Position numbers and translations under genes: made by a program. The notes below the pieces were generated by a model. The model was not told the DNA's origin. It saw only the letters and a program-made list of their open reading frames with translations, and did not search any database. A stretch of 60,618 nucleotides of DNA, filler included, from Hausera hauseri (taxonomy: Eukaryota), in assembly GCA_046269625.1 (NCBI GenBank). It is 11 parts of 11 records of this genome, joined end to end, with 100 filler letters (N's around TTAATTAATTAA, not from the genome) between each part and the next. Parts side by side here need not be neighbours in the genome. Positions count along the whole stretch, not along the records: positions 20,354 to 24,301 come from JBJURY010865741.1; 10 more parts are not named here. One strand, given 5' to 3'. Below are positions 1 through 60,618 of this stretch, one piece after another (position 1 is the stretch's first letter; every line of letters starts with the position of its first letter).

Positions 1-598
1 GAAATTTGTTGTAATGGTAATTGGTTAATCTAGCTTCACGTAATAAATTATTAGATATTAAAATTAAACTTATTGGTTTTAGTTGCAGTCGGTTGAACTA
101 CTATTGTTATTAAGCACACAGTTTTAACATGAGCAATCGAAGGATAAAATCGATTTTAATTAAAAACTTAATCGACCAGGTGACAGAAAGAATACTGATA
201 ATCTCACGCACACAAACACGAGACCAATTAACCGAACAATGAAATCTCAGTTTCGATTTGTTATAGAATTTTCTTCGAAATCACAAATGTTAACCGACAG
301 AAATTCGTATTCTTTGTTAAAAATTCATAATACAAATCGACTGTTTTAAAGCTTTATTGTCAAATTGTTACAAATTTAAATACAATTAAAGTGATTATTT
401 TTGCCATAACAAAAAAAACATCTCAAACGCAGTTTGAAAGCGCAAAATTACACTGTCTAGGCTCATAAGTAAACCTTCGGTTTGTTTTGAGTGCACTGAG
501 TAGAGAGAGGAAGATTATATCCAGTGGGTGTTTAAGAAATAATGCAGAAATAAAAAATGTATGAATACCGATACAAAAAAATCAAAGACTAAAACTCG

Positions 599-2130
599 TC
601 ACTCATTTTTCTCATTATTCTTGAAATAGAGGAAGAGAAAATTAAACACCAAAACACCAATCATGAAAAATTCAGTGGCATAGTACGGATATGCTGAATC
701 TCTCATACTGTGTGTGCATCAGCGTTTGATAGACATTTGAGTTGAACTGAACAAATGAGTGTATCCCACTTGATGATAGTCCACGAGGAATTTGAATACT
801 TCATAATCATCGGGCAATTTGAAATCCAAATAGAATTTGCCATCTGTTGGAAATTAATTTGATTTCTCACTAGATTCTGTCGTACAAATGGATCAATTCG
901 CACAAATTCCAACTGGATATCGTTGGCAACAAATGGGGACTAACCGCCGTCTTGTTGCAATTCTTCAATGGATATTTCATAATGCACCATGCCCGTTTTC
1001 GTATATTCCCGCGGATTCTCTGATCAACAAGACAAATTGCGAGTCACATTCGACACCCTTCTCCTTGAACATCCGTTGATTCTGCACGGGCGAATTCAGC
1101 ATTATCCGACGGTGGGTGTCTGTGGACAATTTCCAGTTAATTTGATACGCGTAACAACAATTTTCGTGAACTTCCCCGATGATGGCACGTGGAAAATTCA
1201 TCAGAAAAATCCAATGAACCGACGAATGGTACTCCTGCATTATTGCAGGCCTGAAGACCGGTAACGATTAGTGTATTTCGTCCAATAGTATTTGGATAAT
1301 CATTAACAGGTTTGTCTAGATTGAGTGAATACGATGAAGACGGTCCCCATAGTAGGTTGATAATCAAAAGATTATGTTCTTCTGCAGAAATTCTGAAATT
1401 GAAAGTCATGGTGTAAAAATGTTTTAAAAGCATTATTCAATCACATTTCTACCGAAAATCCAATGAACTCAAATGTAAATAAAAATTAATAAAACAAAAC
1501 CGAATTATTCAAATCTAAAATAAAAAGTCAATATCATGTCGCCGAAATCAATTCAACAATCTTTAAGTGTTCTTAATTAAATAAATGAAATATTTCTCAA
1601 AAAAGGATCGATTGAAATTTAATTGAGTAATGAACAAGGAAAGTAACATAAACGTAACCGACTCCACGAAACAACAGCGGAAAACGACTTTCTCGACGAT
1701 AACTGGGACATCTGCTTCGTTTTCCGGGACAGAAGTAATCAACGTATATTACAGAAATTTTTTGTTCATTCTAATTATCATCTTTCCTTCATACATTAAA
1801 CCGTAATAATGATGATCAATCACATTCATTTTTTCCTCATCAAATTCCACGCCGCATTCACTTCCAAATTCTGGGATGTTCTCATCAATTTTCAAACTGG
1901 TCGTTACCAAAATATTTCCACTGGCATCAACAAATGTTTTCAATGCTTCTATGTCAAATTTTCCCTCAAATTCTAAATGAAATATTTATCTTATTCCATA
2001 AAAATTATTCAATACTACTTATAACTGACAGTTCAAATACGGCGACATTCTGATAAAGGTATTCACCAGATTTATTTAAAACTAAAGTTGAATGGTCGGC
2101 CATTTTGAAAGATAATTCATGGCCTTTTTT
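599..2130 (-). pseudogene. DDOST: Oligosaccharyltransferase 48 kDa subunit (DDOST/OST48/WBP1), intron-containing, disrupted copy
   Basis: Collinear minus-strand peptides match OST48: [126 protein letters not shown] plus a C-terminal TM ending at TGA 599-601. There is an in-frame TAG at the conserved Trp (GG*SPF) and several frameshifts. Confidence 0.88.
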
Positions 2131-2599
2131 GAACTTAAAATCACATTTCGCTTAATAAACAATTTTAAAAAACCTCGCAGACTTGAAAAAAAAACTGAGT
2201 TTCCCCGGTTGGTAAATTTTCCAATAATACCAGAGTTTTAACACAAAATGAATATGACACTAGATAATTCAAAATCAGACAGACCACTTTCATTTTGCTT
2301 AAATTTCTGCCAACAAAACGAAAACATGTATATGTATAAACAAAAGTATGTTGATAATTTTATTTGGACGAAATTATACAGTGTCCCTTGAAAAAGAATT
2401 ACATTTTCTGAACCATTAAATTTTCGGATGTAACATTTGTTAGAAGACATATTTATATAAATACCTCATTGAACCTTAAATTATGACAAAAACCTTTAAT
2501 CATGTTTCACCCCTTATAATAGCCTTGGACGTAAACTAATCATTACTGAGCAAAAACAAAAAAGATAATTAAACATGATATATTACAGGAAATGCTGTT

Positions 2600-2700
2600 T
2601 AAAAATATCAACCCGTTGACCAAGATGAAAACAACAGGCTACAGGATCTATTATTCTTAGATGTGTTTATAAAGAGGAAAGTTGGAGAAGAGACGGGCTG
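2600..2700 (+). mobile_element. Short relic of a Penelope-like reverse transcriptase
   Basis: ENNRL...FLDVFIKRK resembles the E.N..LPFLDV.I motif of Penelope RTs; short and degenerate. Confidence 0.35.
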
Positions 2701-3589
2701 ATTGAAAAATGTGTCTTTATGGTCTGTAGAACCGTAATGCCGAGGGCATTATTTATTCATTGACTTGGCTCGGCAAGCCAGGTCTGAGACTTTCTTGGAA
2801 AAGTAGTACATACAGGTGATTGGGTCTTTTTTACCTTTTAACGATAGCAGTGACCTTTGTTTACCTGAAGGATTACAGGTGGTTTATAGGTAAGGTACAG
2901 GCTGTTGTTGACGGGATTAATACATAGAACAACATAAACTGGGTTATATTAAGATACATGTGGATGATGAGTGGCGGTGGTGTTGTGGTTATTATACTCA
3001 CTCGTCCATCGCAAGGCCGTGGATTCGACCTTCAACAATGACATTCGTTTTCAGCCAAAACGATTTCGGGGCTCCCCAAGCCTCAAAAATTGAGTTGGCA
3101 AAGAAATCCTCAGGCGAAAATAAGGGCGGCGTGGTGTCGTGCTTGCCATAATAAGGTATTTTGGTCAAACAGTTTAGTGTCGTCGAAATATCAGCATCTT
3201 TGCACACGGATGTGTATCCGTTAAGGCCACCATGTTCCTCTAATACTTCTGTAGGTACGAACTGGGAATAATGCACGGAGGGCTTTAGAAATTACTGGGA
3301 AAAATGAGAAATAGAAATTGCAGAGTGTGTGACACCCGTACAAATTTCTCTTTTAAAGTAATCCTTGTGTCTCTAATTCAATACTTTTATATTTAGGCAC
3401 AGGCTATTTAAGGCCAAGGATGGAAACCGTAGCATTAATAATTGTCCACCACGCCTTGTGGCATCTTATAGAACACCAACATTGCTCCCCGCTTCTCTCG
3501 ATCTGAAGCTATACTTTGTATAGCTGTGTTGCATGTTGTTCATCTCTACATTCCCTGTTCTTCTCCAAGGACAACTAGAGAGCAGCAAA

Positions 3590-3690
3590 ATTGTTAAGAC
3601 AATTGCTGTGGTATTCGTACTTGGTCATGCAAGAATCATGGGCAACGAGAATTCGGATCAATTGGCGAACATCGTAGATGTGATGCAGGG
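3590..3690 (+). mobile_element. RNase H C-terminal fragment of a non-LTR retrotransposon
   Basis: VVFVLGHARIMGNENSDQLA matches the W(V/I)PGH.GI.GNE.AD.LA RNase HI motif. Confidence 0.65.
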
Positions 3691-3863
3691 GCCCCCATCG
3701 ATGGAACAATACAAATATCTGTCCGTCCAAACTGCAGAAGTAAAGTCATTTGACGAAAGCAACCGGATCCTAATAGCGACAGCATCTAGATCCAAAATAT
3801 AATCTACAAAAGGCACTGAACAGTTAATATCTAAAGTAAATCGGAAAGCAGTGTTTTATCAAA

Positions 3864-3976
3864 CCCATGTTAATGTACGGCTGCGAATCTTAGAAACTGA
3901 GTAAAAAAATTAGAGAATTCTTTAAAATCAGCAGAGGCGTGGTTTCTCAGGAGAATGTTGAAAATCGCGTGGACAG
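3864..3976 (+). mobile_element. RTE-clade LINE ORF2 C-terminal fragment
   Basis: PMLMYGCES*KL..KLENSLKSAEAWFLRRMLKIAWT matches the RTE post-RT motif P.L.YGCE.W...E.W..RRML.I.W. Confidence 0.7.
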
Positions 3977-4156
3977 TTAGTTAGTCGTCGATAGGCGTTA
4001 CGATCTCGGCTTCATAGCAAACGAGTTGCCCCATAATTGCTCAGCCGCCCGGGCCAGTAGCAGTCACACAGAAAATCGATCACTGTCCCACACGAAATAC
4101 ACTGAAATTCCAATCAGAAGTCTCGGGAAACCACCGCATCGAAAAGCTGCACACAG

Positions 4157-4256
4157 NNNNNNNNNNNNNNNNNNNNNNNNNNNNNNNNNNNNNNNNNNNN
4201 TTAATTAATTAANNNNNNNNNNNNNNNNNNNNNNNNNNNNNNNNNNNNNNNNNNNN
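4157..4256. other. Artificial contig-joining spacer (first of ten)
   Basis: N44-TTAATTAATTAA-N44, with stops in all six frames. Identical spacers lie at 10054-10153, 14563-14662, 20254-20353, 24302-24401, 30427-30526, 35021-35120, 39920-40019, 46289-46388 and 56135-56234. Confidence 0.98.
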
Positions 4257-4409
4257 CACAGTGCATCATGTGTGCTACCGATTGCACCCGGTGCCGTGCC
4301 CCAATAATCAATATTAGGAATATCGGAAATCCGATATTATTGATTTTTGCACACTTGCACATGTGATGCGCACCTGTACTGTGCACCAATCGATGCGCAC
4401 AGATGTACA

Positions 4410-5714
4410 CTATCGATTAGCACTTTGTCCCGATAGATTCGATGAATACTGCAGTGTGCAGCGATTGATTCTTAAAATGTGCAAAAAATGGGCAATTCTA
4501 AAATATCTGAAAATTTTCGGTATGGGATTAGTAACTTCTTTTCTAGAACCGCTTTTTTTATACTGGATTGCGATTAATTTGTTCCCTATGGATTCCCATT
4601 CGGTAATCTGTTTTTGGCGTATTCCTAGTTGCAACGAGGCGTATTTTTCTTCTACTATACCATCCAATACAATGGGAACAATTAAACCGTTTCTCATAAT
4701 CATCAGGAGTATTGCATTAACATGTATTTTATCTATTCTAAAATCCGGAAGTACTCGCAGTAATTCTTTCATTAAGCCGTTGCTTTTTATAGAATCAGTT
4801 TGAGTGGAAACAGTCATGGAATTAGCAACATTCCATTTTCGTTTTTTTGTTACTTTAGATGGTAGCTCTTCAAATATTGGTTCCATTACTTCAAACTCTT
4901 CTTCCTCATCTGATGTCTTGGGCTTTAATATTTTAGTTTTATTTGCTTTCGCTACTGTGACCTGCACGTCATATCGCCATTGCAATCCTGCAATATATTT
5001 GGTTTCACGATTTAAAATATCTCCAAAATCACTAATATTATTATGAAGATCTGGGGGTACCCACTCATACGTCTCGGTTAACTTTTTGTGAGCTTCCATT
5101 GTGAGCTGTAATCGTCCAATAGAGTTACTGGGAAATTTGGTTAACTTCAAAGATTGTATCATTTGGTTTAAGGTTTTGATTCTATTATCTATGGTAAATT
5201 CGGCACATTTGAGAGAATCAAAAATGGCACAAGTTCTATTTAATGGGATACATAGAGCATTAAAAGTTTTGTGGGCCTCTAATGCTATTATCTTGTATCC
5301 AAGTATATACTTCTCAATCTCCTTTTGCACCAAGTGAGAGTCCATTCCGTTCTCTATTTGTTCCCATGTTATAGTATGTCGAATACTATTTAAGTTATGA
5401 ATGTTCCTTCGAGGTGTAATACTTTGATTAAAGATAACTTCTCCAGATTTTTCCGCTATGATTATTTCGATTGGCAACTGAACCTGCAATCCATTTCATT
5501 TGTTTCCGTAGGCAAACGACACCACAAGGTATCTGGTACTACCGGATTTATGGGTGTATATTATGTTCGGTTCGTCTGACAATTCTCTATTTGTTGGTTC
5601 GACCGTATATTTCAATAGTGACAAGGACGGGAGTTGTCTTTCTTTTCTAAAAATTTCTATCATTCCGATATTTATTATCTCCTTAACGATGAATCGTGCA
5701 TGTTTGGGATCCAC
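4410..5714 (-). pseudogene. Retroelement accessory region with a DEDDh (REX4/ISG20-like) exonuclease fold lacking catalytic residues, copy A
   Basis: RYLVVSFAYGNK*...PIEIIIAEKSGEVIFNQSITPRRNIHNLNSIRHTITWEQIENG...VQKEIEKYILGYKII...FNAL...IFDSLK follows the REX4/ISG20 pattern; internal TGA at about 5496. Confidence 0.6.
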
Positions 5715-6124
5715 AAGATAATTAATTTAGCAGGATTTCTGGCCGGTAATCGTTTCTAGGCTATTCTTTCGTCCTTTTCTCCTCTAAATATCGCCATAAT
5801 TTTCCCAATAGCGACATGTATCGTTATTCCAATGTTATCTCCGGTCCACTGGGGAAATTTAAATGTAGTTTCTAAGTTAAATATTTTAAATAGGAGAATC
5901 TCCCGGTTTCGTTGTTTTCCATATTTCAGTACATTTTGGTATCTTTGTAACTTATTTCATTCTGTCCATTGAGTAATCTAAGTGTGCTATAATCTTGTCG
6001 TAAAAGGAATATGTCATATTCCTTTTGGCGGTACTGAGTCTTCTTATATATTTCTGTTCATCTTTCTTGTTTATCGGAATCTCATCTGGTAGTTTGAAAG
6101 TGTTTTTTCCTCCGAATTTCAGGG

Positions 6125-8070
6125 CTAAATTCGTCGATTGATTGATTCCGGATTCCGGAGCTTGATTACATAAATTTTTGACGTGGTTTTTAGTGCGTCT
6201 TGCTGAGGTTGCGTATCGCGTTTATACTCCTTTAAATCTAATATTATTGGCCGACTAATCAATTTTCTAAAATTCTTGATTATATTCTCATTGGTTATTA
6301 ATTTATGAATTGCATAAACTAATATGATTGGTCCAAGCAACATGCTAGATACGAGTATGTAGTTCATCATATGTTCTTTAAAATAACTACCAAAGTCCTT
6401 ATTAACTATCCTCAAAACCAAGATAGGTACAAGATAAAACGTGGTACGTGTTGCTTCACTTCTACTCTCTTCATTATTTGGTATTGGGCCTGAAATAGTG
6501 TGCTTTCCAATTTCATTTTGTTCGTAATTTCCACTTAACCATAGACACCGGTGATTTCTTCGGATAATAGAGAATTGAGACTCATTAGGCATTTTCTTTC
6601 TACATTTGGGTTTCTTGTCTAATGCGACTAACATCATAAGAATTACACCAATACTTGCTATTATGACGAAAATCCACCAATATTGTAAGATATACGTTTA
6701 GTAGTTCTAGTCGTAGTCGTGGTTACTTTCCATTTTTCATCGTCATCATTGTATCTTATGTGACGGTATTGGTCTATTGCTGGCTTTGTTTTTATGGCTA
6801 AAATTTTTGAGTTATCCGGAGTTTCTATCTTTACTAAATAGTTGGTATCTGGTGTTAGTTTTTCGCAGAATGTTTCGTTCATGTATTTTATTTTGAAATA
6901 TTATCTCAATTCGGTCCGTATAGGGCGTTAATTTAAAATTTATTGGGAATTCTTTCATACATTTTCCATAAAATACATGTCTATTTATTTTTGGTTTCAA
7001 CTTATATGACCGCTGATTTTGTAGGTTGAGCTTGACCTGATTGAACTGATCTTGTGATTTGAGCTTAAGCTGATTGAACTGATTGATCTGATTTCCTCTA
7101 CACTTAATAGTGGACGCCGTCCATAAGTCCGGTGTTATCATCTGTTTTACAGATTTAGGAGAAGTCATAGTCTGCTTGGCGAAAGTTGGGATAGGTGTTT
7201 TTTTACCGAGAAAAGAATTGGAATACGGTAAGAATAAACTCTAATTGAGCGTCTCATTATACGCTGGCGGATTTTGTACCAAATATATGGATATATGGTA
7301 CAACACGAACGAGTGTCGTTTCTCTTAAGATAACAATAATGTGGTTGTGCTATTGATGTAGAAACTGGATCAAACCATATGCTGATTTCGTATTCGCTGG
7401 GTAGTAGTTGCGTGGTGCGGAAATTCATACAAGGAATTTGTGCTGTTAGATTGATACCTGAAATTTCAATACCATGTTCAAGAAATTGAGCAATAAAAGG
7501 GTCAGGTTGGAATACATCGGAAGTTTCTAATATGGTCATCTCCTGATAACTAGGAACATGAAGGATCATATTTGGTTCCCAAATAATAGTATGCGTATCG
7601 TTAGCTTTCAATATCACATAATAGGTGTGAGTAATTATGTAAGTGACGGAACAGCATACGTTATTATGCATCTCAATGATTGTACAAACAGAGATATTGT
7701 GTTTTGATATAAAGACAAAATCGACCGCGTGGTGCATCATTATCCACATGTGAGTCCGAAGGCAAATACTGGGTTTATATTTGTCAATTCGGGCGATCGT
7801 AGCACGTTTAATTAATTCAGTGTTGGTCGCAGGTGTTTTATCGCGATTGGTATCCGCAATAGTTAATAAAAATGCCATAAAAATGAATAAAATGATGCCC
7901 AAGTGTTTATTCAAATTGAGGTGAACTGGGTAACGTTCTGAGGCACTTATATGGTGAGTTTTAAGCAAAGCTGCTATTTTAGGTTCCTCAGTTGGGGGTG
8001 ATTCTAATTCTGTCTCTCGTATAAATTCGTTGTATGATATCGGTGCTCGAGTGACACGTTGAACCGACAC
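6125..8070 (-). pseudogene. Retroelement-encoded membrane protein region (signal peptide, Cys repeats, FN3-like motif, TM helices), copy A, frameshifted
   Basis: Hydrophobic signal HLGIILFIFMAFLLTIA; two C..(F/R)T...C...CC repeats; CEKLTPDTNYLVKIET; a Thr-rich stalk; TM segments. Homologous to 21876-23780. Confidence 0.65.
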
Positions 8071-8100
8071 GATATAGTTCATAATTTTCGGTAGAAGATT

Positions 8101-8573
8101 CATTCGTGGAGAATGCACGAACCATCCAAAATCTACCAATTTCAGATTGTAATCATAATTGATGAGCAAATTTCCATGGTTTACGTCGCGATGTATAACG
8201 CCTTTTAAATGACAATACACGAGTGCTTCACATAGAGTAGCCGATATCTGACCGAACCACGCACACTTAGGGACCAGAAAAATTCGAATATCATCATCAA
8301 ACCAAGTATTTAATTATAAAATATTCTGATGGGATAATTTAGTCATAATATTTATCTCACAAAAACTGAAGTTAATAGAATTATTCTCATAGTATGATTT
8401 TTTGAACATAACCTTCACTGCACAGATGAATCCTTTTTTGATTGTCTCAGCCAAAAACCATGACCAAATTTCCCAGTACCCAACAAACTTCCAACATAAA
8501 AATTATCTAAACTGTAGCTTGAACGTAAATTCTCAGTAACTGACGGTTGAAAAATATCAATATCCAAATTCAT
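8101..8573 (-). pseudogene. Aurora-family kinase 5' fragment (N-lobe to DFG motif)
   Basis: MNLDIDIFQP..YSLDNFYVGSLLGTGKFGH, FICAVKVMFK, EINIMTKLSHQNIL*, LCEALVYCHLKGVIHRDVNHGNLL..LKLVDFGWFVHSP. DFGW.VH.P is Aurora-typical. The fragment has a frameshift, a stop and an internal deletion, and is truncated after the DFG motif. Confidence 0.85.
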
Positions 8574-8620
8574 CCGAATTATATAACAAGTAAATGGCGC
8601 TTTAAAAATTCAAATTCTAG

Positions 8621-8935
8621 TGGAGAATCGGATATAGATTTTTACTGTCAGTGGCTTTGAGTAAACTCCTGTTGTTACCCTTTGCCTTAACAATGGACAT
8701 GTTTTTGTTGAACGTTTACAATGGTTCTGTACTTGTGGACAAAATGAATAAGTACTGGTGGGAATTACGGTATAAATATCCAGGTCTCATACCACCAATT
8801 CCACGATCTGATGATGATTTCGACCCTGATGCCAAATATCACATTGCAATGGGTATTTCTTATATTCGGTACTTTGTCAGCTTCATTCTCCAGTTTCAAT
8901 TTTATGAAGCTATGTGCAATTTGAGTAATCATAAG
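8621..8935 (+). pseudogene. Angiotensin-converting enzyme-like (peptidase M2) internal exon fragment
   Basis: ESDIDFLLSVALSKL..LPF, WWELRYKYPGLIPPIPRSDDDFDPDAKYHI...SYIRYFVSFILQFQFYEAMC are hallmark ACE C-terminal motifs. An AG acceptor precedes it at 8619-8620. No HEXXH exon is present. Confidence 0.9.
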
Positions 8936-8989
8936 TATTGGTCAAAATATGATGATATTTTAATATGAATATTCGACTGTCTCGTTTTT

Positions 8990-9797
8990 TCCCTTAAATG
9001 ACATTATAATTATATCAACACATTTATCATCCAATTTCTTCACGGAATCGGATTCGGGCGACGTTTCCAAATATTTCTGTGCACGAATACTTTCCTCCTC
9101 GAGTTTCTGTTTAACATACATCATATATTTACAGACACCGTGAGTCATGAGGTATTGACAAGTTTCTTTTCGATAAAACTGTTCCGTATGTTCAAGATAT
9201 GCCTTTTCAAATTTCTCTTGATATATTGAAAGCTTCGATTCGGATTTTATCGACAAGTTTACATAAGACTCTCTAACTCCAATCACAAGCTGACTATCTA
9301 TAACGGCACCATTCCGCTCCTCGAGAATAAGTTTCATTGCGGTAGCTTGGAGTTTCTGATTTATTTGTTGGAAAATAGTATTGTTCCATTTATCTAACAT
9401 CATCTTTCGAACAATGCCAATATTTTTATTTCGTTTCTTTGAATTACTGATATTATTTTTACCGGCTAAATGATTATCCAACGAACCAAATGGTTTTGGC
9501 AAATATACACACTGAACAAAAAATTTCTGCCATTCATGAAAGAACGACCGCAACAACGCTGATTCACCTTGGTTTTGTTTTACTCTCTTTTCAGATTCCG
9601 AAATCGATTTAATAATTATTCCTAACGTTTCTTTCCTTTTACTGGCAGACTCTTCATGCCACATCGTCACTATATGAACATTAAAAATGTATCTTGCCAT
9701 TCTCTTTGACTAACATTTTTTGATTTAAAATATTACTTACTACAGCTCGAATTTCAGGCCATTTCTTATCAAAAGTATAATTTTCAACTGCATCCAT
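8990..9797 (-). pseudogene. CUL5: Cullin-5 N-terminal fragment (about 270 codons, one frameshift near 9685)
   Basis: MDAVENYTFDKKWPEIRAVV, EWQKFFVQC.YLPKPF, IVRKMMLDKWN, DSQLVIGVRESYVNL, FEKAYL..TEQFY and RAQKYLET are CUL5-specific. The fragment starts at ATG 9797 and ends long before the cullin homology domain. Confidence 0.9.
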
Positions 9798-10153
9798 TTT
9801 TAGCCTGCCCAGTAGTATCTCCAGCAACTGGTTAAACTGTAGATGCTGCTCAAATCCTCGAGTCGGAAGATCGGGGCCCGCCTATGGACCCGACGCGGCG
9901 ACAACGGACGCCCGGCCGTGCCCAACCAAATGGGCCAAAGGGCACCGGCCGCAGTGGTCACCACACACGCCTTCATACCTATTGGGTCCTTTTTGAATAA
10001 AAAGTGTTTGCGGACGCACATCAACAACTTTGTACGGTCCTTGACCAGTACGTNNNNNNNNNNNNNNNNNNNNNNNNNNNNNNNNNNNNNNNNNNNNTTA
10101 ATTAATTAANNNNNNNNNNNNNNNNNNNNNNNNNNNNNNNNNNNNNNNNNNNN

Positions 10154-11293
10154 CTTTCAGTATGCCTGCTATAATGTTCACACTGGGACCAGATAGTTGG
10201 CCATATTTGCGTGGTGCTTATATCAGACTAATACAGTCGATGTCTGTGAGTATTGACCGAGTGTCATTAATCATACTTAATTCTATATATATATCTAGTG
10301 GAAGGTTCGTTTGAGTCTGGCATCGTCGATTCATCACGTCTTTGAGATATTCAAATTTAACAAGAATGCCCTGGAAGATATTATTTGGGCGTATAAAGAA
10401 TTTGATAAAGACGTCGATGAAGTGAAAGTTGGCCTTATCTCTAACATATCCGATTTCTTTTTGTCATTGCCAATTTATAAGTATCCCGAAGTGTTCGAAG
10501 ATTTCAGTGACCTCGTTCATATCGAAAGCAATAAAAACTGGCGGTACCGTGTCACATGTATGGAACAACTGGAACTCGTCGTGGCGAATATCGATTTGCC
10601 AACCCAGTTGGATAAAACCGTCTTCATATCTGTTATGAAAAAGCATTGGTTGCCTGTCATCTTTGAATTCTCGGGAAATGAGGTGTTTTCCGTTCGAGTT
10701 GCTGCTCTCAGCACGGTATGTTCATTTCTGTTTGAATAGAAATGCACACGCGGTAGTATTTGGGTGATTACATTCTTCATCTTGATAAACTTTCTTCTAC
10801 ACTCTTCTTATATTCCTTCAAGTCTCTTATAAATCGCGTGTGTCATCGTCTATTAATGTGGTCATCATTTCACCCTTTCGTTCATTGCAGATGCTCAACA
10901 TTCTTAAGAAAATGGTGCTTTGGAAATCGGATATCGAAGCTCGACCGTATGAAACAGAATTCACTTGTATCATCGATCAAATTATCGAAAAGCTTCTCTT
11001 GTTTTCTGACTCCAGACGTTGGTATATGCGACAACTGTATTTGCAGAGTTGTATCAAGCTCATCACCATGATTATACTTCCAACGGAAAACATTTCCAAC
11101 TCCATGATGCCAAAGTACCTCCGTCTTTGTATTTCCGATAGCGTTCCAAATAATCGAATGATTGGTGGCCAAGGTCTCATGGTTATACTCGAACATGGTA
11201 ATAATGGTATTTTTATTGATACGTTGGTTATTTATTAGTTATATCTACTATTAATGATTTAGTGATTGTCCTGGGGGACACCTCGTCAACCTG
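10154..11293 (+). CDS. PPP4R1: Serine/threonine-protein phosphatase 4 regulatory subunit 1 (HEAT repeats), 3' part, multi-exon
   Basis: FSMPAIMFTLGPDSW, WKVRLSLASSIH, KDVDEVKVG, NWRYR..EQL, VFSVR, W..RQ and DSVPNNR. In-frame GT-AG introns at 10246-10298 and 10716-10890, and probably 11207-11262. The 5' end is cut by the contig edge. Confidence 0.8.
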
Positions 11294-11456
11294 AATATTC
11301 TTCAACTTCTTTCTTTACTCCATTATGTCATTCTTGTCATTTCCAATTAACCATTACAAACATATGATCTTCTTTCGTACTTTTTGATCAATCGTTTTAA
11401 TTTGATAGATTATTACTCTCGAATACCTCCTTCAGGCAAATTTATATCCATATATA

Positions 11457-12346
11457 CGTGCTCAGGCCCAAAAGTTTTTAAACTCTCATAGAAATAACAT
11501 AGCTAGAACAACCAAAGTTTATAGTTGATTAGAGCATTATATATAGCCAAAAATCTCTGGTTTGTTTAAATGAACTACTACCTGTTTCTTGTTTTTCGCG
11601 ATTTTTTGAAAATTATGTACGAAGAAGTGAAATTTCGAAGTGTCATACGATTTTTACTATTGCGGAAGTTGGAGAAAAAAGAAATAATTAAGCAGCTACG
11701 TGATGCTTATGGCGATGAAGCACCATGCCCGACGACTATTTATAACTGGATAAATGAATTCTCCTCTGGTCGCACAAGTGTTTTTGACAGACACAGAACT
11801 AAACGACCATTAGAAATTGGACAAGAAAAATTTGAAAAATTGAAGGCAATTGTGGTGAATAAGAGGAAAATTACATAAAAAGAACTCTGTACGACTGAAT
11901 GTTGGTAAGACAACTGTTCAGCGCACGTGATGTTGAGTATTTTGGAATTCCAAAGGAGTTTTGAATATTGATTTCACTAAAGGCATCATCAATTCTGATT
12001 ATTATATCAATTTAGTTAATGAAGTCAGGACGCTCCTGTTCACTCATTACACGAACGCAAGAAGCGATCGCGAAAGCTGGATTTGTGCAGTTGGAACACC
12101 CACCATACAGCCCCGATATAGCCCCTAGTGATTTCTGACTGCTCAATGACCTGAAGAAGCACTTGCGGGGTCAGAGGTTGGAATCAAAGGAGGAACTCAA
12201 AGTAAACGTGACGAAATATGCATGGTAGAGCGCTGGAGAAAGTTGAGAAATGAGACCTATATCGTTGTCATGTTTCAAATGTAAAATTCGGTTATTCTAG
12301 CTGTTTTATTTCTATGGGTGTCTAAGGACTTTTGGGCCTTACCACG
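11457..12346 (+). mobile_element. Internally deleted mariner (Tc1/mariner) DNA transposon with both TIRs
   Basis: About 57-bp imperfect TIRs (CGTGctcAGGCCCAAAAGT...CATAGAAATAA..AGCTAGAA.AACC) with TA on both flanks. HTH ORF 11570-11878 (FRSVIRFL...YGDEAP..TTIYNW..EF.SGR) and the HPPYSPDIAPSDF motif near 12095-12135. Confidence 0.92.
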
Positions 12347-12968
12347 TATGTGTCCGATTTCTTTAAGAATTAATATTTTTGAAAGATTATCAAAATAAAT
12401 CAAATTCAAAAAGGCATAACATTACATATTTTATTCAAATGTAACTACAAATATCGTTTTTCTGAGAAACTTTTAGAAGTCATTTGAGTTATTTAAACTG
12501 AATTGATGATGTCTTGTACGTGTTCGTAAAACCCCAGATCAAAATTTATAGAAATTGGACGTCTACGAAATCTTTGTAAATGGACTTAAATTAAGTCTTC
12601 CACGACCGTATTTTGCCAAAATAATTTCCGAATCTCCCATTATTTTCTTAGACCGAAGCAATGTAATATCATTTGTAATATTTTGAAAAGTTTCGTATTT
12701 TTAATCCGCGATAACTTATTCATTTTTTGATTTCCGGTTTTCGTATCGATACTATAACATGGTAGCTCAAGCGCACAACCCAGGATATTGGCAGCGTTTT
12801 TTGAAATGTCAAAAATTTAGGTGTCTTATTGTTACCCCCCCCCCCGAATAGACTGTGCGTTTCTACAATAAGATATATAATGAAGTGCAACCAGAGATAA
12901 ATTAGTTGATAAAATACAATTTAGGGGTCATCACGTGATATATATGATTATAAATAAATTTGGTACAG

Positions 12969-14005
12969 CTAAATTTTCATGTTACGTTTTGATAATAAAT
13001 AACAAGCAACCTGGTTCCACCACAGATACATAATCAATTTCATACTATCGGCAAGTAATGATTGACCAGCACGACTGTCAATAACGTGTTTCTTGAAGGC
13101 AGCCAATAACAATGCCGCAACCCGCTGATGAAGTGATAGAGGGAGATAGAGATAACATTCATCAACACTGGTGAATCCCCAATTCAAATTGGTAAGGATG
13201 TGTCTGGCTAATTGATTACAAATTGCTGATGGAGGATTGTCCATCAACCAAGATGAAATCATTCGGAATTCCATCTCATTGGGAACAAAGAGACAGAAAG
13301 GAAGCTCACGGAATAGAAAGAGACCCATTTGACCAACAGACGGATGCCATAATTTGATGGAGTCGAGAATAACAGATAAGATGAGCGGATGTTGCAGACA
13401 AATGGATGACAGTAATTCACGACCCACTTTGGAGAATGTTGAACGAGTGGAAGGAATAACGTAGCAGATCTGGAACAGCAGGCCGGTAATGGTCGTCTGT
13501 AGTCGGTATTCGGTACGAATTTGTGATCGGCATTCGGTGGCCAAATTACACAATGCAGTTAGTAGATAGATGGCTTCACTCTGGCAGATTTGGTCAAGCG
13601 TGTCTTGCAGACCTGTCAAATACCATTCTTGTTCATGTGGCACTGATGAGGACATTCGGTGATCGATTAGCAACGATAGGAATTGTTCTTTACGTCGAGG
13701 GGATAACATGCGCCATGGTAAGTCTGGTAGACACTGCCAATTGCCGTGATACCGATTGGACAACAAAGAAATCAATCCTCGTTCATAGATGGACTCGTAT
13801 TGTGCCAGCATTAGCATACGGTCGTAATCCGTGAATTTATGTACATGTTCTGGTTGAATTGATGTGCCGAGTACGGCTTCAAGATGGTCGGTGAGAAATT
13901 GCAATGTGTGTCTGAATGGATACACGATAAGAAAGGTAGAATTGATTTTGAAACTACAGTAGAATCATCCATAGACACGCGATGGGTATCAAACTCCATC
14001 ATCAT
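12969..14005 (-). CDS. EPG5: Ectopic P-granules autophagy protein 5 (EPG5), internal exon or fragment
   Basis: STRSTFSKVGRELL...HP.I.SVILD, VG.M.LFLFRELP..LF.P, I.SWL and NQLA..IL..LNWGF match EPG5. A possible donor follows WWNQ at about 13011. A frame change near 13925 and no recognisable flanking exons mean it could be a relic. Confidence 0.78.
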
Positions 14006-14476
14006 TCCGTTATCATTTTGATGAAATGGTTACAATCGTAATTTCGTAGGCACATCTTTCATGTACAACATTTAATGCAAACCTATGTATTTGTATAAAA
14101 TTTGTAATCATTCCTTCACATGCGTTATACTTTTTTCCTAGGGTCTTATCAGTTTCTCTTTTATATAGTAAATTTTTGTTTTCAATTCATACATTGAAAC
14201 AATGACTTAATAAACATACACGTTGCGTAATAGATTATTCGAGTTATATGACAAGTGACATAAGATATTAAAATTCATGTAATATCATCCATGCCAATTC
14301 AGAAATCAATCAAGGATACGAATTCTACTGTAAGTCAGAAACACGTACAAAATATAATTTTCAAAATACATGCATGTCAAAATTTATACATGAGAATATA
14401 CGAACGACAACAAAATGAAAATTTTGCCAAAAACTCGCGGGGAATATTGAACAAGTACCGAAAATTTCCAACCGCC

Positions 14477-14562
14477 TTTTGGGGAATATTTAGATGGGGT
14501 TTTGGGGGATATTTAGATGGGGTTTTGGGGGATATTTAGATGGGGTTTTGGGGGATATTTAG
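14477..14562 (+). repeat. 23-bp G-rich tandem repeat (TTTTGGGGGATATTTAGATGGGG), about 3.7 copies, running off the contig end
   Basis: Directly visible; the period is 23. Confidence 0.93.
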
Positions 14563-14662
14563 NNNNNNNNNNNNNNNNNNNNNNNNNNNNNNNNNNNNNN
14601 NNNNNNTTAATTAATTAANNNNNNNNNNNNNNNNNNNNNNNNNNNNNNNNNNNNNNNNNNNN

Positions 14663-17350
14663 GTGATGTTAACTGATCTCGACAAAAAATCAGCAACTAG
14701 ATTGTCAGTGCCTGAAATATGTACCATTCTGAAATTGAATGTCGAGAAGTATAATATGTGACGTTCCTGTCGGAGTGAAAGTACTGTCATGTCCATAATG
14801 CAAAGCAGAGGTTTGTGATCTGTTTGGATTGTAGAAGACCTGGCAATTAACAAATGCGAGAAGTGTTTTAGGGCTAATACTGTGGCTAAGAATTCACTGT
14901 CGAAAGTTGAATAACAACTTTTTGGTTGTGTAAGTTTCCGAGAATAAAATGTCAGAGGCTCGTTGATGCCATTAGAAATTTACTGCAGTATTGAACCGAC
15001 TGCTGTGATAGAGGCGTCTCTGATTAATATCAGCTCTACGTCAGGCTTGGAGTATACTAGAATCTTAACGGTTTTTAAACCCTCACGTAAGTGGTCGAAG
15101 AGGTTTACAAGTTCAGGCGTCCAGTGAATTAACTGTTTCTATTTTCCAGGCGATAGAAATGCAAAAGGGGCAATTAATTCGGAGCAATGTGGTACGTATT
15201 TATGAACAAAGTGGAGTGTACCAAGAAAAGAGCGTATTGCAGTTGTTGTACGTGGCAGTTGAGTGTATTAAACTAAATTATGCGATTTTGTTGAGGAGGG
15301 TGGCCAGATTTGCTGATAACATGACCAAGAAAGTTGATTCTGTGTTGAAAAAAAGAGCATTTTGCCAAGTTGACATCGAGGTTACTCTGATGGGGCCTCT
15401 GAAAGACTATGTGTAAATGCTCAGAATGCTGTTTGGGAGAGGACGAAGCGATAAGGATATCACCTATGCATGGGTGCACAAAGTTTAGACCGGAGGGCAT
15501 TGTGTCTGTGTGCCTTTTAAATGTTTGTGAGGCACTACGAATTCCGAATGGCGTGAAAACATACTCGAAAATGCCTAAAGGTATTGTTACAGCCGTTTTT
15601 GGTATGTCAGCCGGTGCCACGGGAATTTGATGGTAGGCTTTATGGAGATCGATTAATGAAAATATGATGTTGCCATGGGGTCGATATGAAATGTCGTTAA
15701 CGAGCGGTAATAGATATGTATTTATTACCGTAATGGTGTTTAATTGTTGATAATCCCAACATGGCCTCAGTGCGCTATCCTTCTTGGACACAACGTGTAA
15801 TGGTGAGTCCCAAGGGGATTTTGACCTTCTTATGATTCCTGTTTTTTGTAATTCGTTAAATCCAACTTTACCGCTTTGCGTCTGCGAGGAGAAAGTGGCC
15901 TAACCTTCTGTTTAATTTGTCTTTGGTGTTCAGTGACAATGTAATGGTATGTTGTAGAAGCAGGTTTAAAATTGGGATCTTTCTTTAATGTTCTGGCACA
16001 ATAACTTGTTATGTAATCGCTAAAAGCTGAATCTAGTTGCAAGAATTTGGATACAGACTGAGAGATCACGTTTGTATTAGCAGTTGTTTTTTAGTGATTG
16101 TATGAATAGAATCGTCACAGTCAGCATTGCCAATACTCAATTCATTTACTTTGGTTACAGATTTCTTTGATATCGATTTTGGCATCGCAGCCAGATGCGC
16201 GACAAGTGTTGTACCATTTTGTGATTTTGTATTATCGATTGTATTTTTGATGACACGATGCTGTCTGCAGTCGACAAGTAAATTGTGATATGATAGAAAA
16301 TTACAACCTAATATAGGAGTTTTGATATAATCGACTATGAATTTCAAGTGGAAGAGAAATGTGCTAAGGTAAAAGAAATTCTGCAGTACCAGAAATGTGT
16401 AAAGTTTGCCCAGCGGCAGTGAAAAGTTTGGCAGACGTTGGAAGTATTTTTAAGGGTTGAAGAATGAAGAAAGTAATGAGACAGCTATACCCGAGTCAAT
16501 CCAAAATTTGATGTGGTGCGTGAAAGGTGTGAGTGCAGCGTCCAAAAGAAAAACAGAGTTGGTACGGCGATTAAGTTATGAAAAATGGCCTTTTCCAGAC
16601 GCCGCCATAGTTTCTGGCGGTTTTATTTGTTTTTTCGAATAAATGAGGATGTTGGAGTTTTCTAGGTGTAAAATTTACACCCAGGTAAGCAGGGTTCTGC
16701 ATTGTCTTTAAACTTATTTTAATAGATGCAGACCGCATCCTGTGATTGAAAACGCTACATATAGAACTTGCAGCCTATACAGCATTTTTTGGCATTTCGA
16801 TTGAATTTGGTGTGATAATAGCACACCATTCGTCGCGACGGTGACTGGCCGTGCCTAGAGTTTTCAGACGACTGTCTAATTCGATTCGCACTAAATTGAT
16901 CACGACGCGGTAGAGAAAAAGAGTCAATTTTGCTAGAGATGGCCGATATGGCTTGATGTAGGGCCACATTTTAGGCTTACAGATTTTGAATTTGAAGAAA
17001 TATACTGTTTTCGTTGTTTGATGAGTTTGCTGATTGTAGATGTGCAACTATTATTGGTGATTGCGTTGCTTGTAGAGCTGAATTCGTTTTATATGCATTA
17101 TTGTTATAAAAAATTTTGTAATTTTTGTCTTCAAGTTGTGCCAGTTTGTCGAGCAACGTAGAATACTTAACTACAGTGAGGAGTGCGCGTATTTGGTTGG
17201 TTTATTCACAAAAAATTTAACTGTGATTGTAGGGTTCCAGCGATAGGTACTGTAAAGCCATTGTGAGTGATGCAAAAGTCAGATGCACGAAGCATAGTGG
17301 AGATGACGTTGTAAAAATCTATATTGTTTGCGTGTGTTGGTGCAATTGTG
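14663..17350 (-). mobile_element. Degenerate Ty3/Gypsy LTR retrotransposon (gag, protease, RT, RNase H)
   Basis: Gag CYYHTKF..NAKKC..GCKF (two copies); protease FWIDSG..VSLL; RT SPWDSPLH.V.KKD..LRPC.DY..LN, FSLIDL.KAYHQIP, PKTAVT.P.G.FEY..PFG, C(I)GDILIAS; RNase H TDHKPL and N.VADFLSR. Many stops and frameshifts. Confidence 0.92.
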
Positions 17351-17809
17351 TAAATATGTTTGTTATTTAAAAAAAGACGAGAGAAAATGATGCGGACGTA
17401 TAGCCAAGAGAGTGTCGTGGGGCGTCAGCGAACGGTACCGTCCGACCCAGTGGCACATGGCGGGCGGCCAGGACTTCAGCCCCGCTTCGGCGAATCCCAA
17501 ACTTCGGGATGACCGAGTTTCCCGCAGAAATGATAGGTTCGGGAGTAGTGGGATTGGAGAACATGACCTCAGACCCCCTAGGATCAATAATTAATATTTT
17601 TATATGGGGAAAATTAGGGAATCAATATTATCGATTGATGTAGTCGGGGTTTCACTATTCCCACCCCTAAATTTGCTTAAATTTTGCAAAGTTCATACAC
17701 CTGTGTAAAAAACATTGTCAAAATGTACACTATGACAAAACATAAGCCATAGAAGTCTGTACAAATATTTATTAATATAACAAGCAATCGAATATTTACA
17801 CAATAATGT

Positions 17810-18500
17810 TCATAGGCGACACTTGTTTTTCAATATCCAGTGTCGTTTGTCGTCGAATGGATCTAGTGCTTTCTTTTTTGTACTGATCGTCATCAGTTGA
17901 TGGTTCTTTGTCCCAATCCGTTCTTGATCGACAATTGTCCCACATCCATTCTTATACTCTTCCAAGTAATTGTCAAAGTGTAAATCCGTTTGTTTCAAAT
18001 TGATGCCCTTGCATTTCAACACCGGTTTGCTTTTGGTTTTGAGGGCATACGATTTCGGTCTTAGGAAAATGGCTTCTTCGTATTCAACACTACCCTTACT
18101 TTCATCCTTGAATTTACCAATTACCGAAGCGAAACGAGTAGAATAAAGAGGGTCTGTAGCATCATAGTTAAAAGTGTCCAACTGCTCGTTTGCTATCCTT
18201 TCCGGTAAAAGTTGATAGTATCGCTTCAACCATTTATTGAGAAGTTTTAGGAACAAATTAACCTGCGGTATACACTTCAAGATAGCCTCCTATCTGTGGC
18301 TGAAGGTCACGTGAAGTTCCAATGGGAAAGACAAACAGACAGATTTGATATTCCCCTTCCTGAATACTCATCCATTCGCTTTAACGGAACGGTATGGCAT
18401 AACGTGGGTTCTAACGTGCAAATCTCTGTAATACCAACAACTATTATGATAGAAACTGAACAAAATATCCCGTCGCCATAGACTATTAGTTCCGGTCTAC
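17810..18500 (-). pseudogene. Polinton/adintovirus-type protein-primed DNA polymerase B, C-terminal fragment
   Basis: LDT.NY...DPLYS....VIGKFKDE..G....E.IFLRPKSYA, KCKGI, I..KNHQL.T....KKAL.PFDDKR. Homologous to the C-terminus of 36359-39902. Confidence 0.85.
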
Positions 18501-20037
18501 TAATAGTACAACGCGAATGACCAATTGCTCTTTCCTGCTATTACCACATCCTGTTGTGGACTCCCGTTCTTTCATGCGGTTAAGCAGAGAACCCGTGGAT
18601 GTCGATTTCCTTTTTGTTGGCTCTGAAACTATCCATTCTGGTACCATTAAGATATGCATTGGTATAAGCCTGGGCGTAGTACAGAACGTCACGTTAATTC
18701 AGCGTTATTCTACATGCATTAACCCACGTTTACGTTTATCTAATATTGAATCTCACATCCATGGGATCTCTCTTCAAGCGTTGAACAATGCCCCAGACTT
18801 TGAAACGGTGATACTACATGTGGCTGGATGAATCTATGGACGCGTAATTGTCACTTTCGACGTCGAACAGTTTTTATCCTGCTTCTATCTAAAGCATGAT
18901 GCTATACTAGGATGTAACGAATTGCAACGAGTTCCATGGGGATTTGTTACATATCGCGATGTTTACCGAATAAACTGCATCCGATCTCTCGGAACGTTCA
19001 ATCCTTCTAATATGATCAACGACGTTTTCGACTTGTTTCTCCATCTGCCCAGATTCAACAAACCTGATATCATTTGGACACCCGAAGCTGCTCATATTCA
19101 CCCACAAGTGTCAGATTTCGTTTTGCCCCCAGTCAGTTGGTCCGATTTGCCCCTTGACGAGCATCCAAAACCTTCAGCCTTTTTTCGCCCTCCTCCGATC
19201 TCAGTGGATCTAAATGAATGATTGGGCGCAAGTGGTGAGGCGCAATCTTTGCCCCGGCGTATGTTGAGCCGTTGAAATGTTACTTAGTAACTAAAATAAC
19301 ACTTGTGAATCGAATTGCTAACATTATTTCGTCATGTTAATATGACTAGACATTTAATATTTGCAACTGAATGTTCGTTATTGATCGTGTTGTAACAATT
19401 ATAAAAATTTTTCATTTTCTCCCACGATGTAAGCAGTATGAAACTTTTATCTGGGTTCAAATAAAATGAACAATTCATCATGACTACTGATCATTCTGTC
19501 AACCTCAATAAAAGTGAAAATACTTCGATTTTTATTTTCTTTTTATACCGTCATAAATTATAATTTATCCTTTTCTTTTAGTAAACTAATACGTTATTAA
19601 TATTCTATATTTTGGACATCGTATTTTATTAATTATTGTATTCTTGACACAATTAACATAATGGCCTTTAAGACGGAGGTTAGTGGCTATTATGGAAAAA
19701 TTAAGACGCAAGGGAATAAATAATTTGTGGTCTTTGGAACTAGCCCAGTGATTATTAGAGTATAAATTGAAGATTGAGATTAGAACTAAAATAATATAAT
19801 TGGGGTATCTTATAAAAAGTAATAAATTAAAATATGAAAGTTCTTTAGGAGCAATATTCAGTGATATGTTATTAAAGAAATTGAAGTCTTTTAGAGGACA
19901 AAAATGTTGCGAGTTGTTTGGTTATGATATTTCGATCTTGCTAAGACCTTCTTGAGAGTATGGCTATTTTGGTGGTGGTCTTCGTGAATGAGTCTATTTC
20001 TTTTGTTCTTTTCTTTTTCTTTATTTTTATTGGTTCC

Positions 20038-20253
20038 TTAAAATAATATGCTGTTTATATCGCAGATTTCTTGTTTGACGTTCAGTTGGGGTTTGGATCT
20101 TCTTATGTGGATAGCTTCTTTGATCCTTAGGTTTATTTGGTCCTTAGCTGTGTCTAGTATTTCGGTCCAGAATTCCGATTTACACTCTTGTTGGTGTTCG
20201 AACATTGAGCTTTTTTCGTCCTTTAGGTGTTCAGCTACTCTGGTGTGCAACTC
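20038..20253 (-). mobile_element. Penelope-like element, GIY-YIG endonuclease C-terminus
   Basis: LHTRVAEH....SSMFEH...C......EIL......LRIKEAIHI....PQLN is typical of the end of Penelope GIY-YIG domains. Confidence 0.82.
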
Positions 20254-20353
20254 NNNNNNNNNNNNNNNNNNNNNNNNNNNNNNNNNNNNNNNNNNNNTTA
20301 ATTAATTAANNNNNNNNNNNNNNNNNNNNNNNNNNNNNNNNNNNNNNNNNNNN

Positions 20354-22085
20354 CAATTAATGAGTGCAGTAAGGCTTTCATTAACGAGTTACTGTTCATT
20401 TGATCTGTTTGAGTTGAATTGTTTTTTGTTTCTTTCTTTTCGCTCGGTTGCGTTTCTATTTCACTTTCCTCATTAAACAATGGTTCGAGGATCTCGCAAT
20501 CCATGATCTCAAATTCTTCTTCATTGTTAATCATCATAGGTTTTACCAGTTCGACTTCATGCCCTTTTTGTATAGTGGCTTGAACATCATATTTCCATTG
20601 TAAGTCTCCCAAATATTTTGGTTCTCTGTTCAAAATGTCTCCAAAGTCAACAATATTGTTATGAAGTTCAGGTGGTATCCATTCATACGTCTCAGTGAGT
20701 CTTTTATGAGCGTCTATAGTAAGCTGCAACCTTCCTTCAGTGGTGCTCGGAAATCTGTCCAGCTTAAGGATTATTATCATTTGACTTATCGTCTTTATTC
20801 TTTTATCCATAGTGTTTTCGGTGCATTTAAGTGAATCGAAGATAGAGCACGTTCGATTCAGTGGGATCTTCAATGCTCCAAATGTTTTATACGCTTCCAA
20901 TATTATTATTTTGAAACCGAGTATGTACTTTTCGATTCCTTTCTGTGCTTCATGAGAATCCATACCGTTCTCTATCTGTTCCCAGGTGAGCATATGTCTG
21001 GTACTATTCAGATTGTGTATATTTCTGCGTGGAGCAATGACGCTGTTTAAGAGTATTCCTCCTTTCTTGTCCGCTATCATTATTTCTACAGGCAAAGGGA
21101 CTTGCATTCCATTAGATTTGTTACCGTAGGCAAAGGAGACGGCTAAGTATCTCGTACTCTGAGCTTTACTTGTGTACATAATGTTTGGCTCCCCTATTAG
21201 TTCCTCATCTGTTGGCTCTATTTTGTACTTCAACGGGAGTAAATTCGGAAATTGCTTTTCTCGTCTAATAATTTCTATCATGCCCATATTTATGAACTCT
21301 TTGGCAATTATTCTTGTATTCTGAGGATCTACTGGGAAATTGATTTGACAAGATTCCTGTCCATTTATGGTTTCCAAATTATTCCTGCGTCCTTTTAGAC
21401 CTCTGAATACTAACATAATCTTTCCGATTTCCAAATGTACTGTAATTCCGACGTTGTCTCTTGTCCAGATTGGGAATCTGAGCGTGGTTTCGGAATTGAA
21501 TATTTTGAATGGAAGGAATTCTGTGTTCCTTTGCTCGCCATATTTTAAATTATTGGGTATCTTGGTAACATCATTAATTCGATCCACTGGGGAATCTAAA
21601 TGTGCCAATATTTTGTCGTAGAAAGAATAGCTCATGTTGTTTTCTGCTGTGCTGAGTCTAAGTATTGGTTTTTGCTCATTTAATCGCTGAATCGGAATAT
21701 TTTCGGGTATCTTAAATTCTTTGTTTTCATTGCACTTTGGTGGTTGACGATTTCTGATTGAATCCTGGTTTCCGAGTTCCGGAGCTTGATTAGTTGACCT
21801 GCCTGACATAGACTTATTTTCATCATTCTGCTGTTGCACCAATGTTTTATAATTTTCTTGGCTGCATATAATTGGTCAACAAATGAAATTTCTTAATGAG
21901 TTAAATATCCCTTTCTGATTGGTTCTAGATTTATAGAAAGCATAACACATCATGATTGATCCTGTGAGAGTAAGGATTGTTACTACTAATGTAAAGTCTA
22001 ATTGTATTGGATGACTTGGGGCCATGTTTTTGATAATCAACAATGTTAGTATTGGCGTAAAGCAAAACACTCTGTGTATTGTCAT
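20354..22085 (-). pseudogene. Accessory ORF: TM anchors, possible HSP20-like domain and an inactive DEDDh exonuclease-like domain
   Basis: ORF 21876-22085 is in frame with 20354-21842 across one TGA, which aligns to Arg in copy A (FIC*PII versus LISRPII). The exonuclease-like pattern lies at 20688-21152. Confidence 0.6.
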
Positions 22086-23621
22086 TTGGATCAGTTAATA
22101 TGGGCTCGTTAACTACTGCACCTCTTATCTCACTTATCTCCATTCTATCATTTAAAGCGAAGAGTGGCTCTTGAACGGTATATGCTCCATTATTATTTCG
22201 GATTACCGAATAATGAGATCCGTATAGTTTCTTCTTTTTACATTTGACTTTATGCCCAAATGCGACGAATAAACTGACGATGATACCCAATAGTAATAAG
22301 ATGAGAAATACCCACCAATACTGGGTAAAATATATTTCCGTGATTATTGGCGCAGGTGTAGTTTTCTGCCAATTCTCGTCCTTCTCATTGTAATGTATAT
22401 TTCTGTATCTATCCGCTGCAGGTAGTGTCCTTATGGCCAGAAGTTTTGAATTGTCATTAGTTCTGATGTTCACTAAATAATTCGTGTCTGGGGTCAATTT
22501 TTCACAAAAATTTCGTTTGTTCGTATTGTAATTAAAACTGGTTTTCTCATGAGTACCTGTACATGATTTACATATGGTGTTAACCTGACCTTTATTGGAA
22601 ACTCTTTTATGAGTTTTCCATAAAACACATGTTTGTTTATCCTCGATTTCTGTACTATTATTTTCTCTTGTTTCGGTAAATTCAGCGTCAGTTCCCTTTC
22701 CGGTTTGTTTTGATTTTCTGCTCTTGATTTTTGTGGACTCTTTGTTGTTGACTGGTGTCGATTCTCTAAACTCTTTGTTGTTGACTTGTGTTGACTCTCT
22801 AATTTTCCCCTACCCTTAAAAGTAATGGTCCGAGTAGTTGATGAATGCGTAACTGTCGTACTTTTAGTTTTAATAGTTGTGCGTGGAGGCGCGTGTAATC
22901 TCAATGGCGTCTGTGTGAGAAAAATATAGAATGGTAGTTGGGACGAATGTATGCGATTAGAAGGTTGCATACCATGTCTGAGATACATATCGAAACGAAT
23001 AATATATCGAATATCATTCCAAATAGTACAACAGACTCGTGGATGACCTCCATTCAGGTGACATAGATGCATTTGAGGCACGACGTGAGGAAAAGAGTCG
23101 AACCATATCTGAATTTCATATCCGAGAGGCAGACGTTGTAAGGTTTGAAAATTGATGCAGGAACGAGTTCGATGCACATTGATCATTACAAGATTATTCT
23201 TCAAGAATTGAGTAGTAAACTCATCTTGTAGTGGTGCAGGAGAATTACCGAGAAAGTCCATGACATAATACACTGGAACATGAATATTGAAATGAGGGTC
23301 CCATTTGGAGATGTATTCCTCATGTCTCGTCTTTTTAAGCAATATATAGTAAGTATATGATGTATCATATTCGAGTTGACAGCATGTCTGATTATATTTT
23401 TCAAAGATTGAGCAAGTGGTTATTTCCTTATCCGATGAGGTGAAGATAATTTTAATTTCGTGTTGTGGAGGAACTGGTGAATGTGTTTGTAAGCAAATAC
23501 TAGGTTTATCAACGTCGACGTGAGTAATGGTCGTGTGTTGAATCAAGTCGACATAGTCGTTTGCGGCTATTACCGTTTTCACAGAAAACATTATGAGGAT
23601 TAATAGAACTATTCCAATATA
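21931..23621 (-). pseudogene. Env-position type I membrane protein: signal peptide, two Cys-rich repeats, Ser/Thr stalk, FN3-like domain, TM
   Basis: Signal YIGIVLLILIMFSVKTVIAA; repeats PSICLQT..C..CC..Y and SCINFQT..C..CC..Y; TTIKTKSTTVTHSSTT; CEK-LTPDTNYLVNIRT; TM YWWVFLILLLLGIIVSLFVAF followed by basic HKVKCKKKK. Frameshift near 22497. Confidence 0.65.
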
Positions 23622-23779
23622 TTTACCTGGAGTGAGGTGAATGCGATAAATAGTAGAGTTATGTTTATCCCATTTTTGTTGCAGGGATAAGGCAGCGGCT
23701 TTGTTATCTACCATTATTGGTGATTCTAGCTCTGATTGTCTTATGAATTCAGTATATAAAGAGGGTGCTCTCGTAACTC

Positions 23780-24301
23780 GTTGTACGGATACAGCCTCAT
23801 ATTTATCTGCAGCCTTTCGAATGAAAAGAGTCTGGGGACGAATATCAACCACTTCATATGGTCCTTGACCAGTTCGCGTTAACTTCAGTGATTTGCCTTT
23901 TTTGCAACGGGATAATGAACCATTACACAATCGCCAATTTTGTAGGCATGTGGACGTGCTTTCTTGTTAAAATGTTTCTTATAACCAGCTTTATACTTCT
24001 CTTCAAATTCTTTAGCTTCATGTTGAAAATGTTCTAGTCTTTTAAGTAGGTCTTGAAACTGTTTGTCCATGTGATCACTAATTTTCAAAGATGACGGTAA
24101 TAATTCAGTGTCTAATGGTAACAGTGGCAAGCGTCCAAACATTAGTTCAAAAGGTGAATGGTTAGTACCTTTCGTAGGTGTAGTATTAACAGCAAAAGCG
24201 GTAGTCTTGAGATGAAGATGCCAATCCTTTTGATCGTGTGCAACCTTTGTTGAAAGAATGCCCTGTATTGTTCTATTCATTCGCTCAACCATACCGTTAC
24301 A
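23780..24301 (-). CDS. Gypsy integrase C-terminal half with GPY/F module (frameshift near 23900)
   Basis: rve core end NG.VER.NRT, SPFEL.FGR and KL...QGPYEVV. Confidence 0.9.
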
Positions 24302-27300
24302 NNNNNNNNNNNNNNNNNNNNNNNNNNNNNNNNNNNNNNNNNNNNTTAATTAATTAANNNNNNNNNNNNNNNNNNNNNNNNNNNNNNNNNNNNNNNNNNN
24401 NCAGATTGTCTTCCAATATTCCTACTAATTCATTTAAAATGGAATCCAGAAAATCATGCAATGTATTTTACCCTGTTGCAGGTTGTACAAATTTTCGCAT
24501 TCGACTTTCAAAAGCAATGCCATGTGGATATCTCTGTCTCCCTTGCTTAAGTCGCTGAGGTTGAAATGAAACTAGAGAGCTTTCAACCTCCTCCTGTTTG
24601 CACTTCTGCACTGATTGATTTTCAATTGTCATTATTCCGTCTGAATAGTTTCCTAGTCATGTCCAATACCTTATTTTAATTTTGAAAAATGACATTTTCT
24701 TCTTTTGACAGGAATTGGACAGGTAGTGTCCATGCTGTTTGAAAAATTCTGAATAAGAAAGCCCGAGACAATTTCACAGAATGGACATATAATAATGGGA
24801 ATCATGAAATGAAACTCCGTATATTTTTCCATTGTTCTGTGGCAATTTTCTTCATTGTGCAATGCAGAAGTGCAATATTTGTAAAGTTGACATTTCTATA
24901 AAAACTACTGAAAAAATGAAAATTGCTTAAAACAAAATTTAAATTTGACATTGTGTTTTTTGAAGAGAATTCAAACTGTTTAAGGTCACATTTATAGTAA
25001 TGTTCTGTGTGCATGGGTGTATGTATCAGAAATGTATGTGTATATAAAAATTATGTGATTTATTTTTTTCATGTATGCGCACACTTAAAAATCGTGTGTT
25101 GTGACTAATTTCCCTGTCGAAAAAATTCTGTTGGTAAATAGCATATAAGGCATGCATGTGTGTGTATTAAAAAATCATGTGTATTAAAAATAATGTGCGT
25201 AATTTTATTTTTGTGTGCGCGCACCTAAAAATCATGTTTTCACTAATTTCCCCTCCTTCGAAAAGAAGTGGTTCGTAAATAAGAAGTCCGTGTTTTCATT
25301 ATTTTATTTTTATGCTCAAAATGCACACGGTGTTAATTGAAGAATTGATTGTCACAGCAGTCGAAAGTGTCAGGCAACAATCAGACCTTGATGTGGACAA
25401 ATCAGCGAGCAGCACCGAGAATAATTTAGACAAATCAAAGGACAGTTAACCATCACCTTCTGTTAATTACTGTCTAATGGTGCCTTCTCAACTTCACTCG
25501 CCTAGGCTTCTTCGAATAGGTTCTTTTATTCCAATGTCACTCATTCCAATGTCACCTAACATCATGCGAATTCTATGATGGCGTTCAAGAAGTTGACGTT
25601 TATTGGATAATCCTAAATGGTAAGGTTTCACCTGCATCAAAAGAGATACGTTTATAATTTACCTAATTCAAACACATCCCTTTGTTTACATTTCAATTTA
25701 AATCTATCCGTACTATAAATTATCATCCCCATACCAACGCTCGAAAGGAAACAATGGGTGAAAAAGGGAACACAAACAAATTACTTCTAATTCGATTACT
25801 CAGTATTTTATAACTCTGTCGAAATGTTTTTACAACTAGTAATTAAACTATAAGAAAGATGATACCCACATTGGAGACTAAATTCATCTTGGTAATTTAA
25901 AAATTCAACAACATATATATACAACCATTATGTATACTAGTGAGTATCTTACAGCGGGGATTAGACCTACCCCTTCAAAGGTCTCAGTTTGATACCATTC
26001 ATACATCAAAATATTCACCATTTGGAATTTTCTACTTAGTTACGATTGCTGAAGAGATCGCTGAAATATCCTAGCACTATCGATGGATATTACATCATTC
26101 GGGTATTCCACAGTCACCTATCACTCTTATCCGAAGTAGTATCGATACCAGACAGTAAAAATGTCAATTTGACTACCTCAGGCTCCAATGCATACTTTGT
26201 CCAATCAAATTCCATAATCACACGCACCATTCATTACATCGACGAATTGCTTGACCTGAAAGGCGATTACTGCAAACACCCATCATCTCACTAGATTCTC
26301 TCCCGTTTAGACTACTCGCATTATAACTGTTCGTCTCCACCTCATCGTAGTCAGTCAAATTACAGTCAGGAGTGGCACTTGAATATTGTTAGAGCCATGC
26401 TGACATCTCTCACTAATTTGTCAAATCCAGTAAATTTCACATAAGATATGCATGGAATTCTATGATCTAGTTAACGTTCAGCCAAACATGCCTTTTACAT
26501 CTCGTATTGTTGCGTTTCCTCCGCTTGATCCCGCACTCAAATTTCGAATAACTGATTATAGAGAAAGTTCTTATCCCATTTACTTGACAGGTGCCTGCTC
26601 GATTGACGATGAATGGCATCACCGGATAGTCGGCTGCGGCCTTTGCATGCCACTCTCCAAAAATATTAATTGGCAATTCAATTAAGTAATCACTAATCTA
26701 TTTACTTTACAAGATCATTACACCAATTCCGAACAGGATCTCGTTATTATTCGTTTATCAATTTAAGATAATAACATTTATTAGAAGACAATATTTACAA
26801 CTTTCTTAAGCGGCGACAATTAGCTTACTTAATTTAACAATTAATTATAACTACAGGTACAGATGAAATAGCAAGAACCTACCAACAACTTCTTGCATCT
26901 GATGATTAGTTGCACCTTGTTGGGCCATCTCCGTGAAAATTTAATAACAAGAAATGGAGTTGATTTAGTAGTGGAGCGTGTATAGGCTGATAGTTCAGTT
27001 CACCTGTTCGAATTCCGATGATATATGCACTCTATTTGCTAATGTTGGTTAATAAACAAAATATTTCGAACGATGGCAACTTACCTATCTATTACTAAGG
27101 TATCCTGCCAAATCTAGCTGAGGAGTAAAGACGTGTTATAAGAGTAGTAATGTCGTAATAGTTGAAAAATTCTGTGTTCTTGTTTGTCTCGAAGTAGTTT
27201 GTATACTAACTTGGTGTTTATTTCTAAAATCTGATTGTCAAATTTCTTATATCAGATAATTCGGTTTTTGCTGTTGTAATCTGAATTTTCTAAATCAATT

Positions 27301-28137
27301 CTGACAATTTGAAGTAAATATGGCATCAATTCTGAATTTCAGGTAAATATAGCATTGCAGGATGCTTTAAAATGACTGGTTTTGGAAATTGGATTTGACA
27401 TTCCGATAATTTTGTCATTTCGTATATGCATTATGTCAATTTCTTTTTGATAATTTAGTAATTACTAGGGGTCACATTTCTATAAGGAAATCTGTTTAAT
27501 TTTATAAGGACATCTAATTAACCATATCAATGACTCTGTAGGCTATAAAGTTTTATTATTTCGATAATTCCCGGTTTTTTCGTATCGCGTACGAGATATG
27601 ATGGTAAATCCTGATCGGTTGATTCTTTACTCCGCTTACTTTAATTGTACATAATAATTATTTTGTTATAGTAATTAGTTACTTTCTCGCCGCTCTGGAT
27701 AACAATCATATACATGAACAAGCGTGGTAGAGGTACCCATCAGGGGTTTAAAAATTAGTAAGATAAGACAATTATATACAAATGGTTTATTATTACAGCA
27801 ATATTCACATTGTCATAGTCTTGTAATATTGGATTGATCACAAAATTGTATCATAATCTTTAATCGTCAATGTTCGGATCAAATGTTTAGATGTTAGTGT
27901 ATTGAAATTTCGGAGGGTCTCATCCTATGGTTGGGTTGATTTGGTTCTGATTTGTACTTAAAATTTTGGGTAGGATTTTAACGAATGTTAACGAGGTTTT
28001 ACCGAATGTTAACAAACACTAACACTTGTTCTTTTATTTGGAATAAAATATTCACGCCTGCTGATAATGTCACTATAAGTTTCTCAATATCGAAAAATGT
28101 ATTTGATAATTTATTGCTCGAATTCTTCCTCGGTTAA

Positions 28138-29628
28138 CACTAGAACTGCGGATGCAGTCAAAGTGACGCTTTTCTATATTTGTTAAAAATTATTTTATTG
28201 CTGGAGGGTGATCGAGTGGTGAGACTTACCGACTTTTAGTGGAATTACGAGAAATAAATGCCTATGAAAAGGGTCAACATAAACACACTGTAACAGCGAT
28301 ACAGATGGTTCATACTAAAACCGCGAAAAGCAGTCAAAATGACTGCATACATATACAACTTCAAAATATGAACATATTTCCAGCAAAATTAGTTATTATT
28401 TGCAGTTGTGCAACAGATAAATAAAATTATGCGGATCTATCTGTAACAATTCATACAAGTAATTGACGCGTTTCTCTTTCCAATACATGACCCACAGCAA
28501 AATATTATACATCCGCTGCAGACTGCTGACGTTGTTTTGTGTTCAAATATTTGACATCCTCTCCTCTTTACGGGTAGTTGTGAAACATCTGGAAGTTGTT
28601 CTCCCTGTGCGTTTTGACCTACTGACGAAGAGGATGCATAATTATTACAAAATTCTTCGCCTAGTTGTAGCAGGAAGTCACTCTCTGATTTGTAGCCTGA
28701 CCGCAAAAAATCCATGAGTTCGAAATAGCGAAATCCATCAAATTGTAGAAGACCTCAAGTGGCCACCTTCTACTTCCAGCTTTTGTTGTATATAATCTAG
28801 TCACTTGGTCACAGACATCCACTCCGGTATTGGTTCTGTTACAATAAGCGATAGTTTCCTGCAACTGTTTCGGGGAATTCTGAATACTGCGTGTTCTATA
28901 GAAAGTATACATTCCGATTTTTTTGGTTTGGACTTGTAAACTGTGGAAAGAGCACCACGATCTTTTTCAGTATATATTTCAGTATCATGTCTGTGAAGTC
29001 GTTTCTCAATTAGATCCATAGAAAAAGGAAGCTCGAGTCTATTTCTCCTTATGGGCCCAACAAAAGTGGTTTTGGCTTGCAATAATTCTTTAGTGCCAGA
29101 GAAGTGAAGAAATTATCCGCCTTAATATTATAACCCTTACCTTTATATTCCTTTATTAGCTCTATGCAGACGTGATGTCCAAGTTAAGCGGATGGCCCCT
29201 CTCTTCTTTACCAACATAAGGAATTGCACTCACCATGTATTTGGAAGAAACTTCGCACAACAACCAGAATTTCATACCATACTTGTCCGGTTTGTTGTAC
29301 ATATATTGAATAAACGGACATCGTATTTTACGTGGTAGTAATTGTTCATCTATCGTCAATTCACATTCAGGGATATAAGCGGATTGGCAATTCGAGATAA
29401 ACCTGTTCGATGGCCATGATATTAGGGCAAATTTATCGTGAACAATTCTTTCTTTCGAGTACACTTATCATCCAACCTCAAAAACTTCATTATCTTCCGA
29501 AATTTATTACGAGGCATTGTGCTGCTGAAGATAGGTAAACTCCACTTTTTATTCCACATTGATTCTAACTCTAATTTGGACGCACATGTGGAATTGGAAG
29601 GAATATTCAATAAATAAATACAATTCAA
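28138..29628 (-). mobile_element. Degenerate piggyBac transposon (3' end with TTAA and terminal repeat; 5' end lost)
   Basis: TTAA at 28134-28137 then CACTAGAACTGCGG, with a subterminal copy near 28313. Transposase motifs MPRNKF..I.KFLR.DD, TIDEQL...RCPFIQY...KPDKYG.KFW, DNFFTS, GVD..DQ...Y......RRWP..VFY...D and a C-terminal Cys-rich domain. Confidence 0.92.
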
Positions 29629-29733
29629 TAAACAGCCAACAGAAAGTTAGGAAATTCAGAAAAGAAGGAAAATAAGACTTATTTCCCGAGTGAAGGGGAT
29701 AATTGTTGTATAGACTTTTATAATAAATCTCTT

Positions 29734-29955
29734 ATGGATAATTCTATTTTACAATCTTCAAGTGACGTGGAGGTCGGGATGGTAGAGACGCGATCTACTA
29801 ACGTGGCGACCAACGCTTCAAGAAACTTCTTCGAGAAGAAATTGATGCCCAAAGAATTCCAGAAAGGTGACAACGTGGAAGCCTTTATTGGAAAATGCGA
29901 GAGATACTTCGACTTCATAAAGATGTCCGTAACAGTTACCATTAATTATTCCTAA
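29734..29955 (+). mobile_element. LTR-retrotransposon gag N-terminal fragment
   Basis: KLMPKEFQKGDNVEAFIGKCERYF resembles the P..F..G....F....E.YF start of Gypsy capsids; truncated. Confidence 0.5.
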
Positions 29956-30749
29956 TCAATAAAATTAGAATTTAATTTATTGTAAAAGGTACGGATCTTG
30001 TAGTTAAATCCTCAAATTTGGTGAATCGTGATTATTGATACGTTTAAATTTTATACTTAGAAATAATTTTATCTCACTGTATTTATCTCATTGTAGTTGA
30101 AATCGCAAAACTACTATTTTCAAAGACGAATAAATTATATGTTCATTAGTGGTGTGTCTATTTAACTTTTTCGTGAATTTTATTTCGAATATGACGTTAT
30201 ATTATAAGAATACATTGAAAATTATAATTCAAATGAATTTTTTAATTATTCATTATAGACAGTTACGTTTATATTTGAATGATTATTTCACTTTCCGTGA
30301 ATTGTATTTATACTATGGATCGACATAATGAATGGAAATACATTTAAATTTTCATAATATAAAAATTTAATGTTGGTAGTGATCATTTTAGTATTATCCG
30401 TGCAACCCAACTTATTTTGTAGTTAANNNNNNNNNNNNNNNNNNNNNNNNNNNNNNNNNNNNNNNNNNNNTTAATTAATTAANNNNNNNNNNNNNNNNNN
30501 NNNNNNNNNNNNNNNNNNNNNNNNNNATAAATGCCGGTCGGTTTACCTATAGCACCCCTGCCCCTTGCCGACCACACAACCCGCCCGGTACCCCGAGCCC
30601 CCAACGCCCTGTGACCCACGAGTCCCCATCGCCCGCCCGCCTTGCACCAGCCTACTCCGGGTTTTTTCTTCTTTGGCCTGCCAGAGATTACTTTTATATA
30701 GTCCTCTGGCAGGCAAATGATAATCATTCCGTGCGCCTATTACTAATTG

Positions 30750-33700
30750 CGTCATTATTCCTGATTACTGTCCTCGGTTATGTGATGACTGGTCTCGTGA
30801 TATATGAATAAATCATAATTTCTCGGAGGACAGATCTTATGTATGTGTGTAATGCACTACATCCTGGGATGACAAGTCTCAAAATTCAGAAAAACATACG
30901 AGATCCTCAGATGAGTGATATCACGACTCCCGAGTTATGACTCCATTCTGGAATTAACATATTTCATGACTCCTGAGTATTGCTTGATTTCCTCGGATGA
31001 CAAACCTCATGAAATCTTAATAAAGCTTGATATTCTGTTATGAGAGATCTTACGGTGCCCGATTCACGAACGACATGATAGGAATAATTCACAACATCCT
31101 GGAATAACAATTATCATTTTTCTTGATTAATATTTGTCTTTCTGCGACGACAGATTAACCAGTAATAATCGGTAAATGTTATTAAACAGTAATAATGATA
31201 AATGATATTCCAGATTATCAGTAATGCCATATATCGTTATTCCTGATTAATGCTCAAATTTCTGGGATGACAGATTCCGTTATACAGGAATAAGTCATAA
31301 GGATCTGTGATGATTTCTGAGCAAATTCCAGATTCTCAGGAATGATGATGTCGTAATATCTGAAAAATGCATTACGTTCTGGAAACAGACATGATAACGT
31401 TCAGGAATAACATTTATCATGATTCCTGATTAAATCAGTGAGAATGACCGATCTGTTATATTTCAATATTGAAACCTTATACTTATGCATAAAAATATGC
31501 AAAAACATATGTCATTACTCCTGATTACTGTCCTTGGTTATGTGATGACAGGTCTCGTTTTATCTGAATAAATCATAATTTCTGGGATCACAGAATTTAT
31601 GGTACGTTTGTAATGCACTACATCAAGTCTCACGATTCAGGAAAATATACGAGATCTTCAGATGAGTGATATCACGATTCCCGAGTTATGACTCCATTCT
31701 GGAATTAACATATGTCATGAATCCCGAGTAATGCTCGACATTCTTGGATGAGACATCACTTTGTTTCAGAATACATATCCATGTGGAAAAATATATATAA
31801 TGATTACTGTTAAGTTCTCTAGGTTCTGGCATGACAGATTTCATGATAACTTAATAAAGCATGACATTCTGGGATGACAGATTTCGCGGTGTCCGATTAT
31901 TCCTGATTAATGCTCAACTTTCTGGGATGACAGATCTCGTTATATCGTAAAGTTCTGGGATGATTTCCAAGTAATGCCAGATTCTCTGGAATGATGATGT
32001 CGTAATATCTGCAAAATGCATGACGTTTTGGAAGCTGAAATGCCATAAATCAGGAATAAAATGTCTCATCACTCCTGATTAAATCAGTGAGAATGACCGA
32101 TCTGATGATATTTCAATATTGAAATTTTATACGTATGCATAAAATTATGCAATAACATGTGTCGTAATTCATGATTACTGTCCTCGGTTATGTGATGACT
32201 GGTCTCATTATATCTGAATAAATCATAATTTATGGGAGGACAAATCTTATGATACGTGTGTAATGCACTACATCCTGGAACGACAGTTCTCGAGATTCAG
32301 GAAAATGTATGAGATTCTGAGATAAGTGATATCACGATTCCTGAATTATGAACTCCATTCTGGAATTAACATGTCTCACGATTCCTGAGTAATGCTCGAC
32401 ATTCTGGGATGAGATATCACTTTGTACCATCACTTTGTTTCAGAATACATTTCCATGTGGAAAAATATATATAATGATTACTGTTAAGTTCTCTAAGTTC
32501 TGGCATGACAGATTTTATGATAACTTAATAAAACATGACATTTTGGGAAAAGAGATTTTACGGTGACCGATTTAACGCACGACTTGGTCGGAATAATTCA
32601 CACAATTTTGTTATATATGAAAATTCACAACATCCTGGAATAACAATTATCATTTTTCTTGATTAATATTTATCTTTCTGCGACGAAAGATTAACCAGTA
32701 ATAATGGTAAACGATATTCCAGAATATCAGTGATATCATACATCGTTATTCCTGATTAATGCTCAAATTTCTGGGATGACAGATCCCGTTATATAGGAAT
32801 AAGTCATACCGTTCTGGGATGATTTCTGAGTAATGCCAGATTCTCTGGAATGATGATATCGTAATATCTGCAAAATGCATGACGTTTTGGAAGTAGAAAT
32901 GCCAAAATTCAGGAATAAAATGTCTCATGATTCCTTATTAAATCAGTGAGAATGACCGATCTGATAATATTTCAATATTGAAACCTTGTACATATGCATA
33001 ATATTATGCAATAACATATGTCGTAATTCGTGATTACTGTCCTCTGTTATGTGATGACTGGGTCTCATTATATCTGAATAAATCATAATTTCTGGCTGGA
33101 CAGATCTTATGTATGTGTGTAATGCACTACATCCTGGGATGACAAGTCTCAAAATTCAGTAAAACATACAAGATCCTCAGATGAGTGATATCGCGATTCC
33201 CGAGTTATGACTCCATTCTGGAATTAACATATCACATGACTCCTGAGTAATGCTTGATTTTCTCGTATGACAAACCTCATGATATCTTACTACAGCTTGA
33301 CATTCTGTTATGAGAGATCTTACGGTGCCCGATTCACGAACGACATGATAAGAATAAATCACAACATCCTAGAAAAACAATTATCATTTTTCTTGATTAA
33401 GATTTGTCTTTCTGCGACGACAGATAAAACCAGTAATAATGATAAATGATATTCCAGAATATCAGTAATACCATATATCGTTATTCCTGATTAATGCTCA
33501 AATTTCTGGGATGACAGATCTCGTTATATAGGAATAAGTCATAACGTTCTTGTATGATTTTTCAATAATGCCATATTCTCTGGAATGATGATGTCGTAAT
33601 ATCTTAAAAATTCATTACGATCTGGAAACAGAAATGCTAAAATTCAGGAATAACATGTTTCATGACTCCTGATTAAATCAGTGAGAATGACCGATATGAT

Positions 33701-34630
33701 AATATTTCAATATTGAAATTTTATACGTATGCATAAAATTATGCAATAACATGTGTCATTATTCCTGATTACTGTCCTTGGTTATGTGATGACAGGTCTC
33801 TTGTTATCTGAATAAATCATAATTCATGGGAGGGCAGAACTAATGGTATGTTTGTAATGAACTACATCAAATCTCAAGATTCAGGAAAATATACGAGATC
33901 ATCAGATGAGTGATATCACGATTCCCGAATTATGACTCCATTCTGGAATTAACATATCTCATGAATCATGAGTAATGCTCGACATTCTTGGATGAGACAT
34001 CACTTTGTATCAGAATACATTTCCATGTGGAAAAATATATATAATGATTACTGTTAAGTTCTCTAGGTTCTGGCATGACAGATTTCATGATAACCTAATA
34101 AAGCATGACATTCTGAGATAAGAGATTTTGCGGTGCGTTAGCACGACTTGATCGGAATAATTCACAACATTTTGTTAAATATTAAAATTCACAACATCCT
34201 GGAATAGCAATTGTCATTTTTCTTGATTAATATGTGTCTTTCTGCGACGACAGATAAAACTCTATCATTTACCAGTAATAATGGTAAATGATATTCCAGA
34301 ATATCTGTAATTTCATATATCGTTATTCCTGATTAATGCTCAAATTTCTGGGATGACAGATCCCGTTATATAGTAATAAGTCATTACCGTTCTTCGATGA
34401 TTTCGGAGTAATGACCGATCTGATAATATTTCAATATTGAAACCTTATACTCATGCATACAATAAATAAATCATAATTTCTGGCAGGACAGATCTTATGT
34501 ATGTGTGTAATGCACTACATCCTGGGATGACAAGTCTCAAAATTCAGAAAAACATACGATTTCCTCAGATGAGTGATATCACGATTCCCGAGTTATGACT
34601 CCATTCTAGAATTAACATATCTCATGACTT
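30750..34630. repeat. Complex satellite: about 21/42-bp subrepeats, 650-860-bp monomers and an about 2.25-kb higher-order unit
   Basis: The marker ATGAGTGATATCACGA(C/T)TCCCGAGTTATGACTCCATTCTGGAATTAACAT recurs at about 30911, 31662, 32322, 33181, 33908 and 34569. The core CTGGGATGACAGATCTC recurs every 41-44 bp. Confidence 0.9.
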
Positions 34631-34814
34631 ATCGCCCACACAAAAGCGTGCTGTTACAAATAAAAAAAAAAACGCTTCTTCGGCTTCATCTGTAAACTTA
34701 GGAAAACAAGTGAGAAGGTTAGTGAAAAGTTATTAGTGCTAAGAATTTATGCTTAATGTTTATATATTCATCAAGGTTAGTGATCTGAACATGTTAAGAT
34801 TAACAATATGTCAA

Positions 34815-35020
34815 GTCGGTGACATGAAAGTTGATGAGATGAATGTTGTCGAGATGATAGTTAAACCTTGTTGCCGCGAAAAATCTTAACATGAAAACTT
34901 GAGATGTGGAATGTCCGCGATATGAAAAACGTTCCAATATGTCAAGTCGGTAACATGAAAGTTACCAACATGAAAGTTGTTGGCATGACCATTGTAGAAA
35001 TGAAGGTTGTCGACATGGAA
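34815..35020 (+). repeat. Degenerate 15-bp tandem repeats (ACATGAAAGTTGTCG-like)
   Basis: Visible runs such as aacatgaaagttacc-aacatgaaagttgtt-ggcatgaccattgta-gaaatgaaggttgtc; this may be the subterminal array of a DNA transposon. Confidence 0.65.
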
Positions 35021-36358
35021 NNNNNNNNNNNNNNNNNNNNNNNNNNNNNNNNNNNNNNNNNNNNTTAATTAATTAANNNNNNNNNNNNNNNNNNNNNNNN
35101 NNNNNNNNNNNNNNNNNNNNCGTTTTGACATTGAAAATACAATATTTTACATTAAAGATCAAATTGACGGACAAAAGTTTACACAACTCCATTCACACTT
35201 TCTCGAGTTGCGAATGACGACGTATTCAACAACATCTAACAACTCACTGGCGACAGTACCTGACAATATCCGATGTCCATATCGTGATCATGGACCACAT
35301 TATGCTTACAAAAAATGTCTACGGCTTTGTATTGATTGTTTCATTCAAATAAATAAATAAATGTACGTATTTCCTTCTTTCTCCAAATAATGCTCATGTC
35401 ATGTTTAGCAGTATTGGTCAGTTGAATAATTCAAAAGACCATAAATACGGATAGGTTATAATAATAATCATGGACTATAATGGAAATTGTACGAATGACT
35501 TCAGTAATATGGAGGTAATTTGTATCATTGTGATATGAGACAATACTCACAAAGTAAATGTCTCATGTTTACAATGAAAACAAACCTTTGATATAAATGT
35601 TGATGAATTTCATTTCACGTTCATCTTATTTAAAAAATGTCTTTGGAAAACAATTCAGCAGGTGACAGTCTCTCAAAAAACCACGGTACAGCGAATATTC
35701 GCTCAGAAATTCCCGGTTGTATAATGGATATAACTTACATTATCTGCGCAACGGTATTCAATTGCCATTGACGCAAACGGTCAAAATCAAACCGGTGAAA
35801 TATGGTCTATTGGTAAAAAAGATCAGCGGCGATGATTTGGATACAATGGAACACAATTAGAAAAGTTGACAGTGATTTGGCGTTGAGTAACGATATCCGA
35901 GATACATCGTCAATTTTTCTCAAAGGAAATATGACGAATATTATCAGTTCACATAATGGAGTAACAGCAGCAGCACCAAAAGCAGTTTTGCCACCGGAAG
36001 GAGCTAAAGGCCATCTAACATTGAAGTTGAAAGGATACAAGGATCTGCACGGCGTTTACTATGATTTAACTTACTTTGTATGTTTTTGTGATTTTAGTTT
36101 TCCTCCGATCAATAAATAAATGTATTCGTGCTACATATTTTGTTTTCTCGTACAAGGTAATTGTTTTACTTTTACTTCAATCTTAATAATAATAGGTTAA
36201 GTAACGGAAAACAAATAACAAAAGACACTGAACAAAATACGTTATTGAAATATAAAAAACAATATACATAGGATAATTGTCAACGATTGTTACAGTAACT
36301 GAACTGAACTGAACTGATTTGTCTGAGCCGACAAAGCACCGATTGTTTGGACGTGCGT

Positions 36359-39300
36359 TTATTTCAGCCGCCAATGTCCATACGCCCAACTCGTACTTCG
36401 CCCTACCCACTTTCGCTTATCGTTACATGACAAAGCGACTTTCGCACTAGTTATTGTGTACAGCTGGTGTTCAATCGATCGGATGATCGTTTGAGAGACA
36501 ACAGCCACTGATTGTCCTCCTTCTTCTGCTGCTTCATATATACGACGATAATAATCGTGGCCGATTTCTGCATTTTCGGTCCACAGTCCGTCAGAAGACT
36601 GTAGCACTTTTGGCGTAGGAATATCCATTCCCGATACTGAACCCGACTTTCACTTTCATTCTTGAAGCAGCCGATCTTGTTGGTGATGGCGTTGCTGCGC
36701 AACGGATGATCCGGCGGGTAGATGGACATGTCCAGTAATCCATCTGACTGCATTTGCTGCAGTAGCTGTTCGCAATTGACTTTTTTCAGCTGCAGGAAAA
36801 AACTGTTTCACCGGCAATTATACTAATGTCACAGCCGTCAAACACTTGCCCGTAACGTGTTAAGTCGCGATACTGTAGCTCATACATGCGCAACTTGCTC
36901 AGGTCCAATACAACTTGTGCGATGTAACTTGGCCGGTCCAGAACGACTTCTCTGTTTAACAGCACCGCAACTAATCCGTGGGCAATGTGCATTGCCCGCC
37001 GAAACTGAGCCTTGCTGGTATACGTAACCAGCGGATTTTCCGAGTTACATAGGTGCACAATGAGTCGCTTTTTCAGATTCTCCACTGTTTTTCCGTACAG
37101 AGAATTGTTTTTCAGCTTGTAGTAGTCCTTCTCGAACTTTGTGCAAGCTGTGGCTCGTTTCTCCGAATTTCCATCTATGTACGCCTTGAATATGGGAGCC
37201 TGAGCAAATCGGATTGCACGATGCAGCTGTGTGACGCGAACACTGAGCTGCATCTAGAACTGTAGCAGACGCCAATGGACCACGTAATTCAGCTTTGGTT
37301 CATGCGTCATGATCAGTTTCTTCACTTTTGAGCCGGGCGGACATTGATTAAATGGTTCGACCAGTAAATCGTCCAAAAAATCAGGCAGCTCATCTGGTAC
37401 CACGAGATAGGCCTCCATCAGGTATCCGACTGAGCCTGCAATGTCTGCTCGATATAGGTTGACCATTATGTCCTCCAGATCTTGTCTGTCGACAACCCAT
37501 TTGAATGAACCATACGGCAAGGTTTGCGAAAGCGCCCAGCAATACAGGTTATTAATATCAATATTCAGCAGTCATGTGGTATCGGTAGAACGGACCTGAT
37601 GCTTGTTGACAAATTTCATGCCGCCGCGAATATCAACATCAAACAGCCGGTACATTTCCGGGTCTTGCAGCAGCTCAATGTCTCGATCCAGTGACATTAG
37701 ATCTGATACCCAAATCATTCCCTGTATGGAATAAAAGTTGAGTGGCTCCAGCCTATTTTCAGCCAACACTTTCGCTCGAAAGGCTAGGAACACATCAGCT
37801 AATAAGTACACGTCCAGTTTAAGATACTGGAGCATGTAATCTAACATGATTCTACAGCCGAGTTCTATCCAACATCTCTGTGCTTTCCGGTATTCATCCT
37901 CTGCGATACCTGTCCATCGCGGCGGTAATTCCACTGCTGTCCGAAATCGCTCATACGATGTTGCAAAGTCATGTGGGAATATGCCTTTCTTGCGTGCGAT
38001 ATGTGCGAGGAACTGTCAGTGCTATCAGAACATCTGGAAAGACGTTTGCCAGCTTTGCCAATGATTCATTGAGAAATTGCAATGAATCAAGGAAGCGTAC
38101 CTGGAACCGGTACTTTTCCATTGTTGTTGGGATTATGGACAGTTCCGAGAGCAGAAATCCGTTGATGGCCAATTTCAGTATATGGTAACAATCATAACCT
38201 CGGAAATTACGAAAGATCACCGGTAGGAATGGCCGCACACGCCTTGTTAAATTGCATGCGTTGCATGCTGTTCCCAGGTATCGACCGGTGAAATGATTAT
38301 GGTCCGGTACGGGCCGTTCCTGTGCATCAAAAGGCAATATTTTGTGGCAAAGGTAACATTCATTAGTGACAGCGAAAAGCGGCGGTTTCAGCCATGAAAA
38401 AGGTAATATTGCGGTTGTCCGGCAGCTTTTATTGGAACAACCAACATACCGGCGGCGATTGGAATGTACTTTTGGTCGTATACGTTGTACCGCAGTAAGA
38501 TTGCCTCGATATCGACATATAACACATATGCTGGACTGTCTGTTTTGGACCAGTCACAGTCGAGGTACATTGTTATCCCTGATGAATTTTGTCTGCAAAT
38601 CGTCACATGTTTTTCTGATGTCATTTTTGATCTAAACCATGTAGACATGTAGGGCACCATTTACAATTTATACGCTTTTTGATGAATTAGTGGTGATCCA
38701 TGTTCAGTAGTCTGCCCAAATTGGTTATTGCCACGTAGTGAAATTTATCTGCTTCCTCCACAGCAACAAATTTATTGAGCGTCCATTCGGGTTCCGACTG
38801 CGATAAATTATATCCACGTGTGGGTTTTTGTATCTTTTCGCCTGCTGGTATTTCTACAATTGTGTTATACCGGAAAACTTTGATTGCCAGAGTAGGATTA
38901 CGCCGTTCAAATGTCGGTATGGATTTCAGTTTCATCGGCATCCAGCTTTCATCGAATTCCAATTCGGAAAAATACTGCCGATACTGCTATGGACGATTTG
39001 CATGATTTCTAACCACTTCGTCGTATTTTAATATAGCTAGAATACTGTAAATGAAACAGTATTCGTCGTCAGTATTTTCTACATTCACTACCGACAGAGA
39101 CTGCTTTAGAGCTGCAAGTTTCGGTACGAATGATCGCCCAGACAAACGTATCATCACTCGACCATGTTATGATAAAGCCTAGAGTGGCAATTTTTATAAT
39201 TCGAAAGCCACTACCCTTTTCGGTGTAGTTGGCGGTTTTTTCATCCAGCTTTTCGCTAACATCGGCGATAAAATCTTCCGAAAATGGTACAGCTCGATGT

Positions 39301-39902
39301 GATAGGTACCATTGTTTCCCGTCACCTTCAACATTTTCAAATTCTGCAAGTGAGTAATATTGCACTTTGCAGTGTTGATGTTGGAATTTCTCTACTTCCA
39401 ATTCCAACCGGTTGCGCACATTGGACAGAACATGCCTCAGCTGTAGTGTTGTTGTCCCCGACATGTTTACTTTTATGTCCACGTACGATTTGTTTAGATC
39501 GTACTTGACAGTAACGAAAGGTTCCTGCTGTTGCTGTTGCTGCTCGGTACTGTTTCAGATGTATTCTTTAAGACTTGTGGATGCTTGACGTTTTCTGCTT
39601 GTTGAGGGGATACTGGTTTTTCTTGTCGCCATCACTATTTCCTTTTTGGATCGCTGAAATTGGTTCAGGTGACCATTGAGCTGGTTGTAAAATTGTTCAT
39701 AGTTGATTTCATCAACTATAGAACAACCGGGACAAATGTAGGTCCGTTTACCGTGCACCGTTATGGCGCCATAGTACTGCTCCATTACACTATGGCAACC
39801 ATCGTCGTCATGCACTCTACTACAACAGTATCGCGGGTATGTGGAGCAATACACAACCATCATCTTTGCACGCGTAAGCGGGTCAAGATGATGCTTGTGC
39901 AT
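36359..39902 (-). pseudogene. Near full-length but decayed Polinton/adintovirus-type pPolB, with N-terminal extension and an endonuclease VII-like Zn module
   Basis: In order: DEYCFIYSILA, IPTFERRNP.LAI.VF, HYVAITNL.RLL, V.DHNHFTGRYLG.AC..CNL, F.NFRGYD, RFLDSLQFL..SL.KL, YLKLDV.LLADVF..FR, IRGG, DINNLY..ALSQ.LPYG.F, YKLKNNSLYGKTVEN, P.YI...VLDLSKL.MY, IG.FKNE and ALS..DKR. Many frameshifts. Confidence 0.92.
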
Positions 39903-40019
39903 CGCATAAAAGTCGGGGTNNNNNNNNNNNNNNNNNNNNNNNNNNNNNNNNNNNNNNNNNNNNTTAATTAATTAANNNNNNNNNNNNNNNNNNNNNNNNN
40001 NNNNNNNNNNNNNNNNNNN

Positions 40020-41400
40020 TCGGCAATTAACTGTGAGATCGTAGTAATCTAGGAAATCGGAACCAAGGATTGGTTGCATGACATCGGCCAATATGATTGA
40101 CCATGCTTTTGGTCGGCCTTGTAGGTGAAATTTCAGGTACAGTGTACCTGCAGTTTTCATGCGCGTGCCACTGGTATCTTTGAGTGATGTATGCGAGACT
40201 GGCGTAGGTCTAGCGTATGCGCTAGATATCAGCGATAGAGCTGCACCAGAGTCGATTAAAAAATCGAGTTGTTTCGAGATATCAGAGTGTAGTGGCTCCG
40301 CCTCGAGGGTAAAAATAGCATCGACAATGCATTCGCTATTTGTATACGGCAGTTGTAAAGGTTGGTTTTCCAGTCGACGTGCCGTTGGTCGTCTGGACCC
40401 ATTTAGTTTTTTGATAGCTTGAGAAATTTGCAGCCGGGTCGACAGATTTCTGCATCCGGACCGAAATGGTTGTGATAAATGCAAGTATCTTGCATTTTTA
40501 TGTTTGATGATGGCTTGTAGAATTGACAACCATGGTAACAATTATAGGAGGATTCGCCAAATCGTGCGTGGAAATGACAAATTTTGAAAATTTGCCTTTC
40601 TTTCTCTTGGGGGATTGGCACCAAGATGAAGGTTTATCTCTGGCTAGCAGATTTTTGTGCGTTACAAGTGCCTGCAGTGCGGCGATAATGGTCGTCGTGA
40701 CGGGGTAAATGTTTTCCGTTGGAACGGATGCCACGGTGCCTTTAGTGCACTCATGTATTTTGTCGGCTTTTGATGCCATATCGTCCAACGTGGTATCGGG
40801 CGGTAATAACACAAGTGCGGCTTGGATTTGGTTAGCAAACTACTGAGGAAGTAGCGCCGTAGTATGTGCTGGTTCGTGTGGAGGTCCAGCTTAGCATTGC
40901 TTAAGTCTGAGCGTAACTTTTGAAGCAGAGCAGAAGGTTTCACATTCCCTGTCTGTCGCTTGGTGAAGACCAAGTTGAACTGGTGATGCTGGGACGGCAG
41001 ATATGCTTTGCATATGACTGCTTTGATTTTGTCAAACGGCTTTTCATCTGCCAGTAACGTGTCTAGATCCGTTATTGCTGCGGGCGTTGTTGGCTGCAGG
41101 TATTGTATAAGTGTTAAGGCCTTGTTCAGTTGGCCGGTGATGCTGCATTGAGTAGCCCATGTTTCAGACACATGAACCACTTCAATGGAGTTCCGTCCGA
41201 ACCTATGAAGAAGGTTGGACATCCTAGTTTTGGAGGTTTGGCCGGTGCTGATGATGCAGTTTCGGCTTTATTGTCGGGCGTGTTGTCATCAACGCCTCCT
41301 TTTAGTTTCGTAGTTGCCAGTATAGTGGTATTTTCTACGAAAATTGTATAGATTGCGCAATCATTCTTGGTAATAATTTTCAATTATAGGAAAATGTATG
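40020..41400 (-). mobile_element. Degenerate Ty3/Gypsy gag and protease (same group as 14663-17350)
   Basis: Gag P.FF...P.KWF, KPSALL..L, LDDMA.KAD.I; twin CHFHARFG..SYNC..GC.F and CIYHNHFG..A..C..GCKF; protease FLIDSGAALSLI and ADV.QPILGSDFL. Confidence 0.88.
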
Positions 41401-43060
41401 CTCGTGATACTGTTGGTTTAAAACCTCCAGCATTCCCGACATAGCTAGAGTGAATGGAAAGCGATGAGCTTTTGTATGACGCCAATTTTGTATAATGAAT
41501 TGTACTTCGTTTGGCGCACAATCAGTCGATGTTGTTTCACCATAGTGAATTTTGTTGGCGATGTCAATCGACTAACGATTGGATGAATGGTTTAATATCG
41601 AATTTCCGCTCGTTGTGTGTTCTATTTTGGCACTGTTCGTATAATCGAGTTTGTATTTCGATTTGACGGTGTTGACGCATGTATTAGTGGTAGAATATTT
41701 TGGCACTTGTTCAATGTCACGCCTTGTAATTTTCTGGTTGCAGTTGATTTTGGTGATACAACTGTCAGTGGGTATTACGTGACCATGTTTGGTGATCCAC
41801 GAATGTGTGACCGGATTAGTTTCTACGGCACTTGTGTGAATTTGAATCTGACTGCTATCAACGGCTATGTGAAGTGTTTGAGCCGGATATATTTCAACTG
41901 GTGCGTTTGTGTTATAGGGCGTGAATGCGGCAACCGCTGCCAGCATTTTGGTGAGTTTAGTTTTTATAAAATGATTGAATAAAAACACAATGCAAAACAA
42001 ACAAAATAAAGATCAAATAAACTTCAGAACATTTATTTTGTTCCATATTAAGCTCGCTCACCGAGGCGTATGATTGGTACGTACTGGATCGGGACGATCC
42101 TAGCCTACGAAGTCGTTGCGGAGGTACCTGTACATCATCCGAGATAGTGTTCACCGGGGTGCTTTTCCTTCTCATCGGCTTAACCCGGCGCCTGCGAGGC
42201 GTGACTGGCATGTCCTCGGAGCTCGACGTCCGTGCCCGCGATGTTTCGACGGGTCGGCGGCACGGTATCAACTGACTCTCCGAGGGAGCCAGAGATTCAT
42301 AAAGTCGGTCGGCTGCCGACATCAGTCTTAAGAAGACCGGCAGGAAAACCGACGAGTCGAAAAGACGTCGATTTTCCTGTCTTCATGAAACCTTTGGAGC
42401 ATTCCGCTGGGTAAATAATACGGGTCGTTCCGCCCCAGCTTGGTCAGGTGCCGTACAAATCGGCTTCGTTGCAGTAACTCCTGTGTCGTCAAGAAATCCG
42501 AATAGGACCGACATGGGGTTCTCTTGCCGGTGTTGCGGCGTCGCCTTTCTCGGGAGGCTGTATTTTGTCGGATCAGACACGGCTGGTTAGTTTATACTGT
42601 CGAGGTGTCACTCCTGTCGTTGTTATTTATCATTCCGGCATCTGTAGTTCTGTGTGCCTTTGGGATTTGGTATTTTGGAAGGACGCAGTTCTTTATGTTG
42701 CCAAACGTGGCATCTGGTCGTCATTCCATCAGTGATATCAGTTCGCACACCGTTTTGTGATTATCGGGTTTCTGCGTTCGATGTTTCTGGCATGTTTTAA
42801 ATATTTGTGTTTTTGGGAAAACTGTGGATTGAAACAAATAAATTTGAATCCACAGATTTTAATTGTCAATTTTTTATTATTGTTATAAGTGCTGATCACT
42901 TCAGCACTCGTAGTCCCAGTTTTTATTTTGTAATTTTTTGTTTCGTAGGCGGATTCTTATTTGTTTGGGATGAATCCGTGATTTATTTTGATTTTATTTT
43001 TGGCCAGAAATTTAATTTGTTATTTGAGATTTTTTTTCATAAAATTTTACACGGAATTTT

Positions 43061-46000
43061 TTAAATTTGTGGTTTTTGTATTTTATTTGATTGACACCGT
43101 GATATTAATTTTTGAGGTTTTAATTTAGTATTTTTTGTAAGGTAGAACCTTACAATATTGATTACTTGTTCATACATTTTTGTAAGATATTGCTGACAAG
43201 ACATCTTGGTTACTGGAACTTCTTTCTTTGACATTTCTACTAAATAATCTATTAAGTATCCTCTTTCATTCGGTAATGAATCGACCTGGGTTAATCCCAA
43301 ATAGGCTGTGACTCTATTAATTTATCTAGTACTATATACTACTTTACGCTCCACACCATATTTCTCAGCAAGTATATCCATTCTTTCATCGTGTAGTTGT
43401 ATTGATCGATAATAAATTCCCATAGTACTCGCTTGTGTCCAATTTATTATCTCTTCATCAGTTACTTTTATCCCTTTTGGCTGATCTTTGTTTTTATTGA
43501 AACTATGAAGAGGAACTTGCATCATGTATTGCCGAATTTCCTCTGTATCGAAGTCAGGTGCTAGGATGAAATTATTGATATGGAAATGATCCACAATCTG
43601 CTGTAATATGCTTTGTTGGTGGTATTCATTGAGATGATAAAAAAACACAAATATTGACTCTGGATCCACATAATAACACCACAAGATATGTCATGATGAC
43701 TCATTCATAACTCCCACAGAACTTGATATACCCATCTATCTATTTCGGGGGTTGGTTCCGATAGGGTCTCTAAACACTTATATAAAAGTTTAGTCCAAAT
43801 AACTTCCCTATGGGTTGTTTTTGCCGACAGTATCTGTGTGTTTCGTAGTCTATTTACACAACATTTTATATTTTGCACATTGGAATCTTCTTCTGTAATC
43901 ATTCATCTTTGAATCAGAATATTTGAGTAGTTATCAGCATCACTTCTTATCATATCATAGTAATCGAAATTAAGGCATAATATAAGATTATATGATCGAT
44001 ATTGTCATGATACGTTCAGTGATCAAGATCATGTTTTTTACGAATTTGTTTTTGAGTTCTACTCAATGTTAATAGTTGATCATGCTTGGTTTCATCTGGA
44101 GATTGATTAAAACCTTTATTAAAATCACTAATTATCGTTTGGATCATTCGATCATATCTGGTACACTTTGAATACCATTGAAATTCTAATTTAGTATTAT
44201 TGAAGGCTCTCAGGCATGAATGCATTTGTATGTATTGCTTCGCAGTTGGTTTATATCTTCATATGATGTAATAAACGAGTTGTCCAAATTTTATTTCGGT
44301 ATTCTTCCTTATCATAACCATGTCTATAGGCTAGCGCGATAATTTTCTTATCGTAATATTTACGTTTTCGTAATCTATAGATAGTTTCAGGGAATTGTCC
44401 TCTCTCGTAGATTTCTTTTTCCATCTGTAGATGTGGTGTACTACTGCATATCATTATTCGTGTTTTATGTACATATCTACTTTTCGCTCTCATCCATTCT
44501 GTATCGAGATGTACAATTACTAATGTCAAGTTATCTTTTAGATATCAATCGTACAGTATTTCCACTTCGTGTCGCAGTTCTTCTAAACTTTATATTTTTG
44601 ATTTTATCAATGTATTGTAATACTCTGTTTTCTCCCTCACGTCAGTAATAGCTGCAATCAATTCTATCGTGAGGGGTTCATCTTCCAATTCAGCTCATAT
44701 ATGCCTCTTATATTCCTCAGTATCGTTTTTAATGTTCTGAATTTTTCGTGTCCATAGACCGTTAATTACATGATCGATACCACAGTCTTCTATTAAGTCG
44801 TCAAGAATTTCTTTATCTTGAGTTGAAACTTCTGATTGCTTGGGTCTATGTATGGCTATATTAAGCAATTAATATAGGGATATATCCCATGTAGTGAAGG
44901 ACGTAAAGGTTCCTGCATGCAAATTAAGGGGATTCGTTTTCAGATATTGTTGGGCTATTAGTGCTATAGTTTTAAGAGCATAAGCGTCACCTTGTGCGAA
45001 ATAACGTCTTTCAGGATTATAGATGTGTATTTTTGAATAATGATATTCGGGAGACTGTCGTTTATTCAAGGTTCTATTAATTACCCACAAGAATATACGT
45101 GTCCAAGTTAATTCAACATCTGGTTCTGCTATCGCTTCTCTAGCTGGCTCAATTTCGATACTTTCTGTTTTCAGATTTTTTAAATGTTGTTGACGGAGGG
45201 AATGTACTATTTCATGTAAAGTCTGCTTTGGATATTGTTGTTTCAATTTAGTAATTTCATATTCCACGTTCAGGTCATGTTTTCAATGATTTATTGATCA
45301 TTTGCAACAAATGTGTTACTTCATGTACTTCAATCAATCGATCAACATCATTTTGCTTATAAAATTTATATCTTTTTATTATTGCTATTTCGTTATTCCT
45401 TATTGTGTTCCATGATTTCAACAGTAAGAATTTATCTTCTGTTGACATTTTTTCATAGGTTTTTCCGAATTCTATTAGAATGGTATCGGTGATTGATTTG
45501 AACGTATTATTCTCCGAGACAATATGTTGGTCTAACGCTATTCTATTAAGTTTCATTTGTATTTCTTCATCTTCCATCAAGGGTATATCGTCCAACTCCG
45601 CTCTTGGCCAAGTATGGCTTTTAACAATTTCTTTTGTTGAAATGATCGACGATTCATTTAATAAACGTTGTATATGGGGATCCTTTGTCCAAGGGTTTTC
45701 AGTTGTTTCTACTTTAGGTATCATGTAATTTAGGACTGACCTAGGGGCTAATATATCAGAGATTTCACCCAAAAACTTTTCTCTATTAGCTCGTTTTTTC
45801 TTGTCCCATTGTCGTCTTGTGAATTGAATTAATTCCGTTAATTGTTCAACCGCATATATTGCTAGTATCTATGATATGAATATTATGTATTTTGCATAAT
45901 CTTGTTCGCTTGAGTGGATTGGTTAGGCAGCAAGGTTTCCAATTAAACAACATATTACTAGGGTAGATAGAAGTATTGGATTTGGTCTACCACAATTTCC

Positions 46001-46288
46001 TTTGTTTTCTTCGTAATCAGGAGGAGGTGATTGTTTGGCTATCCTTTGATAATATTTTACCACTCGGCAAAATCTATAAAATTCTACCACTATTAGTGCG
46101 ACTACAGTGCTACTGGCTAAACCGATTAGAAACATACGTAGTAGAAACGATTTATAATCTACAACTGGTAGTGCAGGAATGACTGCATATTCCTATTGGC
46201 TTGCTTCAATTGAAGTTACGTTGAGTGCTGACAAGGCCACAGGTATTGCTATTCGTTTATAAATACGTGGTGACTTGCTCGGAACATG
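43061..46288 (-). pseudogene. Decayed long multi-TM coding region of unknown function (family shared with 56235-58480)
   Basis: Collinear ORF pieces are homologous to 56575-58440: RIYKRIAI.VALS.LNV, FL..FLI.LASST.VALIV..FY, PP.Y, WTKDPH.QRLL.ES, HTWP.A.L.DIP, PLNLHAG.FTSFTTW and IVHLD..WMRAK. Confidence 0.7.
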
Positions 46289-47044
46289 NNNNNNNNNNNN
46301 NNNNNNNNNNNNNNNNNNNNNNNNNNNNNNNNTTAATTAATTAANNNNNNNNNNNNNNNNNNNNNNNNNNNNNNNNNNNNNNNNNNNNTTAAAGATTCTA
46401 TATTTTTTATGTTGGCTACCGGCTCCATTAATATTCCATGTGACAAACCTTAAAGTGCCCATACCTGTGATTGTGAGAATATAGATAAACCACACCCATT
46501 ATCACAAATATAAAAAATAATAAAACACCCAGGAACAAACATAATCCTTGAGGGTTGACTATTTATCATTAATTAATACTCTAAGTGTTGTTCTTGAAGA
46601 TACATCATAGTTGTATGTCTTTATGCGGCATTTGTATGGATTGACATGTGCGTAGATCAGCCCTTGTGCCTGTGTGCTAATGAATGATATTGAGAGAAAG
46701 AAACAAAGAGACAAAAAGCATAAAATTAAAGGAAAAACAAACAAGCAAACAACAAAAAAAACAAACAGTAACCACTGTGACATCGTTCACCTTCACCAGT
46801 GCAGATACCCGAGCTGTGCTATAAATTTCATTAACACATACCAGTTAATTCACCTCCAGTGTAACAAGTGAAAGACCAGCACTATTCAACTAAACTGCCC
46901 TAGGGCCACAACCATTGAAAGCCAAGCGCTTATAATAAATTTATCCGTATTTCTTATCAAAATAACTATGGTCTGATTTTATTTATTCATTTATTTTTAT
47001 TATTATTTATAAGGCTTACATACTGATGGACCATTTAGCTCACG

Positions 47045-47088
47045 AATGGGCCCTACTTGACCTGCGGGCCGCACATTGAACAGCCCTG
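47045..47088 (-). mobile_element. hAT/Charlie-like transposon terminus
   Basis: Minus-strand CAGGGCTGTTCAATGTGCGGCCCGCAGG next to TTTAGAG resembles the CAGGG...CGGCCCGCGGGCC ends of vertebrate Charlie elements. Confidence 0.5.
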
Positions 47089-47111
47089 CTCTAAATTAAC
47101 CTTCTGTTCCT

Positions 47112-47969
47112 CTAATACAGCCACGGAGTGACTTCCCGTTCTCTGTACAGTTGACCATTAACATAAAGTTTGTCAACAGCTACTGTAGCCCTTGCACCTT
47201 CAGAAATAAATTTCTTCCTTAGTGGAAACAAAACGCGTCTTCGATCGAGGATTTCTTTAGGAAATTGATCATTAACGCTGAAGTCTGTTCCACGTAGCTC
47301 TCGACCCTGTCTTATAACCTGCATTTTCTGTTTGTAATGCTCAAATTTAACTACAATTGGCCGAGGACGCTTCTTATCAGACTTCCTAGCTCCAAGCCGG
47401 TGAACGCGATGAAAAGTGATTGATCTTACCGTCTCGCTCGGTAGTTTCAGCTGTTGTTGAATGAAGTCACGGATTGTAACTTCCGCGTCTTCCTCCACCC
47501 GCTCCGGTACCCCAGAAAAAACAAGATTATCTCTCATACTACGAGCTTGTAGATCCAAAATTGATTCTTTAATCTTCCTGTTTTCTCCGGTCATCTGTGT
47601 CACGTTCTCGTTAATTTTTTTCATTTCCTCCCGCAGCACTTTGTTCTCTGCGGTCAATGACGTCACCTGCGCTTGGCTAAATTCTAAAGATTCTTTCAGT
47701 GACTGAAATTCTTTATGAAGAATTTCAACTAGGGCCAGTCTGTTATCTAAGCTAGTTAGCTTTTTATCAATCGATTCCAACACCTCCGTGAAACTGTTCC
47801 CTGGAGGCGTGGATGTTCCCGGAGAGCTCTCCGAACGCGTGCGCTTCGATGTCTGTGTGGGTGTGGTGTTTCCCTGTGTTTTACCCATCACGAAGCTGTC
47901 AAAACACTGGTCCAGAAAATTCTCCAGGTCACTCACCGTCTCCTCGTCCAGTTTGTGTATTTTAATCAA
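47112..47969 (-). CDS. L1/Tx1-type ORF1-like protein (coiled coil, RRM, CTD), intact
   Basis: Heptad coiled coil, then DLQARSMRDNLVFSGVPE, FHRVHRLG....RPRPIVVKF, SVNDQFPKEI..RRR.L and VDKLYVNG. Confidence 0.85.
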   Translation of the reverse strand: MIKIHKLDEETVSDLENFLDQCFDSFVMGKTQGNTTPTQTSKRTRSESSPGTSTPPGNSFTEVLESIDKKLTSLDNRLALVEILHKEFQSLKESLEFSQAQVTSLTAENKVLREEMKKINENVTQMTGENRKIKESILDLQARSMRDNLVFSGVPERVEEDAEVTIRDFIQQQLKLPSETVRSITFHRVHRLGARKSDKKRPRPIVVKFEHYKQKMQVIRQGRELRGTDFSVNDQFPKEILDRRRVLFPLRKKFISEGARATVAVDKLYVNGQLYREREVTPWLY

Positions 47970-48059
47970 GAGGCAGAGATTAATACGAACAATATATTTA
48001 TGTTATGAATAAATGAATTAATATATTGGCTTACCTGAATTTAATCGTTTTTATTTTGG

Positions 48060-49610
48060 TTTACCTGTATCCTGCCATGAATCATGCAGCACAGCTCACC
48101 AAAACCTCAGCCGCTCATCACCAGGTGCAACCAATCTCTCCCTCTACAACCTACAAATCTCTGAACCCCCTCCTGACAGAGTAACGGTTAGTGGTTTCCT
48201 TATCCTGACATTTGCTTTTGCTTCTGTCTCCTGTCGGGCCACTAACCGTTCTCTCCCGGCCCATAGACTCGTTCCAGTCGCTCACCCTGAGATCAACACC
48301 AGAGCCAGACTCTTTTGGAGAGGCGAGGTCCACCAAGAAATAAACTTAAACTTGTGTCTTGGTGTTTGTGGTGATTTTGGTCCAGACCTTTTGGGGGTTC
48401 GTTACAGAACTATCTGGCCATAATGGACCACTCACCTTCTGCTGACTGGCGCTCTGGTGTCGAGGGTGCTATAAATAAACTTGAGTCAGGTATGGAAGAC
48501 ATTGTACGTATGTTAAAGGCTATTTTGCCACCTAACACCAACCAGGACTCTGCTGTTCCCCGTACCTGTTCTGAACCTGCTCGGGAGCCTCGTCTTGCTC
48601 CTCCCGAGCTGTTTTCTGGGGAACCCGATCAGTGCCGACCATTCATCTCTCAGTGTGAGATTCACTTTCAGCTGCAGCCCTCGTGTTTTACCACAGAGAG
48701 GTCGAAGGTAGCTTACACGATCTCCCTCCTCTCTGGCAAGGCCAAGAGGTGGGGAACCGCCGAATGGCAAAGAGACTCCCCAAACTGTTATCTGTTTCCG
48801 ACTTTTGCAAAGGAGCTGTGTCACGTTTTCGACCCAGTCCTCCCTGAGAGAGAAGCAGCCAGACGCCTGTTTGCCATCCGTCAAGGTAACCGTCGAGTAA
48901 CTGACTACATTATAGACTTTCATGCTGTCGCCTCAGGTAGTCGATGGAACGAGGAGGCGCTCACCGATGCTTTCTACCGAGGCCTTAATGAGGACATCAA
49001 GGACGGCCTCGCCACAAAACGATACCCAGACTCCCTTCAAGACCTGGAGGACATGGCCACCAGGGTGGACCTTCGGTTGGCCAAGCGGGCGAGGGAGCGA
49101 GAGTCGCGCTCTCTACCGACCACCCCGAGGGTTATTGAGCCTCCTATGGAGGTTAAGGTTCCTCAGTTCACTCCTGCTTCTTCTTCTCCAACCGCAGAGG
49201 AACCCATGCAGCTGGGTCGTAGTCGCCTCACTCCCGTTGAACGTGAAAGACGGCGGAGGGGGCGCCTGTGTTTCTATTGTGGTGGAGCAGGACACATTAT
49301 CTCTTTGTGTCTGGTAAAAGGACTCGCTCAGTAAACGTGAGGAGATGTTTACTGAGCAAGACATTGTCATCTGAACTCTCCTCAACCATCATCCAGCAGG
49401 CTATTCTCTCCATCTCGGGTAAGTCTTTGACTCCTGTTAAAGTGTTTATTGACTCTGGGGCTGATACTGAGTTTATGGACTACAAGTTTGCTGTCAGCAC
49501 TGTTATCAGTATCTTGGAGTCATCCAGCAACATTCTGTGGTGGCTCTGGACGGGCACCCTTTGAACTCTACCTCACAAATCACGGAACCTGTCACTCTTC
49601 ACTTGGGGGG
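48060..49610 (+). mobile_element. Sushi/PEG10-like Gypsy element: 5' LTR end, gag and truncated protease
   Basis: AATAAA near 48339 and an LTR ending GTTACA at 48406; the protease VFIDSGADTEFMD lies in another frame after gag. The element is cut at about 49610 by the ERV LTR. The LTR start is approximate. Confidence 0.82.
48423..49334 (+). CDS. Gypsy (chromovirus-type) Gag with CCHC zinc knuckle
   Basis: EPRLAPPELFSGEP.QCR.FI.QC..HF.LQP, L.G.A..W, IRQG.R.V.DY...F, WNE.AL...FY.GL...IKD.L, EPMQLG and CFYCG..GH....C. Confidence 0.9.
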   Translation: MDHSPSADWRSGVEGAINKLESGMEDIVRMLKAILPPNTNQDSAVPRTCSEPAREPRLAPPELFSGEPDQCRPFISQCEIHFQLQPSCFTTERSKVAYTISLLSGKAKRWGTAEWQRDSPNCYLFPTFAKELCHVFDPVLPEREAARRLFAIRQGNRRVTDYIIDFHAVASGSRWNEEALTDAFYRGLNEDIKDGLATKRYPDSLQDLEDMATRVDLRLAKRARERESRSLPTTPRVIEPPMEVKVPQFTPASSSPTAEEPMQLGRSRLTPVERERRRRGRLCFYCGGAGHIISLCLVKGLAQ

Positions 49611-50422
49611 TGTTATGAAAATGAAATCATATTTGTGTATCTGGGAGAGTTTTCATCTTTTTGTAGAGTAACACTGGGCTTCAGTTCATCACAAAAGTTG
49701 GTTGTGTTGTCGTGGTTAACAGGAAGCTCCTACATTCTTTCTATTGACAAGGGCTAATATATGACTTTGTTTTTAACACTTTTTTGGAGCCCTTTTTAGC
49801 ATTTATTAATATGAAGGTAAGAATTTGAGAGATTTAGTTAGATGTGAATTAAGATATATTAAGTGCAGATAAGTGTTTTTTATTATGTTTGTATGTTGGT
49901 GAAGACTTTATTTACTTTTTACAAGGTCTGTGAAAGTTGAGTGAAAACAGGCATTTCTGCCCCTTCAGCCTTTGTTCTGAACTCAGCAGAAACAGAGCGC
50001 AAAGGGGGAGGGGTGAACAGAACTTTCTTGAACGAACAGAACTTTCTCGAAGGATATGGGTGTGTGTTATCCGAGTAGGGATACGCCCCCATTTGAGACA
50101 AAGGACCTCGTGCAGGAAAGCAGAGTTCAGAGCAGCGCGTGGGTTCAAAGGGAGCAGAGTTAATCAGGTCGTATGATTTTCTGTTATGAATGCGCATTCA
50201 TAAATCATTTTATTTTGTTTTATACCTGAACTAACCAAAATGTATTCATATGAAATGTTCTGTGACTATTTTTATCGAGTAAACAATTAAATGTAACTTG
50301 AGAACTTTAAAGAGTGAGTCTGTCGTATCCTTCGGTGAATTGTTTCCCTTCCTTGATCCAGCTCAGCACCAATTCCATGAACTCGAAGGCGGAGAAGAAG
50401 AAGGAGACGTTAACGCCGAACA
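49611..50422 (+). mobile_element. 5' LTR of an endogenous retrovirus (812 bp)
   Basis: Starts TGTTA where the Gypsy protease homology stops and ends GAACA (TGTT/AACA inverted termini), 3 nt before a tRNA PBS. Confidence 0.68.
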
Positions 50423-50425
50423 AAT

Positions 50426-50444
50426 TGGAGGTCCACACCGAGAT
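50426..50444 (+). promoter_or_regulatory. Primer binding site, tRNA-Gln type
   Basis: TGGAGGTCCACACCGAGAT equals the complement of the tRNA-Gln 3' end (TGGAGGTCCCACCGAGAT) with a 1-nt insertion. Confidence 0.8.
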
Positions 50445-51659
50445 TGGTTTGCTGCAGGCAGGGAGCAAGGGCGAGTCCAGCATACTGACCGCACGGCGCC
50501 GTCATCAAACAAAACACAGGTACGCAGTTCCTTGTTTAATCTAAATCTGCATTGGACTTTTAATAGGCAAATTAAAACTCAGTGTGTTGGACTCCGTAAA
50601 CAAGATAAGTACGTTTTATGTTCGGAAGCGCGTAGGAATGAAAATAAAAGTAAAACCAGCTCCAGAATTATCACGCAGTGATCGAGCAAATCAAATACCC
50701 CGACGGGGGTTTTGAAGCAGGGGGGTGGGGGTTGTAGGATAAATATAATAATTTATTCGCCGCTCATTCTGTAACCCTGAGATCATGTTTTTCTGTAAAC
50801 ATTGTTGAATTTGTGATCAACTAAAAACAGAGTCAATTAAGCTTACTTAAAATTGGACGTTTAATTAAGTATAGTGCGGAGCTGGGTGAGATTAAAAGAT
50901 TAAAAGCGCAAAATACGTACGGAAAGCAGATCGATCAATGAATAATGATAAAAATAATATAAAATAATATTTTTTTAAAAAAAGGAGAAAAAGTGGCAAT
51001 AATAATTTCTTTTTAAATTGTTGTTGTTATTTTTTTTTTCTTTTTTACATAATAAATGGTCACAGAGCACGGAGTGAATGCATCTTTGGTTAAAACAAAA
51101 GGAGTCAACACACATTTTCTTTTAAAATAACATTTTAAATCAAACTGAAGTTTTGGGTAAAAACCATTGTTGAATTTTTTCTGGTGTCAGAGTCTCGTGT
51201 GCTTGAAAAATCAGTTGGTCTGTCTTATGTTGTCTGTCTATTTTGTTGTTTGTCTTGTCAACTTATAAGGCCAAAGTGTGAATGTGAAGGAGAAAAAAAG
51301 AGTTCCTGAAAGTTCCAGCCAAAATAAAGTTCTGTGTGCTGTATGAGTGCATTTCTTTTTGAAAGAATGGACAAAAAGAGTGAAATGGCAGAAAAGTGCA
51401 GGCAGCAATATGAGAATGAGAATTTTAAATCCTTAAATGAGCAAATAAAAATAATTACACAAGCTATTTCAATGTCAGTGAAAGATAAAAAACAAGAGGA
51501 ATTGCTCCTAAAAAATTAAAAGTAATAAATGAGAATGTAGTTTCAGACAATGCCGTAGATTTAATTTGGGCTAAAATAAGAAAATGTGAACAGGACAAAC
51601 AGGAGTTTGAAGAACAAAGGAAAGCAGCCAACGCCCTAAAGAGGGGGAAGTTTAAGAAG

Positions 51660-53366
51660 TTGATGATGACGTCAGATGACTCTTACAGGGAGTGGTTTAA
51701 GTTGGTACTGATCGCTCAAGGCGTATTTCATTTGTTGGTAGATGAAAAGGCGGAGAAGGCAGGGAGTGTAGCACCTCCTCCTTATTTTTCTGAAAGAAAC
51801 AGTTCAACAGCTCCCCCTGCTGGAGGGATCTACCCAGTGTATCATGTAAGGGAGGGTAGAGTTGAAATAGATGAGGCCCCTCCCTTGTTAGAGAGAGCTG
51901 AGCTTAAAAGACCAGATAAATTGATTGTTACAGATGAGGTGGGATCAGTCAGTTCTTCTGAACTTAGAGATTACATTAATACACATCCAACACCAAGAGC
52001 TGAGGATAGTTACACAACTCCACCAGTCTCACAGGCATCGTTTCCCCGCCCATCAGCACCGCTTTCAGGTGCTCCAGGATGGAGAAACAGGCCTTTACTT
52101 TCAGATCAAATGCCATCTTTGACACCTGAGCACCAAGTACGATCTCAGAGGAATCCTTTCTTTGCTGAAGTCCCTCTCAGGATTACTTCAGACATTGTGG
52201 CGTCACTTCCACCTCCACCCAGTACATCATTTTCCTTAACTTCACACACCAGTACACCTGGGCCTTCAGAACATGAGGAGAACAAAGAGTTTTATCAACT
52301 TGAGTATCCATCTGTGTCTAGTAGCAGTTTTCCTCTGCTCCAGGCAGGTGCACAGATCAGGTACAAGCCTTTTGCACTTGGTGACATTCAGTCTTTGGTT
52401 GACAAGCTGCCCCCATTGACGGAGGGGGGCAGTAAGTGGCTAAATGCAGTAGATAGTTTAACAAAAGGGATCACTTTAGCTGTTGGTGATATGCGAGCTT
52501 TGTTAGGACGTTGTGTTACCTCGACCCGGATGGATGAATTAGAACGAGCTGCAGGATGGAGTCATAAGGTGTTAGACTCAGAATCTATGACACATCACAT
52601 TCATAGATTTGCGGGGGCCCTCAGGGAGGCGTATCCGCTTCCTGAAGGGACCGGTGTGCCCAAGTTTCATTGGAAACCTGGACAGAACCCCACTACCTAT
52701 CTAGACCAGTGCAAGCAGGAGTGGCATGACAGAACGTTTTGTCATGGACAAACTGCAGGTCAGAGATATTTTTTTAGACAAGCAATTCTTGATGGTGTAC
52801 CAGCAGCTGTAAGTAGAGCGATGAAAACTAATCCAGACCTTCCCACTGCTGATGCAGCAAAATGGGAACGTCATTTAATCCATCATCTGCAGGAAGCAGC
52901 AGATGAGGAAGTGAAAAGTTCAGCTGATTTGAAAGATATGCAAACTCAGCTCATAAAGTTGCAGTTGAAGCAGGTTAGAGATGTTGTACAAGCTAAAAAA
53001 GAATCTAAACAAATGGTAGCTGTGAATGAAAATACACACAATGCTTCCCAATATACAGTGGTTTCTCCACCACAACCTAATTATCCTCAGAATCAGGTCA
53101 GAGGAAGATGGAGAAGGGGAGGTGGAGCTCGGGGCAGGAGCTACAGTCGAGGTTACATGCAGGGAAGCAGAGCACAAGATGTCTGCCATTATTGTCAGAG
53201 GCCTGGACATTGGGCGAGAGATTGTTTTCACAGAAAAGCTCAAATGCAGCAGGGTGAGCATCTTCATTCAGCTCCCAACCCTCAGATGGCACCTGATGGA
53301 CAGCAAACAGCTCTGCAGAGAGAGTGGGCTCCAAGTGCAGCCCCTAGTGGTTCCTATCAGCAATGA
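51660..53366 (+). CDS. gag: Class I (epsilon/gamma-like) endogenous retrovirus Gag; 5' matrix region (about 51300-51660) disrupted
   Basis: PPPY and PSAP late motifs, a Pro-rich linker, capsid start YKPF..GD...L..KLP....GG..W, an RG-rich NC and CHYCQRPGHWARDC. Confidence 0.88.
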   Translation: MMMTSDDSYREWFKLVLIAQGVFHLLVDEKAEKAGSVAPPPYFSERNSSTAPPAGGIYPVYHVREGRVEIDEAPPLLERAELKRPDKLIVTDEVGSVSSSELRDYINTHPTPRAEDSYTTPPVSQASFPRPSAPLSGAPGWRNRPLLSDQMPSLTPEHQVRSQRNPFFAEVPLRITSDIVASLPPPPSTSFSLTSHTSTPGPSEHEENKEFYQLEYPSVSSSSFPLLQAGAQIRYKPFALGDIQSLVDKLPPLTEGGSKWLNAVDSLTKGITLAVGDMRALLGRCVTSTRMDELERAAGWSHKVLDSESMTHHIHRFAGALREAYPLPEGTGVPKFHWKPGQNPTTYLDQCKQEWHDRTFCHGQTAGQRYFFRQAILDGVPAAVSRAMKTNPDLPTADAAKWERHLIHHLQEAADEEVKSSADLKDMQTQLIKLQLKQVRDVVQAKKESKQMVAVNENTHNASQYTVVSPPQPNYPQNQVRGRWRRGGGARGRSYSRGYMQGSRAQDVCHYCQRPGHWARDCFHRKAQMQQGEHLHSAPNPQMAPDGQQTALQREWAPSAAPSGSYQQ

Positions 53367-56134
53367 CACACCTCACAGAGAAATCAACCCATAGGGGGGG
53401 GAGCAGACCCTATGGTGCGAATGAAGGTCATGAATAAAGACCTATCTTTCCTGGTGGATACGGGGGCCACCTATTCCACACTGAATGATCAAGAGTTCTC
53501 TCAGCATGCCACGTCAGAAACTGTTTCAGTGATGGGATTCTCTGGAGTACAACAAAACCTGCCTTTGACTGAACCTCTCCTGATTAAAGCAGGGCCACAA
53601 TCATTGACTCATCCCTTTGTTTTGTCTAAAGATGTGCCAGTTAATCTTATGGGCAGAGACTTGTTAAAAAAGATGGGAGCGACCATCTTGTGTGAACAAG
53701 CAGGGCTGAAAGTGACTTTGCCCAATGGGACTTTTTGGACTTGTTCATCATCGTCATCCTCCTCTGCCTCACAATGTTTGCTTCAACCTATACAAGAGGA
53801 AGTAGCTGACATCTACTGGGCATTGTTACGCCCAGAAAACACCCAGCAGCTTGGCATTTACTCTGCCTACCTGTCTTGGAAGCCTTGGCTGGATGCTCTG
53901 CGACCCTACATTCCTCCTTCAGATCCGCTCCATCTCACTGTTTTTTATGACCGACATTCTGATGATTGTTATAAAGAACATTTTGCAATTTACTTACAGG
54001 ACACTGAGTGGCCAATTGCTTCAAACAAACTTATTGTTGGTCCACAAGGAGTTGCTTCACATGTCACTCTGTCACCATCTCAGTTGGAGTGGTACAGAAT
54101 GTCACCTGAAGCTGCACCACATGTTTCACTGGCTCTCGCTCCTACACATCAGGCTAAAGACTTAGGACCTATGGTAAAATCAGTAATGGCAGCCACTGAT
54201 TGGCAGCCCACACAGCTTCCATCAGTTGTTTTTTCACCATCAACAGATTGCTACATTATTGATGTTTCAGCTTAGGATGTAGGCAGACTAGAACATGATA
54301 TGATATCAAGACAACATGGTAGGGAAAAAACTGATCACTCTGATGTTTCTCTTATGTTAGATGCACTTCCGCCCACCCTCTGGTCTCAGGGTCCTGAGGA
54401 TGTGAGATTGGCTAAATGTGCACCTATCACCTTTGAACTCTTCCCAACTGAACCTGTGTGGTTATATCAATATGCTCATAAACCCGAGGCAGCAGAGGGG
54501 TTGACGGACACGGTCCGTGGCCTGCTGAGGGCAGGAGTTTTGGAGCAGTCTTATTCACAGTGGAATACACCTATTCTACCTGTTGAAAAAGTGGGCACAG
54601 GAAAGTACAGAATGGTTCATGACCTCAGATCTATTAATGCTATTCTTAAAACTCCCACCTGTCCAGTTCCAAATCCGTATGTAGCGTTGACGCAGTTGAA
54701 CCCTCAGCAGAGGTGGTTTTCATGTATAGATTTGGCAAATGCTTTCTTTTGCCTTCCCTTGTCAGAGGAAGTCCGTGACATTTTTTCCTTCACTTTTGAT
54801 GGTCAGCAGTATCGTTACACTCGTTTACCTCAGGGTTTTGCACTATCTCCTGGTCTCTTTAACAAAGTATTGAAAGATATACTTGTCGATCTTCCACTTC
54901 CACATGGTACAACTTTAATCCAGTACGTGGATGACCTCTTAATAGCAGCAGAAACAGCACAGGACTGCCTAAGGGCAACACATGATGCTTTACTCCTTCT
55001 TCATGATGCAGGCTTTAAAGTGAGCAAATCAAAACTTCAAGCTGTTCGTACACAGGTCTCTTTCTTGGGTAGGTTGGTCTCAGCGAAAGGCACTACTCTG
55101 TCTCCTGAACACAGAGCTTCAATCTTACATCATCCTAAACCTACAACAGTTCAGGACATGTTGTCTTTTCTAGGACTAACAGGGTATAGTAGACATTACA
55201 TACCTGATTACAGTGAACTAACCACACCCCTTCATGACATGGTCAAAGAACAGGGCATGAGGAAGCTAAAATCTAACCTTGTTTGGACTATTGAGGCAGA
55301 AAAAGCGTTTATCACTCTTAAACAACTCTTGTCCAGAGCTGCTGACCTAGCTCTGCCTGATTACATGTTGCCCTTCCATCTTGATGTTTCTGAAGCAAAA
55401 CACACCATTAATGGTGTTTTGTTTCAGAAAAAGGGGGGTAACAGACAGGTTTTGATGTACACTAGTGTGCTTTTGGATAATGCTGAAAAGCGACATCCAA
55501 CATGCACGCAGGTCGCAGCAGGTCTGAGTAAGATTGTTTCTAAAACTGCACATATAGTGATGGGTCATCCATTGCATATTCTGACATCACATAACATCGT
55601 GGCTTATGTCAACTCTGAACTTTTTACAATGACTTCCTTGAAACAAAGACGCATGAGTAACATACTAGCAGCATCAAATCTATTATTTCTGCATGAAGGT
55701 GTGAACATGGCTGATGGAATGAATACAACAAAGACACATGATTGCGTGCAAAAAGTACATAAAGAAGAAAGAATTAGGCCCGACCTAGAAACAGAACAGA
55801 TTCCATATTCAGAGAAACTTTACACAGATGGTTGTTGTTTCAGAATGGAGGATGGATCTTTAAAGTCAGGATTTGCAGTTGTGAGACAGAGTGATGAGAA
55901 ATTTGAAGTTGTGAAGTCTGGACAGTTGGAAGGACAGCAGTCAGCTCAGAAAGCTGAAATCCAAGCAGTGGTAGCAGCACTAAAAATGAGTACAGGGAAA
56001 GAAATTACGGTGTACACAGATTCTGCATACGCTTATGGGGCAGTACATGTTCAGTTACCTCAGTGGAAGAGAGCAGGATTTTTAACTGCAGGTAATAAGC
56101 CCATAAAGCATGAAGAGCTCATTAAGGACCTAGC
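53367..56134 (+). pseudogene. pol: ERV Pol: protease, 2H phosphoesterase, reverse transcriptase and RNase H (premature TAG at 54273-54275; integrase beyond the contig end)
   Basis: FLVDTGATYS and NLMGRDLL; HLT and HVS motifs; S.WNTPILPV.K, YRMVHDLR.IN, IDLANAFF, YTRLPQGF..SP, QYVDDLL; YTDG, SAQKAE and VYTDS.YA. In frame with gag. Confidence 0.93.
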
Positions 56135-56234
56135 NNNNNNNNNNNNNNNNNNNNNNNNNNNNNNNNNNNNNNNNNNNNTTAATTAATTAANNNNNNNNNN
56201 NNNNNNNNNNNNNNNNNNNNNNNNNNNNNNNNNN

Positions 56235-58480
56235 TAACTCTAGTAGCACCAATGCTGATACCACCATTTCTAATTAAGAAAGCTGACTCATAAATAACTA
56301 CCAACATCATGGTAGCAGCAAAGGAACCAAAATTTCCTCCAATATCCCTACTAGTTCATACTATTTTTGCAATAATACTGACACTCTTATTTAGTGTCAT
56401 CATAGGAGCAGTAATATTCTTCAACAAGAGAGTCAACTGATATAAGCGATTCAACTCCATTAGACGAGATAAATTACCAACAACCAGTGGATTTATGATT
56501 GGAAACAGCCTAATCCGCATCGTTAAAGCCGAAACATGCAACAATGTTACACCTGGAAACAGCCAATGGGGAACCACACCACGAATTTACAAACGAATAG
56601 CAATAGTTGTTGCTTTGTCAACACTCAACGTAACCGCAAATGAATCGAGCGTATATGAATACGCACTCGCACCTACCCTACCAGTCGTAAATTATAAATC
56701 ATTTTTGTTGCTAAGGTTTCTAATCTGTCTAGCCAGTAGCACTATAGTCGCATTAATAGTAATAGCATTTTACAAATGTTGCCGAGTAGTACGATACTAT
56801 CAAAAGGCAACCAACCAATCATCCCTCCTAATTACAAGGAAAGCCAAGGAAACTATGGTAAACCAAACCAAATACTTTTATCTATCCTGGTAATATGCTG
56901 CTTAATCGAAAATTGTATTACTCAATCAGTCAGTTCAAATGAACAAAACTGTTTGAAATATGTAAAATTCTTATCATGCGTTTTAGCAATATACGTGCTT
57001 GAACAATTAACAAGATTACAATGGGAGAAGAAGAAACGAGCCAGTACGGAAAAAATTTTAGATACAACTCCTACCATACTGGCCCCAAAAATCATTCGAA
57101 ATTACACAATATCTAAAGCAGAAACGAGCGAAAACTCATGGTCAAAAGATCCTCATGTACAACGACTATTGAAGGAATCGTCAGTCGTTTCAACAAAAGG
57201 AATTGTTAAGAGACATACATGGCCGAGTGCTAAACTAGAAGATATACCGTGAATGGAGGAAAAAGAACTACAAATTGAACTCAATAGAATAGCAATAGAT
57301 CAATGTATGATTTCAGAGAACAATACATTTAAACCTGTCAGAAATACTACACTATTGGAATTTGGTAAAACCTAAAAGGAAATGTCAACGGAAGATAAAT
57401 TTTTGTTGCTAAAGTCATGCGATGTGATTAGAAACGTTGAAATAGCAAAAGCAAACATCTGGGATAGTTGATCCTACAGAAATATTGCGTCAGTGATAAA
57501 AAGATTCAAACTTTATAAGAAGAACAACATCGACCGATCAATCGAAGTACATGAAATAGCACATTTACAACGAATGCTCAATAAACCACTGAATCAATAC
57601 TTGGACATAGAATGTGAAATTACTAATCTAAAGAAACAACACCCACAACATAATTTAAATAAAATCATACACACTTTCCGCCAACAACATTTACAAAATC
57701 AAAAAACTGAAAGCACTAAAACAGAACCAATCAGAAATACACCGACAAAATCAGATGTTGAGACAACCCATAGGCAAACCTGTCTACGAATATTCTTATG
57801 GAAAATTAATAAAACCTCGGATAAACAACAGTCTCCAGATTACAACTACCTAAAAACAAATATTTATAACGCCGACAGACAATACTTCACAGAAGACGAT
57901 GCTTATGCTTTCAAAACTATGGCACTAGCGGTTCAACAGTACTTGAAAACCAGCCCTCTCAATCTACATGCAGGACGTTTTACATCGTTTACTACATGGT
58001 AATACATTCCTTTACCAAATACTTAAAATGGCTTTACATAAAACTAATCAATCGGAAATCCTAACACAGGATATAGAGATACTTGACGACTTAGTGTAAG
58101 ATTGTGGCACTGACCACGTAATTAACGGATTATGGACGCCGAAAATGCAGAATATTGGAAACAATTCCGAAGAGTATAAGAAACACATATGGATAGACCT
58201 ATTACTAAGGGAAGCCGGGTTGGAAGGCGAATTCCTCACAGCGGAACTAGTTGAAGCCATCACTAACGTGATCGAGAAAACCGAGTATTACAAAACATTG
58301 GTAAAGTCGAAGCTGCAAATATTAAAAGAACTTCGACATGAAGTTGAAATATTATACGACGGTTACTTAAAGGAGAAACTAACATCCGGAATCGTACATC
58401 TTGATAGGGATTGGATGAGAGCAAAGTGTAAGAGTGTATACCCTAGAGGTCACAAGTTCACGACCTTTACGACAATCTAA
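56235..58480 (+). pseudogene. Decayed long multi-TM coding region (homolog of 44480-46288)
   Basis: TM TIFAIILTLLFSVIIGAVIFF, then the shared blocks listed for 43061-46288; several stops and frameshifts. Confidence 0.7.
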
Positions 58481-58500
58481 AAATACTCCTAACATTACAG

Positions 58501-59139
58501 TTGCAATCTTCCTGTCCAAATACCTTTTTGTTGAGTAGTTTTCGCTATTCTGTACATAATAAAATTCCATATCTAATGGTGGAATTACGACAAACCCCAG
58601 AAGGAATTAAAATAATTCCATACAGACCATTGGATATTTATCTTCAAGTGAGATTTGACCGTGCAATGTTTAGTTTACCTAATCCCAATTTTATTGTCAC
58701 ATTGGAAAACGCTAATAACGCCAGCTTCCTAATCACCATCACCAACGTTGAGTGCACTAAATTAATATCCCGTTATCCTAACTTAGCCCATATCCAGTTA
58801 CCCTACTATGACCCGTTACGAAAACCAAGAAGAGTTGCATTATTGGAGGCCGGTACACATAAACGAGGAGTAAATTCACTATTTCGATTTCCAACACTCC
58901 AAGAAATAATGAGAAGAGTAAAATTCATGTTTAGAAAACTTACCATCCCACCTGAATACAACCAGACACTGAACGTTATATCAGCGTCATTTGAACCATC
59001 AAAGCAAGCCCAAACCAATTATAAAATATTCCTGCTAATAGCAATAGTAGCAACCATCGGTGTAATACTTATAATAACAGCTATCTTGCTATATGCGTGC
59101 ATAAACATAATCACAAGAAAAAGGTACAGACTCTCCTAG
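58501..59139 (+). CDS. Putative single-pass membrane protein of unknown function
   Basis: 212-aa ORF with a beta-rich segment, N-glycosylation sequons (NAS, NQT), TM IFLLIAIVATIGVILIITAILLYACINII and a basic tail RKRYR. Confidence 0.5.
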   Translation: MQSSCPNTFLLSSFRYSVHNKIPYLMVELRQTPEGIKIIPYRPLDIYLQVRFDRAMFSLPNPNFIVTLENANNASFLITITNVECTKLISRYPNLAHIQLPYYDPLRKPRRVALLEAGTHKRGVNSLFRFPTLQEIMRRVKFMFRKLTIPPEYNQTLNVISASFEPSKQAQTNYKIFLLIAIVATIGVILIITAILLYACINIITRKRYRLS

Positions 59140-59302
59140 AGTAGAACTCGATAATAAACCATTCGAAATTCCTTTAACCAGCCTTGAATATGACTTAGAA
59201 ACCTACGGCGATGACAAATGGTTATCAATCATCAAGGAAGATGAATACTACCTTTATGTAAAAAATAACGAAGAACAAACCCTACTAAAGGCAGGACGCT
59301 AC

Positions 59303-60015
59303 ATGTTAGGATGCACCGACGAACCAGCTAGCCCAACAGACTATACAACAGTAAACAACGCCGAAATAACTCTACTAATGTTATCTGTAGTTTCAGGAAA
59401 TGAAGAAAGAGCCAGGGAAGCTATAATCCAACTAGGCCACGAAGCAGCTGAAGCACTGAAATTTCAACATACGAACGGCAACACAATCGGTCTTTTAGCC
59501 ATTATGAGCGAGTGTCATGATTTCTTTTACTCATGCTTATTCAGTCACAAGCACCATTACATTTACCTAACGTGGATGGGGACATTGCCTTACTACTCGC
59601 TATACGTCACAGTCGACATAACTTTGCAACCCTAATATTCGATTATACCTACAACAACAAAGTATTTCAAACTATATTCCAACCATAATTACGCAGTACT
59701 CCATTGAACCACGCAATGGTGTTCAAACGATTTCCTTTATTGGAAATCTTTCTGAATAAAAAATTTGAAAATGGAAGCTGCCTATTCGACGTAAACTACG
59801 CACATGGCTCGCATGAAGAGACTCATTTCATAACTGCGCTTTTAACTAGAACCTATGAGGCAGTCTCCATTCTGATGCGACGAACAGATATCCACCCAGA
59901 AAGCCACAATTATCGAAGTCTAACGATCAATGACGTCCTGATACGAGATCCAATGATTAGATACTACGAACATGAACGCCTACTAACCATCATGCGTCGA
60001 GAATTCGTGATGTAA
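59303..60015 (+). pseudogene. Ankyrin-repeat-like protein, frameshifted
   Basis: Repeated helix-turn-helix starts: TLLMLSVVSGN, NGNTIGLLAIM, DGDIALLLAIRH, PLNHAMVFKR..LLEIFL...FDVN, ETHFITAL...YEAVSILM.R.DI. Confidence 0.6.
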
Positions 60016-60618
60016 ACATTTTTAGACATTTCATCAATTCTCTATCACTGTGTATATTTTAGTATGACTACTTAGTTCTGTATATTGTCAACATGTTACT
60101 CCTAATCACTGACGTACCTTATCTCATTCAACCACTGACAATCTTTATCTTATTGCCATTATATATGACTCATGATTGATATAGTATTGCATGTTATAGT
60201 TTATTTCAACTTATGTTATTAGTGTAAATAAACTATCCTTGTTATGTTTTGTACTAAGACTCAGAATGGAGCCCTATCTTGATTCGCAAACTTTTTATAA
60301 CGCATTGGCGTCCTACCTGAGTGTAAACCAATTGTATCATACTTTTTCCAATCATACAGCTATCCCGAATAACCTAAGTCTGAGAAACTCCAATTCTATC
60401 CCAGACAAATATGTATAAAACAAACAAGAACTGAGATCACCAATTCATTATTCCAATTAACTCTTACCAACAAGCCAAAAAATTCGATATTATAGCTATT
60501 CATCTCGCCCATGGCAAACTAACTGTTAGTGTCAACTATAGTGTTAGTAGATCGCGTATCTACCATTCCGACCTCAACGTCATTTGGTAATTGTAAGACT
60601 GAGTTATTCATTAGAAAT

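What the first reader, a model, noticed from the sequence alone, without database searches (positions are those of the whole stretch)
8067..9969. Pack-type insert: three unrelated host gene fragments stitched together and inserted into the retroelement with a target-site duplication
Seen: a 1,893-bp segment between ACACG direct repeats splits the integrase tail exactly (YEG | VSVQRVTRAP). It contains a 165-bp GC-rich end, the CUL5 5' region from its ATG (minus), an ACE-like internal exon with its splice acceptor (plus) and the Aurora kinase 5' region from its ATG (minus), packed almost without spacers. On the minus strand, counting a 4-bp TSD, it begins TGTGGTG and ends AACTATA(T), like degenerate LTR termini. 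Established: multi-gene fragment capture is typical of Pack-MULEs and Helitrons, while 4-5-bp TSDs are typical of LTR integrases. Inference: a non-autonomous gene-capturing element or a solo LTR built from host exons, moved as one unit.
Basis: partly seen in the sequence, partly recalled or inferred. Interest (0 to 1): 0.8.

Follow-up and report, generated by a model that had tools for sequence, protein, structure and literature searches.

The report
Solo LTR made of gene scraps
The 1.9-kb insert is a lone long terminal repeat (solo LTR) left by a gypsy-type retrotransposon, and the inside of this repeat is a patchwork of broken pieces of cell genes (CUL5, ACE, Aurora kinase); it belongs to a very abundant family whose repeats carry different gene scraps from copy to copy, which is unusual for an animal genome.

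Summary
A 1,893-bp segment (8072-9964) lies between two ACACG copies and splits the integrase tail of a gypsy-type retroelement. Uninterrupted copies of that retroelement carry ACACG once. The insert contains a CUL5 N-terminal piece, an antisense ACE piece and an Aurora-like kinase 5' piece, all pseudogenised.

It is not a Pack-MULE or a Helitron. It has no terminal inverted repeats and it has a 4-5-bp duplication. Its two ends are the ends of a repeat family:
- The GC-rich end has about 3,500 first-look candidates. In about 30 copies inspected, the flanks are unrelated.
- In three copies (L073, L050, L077) that end directly follows a G-rich tract; in L073 and L077 that tract follows the 3' part of pol, and L073 shows the order RT, RNase H, integrase.
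- In three other copies the opposite end is followed, 2-3 nt on, by a tRNA-type primer-binding site and then an internal region that leads into RT.

So the insert is a solo LTR on the minus strand.

Other LTR copies share the ends but hold other gene pieces: DYRK-like kinase, kinesin, HPS5, homeodomain, helicase. The leader holds OGT, cullin and DEAD-box pieces. How the pieces got in is inferred, not shown; my preferred route is reverse-transcriptase template switching onto cell mRNAs.

This is a new variant of a known kind (LTR-retrotransposon transduction, as in maize Bs1). Interest is moderate.

The parts
8072..9964 (-). Solo LTR, 1,893 bp, sense on the minus strand. It begins TGTGGTG... 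at 9968/9964 depending on whether the duplication is counted as 4 or 5 bp. It ends ...GAACTATA(T) at 8072.
   Evidence: Both ends coincide with the family ends seen in about 30 and 10 other copies with unrelated flanks. Empty sites exist in paralogous host elements.
8067..8071 (.). Left copy of the target-site duplication, ACACG. If the family's invariant first T is counted as part of the LTR, the duplication is CACG.
   Evidence: the uninterrupted copy L022 has ACACG once.
9965..9969 (.). Right copy of the target-site duplication, ACACG.
9845..9968 (-). GC-rich 5' terminal module of the LTR, shared by the whole family.
   Evidence: About 3,500 first-look candidates; 40 scored at 84-93% identity. 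Sharp end ...GGGCACCAC|A. Summed contig depth is about 23,000 here against about 5 in the unique flank. No Rfam match.
8992..9827 (-). CUL5-derived piece: about 60 nt of UTR-like sequence, the ATG at 9797, and codons to about residue 279. One frameshift lies near 9684-9700. There is no intron.
   Evidence: Pfam Cullin 4.7e-34. PDB CUL5 5e-63. Only 2-4 other copies of parts of it exist: L002 at 93% and L003/L004 at 88%. The first about 110 nt (9735-9844) are shared by about a third of the LTR copies sampled.
8937..8989 (.). 53-bp backbone segment of the LTR family, sitting between the two captured pieces.
   Evidence: 96-98% identical to L012 and L013 and 92% to L007, where it lies in a different interior. 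Loose ends of public-run contigs at 8937 and 8989 match that backbone.
8614..8935 (+). ACE (peptidase M2) internal piece, profile positions 415-509, antisense to the LTR.
   Evidence: Pfam 1.8e-35. 96% nt identity to the longer frameshifted ACE pseudogene L020. 71% aa identity to an intact 650-aa ACE ORF, L087.
8077..8613 (-). Aurora-like kinase 5' piece: about 40 nt upstream, the ATG at 8573, and the kinase through the DFG motif. It has one frameshift (about 8418-8454) and one in-frame TAA (8314-8316). It ends in a short carrier-like tail.
   Evidence: At least 40 copies at 82-92% identity. This is the 3' part of the LTR in the family.
7165..8066 (-). Host retroelement: continuation of the integrase C-terminal reading frame and the downstream ORF, interrupted by the LTR.
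   Evidence: Paralogue L078 has Integrase_H2C2 (5.5e-14) about 740 bp upstream of the target site.
9970..10053 (-). Host retroelement: integrase tail upstream of the insertion (...GPYKVV...GPNRYEG). It is cut by the contig end.

Best explanation
The insert is a solo LTR of a Ty3/gypsy-type LTR retrotransposon family, lying on the minus strand.

Proposed history:
1. A full element integrated into the integrase-tail region of an older, unrelated gypsy-type element. Its integrase made a 4-5-bp target duplication (shown).
2. Recombination between its two LTRs later removed the internal part and left one LTR (inferred; this is the standard route to solo LTRs).
3. The LTR itself is a mosaic. It has a conserved GC-rich 5' end and a conserved 3' part. 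The interior had earlier been overwritten by pieces of cell genes: CUL5 from its 5' end, an antisense ACE piece, and Aurora kinase from its 5' end fused to a carrier piece.
4. These pieces now evolve as pseudogenes.

The same family carries other gene pieces in other LTR copies and in its leader, so picking up cell sequences is a habit of the family.

The most likely route is reverse-transcriptase template switching onto co-packaged cell mRNAs while U3 or the leader is being copied. Running off the 5' end of an mRNA forces a switch back, which would explain why two of the three pieces start at the mRNA 5' end. This step is inferred, at about even odds against DNA-level patching.
For: **The ends are family ends**
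- The minus-strand 3' end is shared by 10 copies with different flanks.
- The GC-rich end is shared by about 30 copies with different flanks, out of about 3,500 first-look candidates.

**The 3' LTR context**
- In L073, L050 and L077 the GC-rich end follows ...ATGGGGGGTGA| directly.
- L073 upstream holds RVT_1, RT_RNaseH_2, Integrase_H2C2 and rve, in that order.
- L077 shows the pol end, then the LTR start, then the Aurora piece about 1.8 kb later. This is the window insert's layout.

**The 5' LTR context**
- In L013, L079 and L075 the other end is followed after 2-3 nt by TGGTGTCAGAA....
- L075 then runs into the region homologous to L073 2944-6648, which reaches RT.
- tRNA-like gene starts reading GTCAGAATGGCCGAG exist in the genome.

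**Insertion and content**
- Target duplication and empty sites are shown. A second solo LTR, in L076, is flanked by GAAAG.
- Other gene pieces lie in LTR interiors and leaders: Pkinase, AAA_11, zf-U1, Cullin middle part, DEAD, kinesin/KIF9, HPS5, homeodomain, HSCB_C, and OGT at 2e-118.
- The CUL5 piece differs from its closest copy L002 by 7% nt and 12% aa, which looks neutral.

**Route of capture**
- 5'-anchored pieces argue against LINE-type retroposition, which keeps 3' ends.
- The Aurora/ACE junction shows a 6-nt microhomology, ATTCAA.
- The LTR's CUL5 piece runs uninterrupted through both borders of an exon-type CUL5 fragment (L082, AG/GT borders).
Against: - No contig holds both LTRs of one element, so LTR pairing is not seen directly.
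- The 3' end is ...ATA/...ACA in the family and ...CTATA(T) in the window, not a clean CA.
- The window copy lacks about 59 bp near that end. I read this as a deletion between short repeats.
- The tRNA 3' end that would match the primer-binding site was not read.
- The RNA route of capture is weak on several counts. The ACE piece is antisense. ACE genes here have no introns, so they cannot tell RNA from DNA. The exon-type CUL5 (L082) is only about 59% identical in protein and has a different GC3, so it may belong to another organism or be a poor proxy for the donor.
- The right junction was not shown by the reads tool.
Confidence: 0.85

Rival explanations
1. The gene pieces entered the LTR at the DNA level rather than through RNA template switching. 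Routes would be nested insertions, double-strand-break repair with filler DNA, or gene conversion between LTR copies. The solo-LTR identity is the same; only the capture mechanism differs.
For: - The ACE piece is antisense and internal.
- Junctions 8935/8937 and 8989/8992 have 1-2 nt of filler and no microhomology.
- The closest ACE relative is a long genomic pseudogene, L020, at 96%.
- Variants look like replacement and deletion derivatives of one backbone.
Against: - Two pieces start at mRNA 5' ends.
- The CUL5 piece is colinear over about 279 codons without introns.
- The genome holds many intronless decayed copies of OGT and CUL3, which points to RNA-derived copies in general.
Confidence: 0.35
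2. The unit is a self-contained non-autonomous retroelement that moves as this 1.9-kb piece, or an LTR-only derivative. On this reading it is not the remnant of a full element reduced by LTR-LTR recombination.
For: - Most sampled copies have unrelated flanks on both sides.
- Contigs are too short to count full elements.
Against: - An LTR alone has no primer-binding site or polypurine tract and cannot be reverse-transcribed as a unit.
- The same ends are found attached to pol (L073, L077) and to the leader and internal region (L075, L079, L013).
Confidence: 0.07
3. It is a Pack-type DNA transposon (Pack-MULE or Pack-TIR) or a Helitron carrying captured gene fragments.
For: - It holds several gene fragments in one mobile unit.
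- A GC-rich imperfect hairpin (GGCCGTGCCC...GGGCACCGGCC) lies near one end.
Against: - No terminal inverted repeats.
- The duplication is 4-5 bp, not 9-11 bp.
- Helitrons make no duplication and need 5'-TC/CTRR-3' ends at an A|T site. The ends here are TGTGGTG... and ...CTATAT.
- The ends adjoin a polypurine tract with pol, and a primer-binding site.
Confidence: 0.03
4. It is an assembly chimera: unrelated repeats joined by the assembler in a very fragmented assembly.
For: - The assembly has 909,086 contigs.
- The insert's ends are high-copy repeats.
- The right junction was not displayed by the reads tool.
Against: - A chimera would not recreate the host element's sequence exactly on both sides with a 5-bp duplication at a site that is single in paralogues.
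- A 455-nt contig of a public run spans the left junction with no differences, though it may come from the same sample.
Confidence: 0.03

Closest known systems
Bs1 LTR retroelement of maize (three host-gene transductions) and other plant LTR retrotransposons with captured gene fragments
   Same: An LTR retroelement carries pieces of several unrelated cell genes that are amplified together with the element. RNA-level capture is the favoured mechanism (PMC13317346).
   Different: - Here the pieces lie inside the LTR itself as well as in the leader.
- The content differs from copy to copy.
- The family end is present in thousands of copies.
- The host is an animal, flatworm-like by CUL3 similarity.
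- The maize-wide survey found no other LTR retrotransposon with fragments from more than one gene (PMC2774510).
Oncogene transduction by acutely transforming retroviruses
   Same: A reverse-transcribing element picks up processed pieces of cell mRNAs by read-through or template switching.
   Different: In retroviruses the captured gene replaces internal coding sequence and is expressed as a protein. Here the pieces are in the LTR or leader, are truncated and frameshifted, and show no sign of being kept as proteins.
BARE-2 and Veju elements (aberrant template switching that remodels LTRs)
   Same: Foreign sequence is introduced into the LTR or element body by a template switch between co-packaged RNAs, giving new LTR variants (PMC13317346).
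   Different: In those cases the foreign sequence is another retroelement or is unknown. It is not a series of cell-gene pieces.
Pack-MULEs and gene-carrying Helitrons
   Same: The outcome is the same: a mobile unit packed with fragments of several genes, present in many variants.
   Different: The mechanism and structure differ. The unit here has no inverted ends, a 4-5-bp duplication, and a polypurine tract, primer-binding site and pol partners. It is a member of neither group.
Burro giant gypsy-like elements of planarians
   Same: These are flatworm gypsy-type elements, present in thousands of copies, that carry host-like domains (PMC6431247).
   Different: Burro's extra domains are part of a huge intact polyprotein. 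Here the host-derived pieces are non-coding scraps in LTRs and leaders. No sequence relation was tested.

Membership tests
LTR retrotransposon (solo LTR) | Sharply bounded ends shared by many copies that sit in unrelated flanks | tested here: met
   Ten different flanks at the minus-strand 3' end. About 30 different flanks at the GC-rich 5' end.
LTR retrotransposon (solo LTR) | Target-site duplication of 4-6 bp | tested here: met
   ACACG/CACG flanks the insert and is single in uninterrupted paralogues. A second solo LTR, in L076, is flanked by GAAAG.
LTR retrotransposon (solo LTR) | LTR begins TG and ends CA | tested here: inconclusive
   Every copy begins TGTGGTG. Family copies end ...AATA or ...AACA, and the window copy ends ...CTATA(T). 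The start is met; the end is a variant.
LTR retrotransposon (solo LTR) | Polypurine tract directly upstream of the 3' LTR | tested here: met
   GGGGGGTGA abuts the LTR start in L073 and L050, and GGGGGTTGA does so in L077.
LTR retrotransposon (solo LTR) | tRNA primer-binding site just downstream of the 5' LTR | tested here: inconclusive
   TGGTGTCAGAA lies 2-3 nt after the LTR end in L013; L079 (TAGTG...) and L075 (TGGAG...) carry the same stretch with one change each. The genome has tRNA-like starts GTCAGAATGGCCGAG, which imply a matching 3' end.
Ty3/gypsy (Metaviridae) | Internal region with the pol order RT, RNase H, integrase | tested here: met
   L073: RVT_1 at 5369-5683, RT_RNaseH_2 at 5857-6345, Integrase_H2C2 at 6579-6830, rve at 6823-7146, then a GPY/F-like tail.
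LTR retrotransposon (solo LTR) | Two direct LTR copies flanking one internal region | not testable with these tools
   No contig is long enough. L075 shows a 5' LTR plus internal region. L073 and L077 show internal region plus a 3' LTR.
Pack-MULE / Pack-TIR | Terminal inverted repeats and a 9-11-bp (MULE) duplication | tested here: not met
   No inverted repeat joins the two ends. The duplication is 4-5 bp.
Helitron | 5'-TC...CTRR-3' ends, insertion at A|T without duplication | tested here: not met
   The ends are TGTGGTG... and ...CTATAT on the sense strand, with no match on either strand. A duplication is present.
Processed pseudogene made by LINE machinery | 3'-anchored copy with a poly(A) tail and a long variable duplication | tested here: not met
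   The CUL5 and Aurora pieces keep the 5' end and lack the 3' end. There is no poly(A).

The most novel reading that the evidence does not exclude
This gypsy-type family works as an animal 'Pack-LTR'. It repeatedly swaps the middle of its LTR and its leader for pieces of cell mRNAs, often anchored at the mRNA 5' end, through forced template switches during reverse transcription. It then spreads them to hundreds or thousands of sites. LTR-driven sense and antisense transcripts of genes such as CUL5, ACE and Aurora kinase could then feed small-RNA pathways or seed new exons.
Probability: 0.3. Interest if true: 0.75.

Novelty: new variant of a known kind. Interest (0 to 1): 0.55.

Why it matters
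Gene-fragment capture by LTR retrotransposons is documented mainly in plants, and usually as one fragment inside the element body. Here an abundant animal family carries multi-gene patchworks inside the LTR itself, with a different set in each subfamily.

If that is general in this genome, three things follow:
- It offers a natural system for studying how reverse transcriptase picks up cell RNAs.
- It explains part of the genome's load of intronless gene copies.
- It warns annotators that many 'gene fragments' and apparent exon-shuffled models in such genomes are LTR interiors.

For the scan, it turns a puzzling 'stitched genes' insert into an explained structure.

Tried and rejected
- **Rfam.** A scan of 8000-10053 found no RNA family for the GC-rich end. 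The only match was MIR7807 at 28 bits against a gathering score of 90, which I take as chance.
- **Inverted and direct repeats in the insert.** No terminal inverted repeats were found.
- **An apparent intron in the Aurora piece.** Other copies have 66 extra nt there. The segment has no GT-AG borders and sits between short direct repeats, so it is a duplication or deletion, not an intron.
- **Parental CUL5.** I found only a short exon-type fragment (L082, about 59% aa identity in the overlap, different GC3). It does not align to the LTR piece at nucleotide level and may belong to another organism, so it is not a safe donor.
- **Parental Aurora.** Not searched. At least 40 LTR copies would swamp the 40 scored hits.
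- **Organism identity.** ACE hits were uninformative, at no more than 50% identity and spread over many phyla. CUL3 pointed to neodermatan flatworms at 56-60%.
- **Right-junction reads.** The single read-laying run listed only 8 of 1,372 pieces, and none lay at 9964/9970.
- **Restrictions observed.** I built no consensus and no repaired version of any element.
Full report
**1. What is there**

The usable piece (4257-10053) is a whole 5,797-bp contig of an 868-Mb assembly in 909,086 contigs. ACACG occurs at 8067-8071 and 9965-9969, with 1,893 bp between.

On the minus strand an ORF ending ...GPNRYEGV runs into the right ACACG, and ...VSVQRVTRAP... continues after the left one. I searched the genome with each flank separately. 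At least 20 contigs hold both flanks side by side. The closest, C99988 (L022/L078, about 91% identical), reads ...GAACCG ACACG GCTTCAT..., with one ACACG. L078 has an integrase zinc-binding domain about 740 bp upstream of that site (Integrase_H2C2, 5.5e-14).

So the segment is a real insertion, with a target duplication, into the integrase C-terminal region of a gypsy-type element. A 455-nt contig from a public run covers 7800-8150 without a difference and so spans the left junction. It may come from the same sample as the assembly.

**2. The gene pieces are real**

- Pfam finds Cullin (8963-9700 minus, 4.7e-34), Peptidase_M2 (8651-8965 plus, 1.8e-35) and Pkinase pieces.
- The cullin is CUL5. 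Its E-value against solved CUL5 chains is 5e-63, against 4e-20 for cullin-1. It is colinear with residues 46-274. The N-terminal 48 codons lie just upstream, across one frameshift.
- The kinase piece has its ATG at 8573, one frameshift and one in-frame TAA. In less damaged family copies, Aurora A/B/C kinases are the top solved matches, at weak E-values near 1e-4.
- The ACE piece is antisense to the other two.
A longer, frameshifted ACE pseudogene (L020, 96% identical over 8614-8935) and L003 continue as ACE coding sequence upstream of the supposed acceptor. An intact 650-aa ACE ORF in this genome (L087, 71% aa identity) has no intron.

**3. The insert is a member of a repeat family with fixed ends**

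The Aurora piece (8077-8510) has at least 40 copies at 82-92% identity. In these copies the sequence continues about 60 nt further and then stops sharply at ...|TTATTCAATAATTCC... (plus-strand view). Ten copies have ten different flanks there, and three copies (L013, L014/L079, L006) share a flank. I read that extra stretch, by eye, as a mitochondrial glutamate-carrier piece (GGGAGMCQITVTTPMELL).

The GC-rich end has about 3,500 first-look candidates. All of about 30 inspected copies end at ...GTGGGCACCAC|A, with unrelated flanks, except that L048 (=L073), L050 and L051 share a flank.

Summed contig depth in the public run is about 5 in the unique flank, 200-690 over the Aurora piece, 1-50 over ACE and CUL5, and about 23,000 over the GC-rich end. 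This is only a rough guide to abundance.

The window copy lacks about 59 nt next to its minus-strand 3' end. The sequence there (TATAGTTCATAATT) resembles both the true terminus (TATTATTCAATAATT) and the internal site (GTTCAGGATT). I read this as a deletion between short repeats that kept the terminus.

**4. The ends are LTR ends**

- *The shared flank at the GC-rich end.* On the sense strand it reads ...GCTTTGCTATGGGGGGTGA|TGAGGTGCCCAC..., a G-rich tract that abuts the repeat's first base.
- *L073 (9.5 kb).* Upstream of that tract it carries RVT_1 (5369-5683), RT_RNaseH_2 (5857-6345), Integrase_H2C2 (6579-6830), rve (6823-7146) and a GPY/F-like tail. This is the Ty3/gypsy order.
- *L077.* It shows the same pol end and tract, the repeat's start at about 1981, and the Aurora piece at 3751-4344 in the same sense. 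That is a 3' LTR with the window insert's layout.
- *The shared flank at the other end.* It begins, 2-3 nt after the repeat, with TGGTGTCAGAAAAT... in L013; L079 and L075 carry the same stretch with one change each.
- *L075.* It runs from the repeat start, through that site and about 2.9 kb of leader, into the region homologous to L073 2944-6648, which reaches RT. That is a 5' LTR plus internal region.
- *The primer.* The genome has nine exact tRNA-like gene starts GTCAGAATGGCCGAG, with none in the forward and two in the reverse of the reversed-pattern control for the degenerate pattern searched. Their acceptor stem implies a 3' end ...TTCTGAC-N-CCA, complementary to TGGTGTCAGAA. I could not read those genes, so this is an inference.
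- *A second solo LTR.* L076 holds a 1.7-kb copy with both ends, flanked by GAAAG.
- *DNA-transposon features.* There are no terminal inverted repeats, no Helitron ends and no Rfam match.

The insert is therefore a solo LTR, sense on the minus strand. It begins TGTGGTG and ends ...CTATA(T). The duplication is 4 bp (CACG) if the family's invariant first T is given to the LTR, or 5 bp (ACACG) otherwise.

**5. The LTR is a mosaic, and the family collects gene pieces**

Compared with L012 and L013, the window LTR shares four segments. Everything else differs.

| Segment of the window LTR | Identity to L012/L013 |
|---|---|
| 5' about 125 nt | 87% |
| 53-nt segment, 8937-8989 | 96-98% |
| 122 nt around the Aurora ATG, 8489-8610 (seen in L013 only) | about 80% |
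| Aurora piece, 8077-8510 | 89% |

- The CUL5 and ACE pieces replace backbone on either side of the 53-nt segment. Loose ends of public contigs at 8937 and 8989 match the backbone.
- L003 and L004 join 8614-8732 directly to 9460-9966. L002 holds 8992-9456 at 93%.
- About a third of sampled LTRs keep only the CUL5 UTR-like stretch and the first codons, then diverge at 9735.
- Other LTR interiors hold a DYRK-like kinase piece (1.2e-14), AAA_11 helicase (8.6e-8) and zf-U1 (9e-5).
- The leader of L079 holds a cullin middle part (6.4e-50) and a DEAD-box piece.
- The leader of L073 holds a nearly full-length, frameshifted, intronless OGT copy (2e-118).
- I took a census of 118 ORFs of at least 60 aa within 2.4 kb of 27 LTR starts. 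It added kinesin/KIF9, HPS5 propeller, homeodomain and HSCB_C, and found no RT or integrase.

**6. How the pieces got there (inferred)**

- The CUL5 and Aurora pieces start about 40-70 nt upstream of their ATG and stop inside the coding region. This is the opposite of LINE-made processed pseudogenes.
- It is what is expected if reverse transcriptase, while copying U3 or the leader, switches to a co-packaged cell mRNA, runs to that mRNA's 5' end, and is forced to switch back.
- The Aurora/ACE junction has a 6-nt microhomology. The two junctions beside the 53-nt segment have only 1-2 nt of filler.
- The CUL5 piece runs through both borders of an exon-type CUL5 fragment (L082, AG|...|GT). That fragment is only about 59% identical in protein, does not align to the LTR piece at nucleotide level and has a higher GC3, so it may not be the donor or even the same organism.
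- ACE cannot tell RNA from DNA, because the intact ACE ORF has no intron.
- The antisense ACE piece and the filler junctions fit DNA-level patching as well. I put RNA-level capture at about even odds.
- The CUL5 piece differs from L002 by 7% in nucleotides and 12% in protein, which looks neutral.

**7. Context**

An intact intronless 755-aa CUL3 ORF of this genome (L083) is closest to trematode and cestode CUL3 at 56-60%. The animal is therefore flatworm-like. ACE gave no closer clue.

The genome holds several intronless, decayed copies of OGT and CUL3, alongside short exon-like matches of lower identity. I cannot say whether the latter are the true genes, old donors, or a second organism in the sample.

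**8. Comparison with what is known**

- Host-gene transduction by LTR retroelements is known: retroviral oncogenes; maize Bs1 with three gene pieces; many single captures in rice, sorghum and maize. Template switching is known to remodel LTRs in BARE-2 and Veju (PMC13317346; PMC6431247).
- The maize-wide survey found no other LTR retrotransposon with pieces of more than one gene (PMC2774510).
- Planarian Burro elements carry host-like domains, but within an intact polyprotein (PMC6431247).
- What is unusual here is the place (inside the LTR), the number of different genes, the copy-to-copy variation, the abundance, and the animal host.
- I found no paper describing this in my two literature searches. 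That is weak evidence of novelty.

**9. Limits**

- Contigs are short and no element is seen whole.

**Verdict.** This is a new variant of a known kind, of moderate interest.

Noticed in passing
L073 (G000:C358820) 126-2365: A nearly full-length intronless OGT copy (TPR repeats plus Glyco_transf_41, E 2e-118, a few frameshifts) lies in the leader of a gypsy-type element, upstream of gag-pol. A short DEAH-helicase-like stretch, judged by eye, follows it.
   Followed up: partly
Genome-wide: e.g. C39444, C901892, C577338 (OGT); C62607, C291058, C93765 (CUL3): Several intronless, variously decayed copies of OGT and CUL3 exist beside short exon-like matches of lower identity (55-77%). The intact intronless ORFs (ACE L087, CUL3 L083) are AT-rich, while the exon-type CUL5 fragment L082 and the ACE ORF L088 have higher GC3. 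Either retro-copies are rife in this genome or the assembly mixes two animals.
   Followed up: partly
window 7165-8066, 6125-6637 and 4410-5489, minus strand: Downstream of the integrase tail, the host retroelement has three long ORFs (about 300, 170 and 359 aa) with no Pfam match. Two of them contain hydrophobic stretches. They could be an envelope-like or accessory gene of that element.
   Followed up: no
window 4310-4347 and 4344-4487: Near the contig start there is an 18-nt near-palindrome (AATATTAGGAATATCGGA / TCCGATATTATTGATTTT) and a 13-nt inverted pair 118 nt apart. This region lies outside the part that matches the paralogue L078 (the match starts at 4882).
   Followed up: no
L084 (G000:C426585), about 2997 on the minus strand of the locus: A different repeat end (...CTAATCATGAT) is followed by the same TGGTGTCAGAAAA primer-binding-like site. 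This suggests that a second LTR family uses the same tRNA primer. The locus also holds decayed CUL5 N-terminal pieces.
   Followed up: no
L077 (G000:C40444), about 4345-4400: In this LTR copy the Aurora piece is followed by a different part of the same carrier-like gene (GGIAGIVGVTC..., first repeat of a glutamate carrier) rather than the GGGAGMCQITV... piece seen in most copies. An ancestral LTR may have held a longer carrier fragment.
   Followed up: no
L074 (G000:C126651) 2512-2617 and 5991-6179: Two LTR 5' ends of the family lie 3.5 kb apart in the same orientation, at only 83% identity to each other. These are two different LTRs in tandem or nested, with zf-U1 and AAA_11 helicase pieces between them.
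   Followed up: partly

Follow-up and report, generated by a model that had tools for sequence, protein, structure and literature searches.

A Ty3/Gypsy retroelement in a Hausera hauseri assembly carries a probable REX4/ISG20-like exonuclease domain without its catalytic residues

What use could a retrotransposon have for a nuclease domain that appears unable to cut? The DEDD-type accessory domains reported in retrotransposons in PMC5408684 look active, and that paper left their role open. The window analyzed here (the whole stretch of 60,618 nucleotides from assembly GCA_046269625.1, consisting of 11 contigs with N-flanked spacers between them) contains a domain for which an earlier note had claimed a REX4/ISG20-like DEDDh fold, a destroyed active site, and retention by selection within a retroelement.

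The domain is indeed carried by a retroelement. The contig at 20354–24301 (copy B) starts, on the minus strand, with the C-terminal half of a Ty3/Gypsy integrase (match to Ty3-G Gag-Pol, E = 3.5e-8), followed by a stretch that we take to be the GPY motif and that is 61% identical to the corresponding part of a second copy; the element is of the Ty3/Gypsy type. A GPY motif is described in PMC5408684. The second copy of the same retroelement (copy A) occupies the contig at 4257–10053 and is ~65% identical to copy B at the DNA level across 3231 aligned bases. Both contigs terminate inside the element, which places gag, protease, reverse transcriptase, RNase H, and the two LTRs outside reach. The order of the parts is integrase, signal, ectodomain, hydrophobic segments, and pseudo-nuclease domain, and the features are as follows.

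Copy B, 23763–24301, minus strand: C-terminal half of integrase and GPY motif (Ty3-G match; frame break near 23890)
Copy B, 22899–23642, minus strand: signal-like hydrophobic segment and Cys-containing predicted ectodomain, in frame with the integrase end
Copy B, 22357–22898, minus strand: Thr/Ser/Lys-rich stalk and small conserved domain (frame break near 22555)
Copy B, 22255–22311, minus strand: first predicted transmembrane helix, then a basic cluster (hydropathy 3.0 in B, 2.9 in A)
Copy B, 21933–22067, minus strand: second (short, weak) and third predicted membrane segments, in the same frame as the pseudo-DEDDh domain
Copy B, 21876–21878, minus strand: in-frame stop dividing the domain frame from the hydrophobic segments (aligned copy A codon is sense)
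Copy B, 20355–21875, minus strand: 507-codon open frame with the domain, running into the contig end
Copy B, 21153–21716, minus strand: conserved region upstream of the domain (62–65% identical to A, pN/pS 0.25–0.30)
Copy B, 20688–21152, minus strand: predicted pseudo-DEDDh (REX4/ISG20-like) domain (motifs, Atlas features, PDB profile)
Copy B, 20354–20687, minus strand: conserved stretch after the domain and acidic linker, as far as the contig end (alignment with copy A)
Copy A, 9965–10052, minus strand: integrase end (GPY), with a 1.9-kb insert between it and the other parts
Copy A, 5535–8071, minus strand: ectodomain, membrane segments, and upstream region (several frameshifts and stops)
Copy A, 5070–5534, minus strand: predicted pseudo-DEDDh domain (in-frame stop at 5498–5496)
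Copy A, 4410–5495, minus strand: remainder of the frame, including a C-terminal part absent from copy B's contig (no Pfam match)

In copy B, one open frame (23966 to 22497) spans the GPY stretch, the signal-like segment, and the ectodomain, and the same continuity from integrase to ectodomain is seen in copy A except for the insert. The ectodomain region is 39% identical between the copies across 293 codons and contains eight Cys in each, and the ectodomain (~220 residues) has no Pfam match in either copy. The stretch at 22509–22357 is 71% identical to copy A. The small conserved domain, which we take by eye to be fibronectin-III-like, has no Pfam match, and neither has the stalk. A loop lies between the first helix with its basic cluster and the other two membrane segments, whose hydropathy peaks are 1.6 and 1.7 in copy B and 1.2 and 2.0 in copy A. 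The stop at 21876–21878 is the only one in its frame between 22097 and 20355. The conserved region upstream of the domain also lacks a Pfam match; a MAFFT alignment suggested that it is homologous to the N-termini of two distant relatives of the domain (P0002 and P0003, below), and this candidate was rejected when a profile comparison with those N-terminal parts was negative. Downstream of the domain, copy B is 64% identical to copy A across the first 50 codons.

The insert in copy A (8072–9964, ~1.9 kb) lies at the integrase end and has a 5-base direct repeat on its flanks. It is a patchwork of host gene fragments, with an unbroken 230-residue piece of cullin-5 (about half of whose positions match mammalian cullin-5 by eye), a piece of angiotensin-converting enzyme on the other strand, and a piece of a protein kinase. 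The low match of the cullin-5 piece to its mammalian counterpart makes an invertebrate animal the likely host.

Six public sequencing runs (six organism codes) contain part of the copy B stretch, and five of them were compared. The numbers of contigs placed on the 3.9 kb of copy B were 660 for run X1, 98 for X2, 18 for X3, and 5 for X4. The 660 contigs of X1 fall into four identity bands (65, 105, 243, and 247 contigs), a spread that fits a multi-copy family. Around 21477–21514 in run X4, an unrelated contig of 3163 bases has a depth of 32, compared with 3–5 for the contigs of the element, a weak hint that the element belongs to some minor organism, for example a parasite, that was co-sequenced.

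Does the domain have the claimed fold? All of the quoted motif strings are present in the translation of 21152–20688 (minus strand), in the open frame, and a REX4/ISG20 exonuclease fold (RNase T/DnaQ-like) is very likely, the signal being remote. Clusters of the RNase_T set account for 28 of the 30 ESM Atlas feature matches of copy B, and the top score is 0.94 (185 of 256 features in common), a scale on which shuffled proteins reach 0.9 in 4–10 of 100 cases. An exhaustive search of 1.84 billion representatives returned three matches, including P0002 (E = 3.2e-5) and P0003 (E = 2.3e-4), which align to 111–116 residues of the domain; the third, P0001, an unrelated bacterial repeat protein with 26 matched residues, was dropped. 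Homology between copy B and P0003 over the domain was also indicated by a profile match (91%). Residues 191–373 of the Atlas model of P0003, whose whole-model pLDDT is only 0.43, aligned in each of 10 rows with a REX4 or RNase_T cluster, at TM scores of 0.71–0.76 (0.75 for REX4). When a four-row profile (copies A and B together with the distant relatives P0002 and P0003) was compared with the PDB at E ≤ 10, all three rows returned were DEDD-family exonucleases: ISG20L2 (E = 0.0016), SDN1 (E = 0.24), and the PolC exonuclease (E = 0.85). Neither copy B alone nor a profile of A and B had a PDB match, P0003 alone gave four rows and the P0002 plus P0003 profile one, and all five of these were unrelated proteins. 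Because neither pair alone matches a DEDD enzyme, the fold signal lies in features common to the four rows.

Profile and structure searches had been proposed as the means of deciding the fold, and their answer was divided: the PDB profile found DEDD enzymes, whereas Pfam and Foldseek (the latter with a poor model) found none. RNase_T (PF00929) matched none of the four rows at E ≤ 10, and there was no RNase_T match in the copy B frame or domain. AlphaFold models from two and four rows were poor (mean pLDDT 35 and 46); the better one had no Foldseek match at E ≤ 0.001, and in a wide structural search it retrieved helical bundles only (best Z 6.8) and no DEDD structure. Word-indexed protein searches, with longer proteins outside their scope, yielded none of 357 candidates and none of 79, and only P0002 and P0003 of 3854. 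No loci related to the domain were found in viral contigs or JGI metagenome contigs, which leaves P0002 and P0003 without a genomic context; they may or may not come from retroelements.

The replacements of the catalytic residues were described correctly in the earlier note, which had read the ExoI DxE as S-F-A and the ExoII Asp as Thr, had found the ExoIII His and Asp absent, and had reported the same substitutions in copy A. In copy B, on the minus strand, the five positions are:

21137–21135: Ser at the ExoI Asp position
21131–21129: Ala at the ExoI Glu position
20885–20883: Thr at the ExoII Asp position
20747–20745: Ser at the ExoIII His position
20732–20730: Arg at the ExoIII Asp position

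HMMER alignments place D144 and E146 of SDN1 opposite the Ser and Ala, and D267, H322, and D327 of ISG20L2 opposite the Thr, Ser, and Arg (ISG20L2 numbering from the available text of PMC10899777). All five residues of copy A, including the Ser and Arg of ExoIII, are identical to those of copy B, and four of the five codons differ silently between the copies. ISG20L2 needs D183, E185, D267, H322, and D327 and loses its activity when any one of them is mutated, according to the same available text (PMC10899777). Nor do the two distant relatives keep an intact set. The first three catalytic positions are Glu, Ala or Val, and Phe in P0002 and P0003, with Phe at the ExoII Asp position in both of these proteins where copies A and B have Thr; P0003 may retain the last Asp in a by-eye register that is absent from the MAFFT alignment, and P0002 stops before that position. 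Four public runs cover the domain (30, 30, 25, and 27 of 30 bins), and 40 of their 49 differences from copy B are listed; two of these 40 touch catalytic codons (at 20745 and 21135), both are silent, and none restores a catalytic residue. The domain therefore fails the defining residues of the active DEDDh family and is not a member of it, and judging from its sequence it very probably lacks metal-dependent exonuclease activity.

Loss extends beyond catalysis. R226 of ISG20L2, which lies at the last nucleotide, and H262 bind RNA (available text of PMC10899777), and they align to Asn and Leu in both copies. The former 3′-end pocket thus appears degraded as well, and the suggestion that the domain could bind RNA ends is weakened because the residues that grip the RNA 3′ end are also gone.

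We then compared the two copies for signs of selection. The domain aligns without gaps between copy A (5534–5070) and copy B and is 72% identical over 155 codons, even though copy A contains an in-frame stop (5498–5496) 13 codons into the domain that the earlier note did not mention. The proposed comparison of substitution rates gave pN 0.17 and pS 0.85 (saturated), for a pN/pS of 0.20 (bootstrap 0.14–0.28), which indicates purifying selection; dS cannot be corrected when synonymous sites are saturated, so this ratio errs on the upper side as an estimate of dN/dS. In the same frame, flanking blocks have pN/pS values of 0.25–0.31, and ectodomain blocks have 0.52 and 0.60, making the pseudo-DEDDh domain the best conserved among the non-overlapping blocks compared. 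Among the differences between the runs and copy B, 31 were classed, and nine of the 40 listed were left out (found in a minority of contigs or one run). Half of the affected codons (15 of 30) are silent, though non-silent sites outnumber silent ones by ~3.6 to 1. For 8 of the 15 non-silent cases the runs side with copy A, which means that copy B has itself drifted slightly since its insertion. Identical replacements in copies with saturated synonymous sites, together with the pN/pS of 0.20, indicate at the sequence level that the catalytic loss is old and that the disarmed domain has been kept by selection, as had been claimed against copy-specific decay. Conserved as a domain and stripped of its catalytic residues, it has the marks of a pseudo-exonuclease.

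These results bear on three other accounts of the domain. If the losses reflected the decay of an active nuclease after the copies died, they would have no biological meaning; both copies are broken elsewhere, and copy B has changes of its own, but the same five replacements would not be expected twice in copies so diverged, the distant relatives also lack an intact set, and none of the listed run variants restores one. This account is largely refuted. It is very improbable, too, that the likeness to DEDDh nucleases is due to chance and the protein has another fold. The missing Pfam and single-sequence PDB matches, the unmatched model of the domain itself, and the scores reached by shuffled proteins all speak for chance, but the features of copy B, the structure predicted for P0003, and the PDB profile matches agree on one family, and copy B and P0003 are homologous over the domain. 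Only slightly less remote is the idea that the domain remains a nuclease with a rearranged active site. The model for this is Maelstrom, a protein that keeps the fold but not the DEDD motif and for which endoribonuclease activity with an ECHC site is described (available text of PMC7968707). The residues common to all four rows include one His, one Cys, one Glu, and two Asp, the first catalytic position is Glu in P0002 and P0003, and the possible last Asp of P0003 would fit as well. Against it, all four DEDD positions lack an acidic residue in copies A and B, and the single His and single Cys common to the four rows do not make up an ECHC-like zinc-binding tetrad. Furthermore, the Maelstrom mutants themselves point to RNA binding rather than catalysis, as far as the available text goes (PMC7968707).

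Where in the element's protein does the domain sit? The breaks in copies A and B mostly do not coincide, and we think it likely that the domain is no ORF of its own but ends one long frame that starts with integrase and continues through the signal, the ectodomain, and the three membrane segments. That the membrane segments and the domain share an unbroken frame in the intact element is somewhat more probable than not. A single stop (21878) separates the membrane segments from the domain in copy B, and copy A is open there; copy B changes frame near 22069, where copy A is open; and copy A shifts near 6180, where copy B is open. Contigs of runs X2 and X3 differ in length from copy B at the 22069 break. 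The local alignment of the two copies over the junction between membrane segments and domain scores 92, compared with a maximum of 47 in 200 shuffles. Several observations count against a fusion: no length change at 22069 is listed for the deep X1 contigs, the junction region is weakly constrained (pN/pS 0.63–0.75), and both copies break within ~40 bases of each other (B at 22555, A at 6880–6900). One X1 contig differs near 22555, and a programmed shift or splice there is possible. P0002 and P0003 match copy B over the domain only. They begin at a common methionine and have no strong hydrophobic segment, so in their lineage the domain protein may be a separate ORF. By the positive-inside rule the tail would lie in the cytosol, and we place it there provisionally; the topology could be reversed, because the second membrane segment is weak.

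We tentatively favor, at a little short of even odds, a role in which the domain binds nucleic acid without cutting it and, placed on the membrane protein's cytosolic tail, holds the element's RNA or particle at the membrane. A REX4-like domain was likely taken once from a host gene and then disarmed; we propose that disarming followed because an active 3′-5′ nuclease beside the element's own RNA would harm the element. The dead domain would then have been kept as a binding module on the tail, where it could hold the element's own RNA (the presumed target) or its particle at the membrane. By analogy, the domain likely works like a DEDD pseudo-exonuclease. That nucleic acid is bound by a basic surface and not by the old 3′-end pocket seems to us an even bet. 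Basic residues (K+R) outnumber acidic ones (D+E) by 22 to 15 in copy B and by 19 to 14 in copy A, and five basic columns are conserved in all four rows; what counts against such binding is that the positive charge is modest on balance (+3 in P0003). Cer1, which we take to be a Gypsy-class element, offers a parallel. Its CERV is an element-encoded accessory protein that handles the element's own RNA (available text of PMC10309623). Both PXL and Exuperantia bind RNA with a dead DEDD fold, in the case of PXL by way of a basic surface, according to the part of PMC13659232 available. A wider reading is speculative and on balance doubtful: a pol-fused polyprotein could end in an unclassified surface protein that uses a disarmed REX4-like nuclease as its cytosolic tail to grip the element's RNA or capsid at the membrane, and could thereby give an animal Gypsy lineage a budding or cell-to-cell route without a known viral fusion protein.

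Two further roles would also require a dead domain, and we regard each as unlikely. The domain could be a counter-defense decoy that shields the element's RNA from host 3′-5′ nucleases or small-RNA trimming, or that binds the partners of a host REX4/ISG20/SDN-like enzyme. ISG20L2 and SDN1 are its closest solved relatives, and host DEDDh proteins restrict retroelements even without nuclease activity, according to the available text of PMC10123124; the arenavirus NP exonuclease, an immune antagonist in the available text of PMC7968707, is among the Atlas rows at 0.87. On the other side, the 3′-end pocket residues are lost and no host partner is known. Counter-defense proteins often evolve fast, whereas this domain is the best conserved block compared. 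Nothing in the evidence favors a decoy over a role internal to the element. Alternatively, the domain could be a protein scaffold that makes no contact with nucleic acid, either a matrix-like link from the membrane-protein tail to the Gag shell or an oligomerization unit. The loss of both the catalytic and the substrate-gripping residues would suit a scaffold, as would the invariance of core Gly, Pro, Ile, and Asp positions in all four rows and the only mildly basic net charge. However, several basic residues are invariant across rows that are ~30% identical, and both of the dead DEDD folds covered in the available text of PMC13659232 bind RNA.

How does the domain compare with known systems? 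It is likely to share its fold and order of elements with REX4, ISG20, ISG20L2, and SDN1, which include its best PDB matches. It differs from them in that all five catalytic residues and the RNA-gripping Arg and His are replaced, it falls below Pfam detection, and it is encoded by a retrotransposon. The nearest precedent among mobile elements is that of the bdelloid Juno and Vesta LTR retrotransposons and Terminons, which have a DEDDy ORF3 downstream of pol (PMC5408684); capture of a DEDD domain by bdelloid LTR elements is also a cited case in the available text of PMC6338049. Like the domain described here, ORF3 is a DnaQ-like exonuclease domain downstream of pol in a Gypsy-like LTR element. 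It differs in being RNase D-like (DEDDy), with its invariant residues intact (DEED), in a separate ORF without membrane segments (PMC5408684), whereas the present domain resembles REX4 (DEDDh), is dead, and is likely part of a membrane protein. PML PXL, Exuperantia, and Maelstrom also have the DEDD fold without the catalytic acids (available text of PMC13659232 and PMC7968707). They are host proteins of other branches (either TREX/Plex-like or bearing an ECHC zinc site) in the same available texts, in contrast to a domain borne by a mobile element, in which we saw no SAM-like or ECHC part.

The rest of the polyprotein has partial parallels. The giant Gypsy elements of the Burro group in planarians likewise have a polyprotein extended in frame by host-like domains and an env-like region, but their env lies between gag and pol and is viral-fusion-like, whereas the membrane protein here follows the integrase and belongs to no known family; the available text lists nothing exonuclease-like among the domains of Burro (PMC6431247). 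Errantiviruses with an F- or gB-type env are also Ty3/Gypsy elements with a surface membrane protein after pol (a predicted one in our case), according to the available text of PMC13524379, but the ectodomain here has no Pfam match and is likely in frame with integrase. The words exonuclease and DEDD do not occur in the available main text of that paper. The literature searched, including the available texts of PMC3985635, PMC10123124, and PMC13524379, contained no account of an LTR element with a dead DEDDh domain, in a search that had most subscription papers, Repbase and other repeat databases, and supplements outside its scope. DEDD domains in LTR elements are already known, and the dead DEDDh form is new among them.

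A fold that is kept under strong selection after losing catalysis implies that cutting is not the sole reason to carry a DEDD domain. If the fusion to the membrane protein holds, it would point to a link between the RNA of a Gypsy element and membranes of a kind not described before. The domain also exemplifies a class of accessory domains that escapes Pfam and searches with single sequences, and it is a small, open, directly expressible test object.

Other contigs of the window resemble what we take to be vertebrate retroelements, and the assembly may therefore be mixed. Two frames without a Pfam match, at 10299–11238 and 12969–13964, look like host genes and resemble a PP2A scaffold subunit and EPG5. 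A second two-copy family (44467–46273, minus strand, and 56576–58441, plus strand) has broken ORFs with 50–70% protein identity, membrane segments predicted by eye, and no significant Pfam family. A retrovirus-like element at 51489–56134 (plus strand), with a GC content higher than the rest of the window, encodes gag, protease, reverse transcriptase, and two RNase H-type domains with in-frame stops between them; it shares its contig with a LINE-1 ORF1-like frame (minus strand, weak Transposase_22 match) and a Gypsy gag (plus strand) at 47112–49334. Fragments of protein-primed type B DNA polymerase and an endonuclease VII-like piece (17810–18289 and 36451–39554) are, we assume, typical of Polinton/Maverick-like elements. 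DDE_Tnp_1_7 transposase fragments, a mariner-type HTH, and two small Gypsy elements were found at 28437–29464, 11570–11878, 14611–16830, and 39972–41267, and the stretch at 30750–34750 is a complex higher-order tandem repeat with nested units of 50–300 bases.
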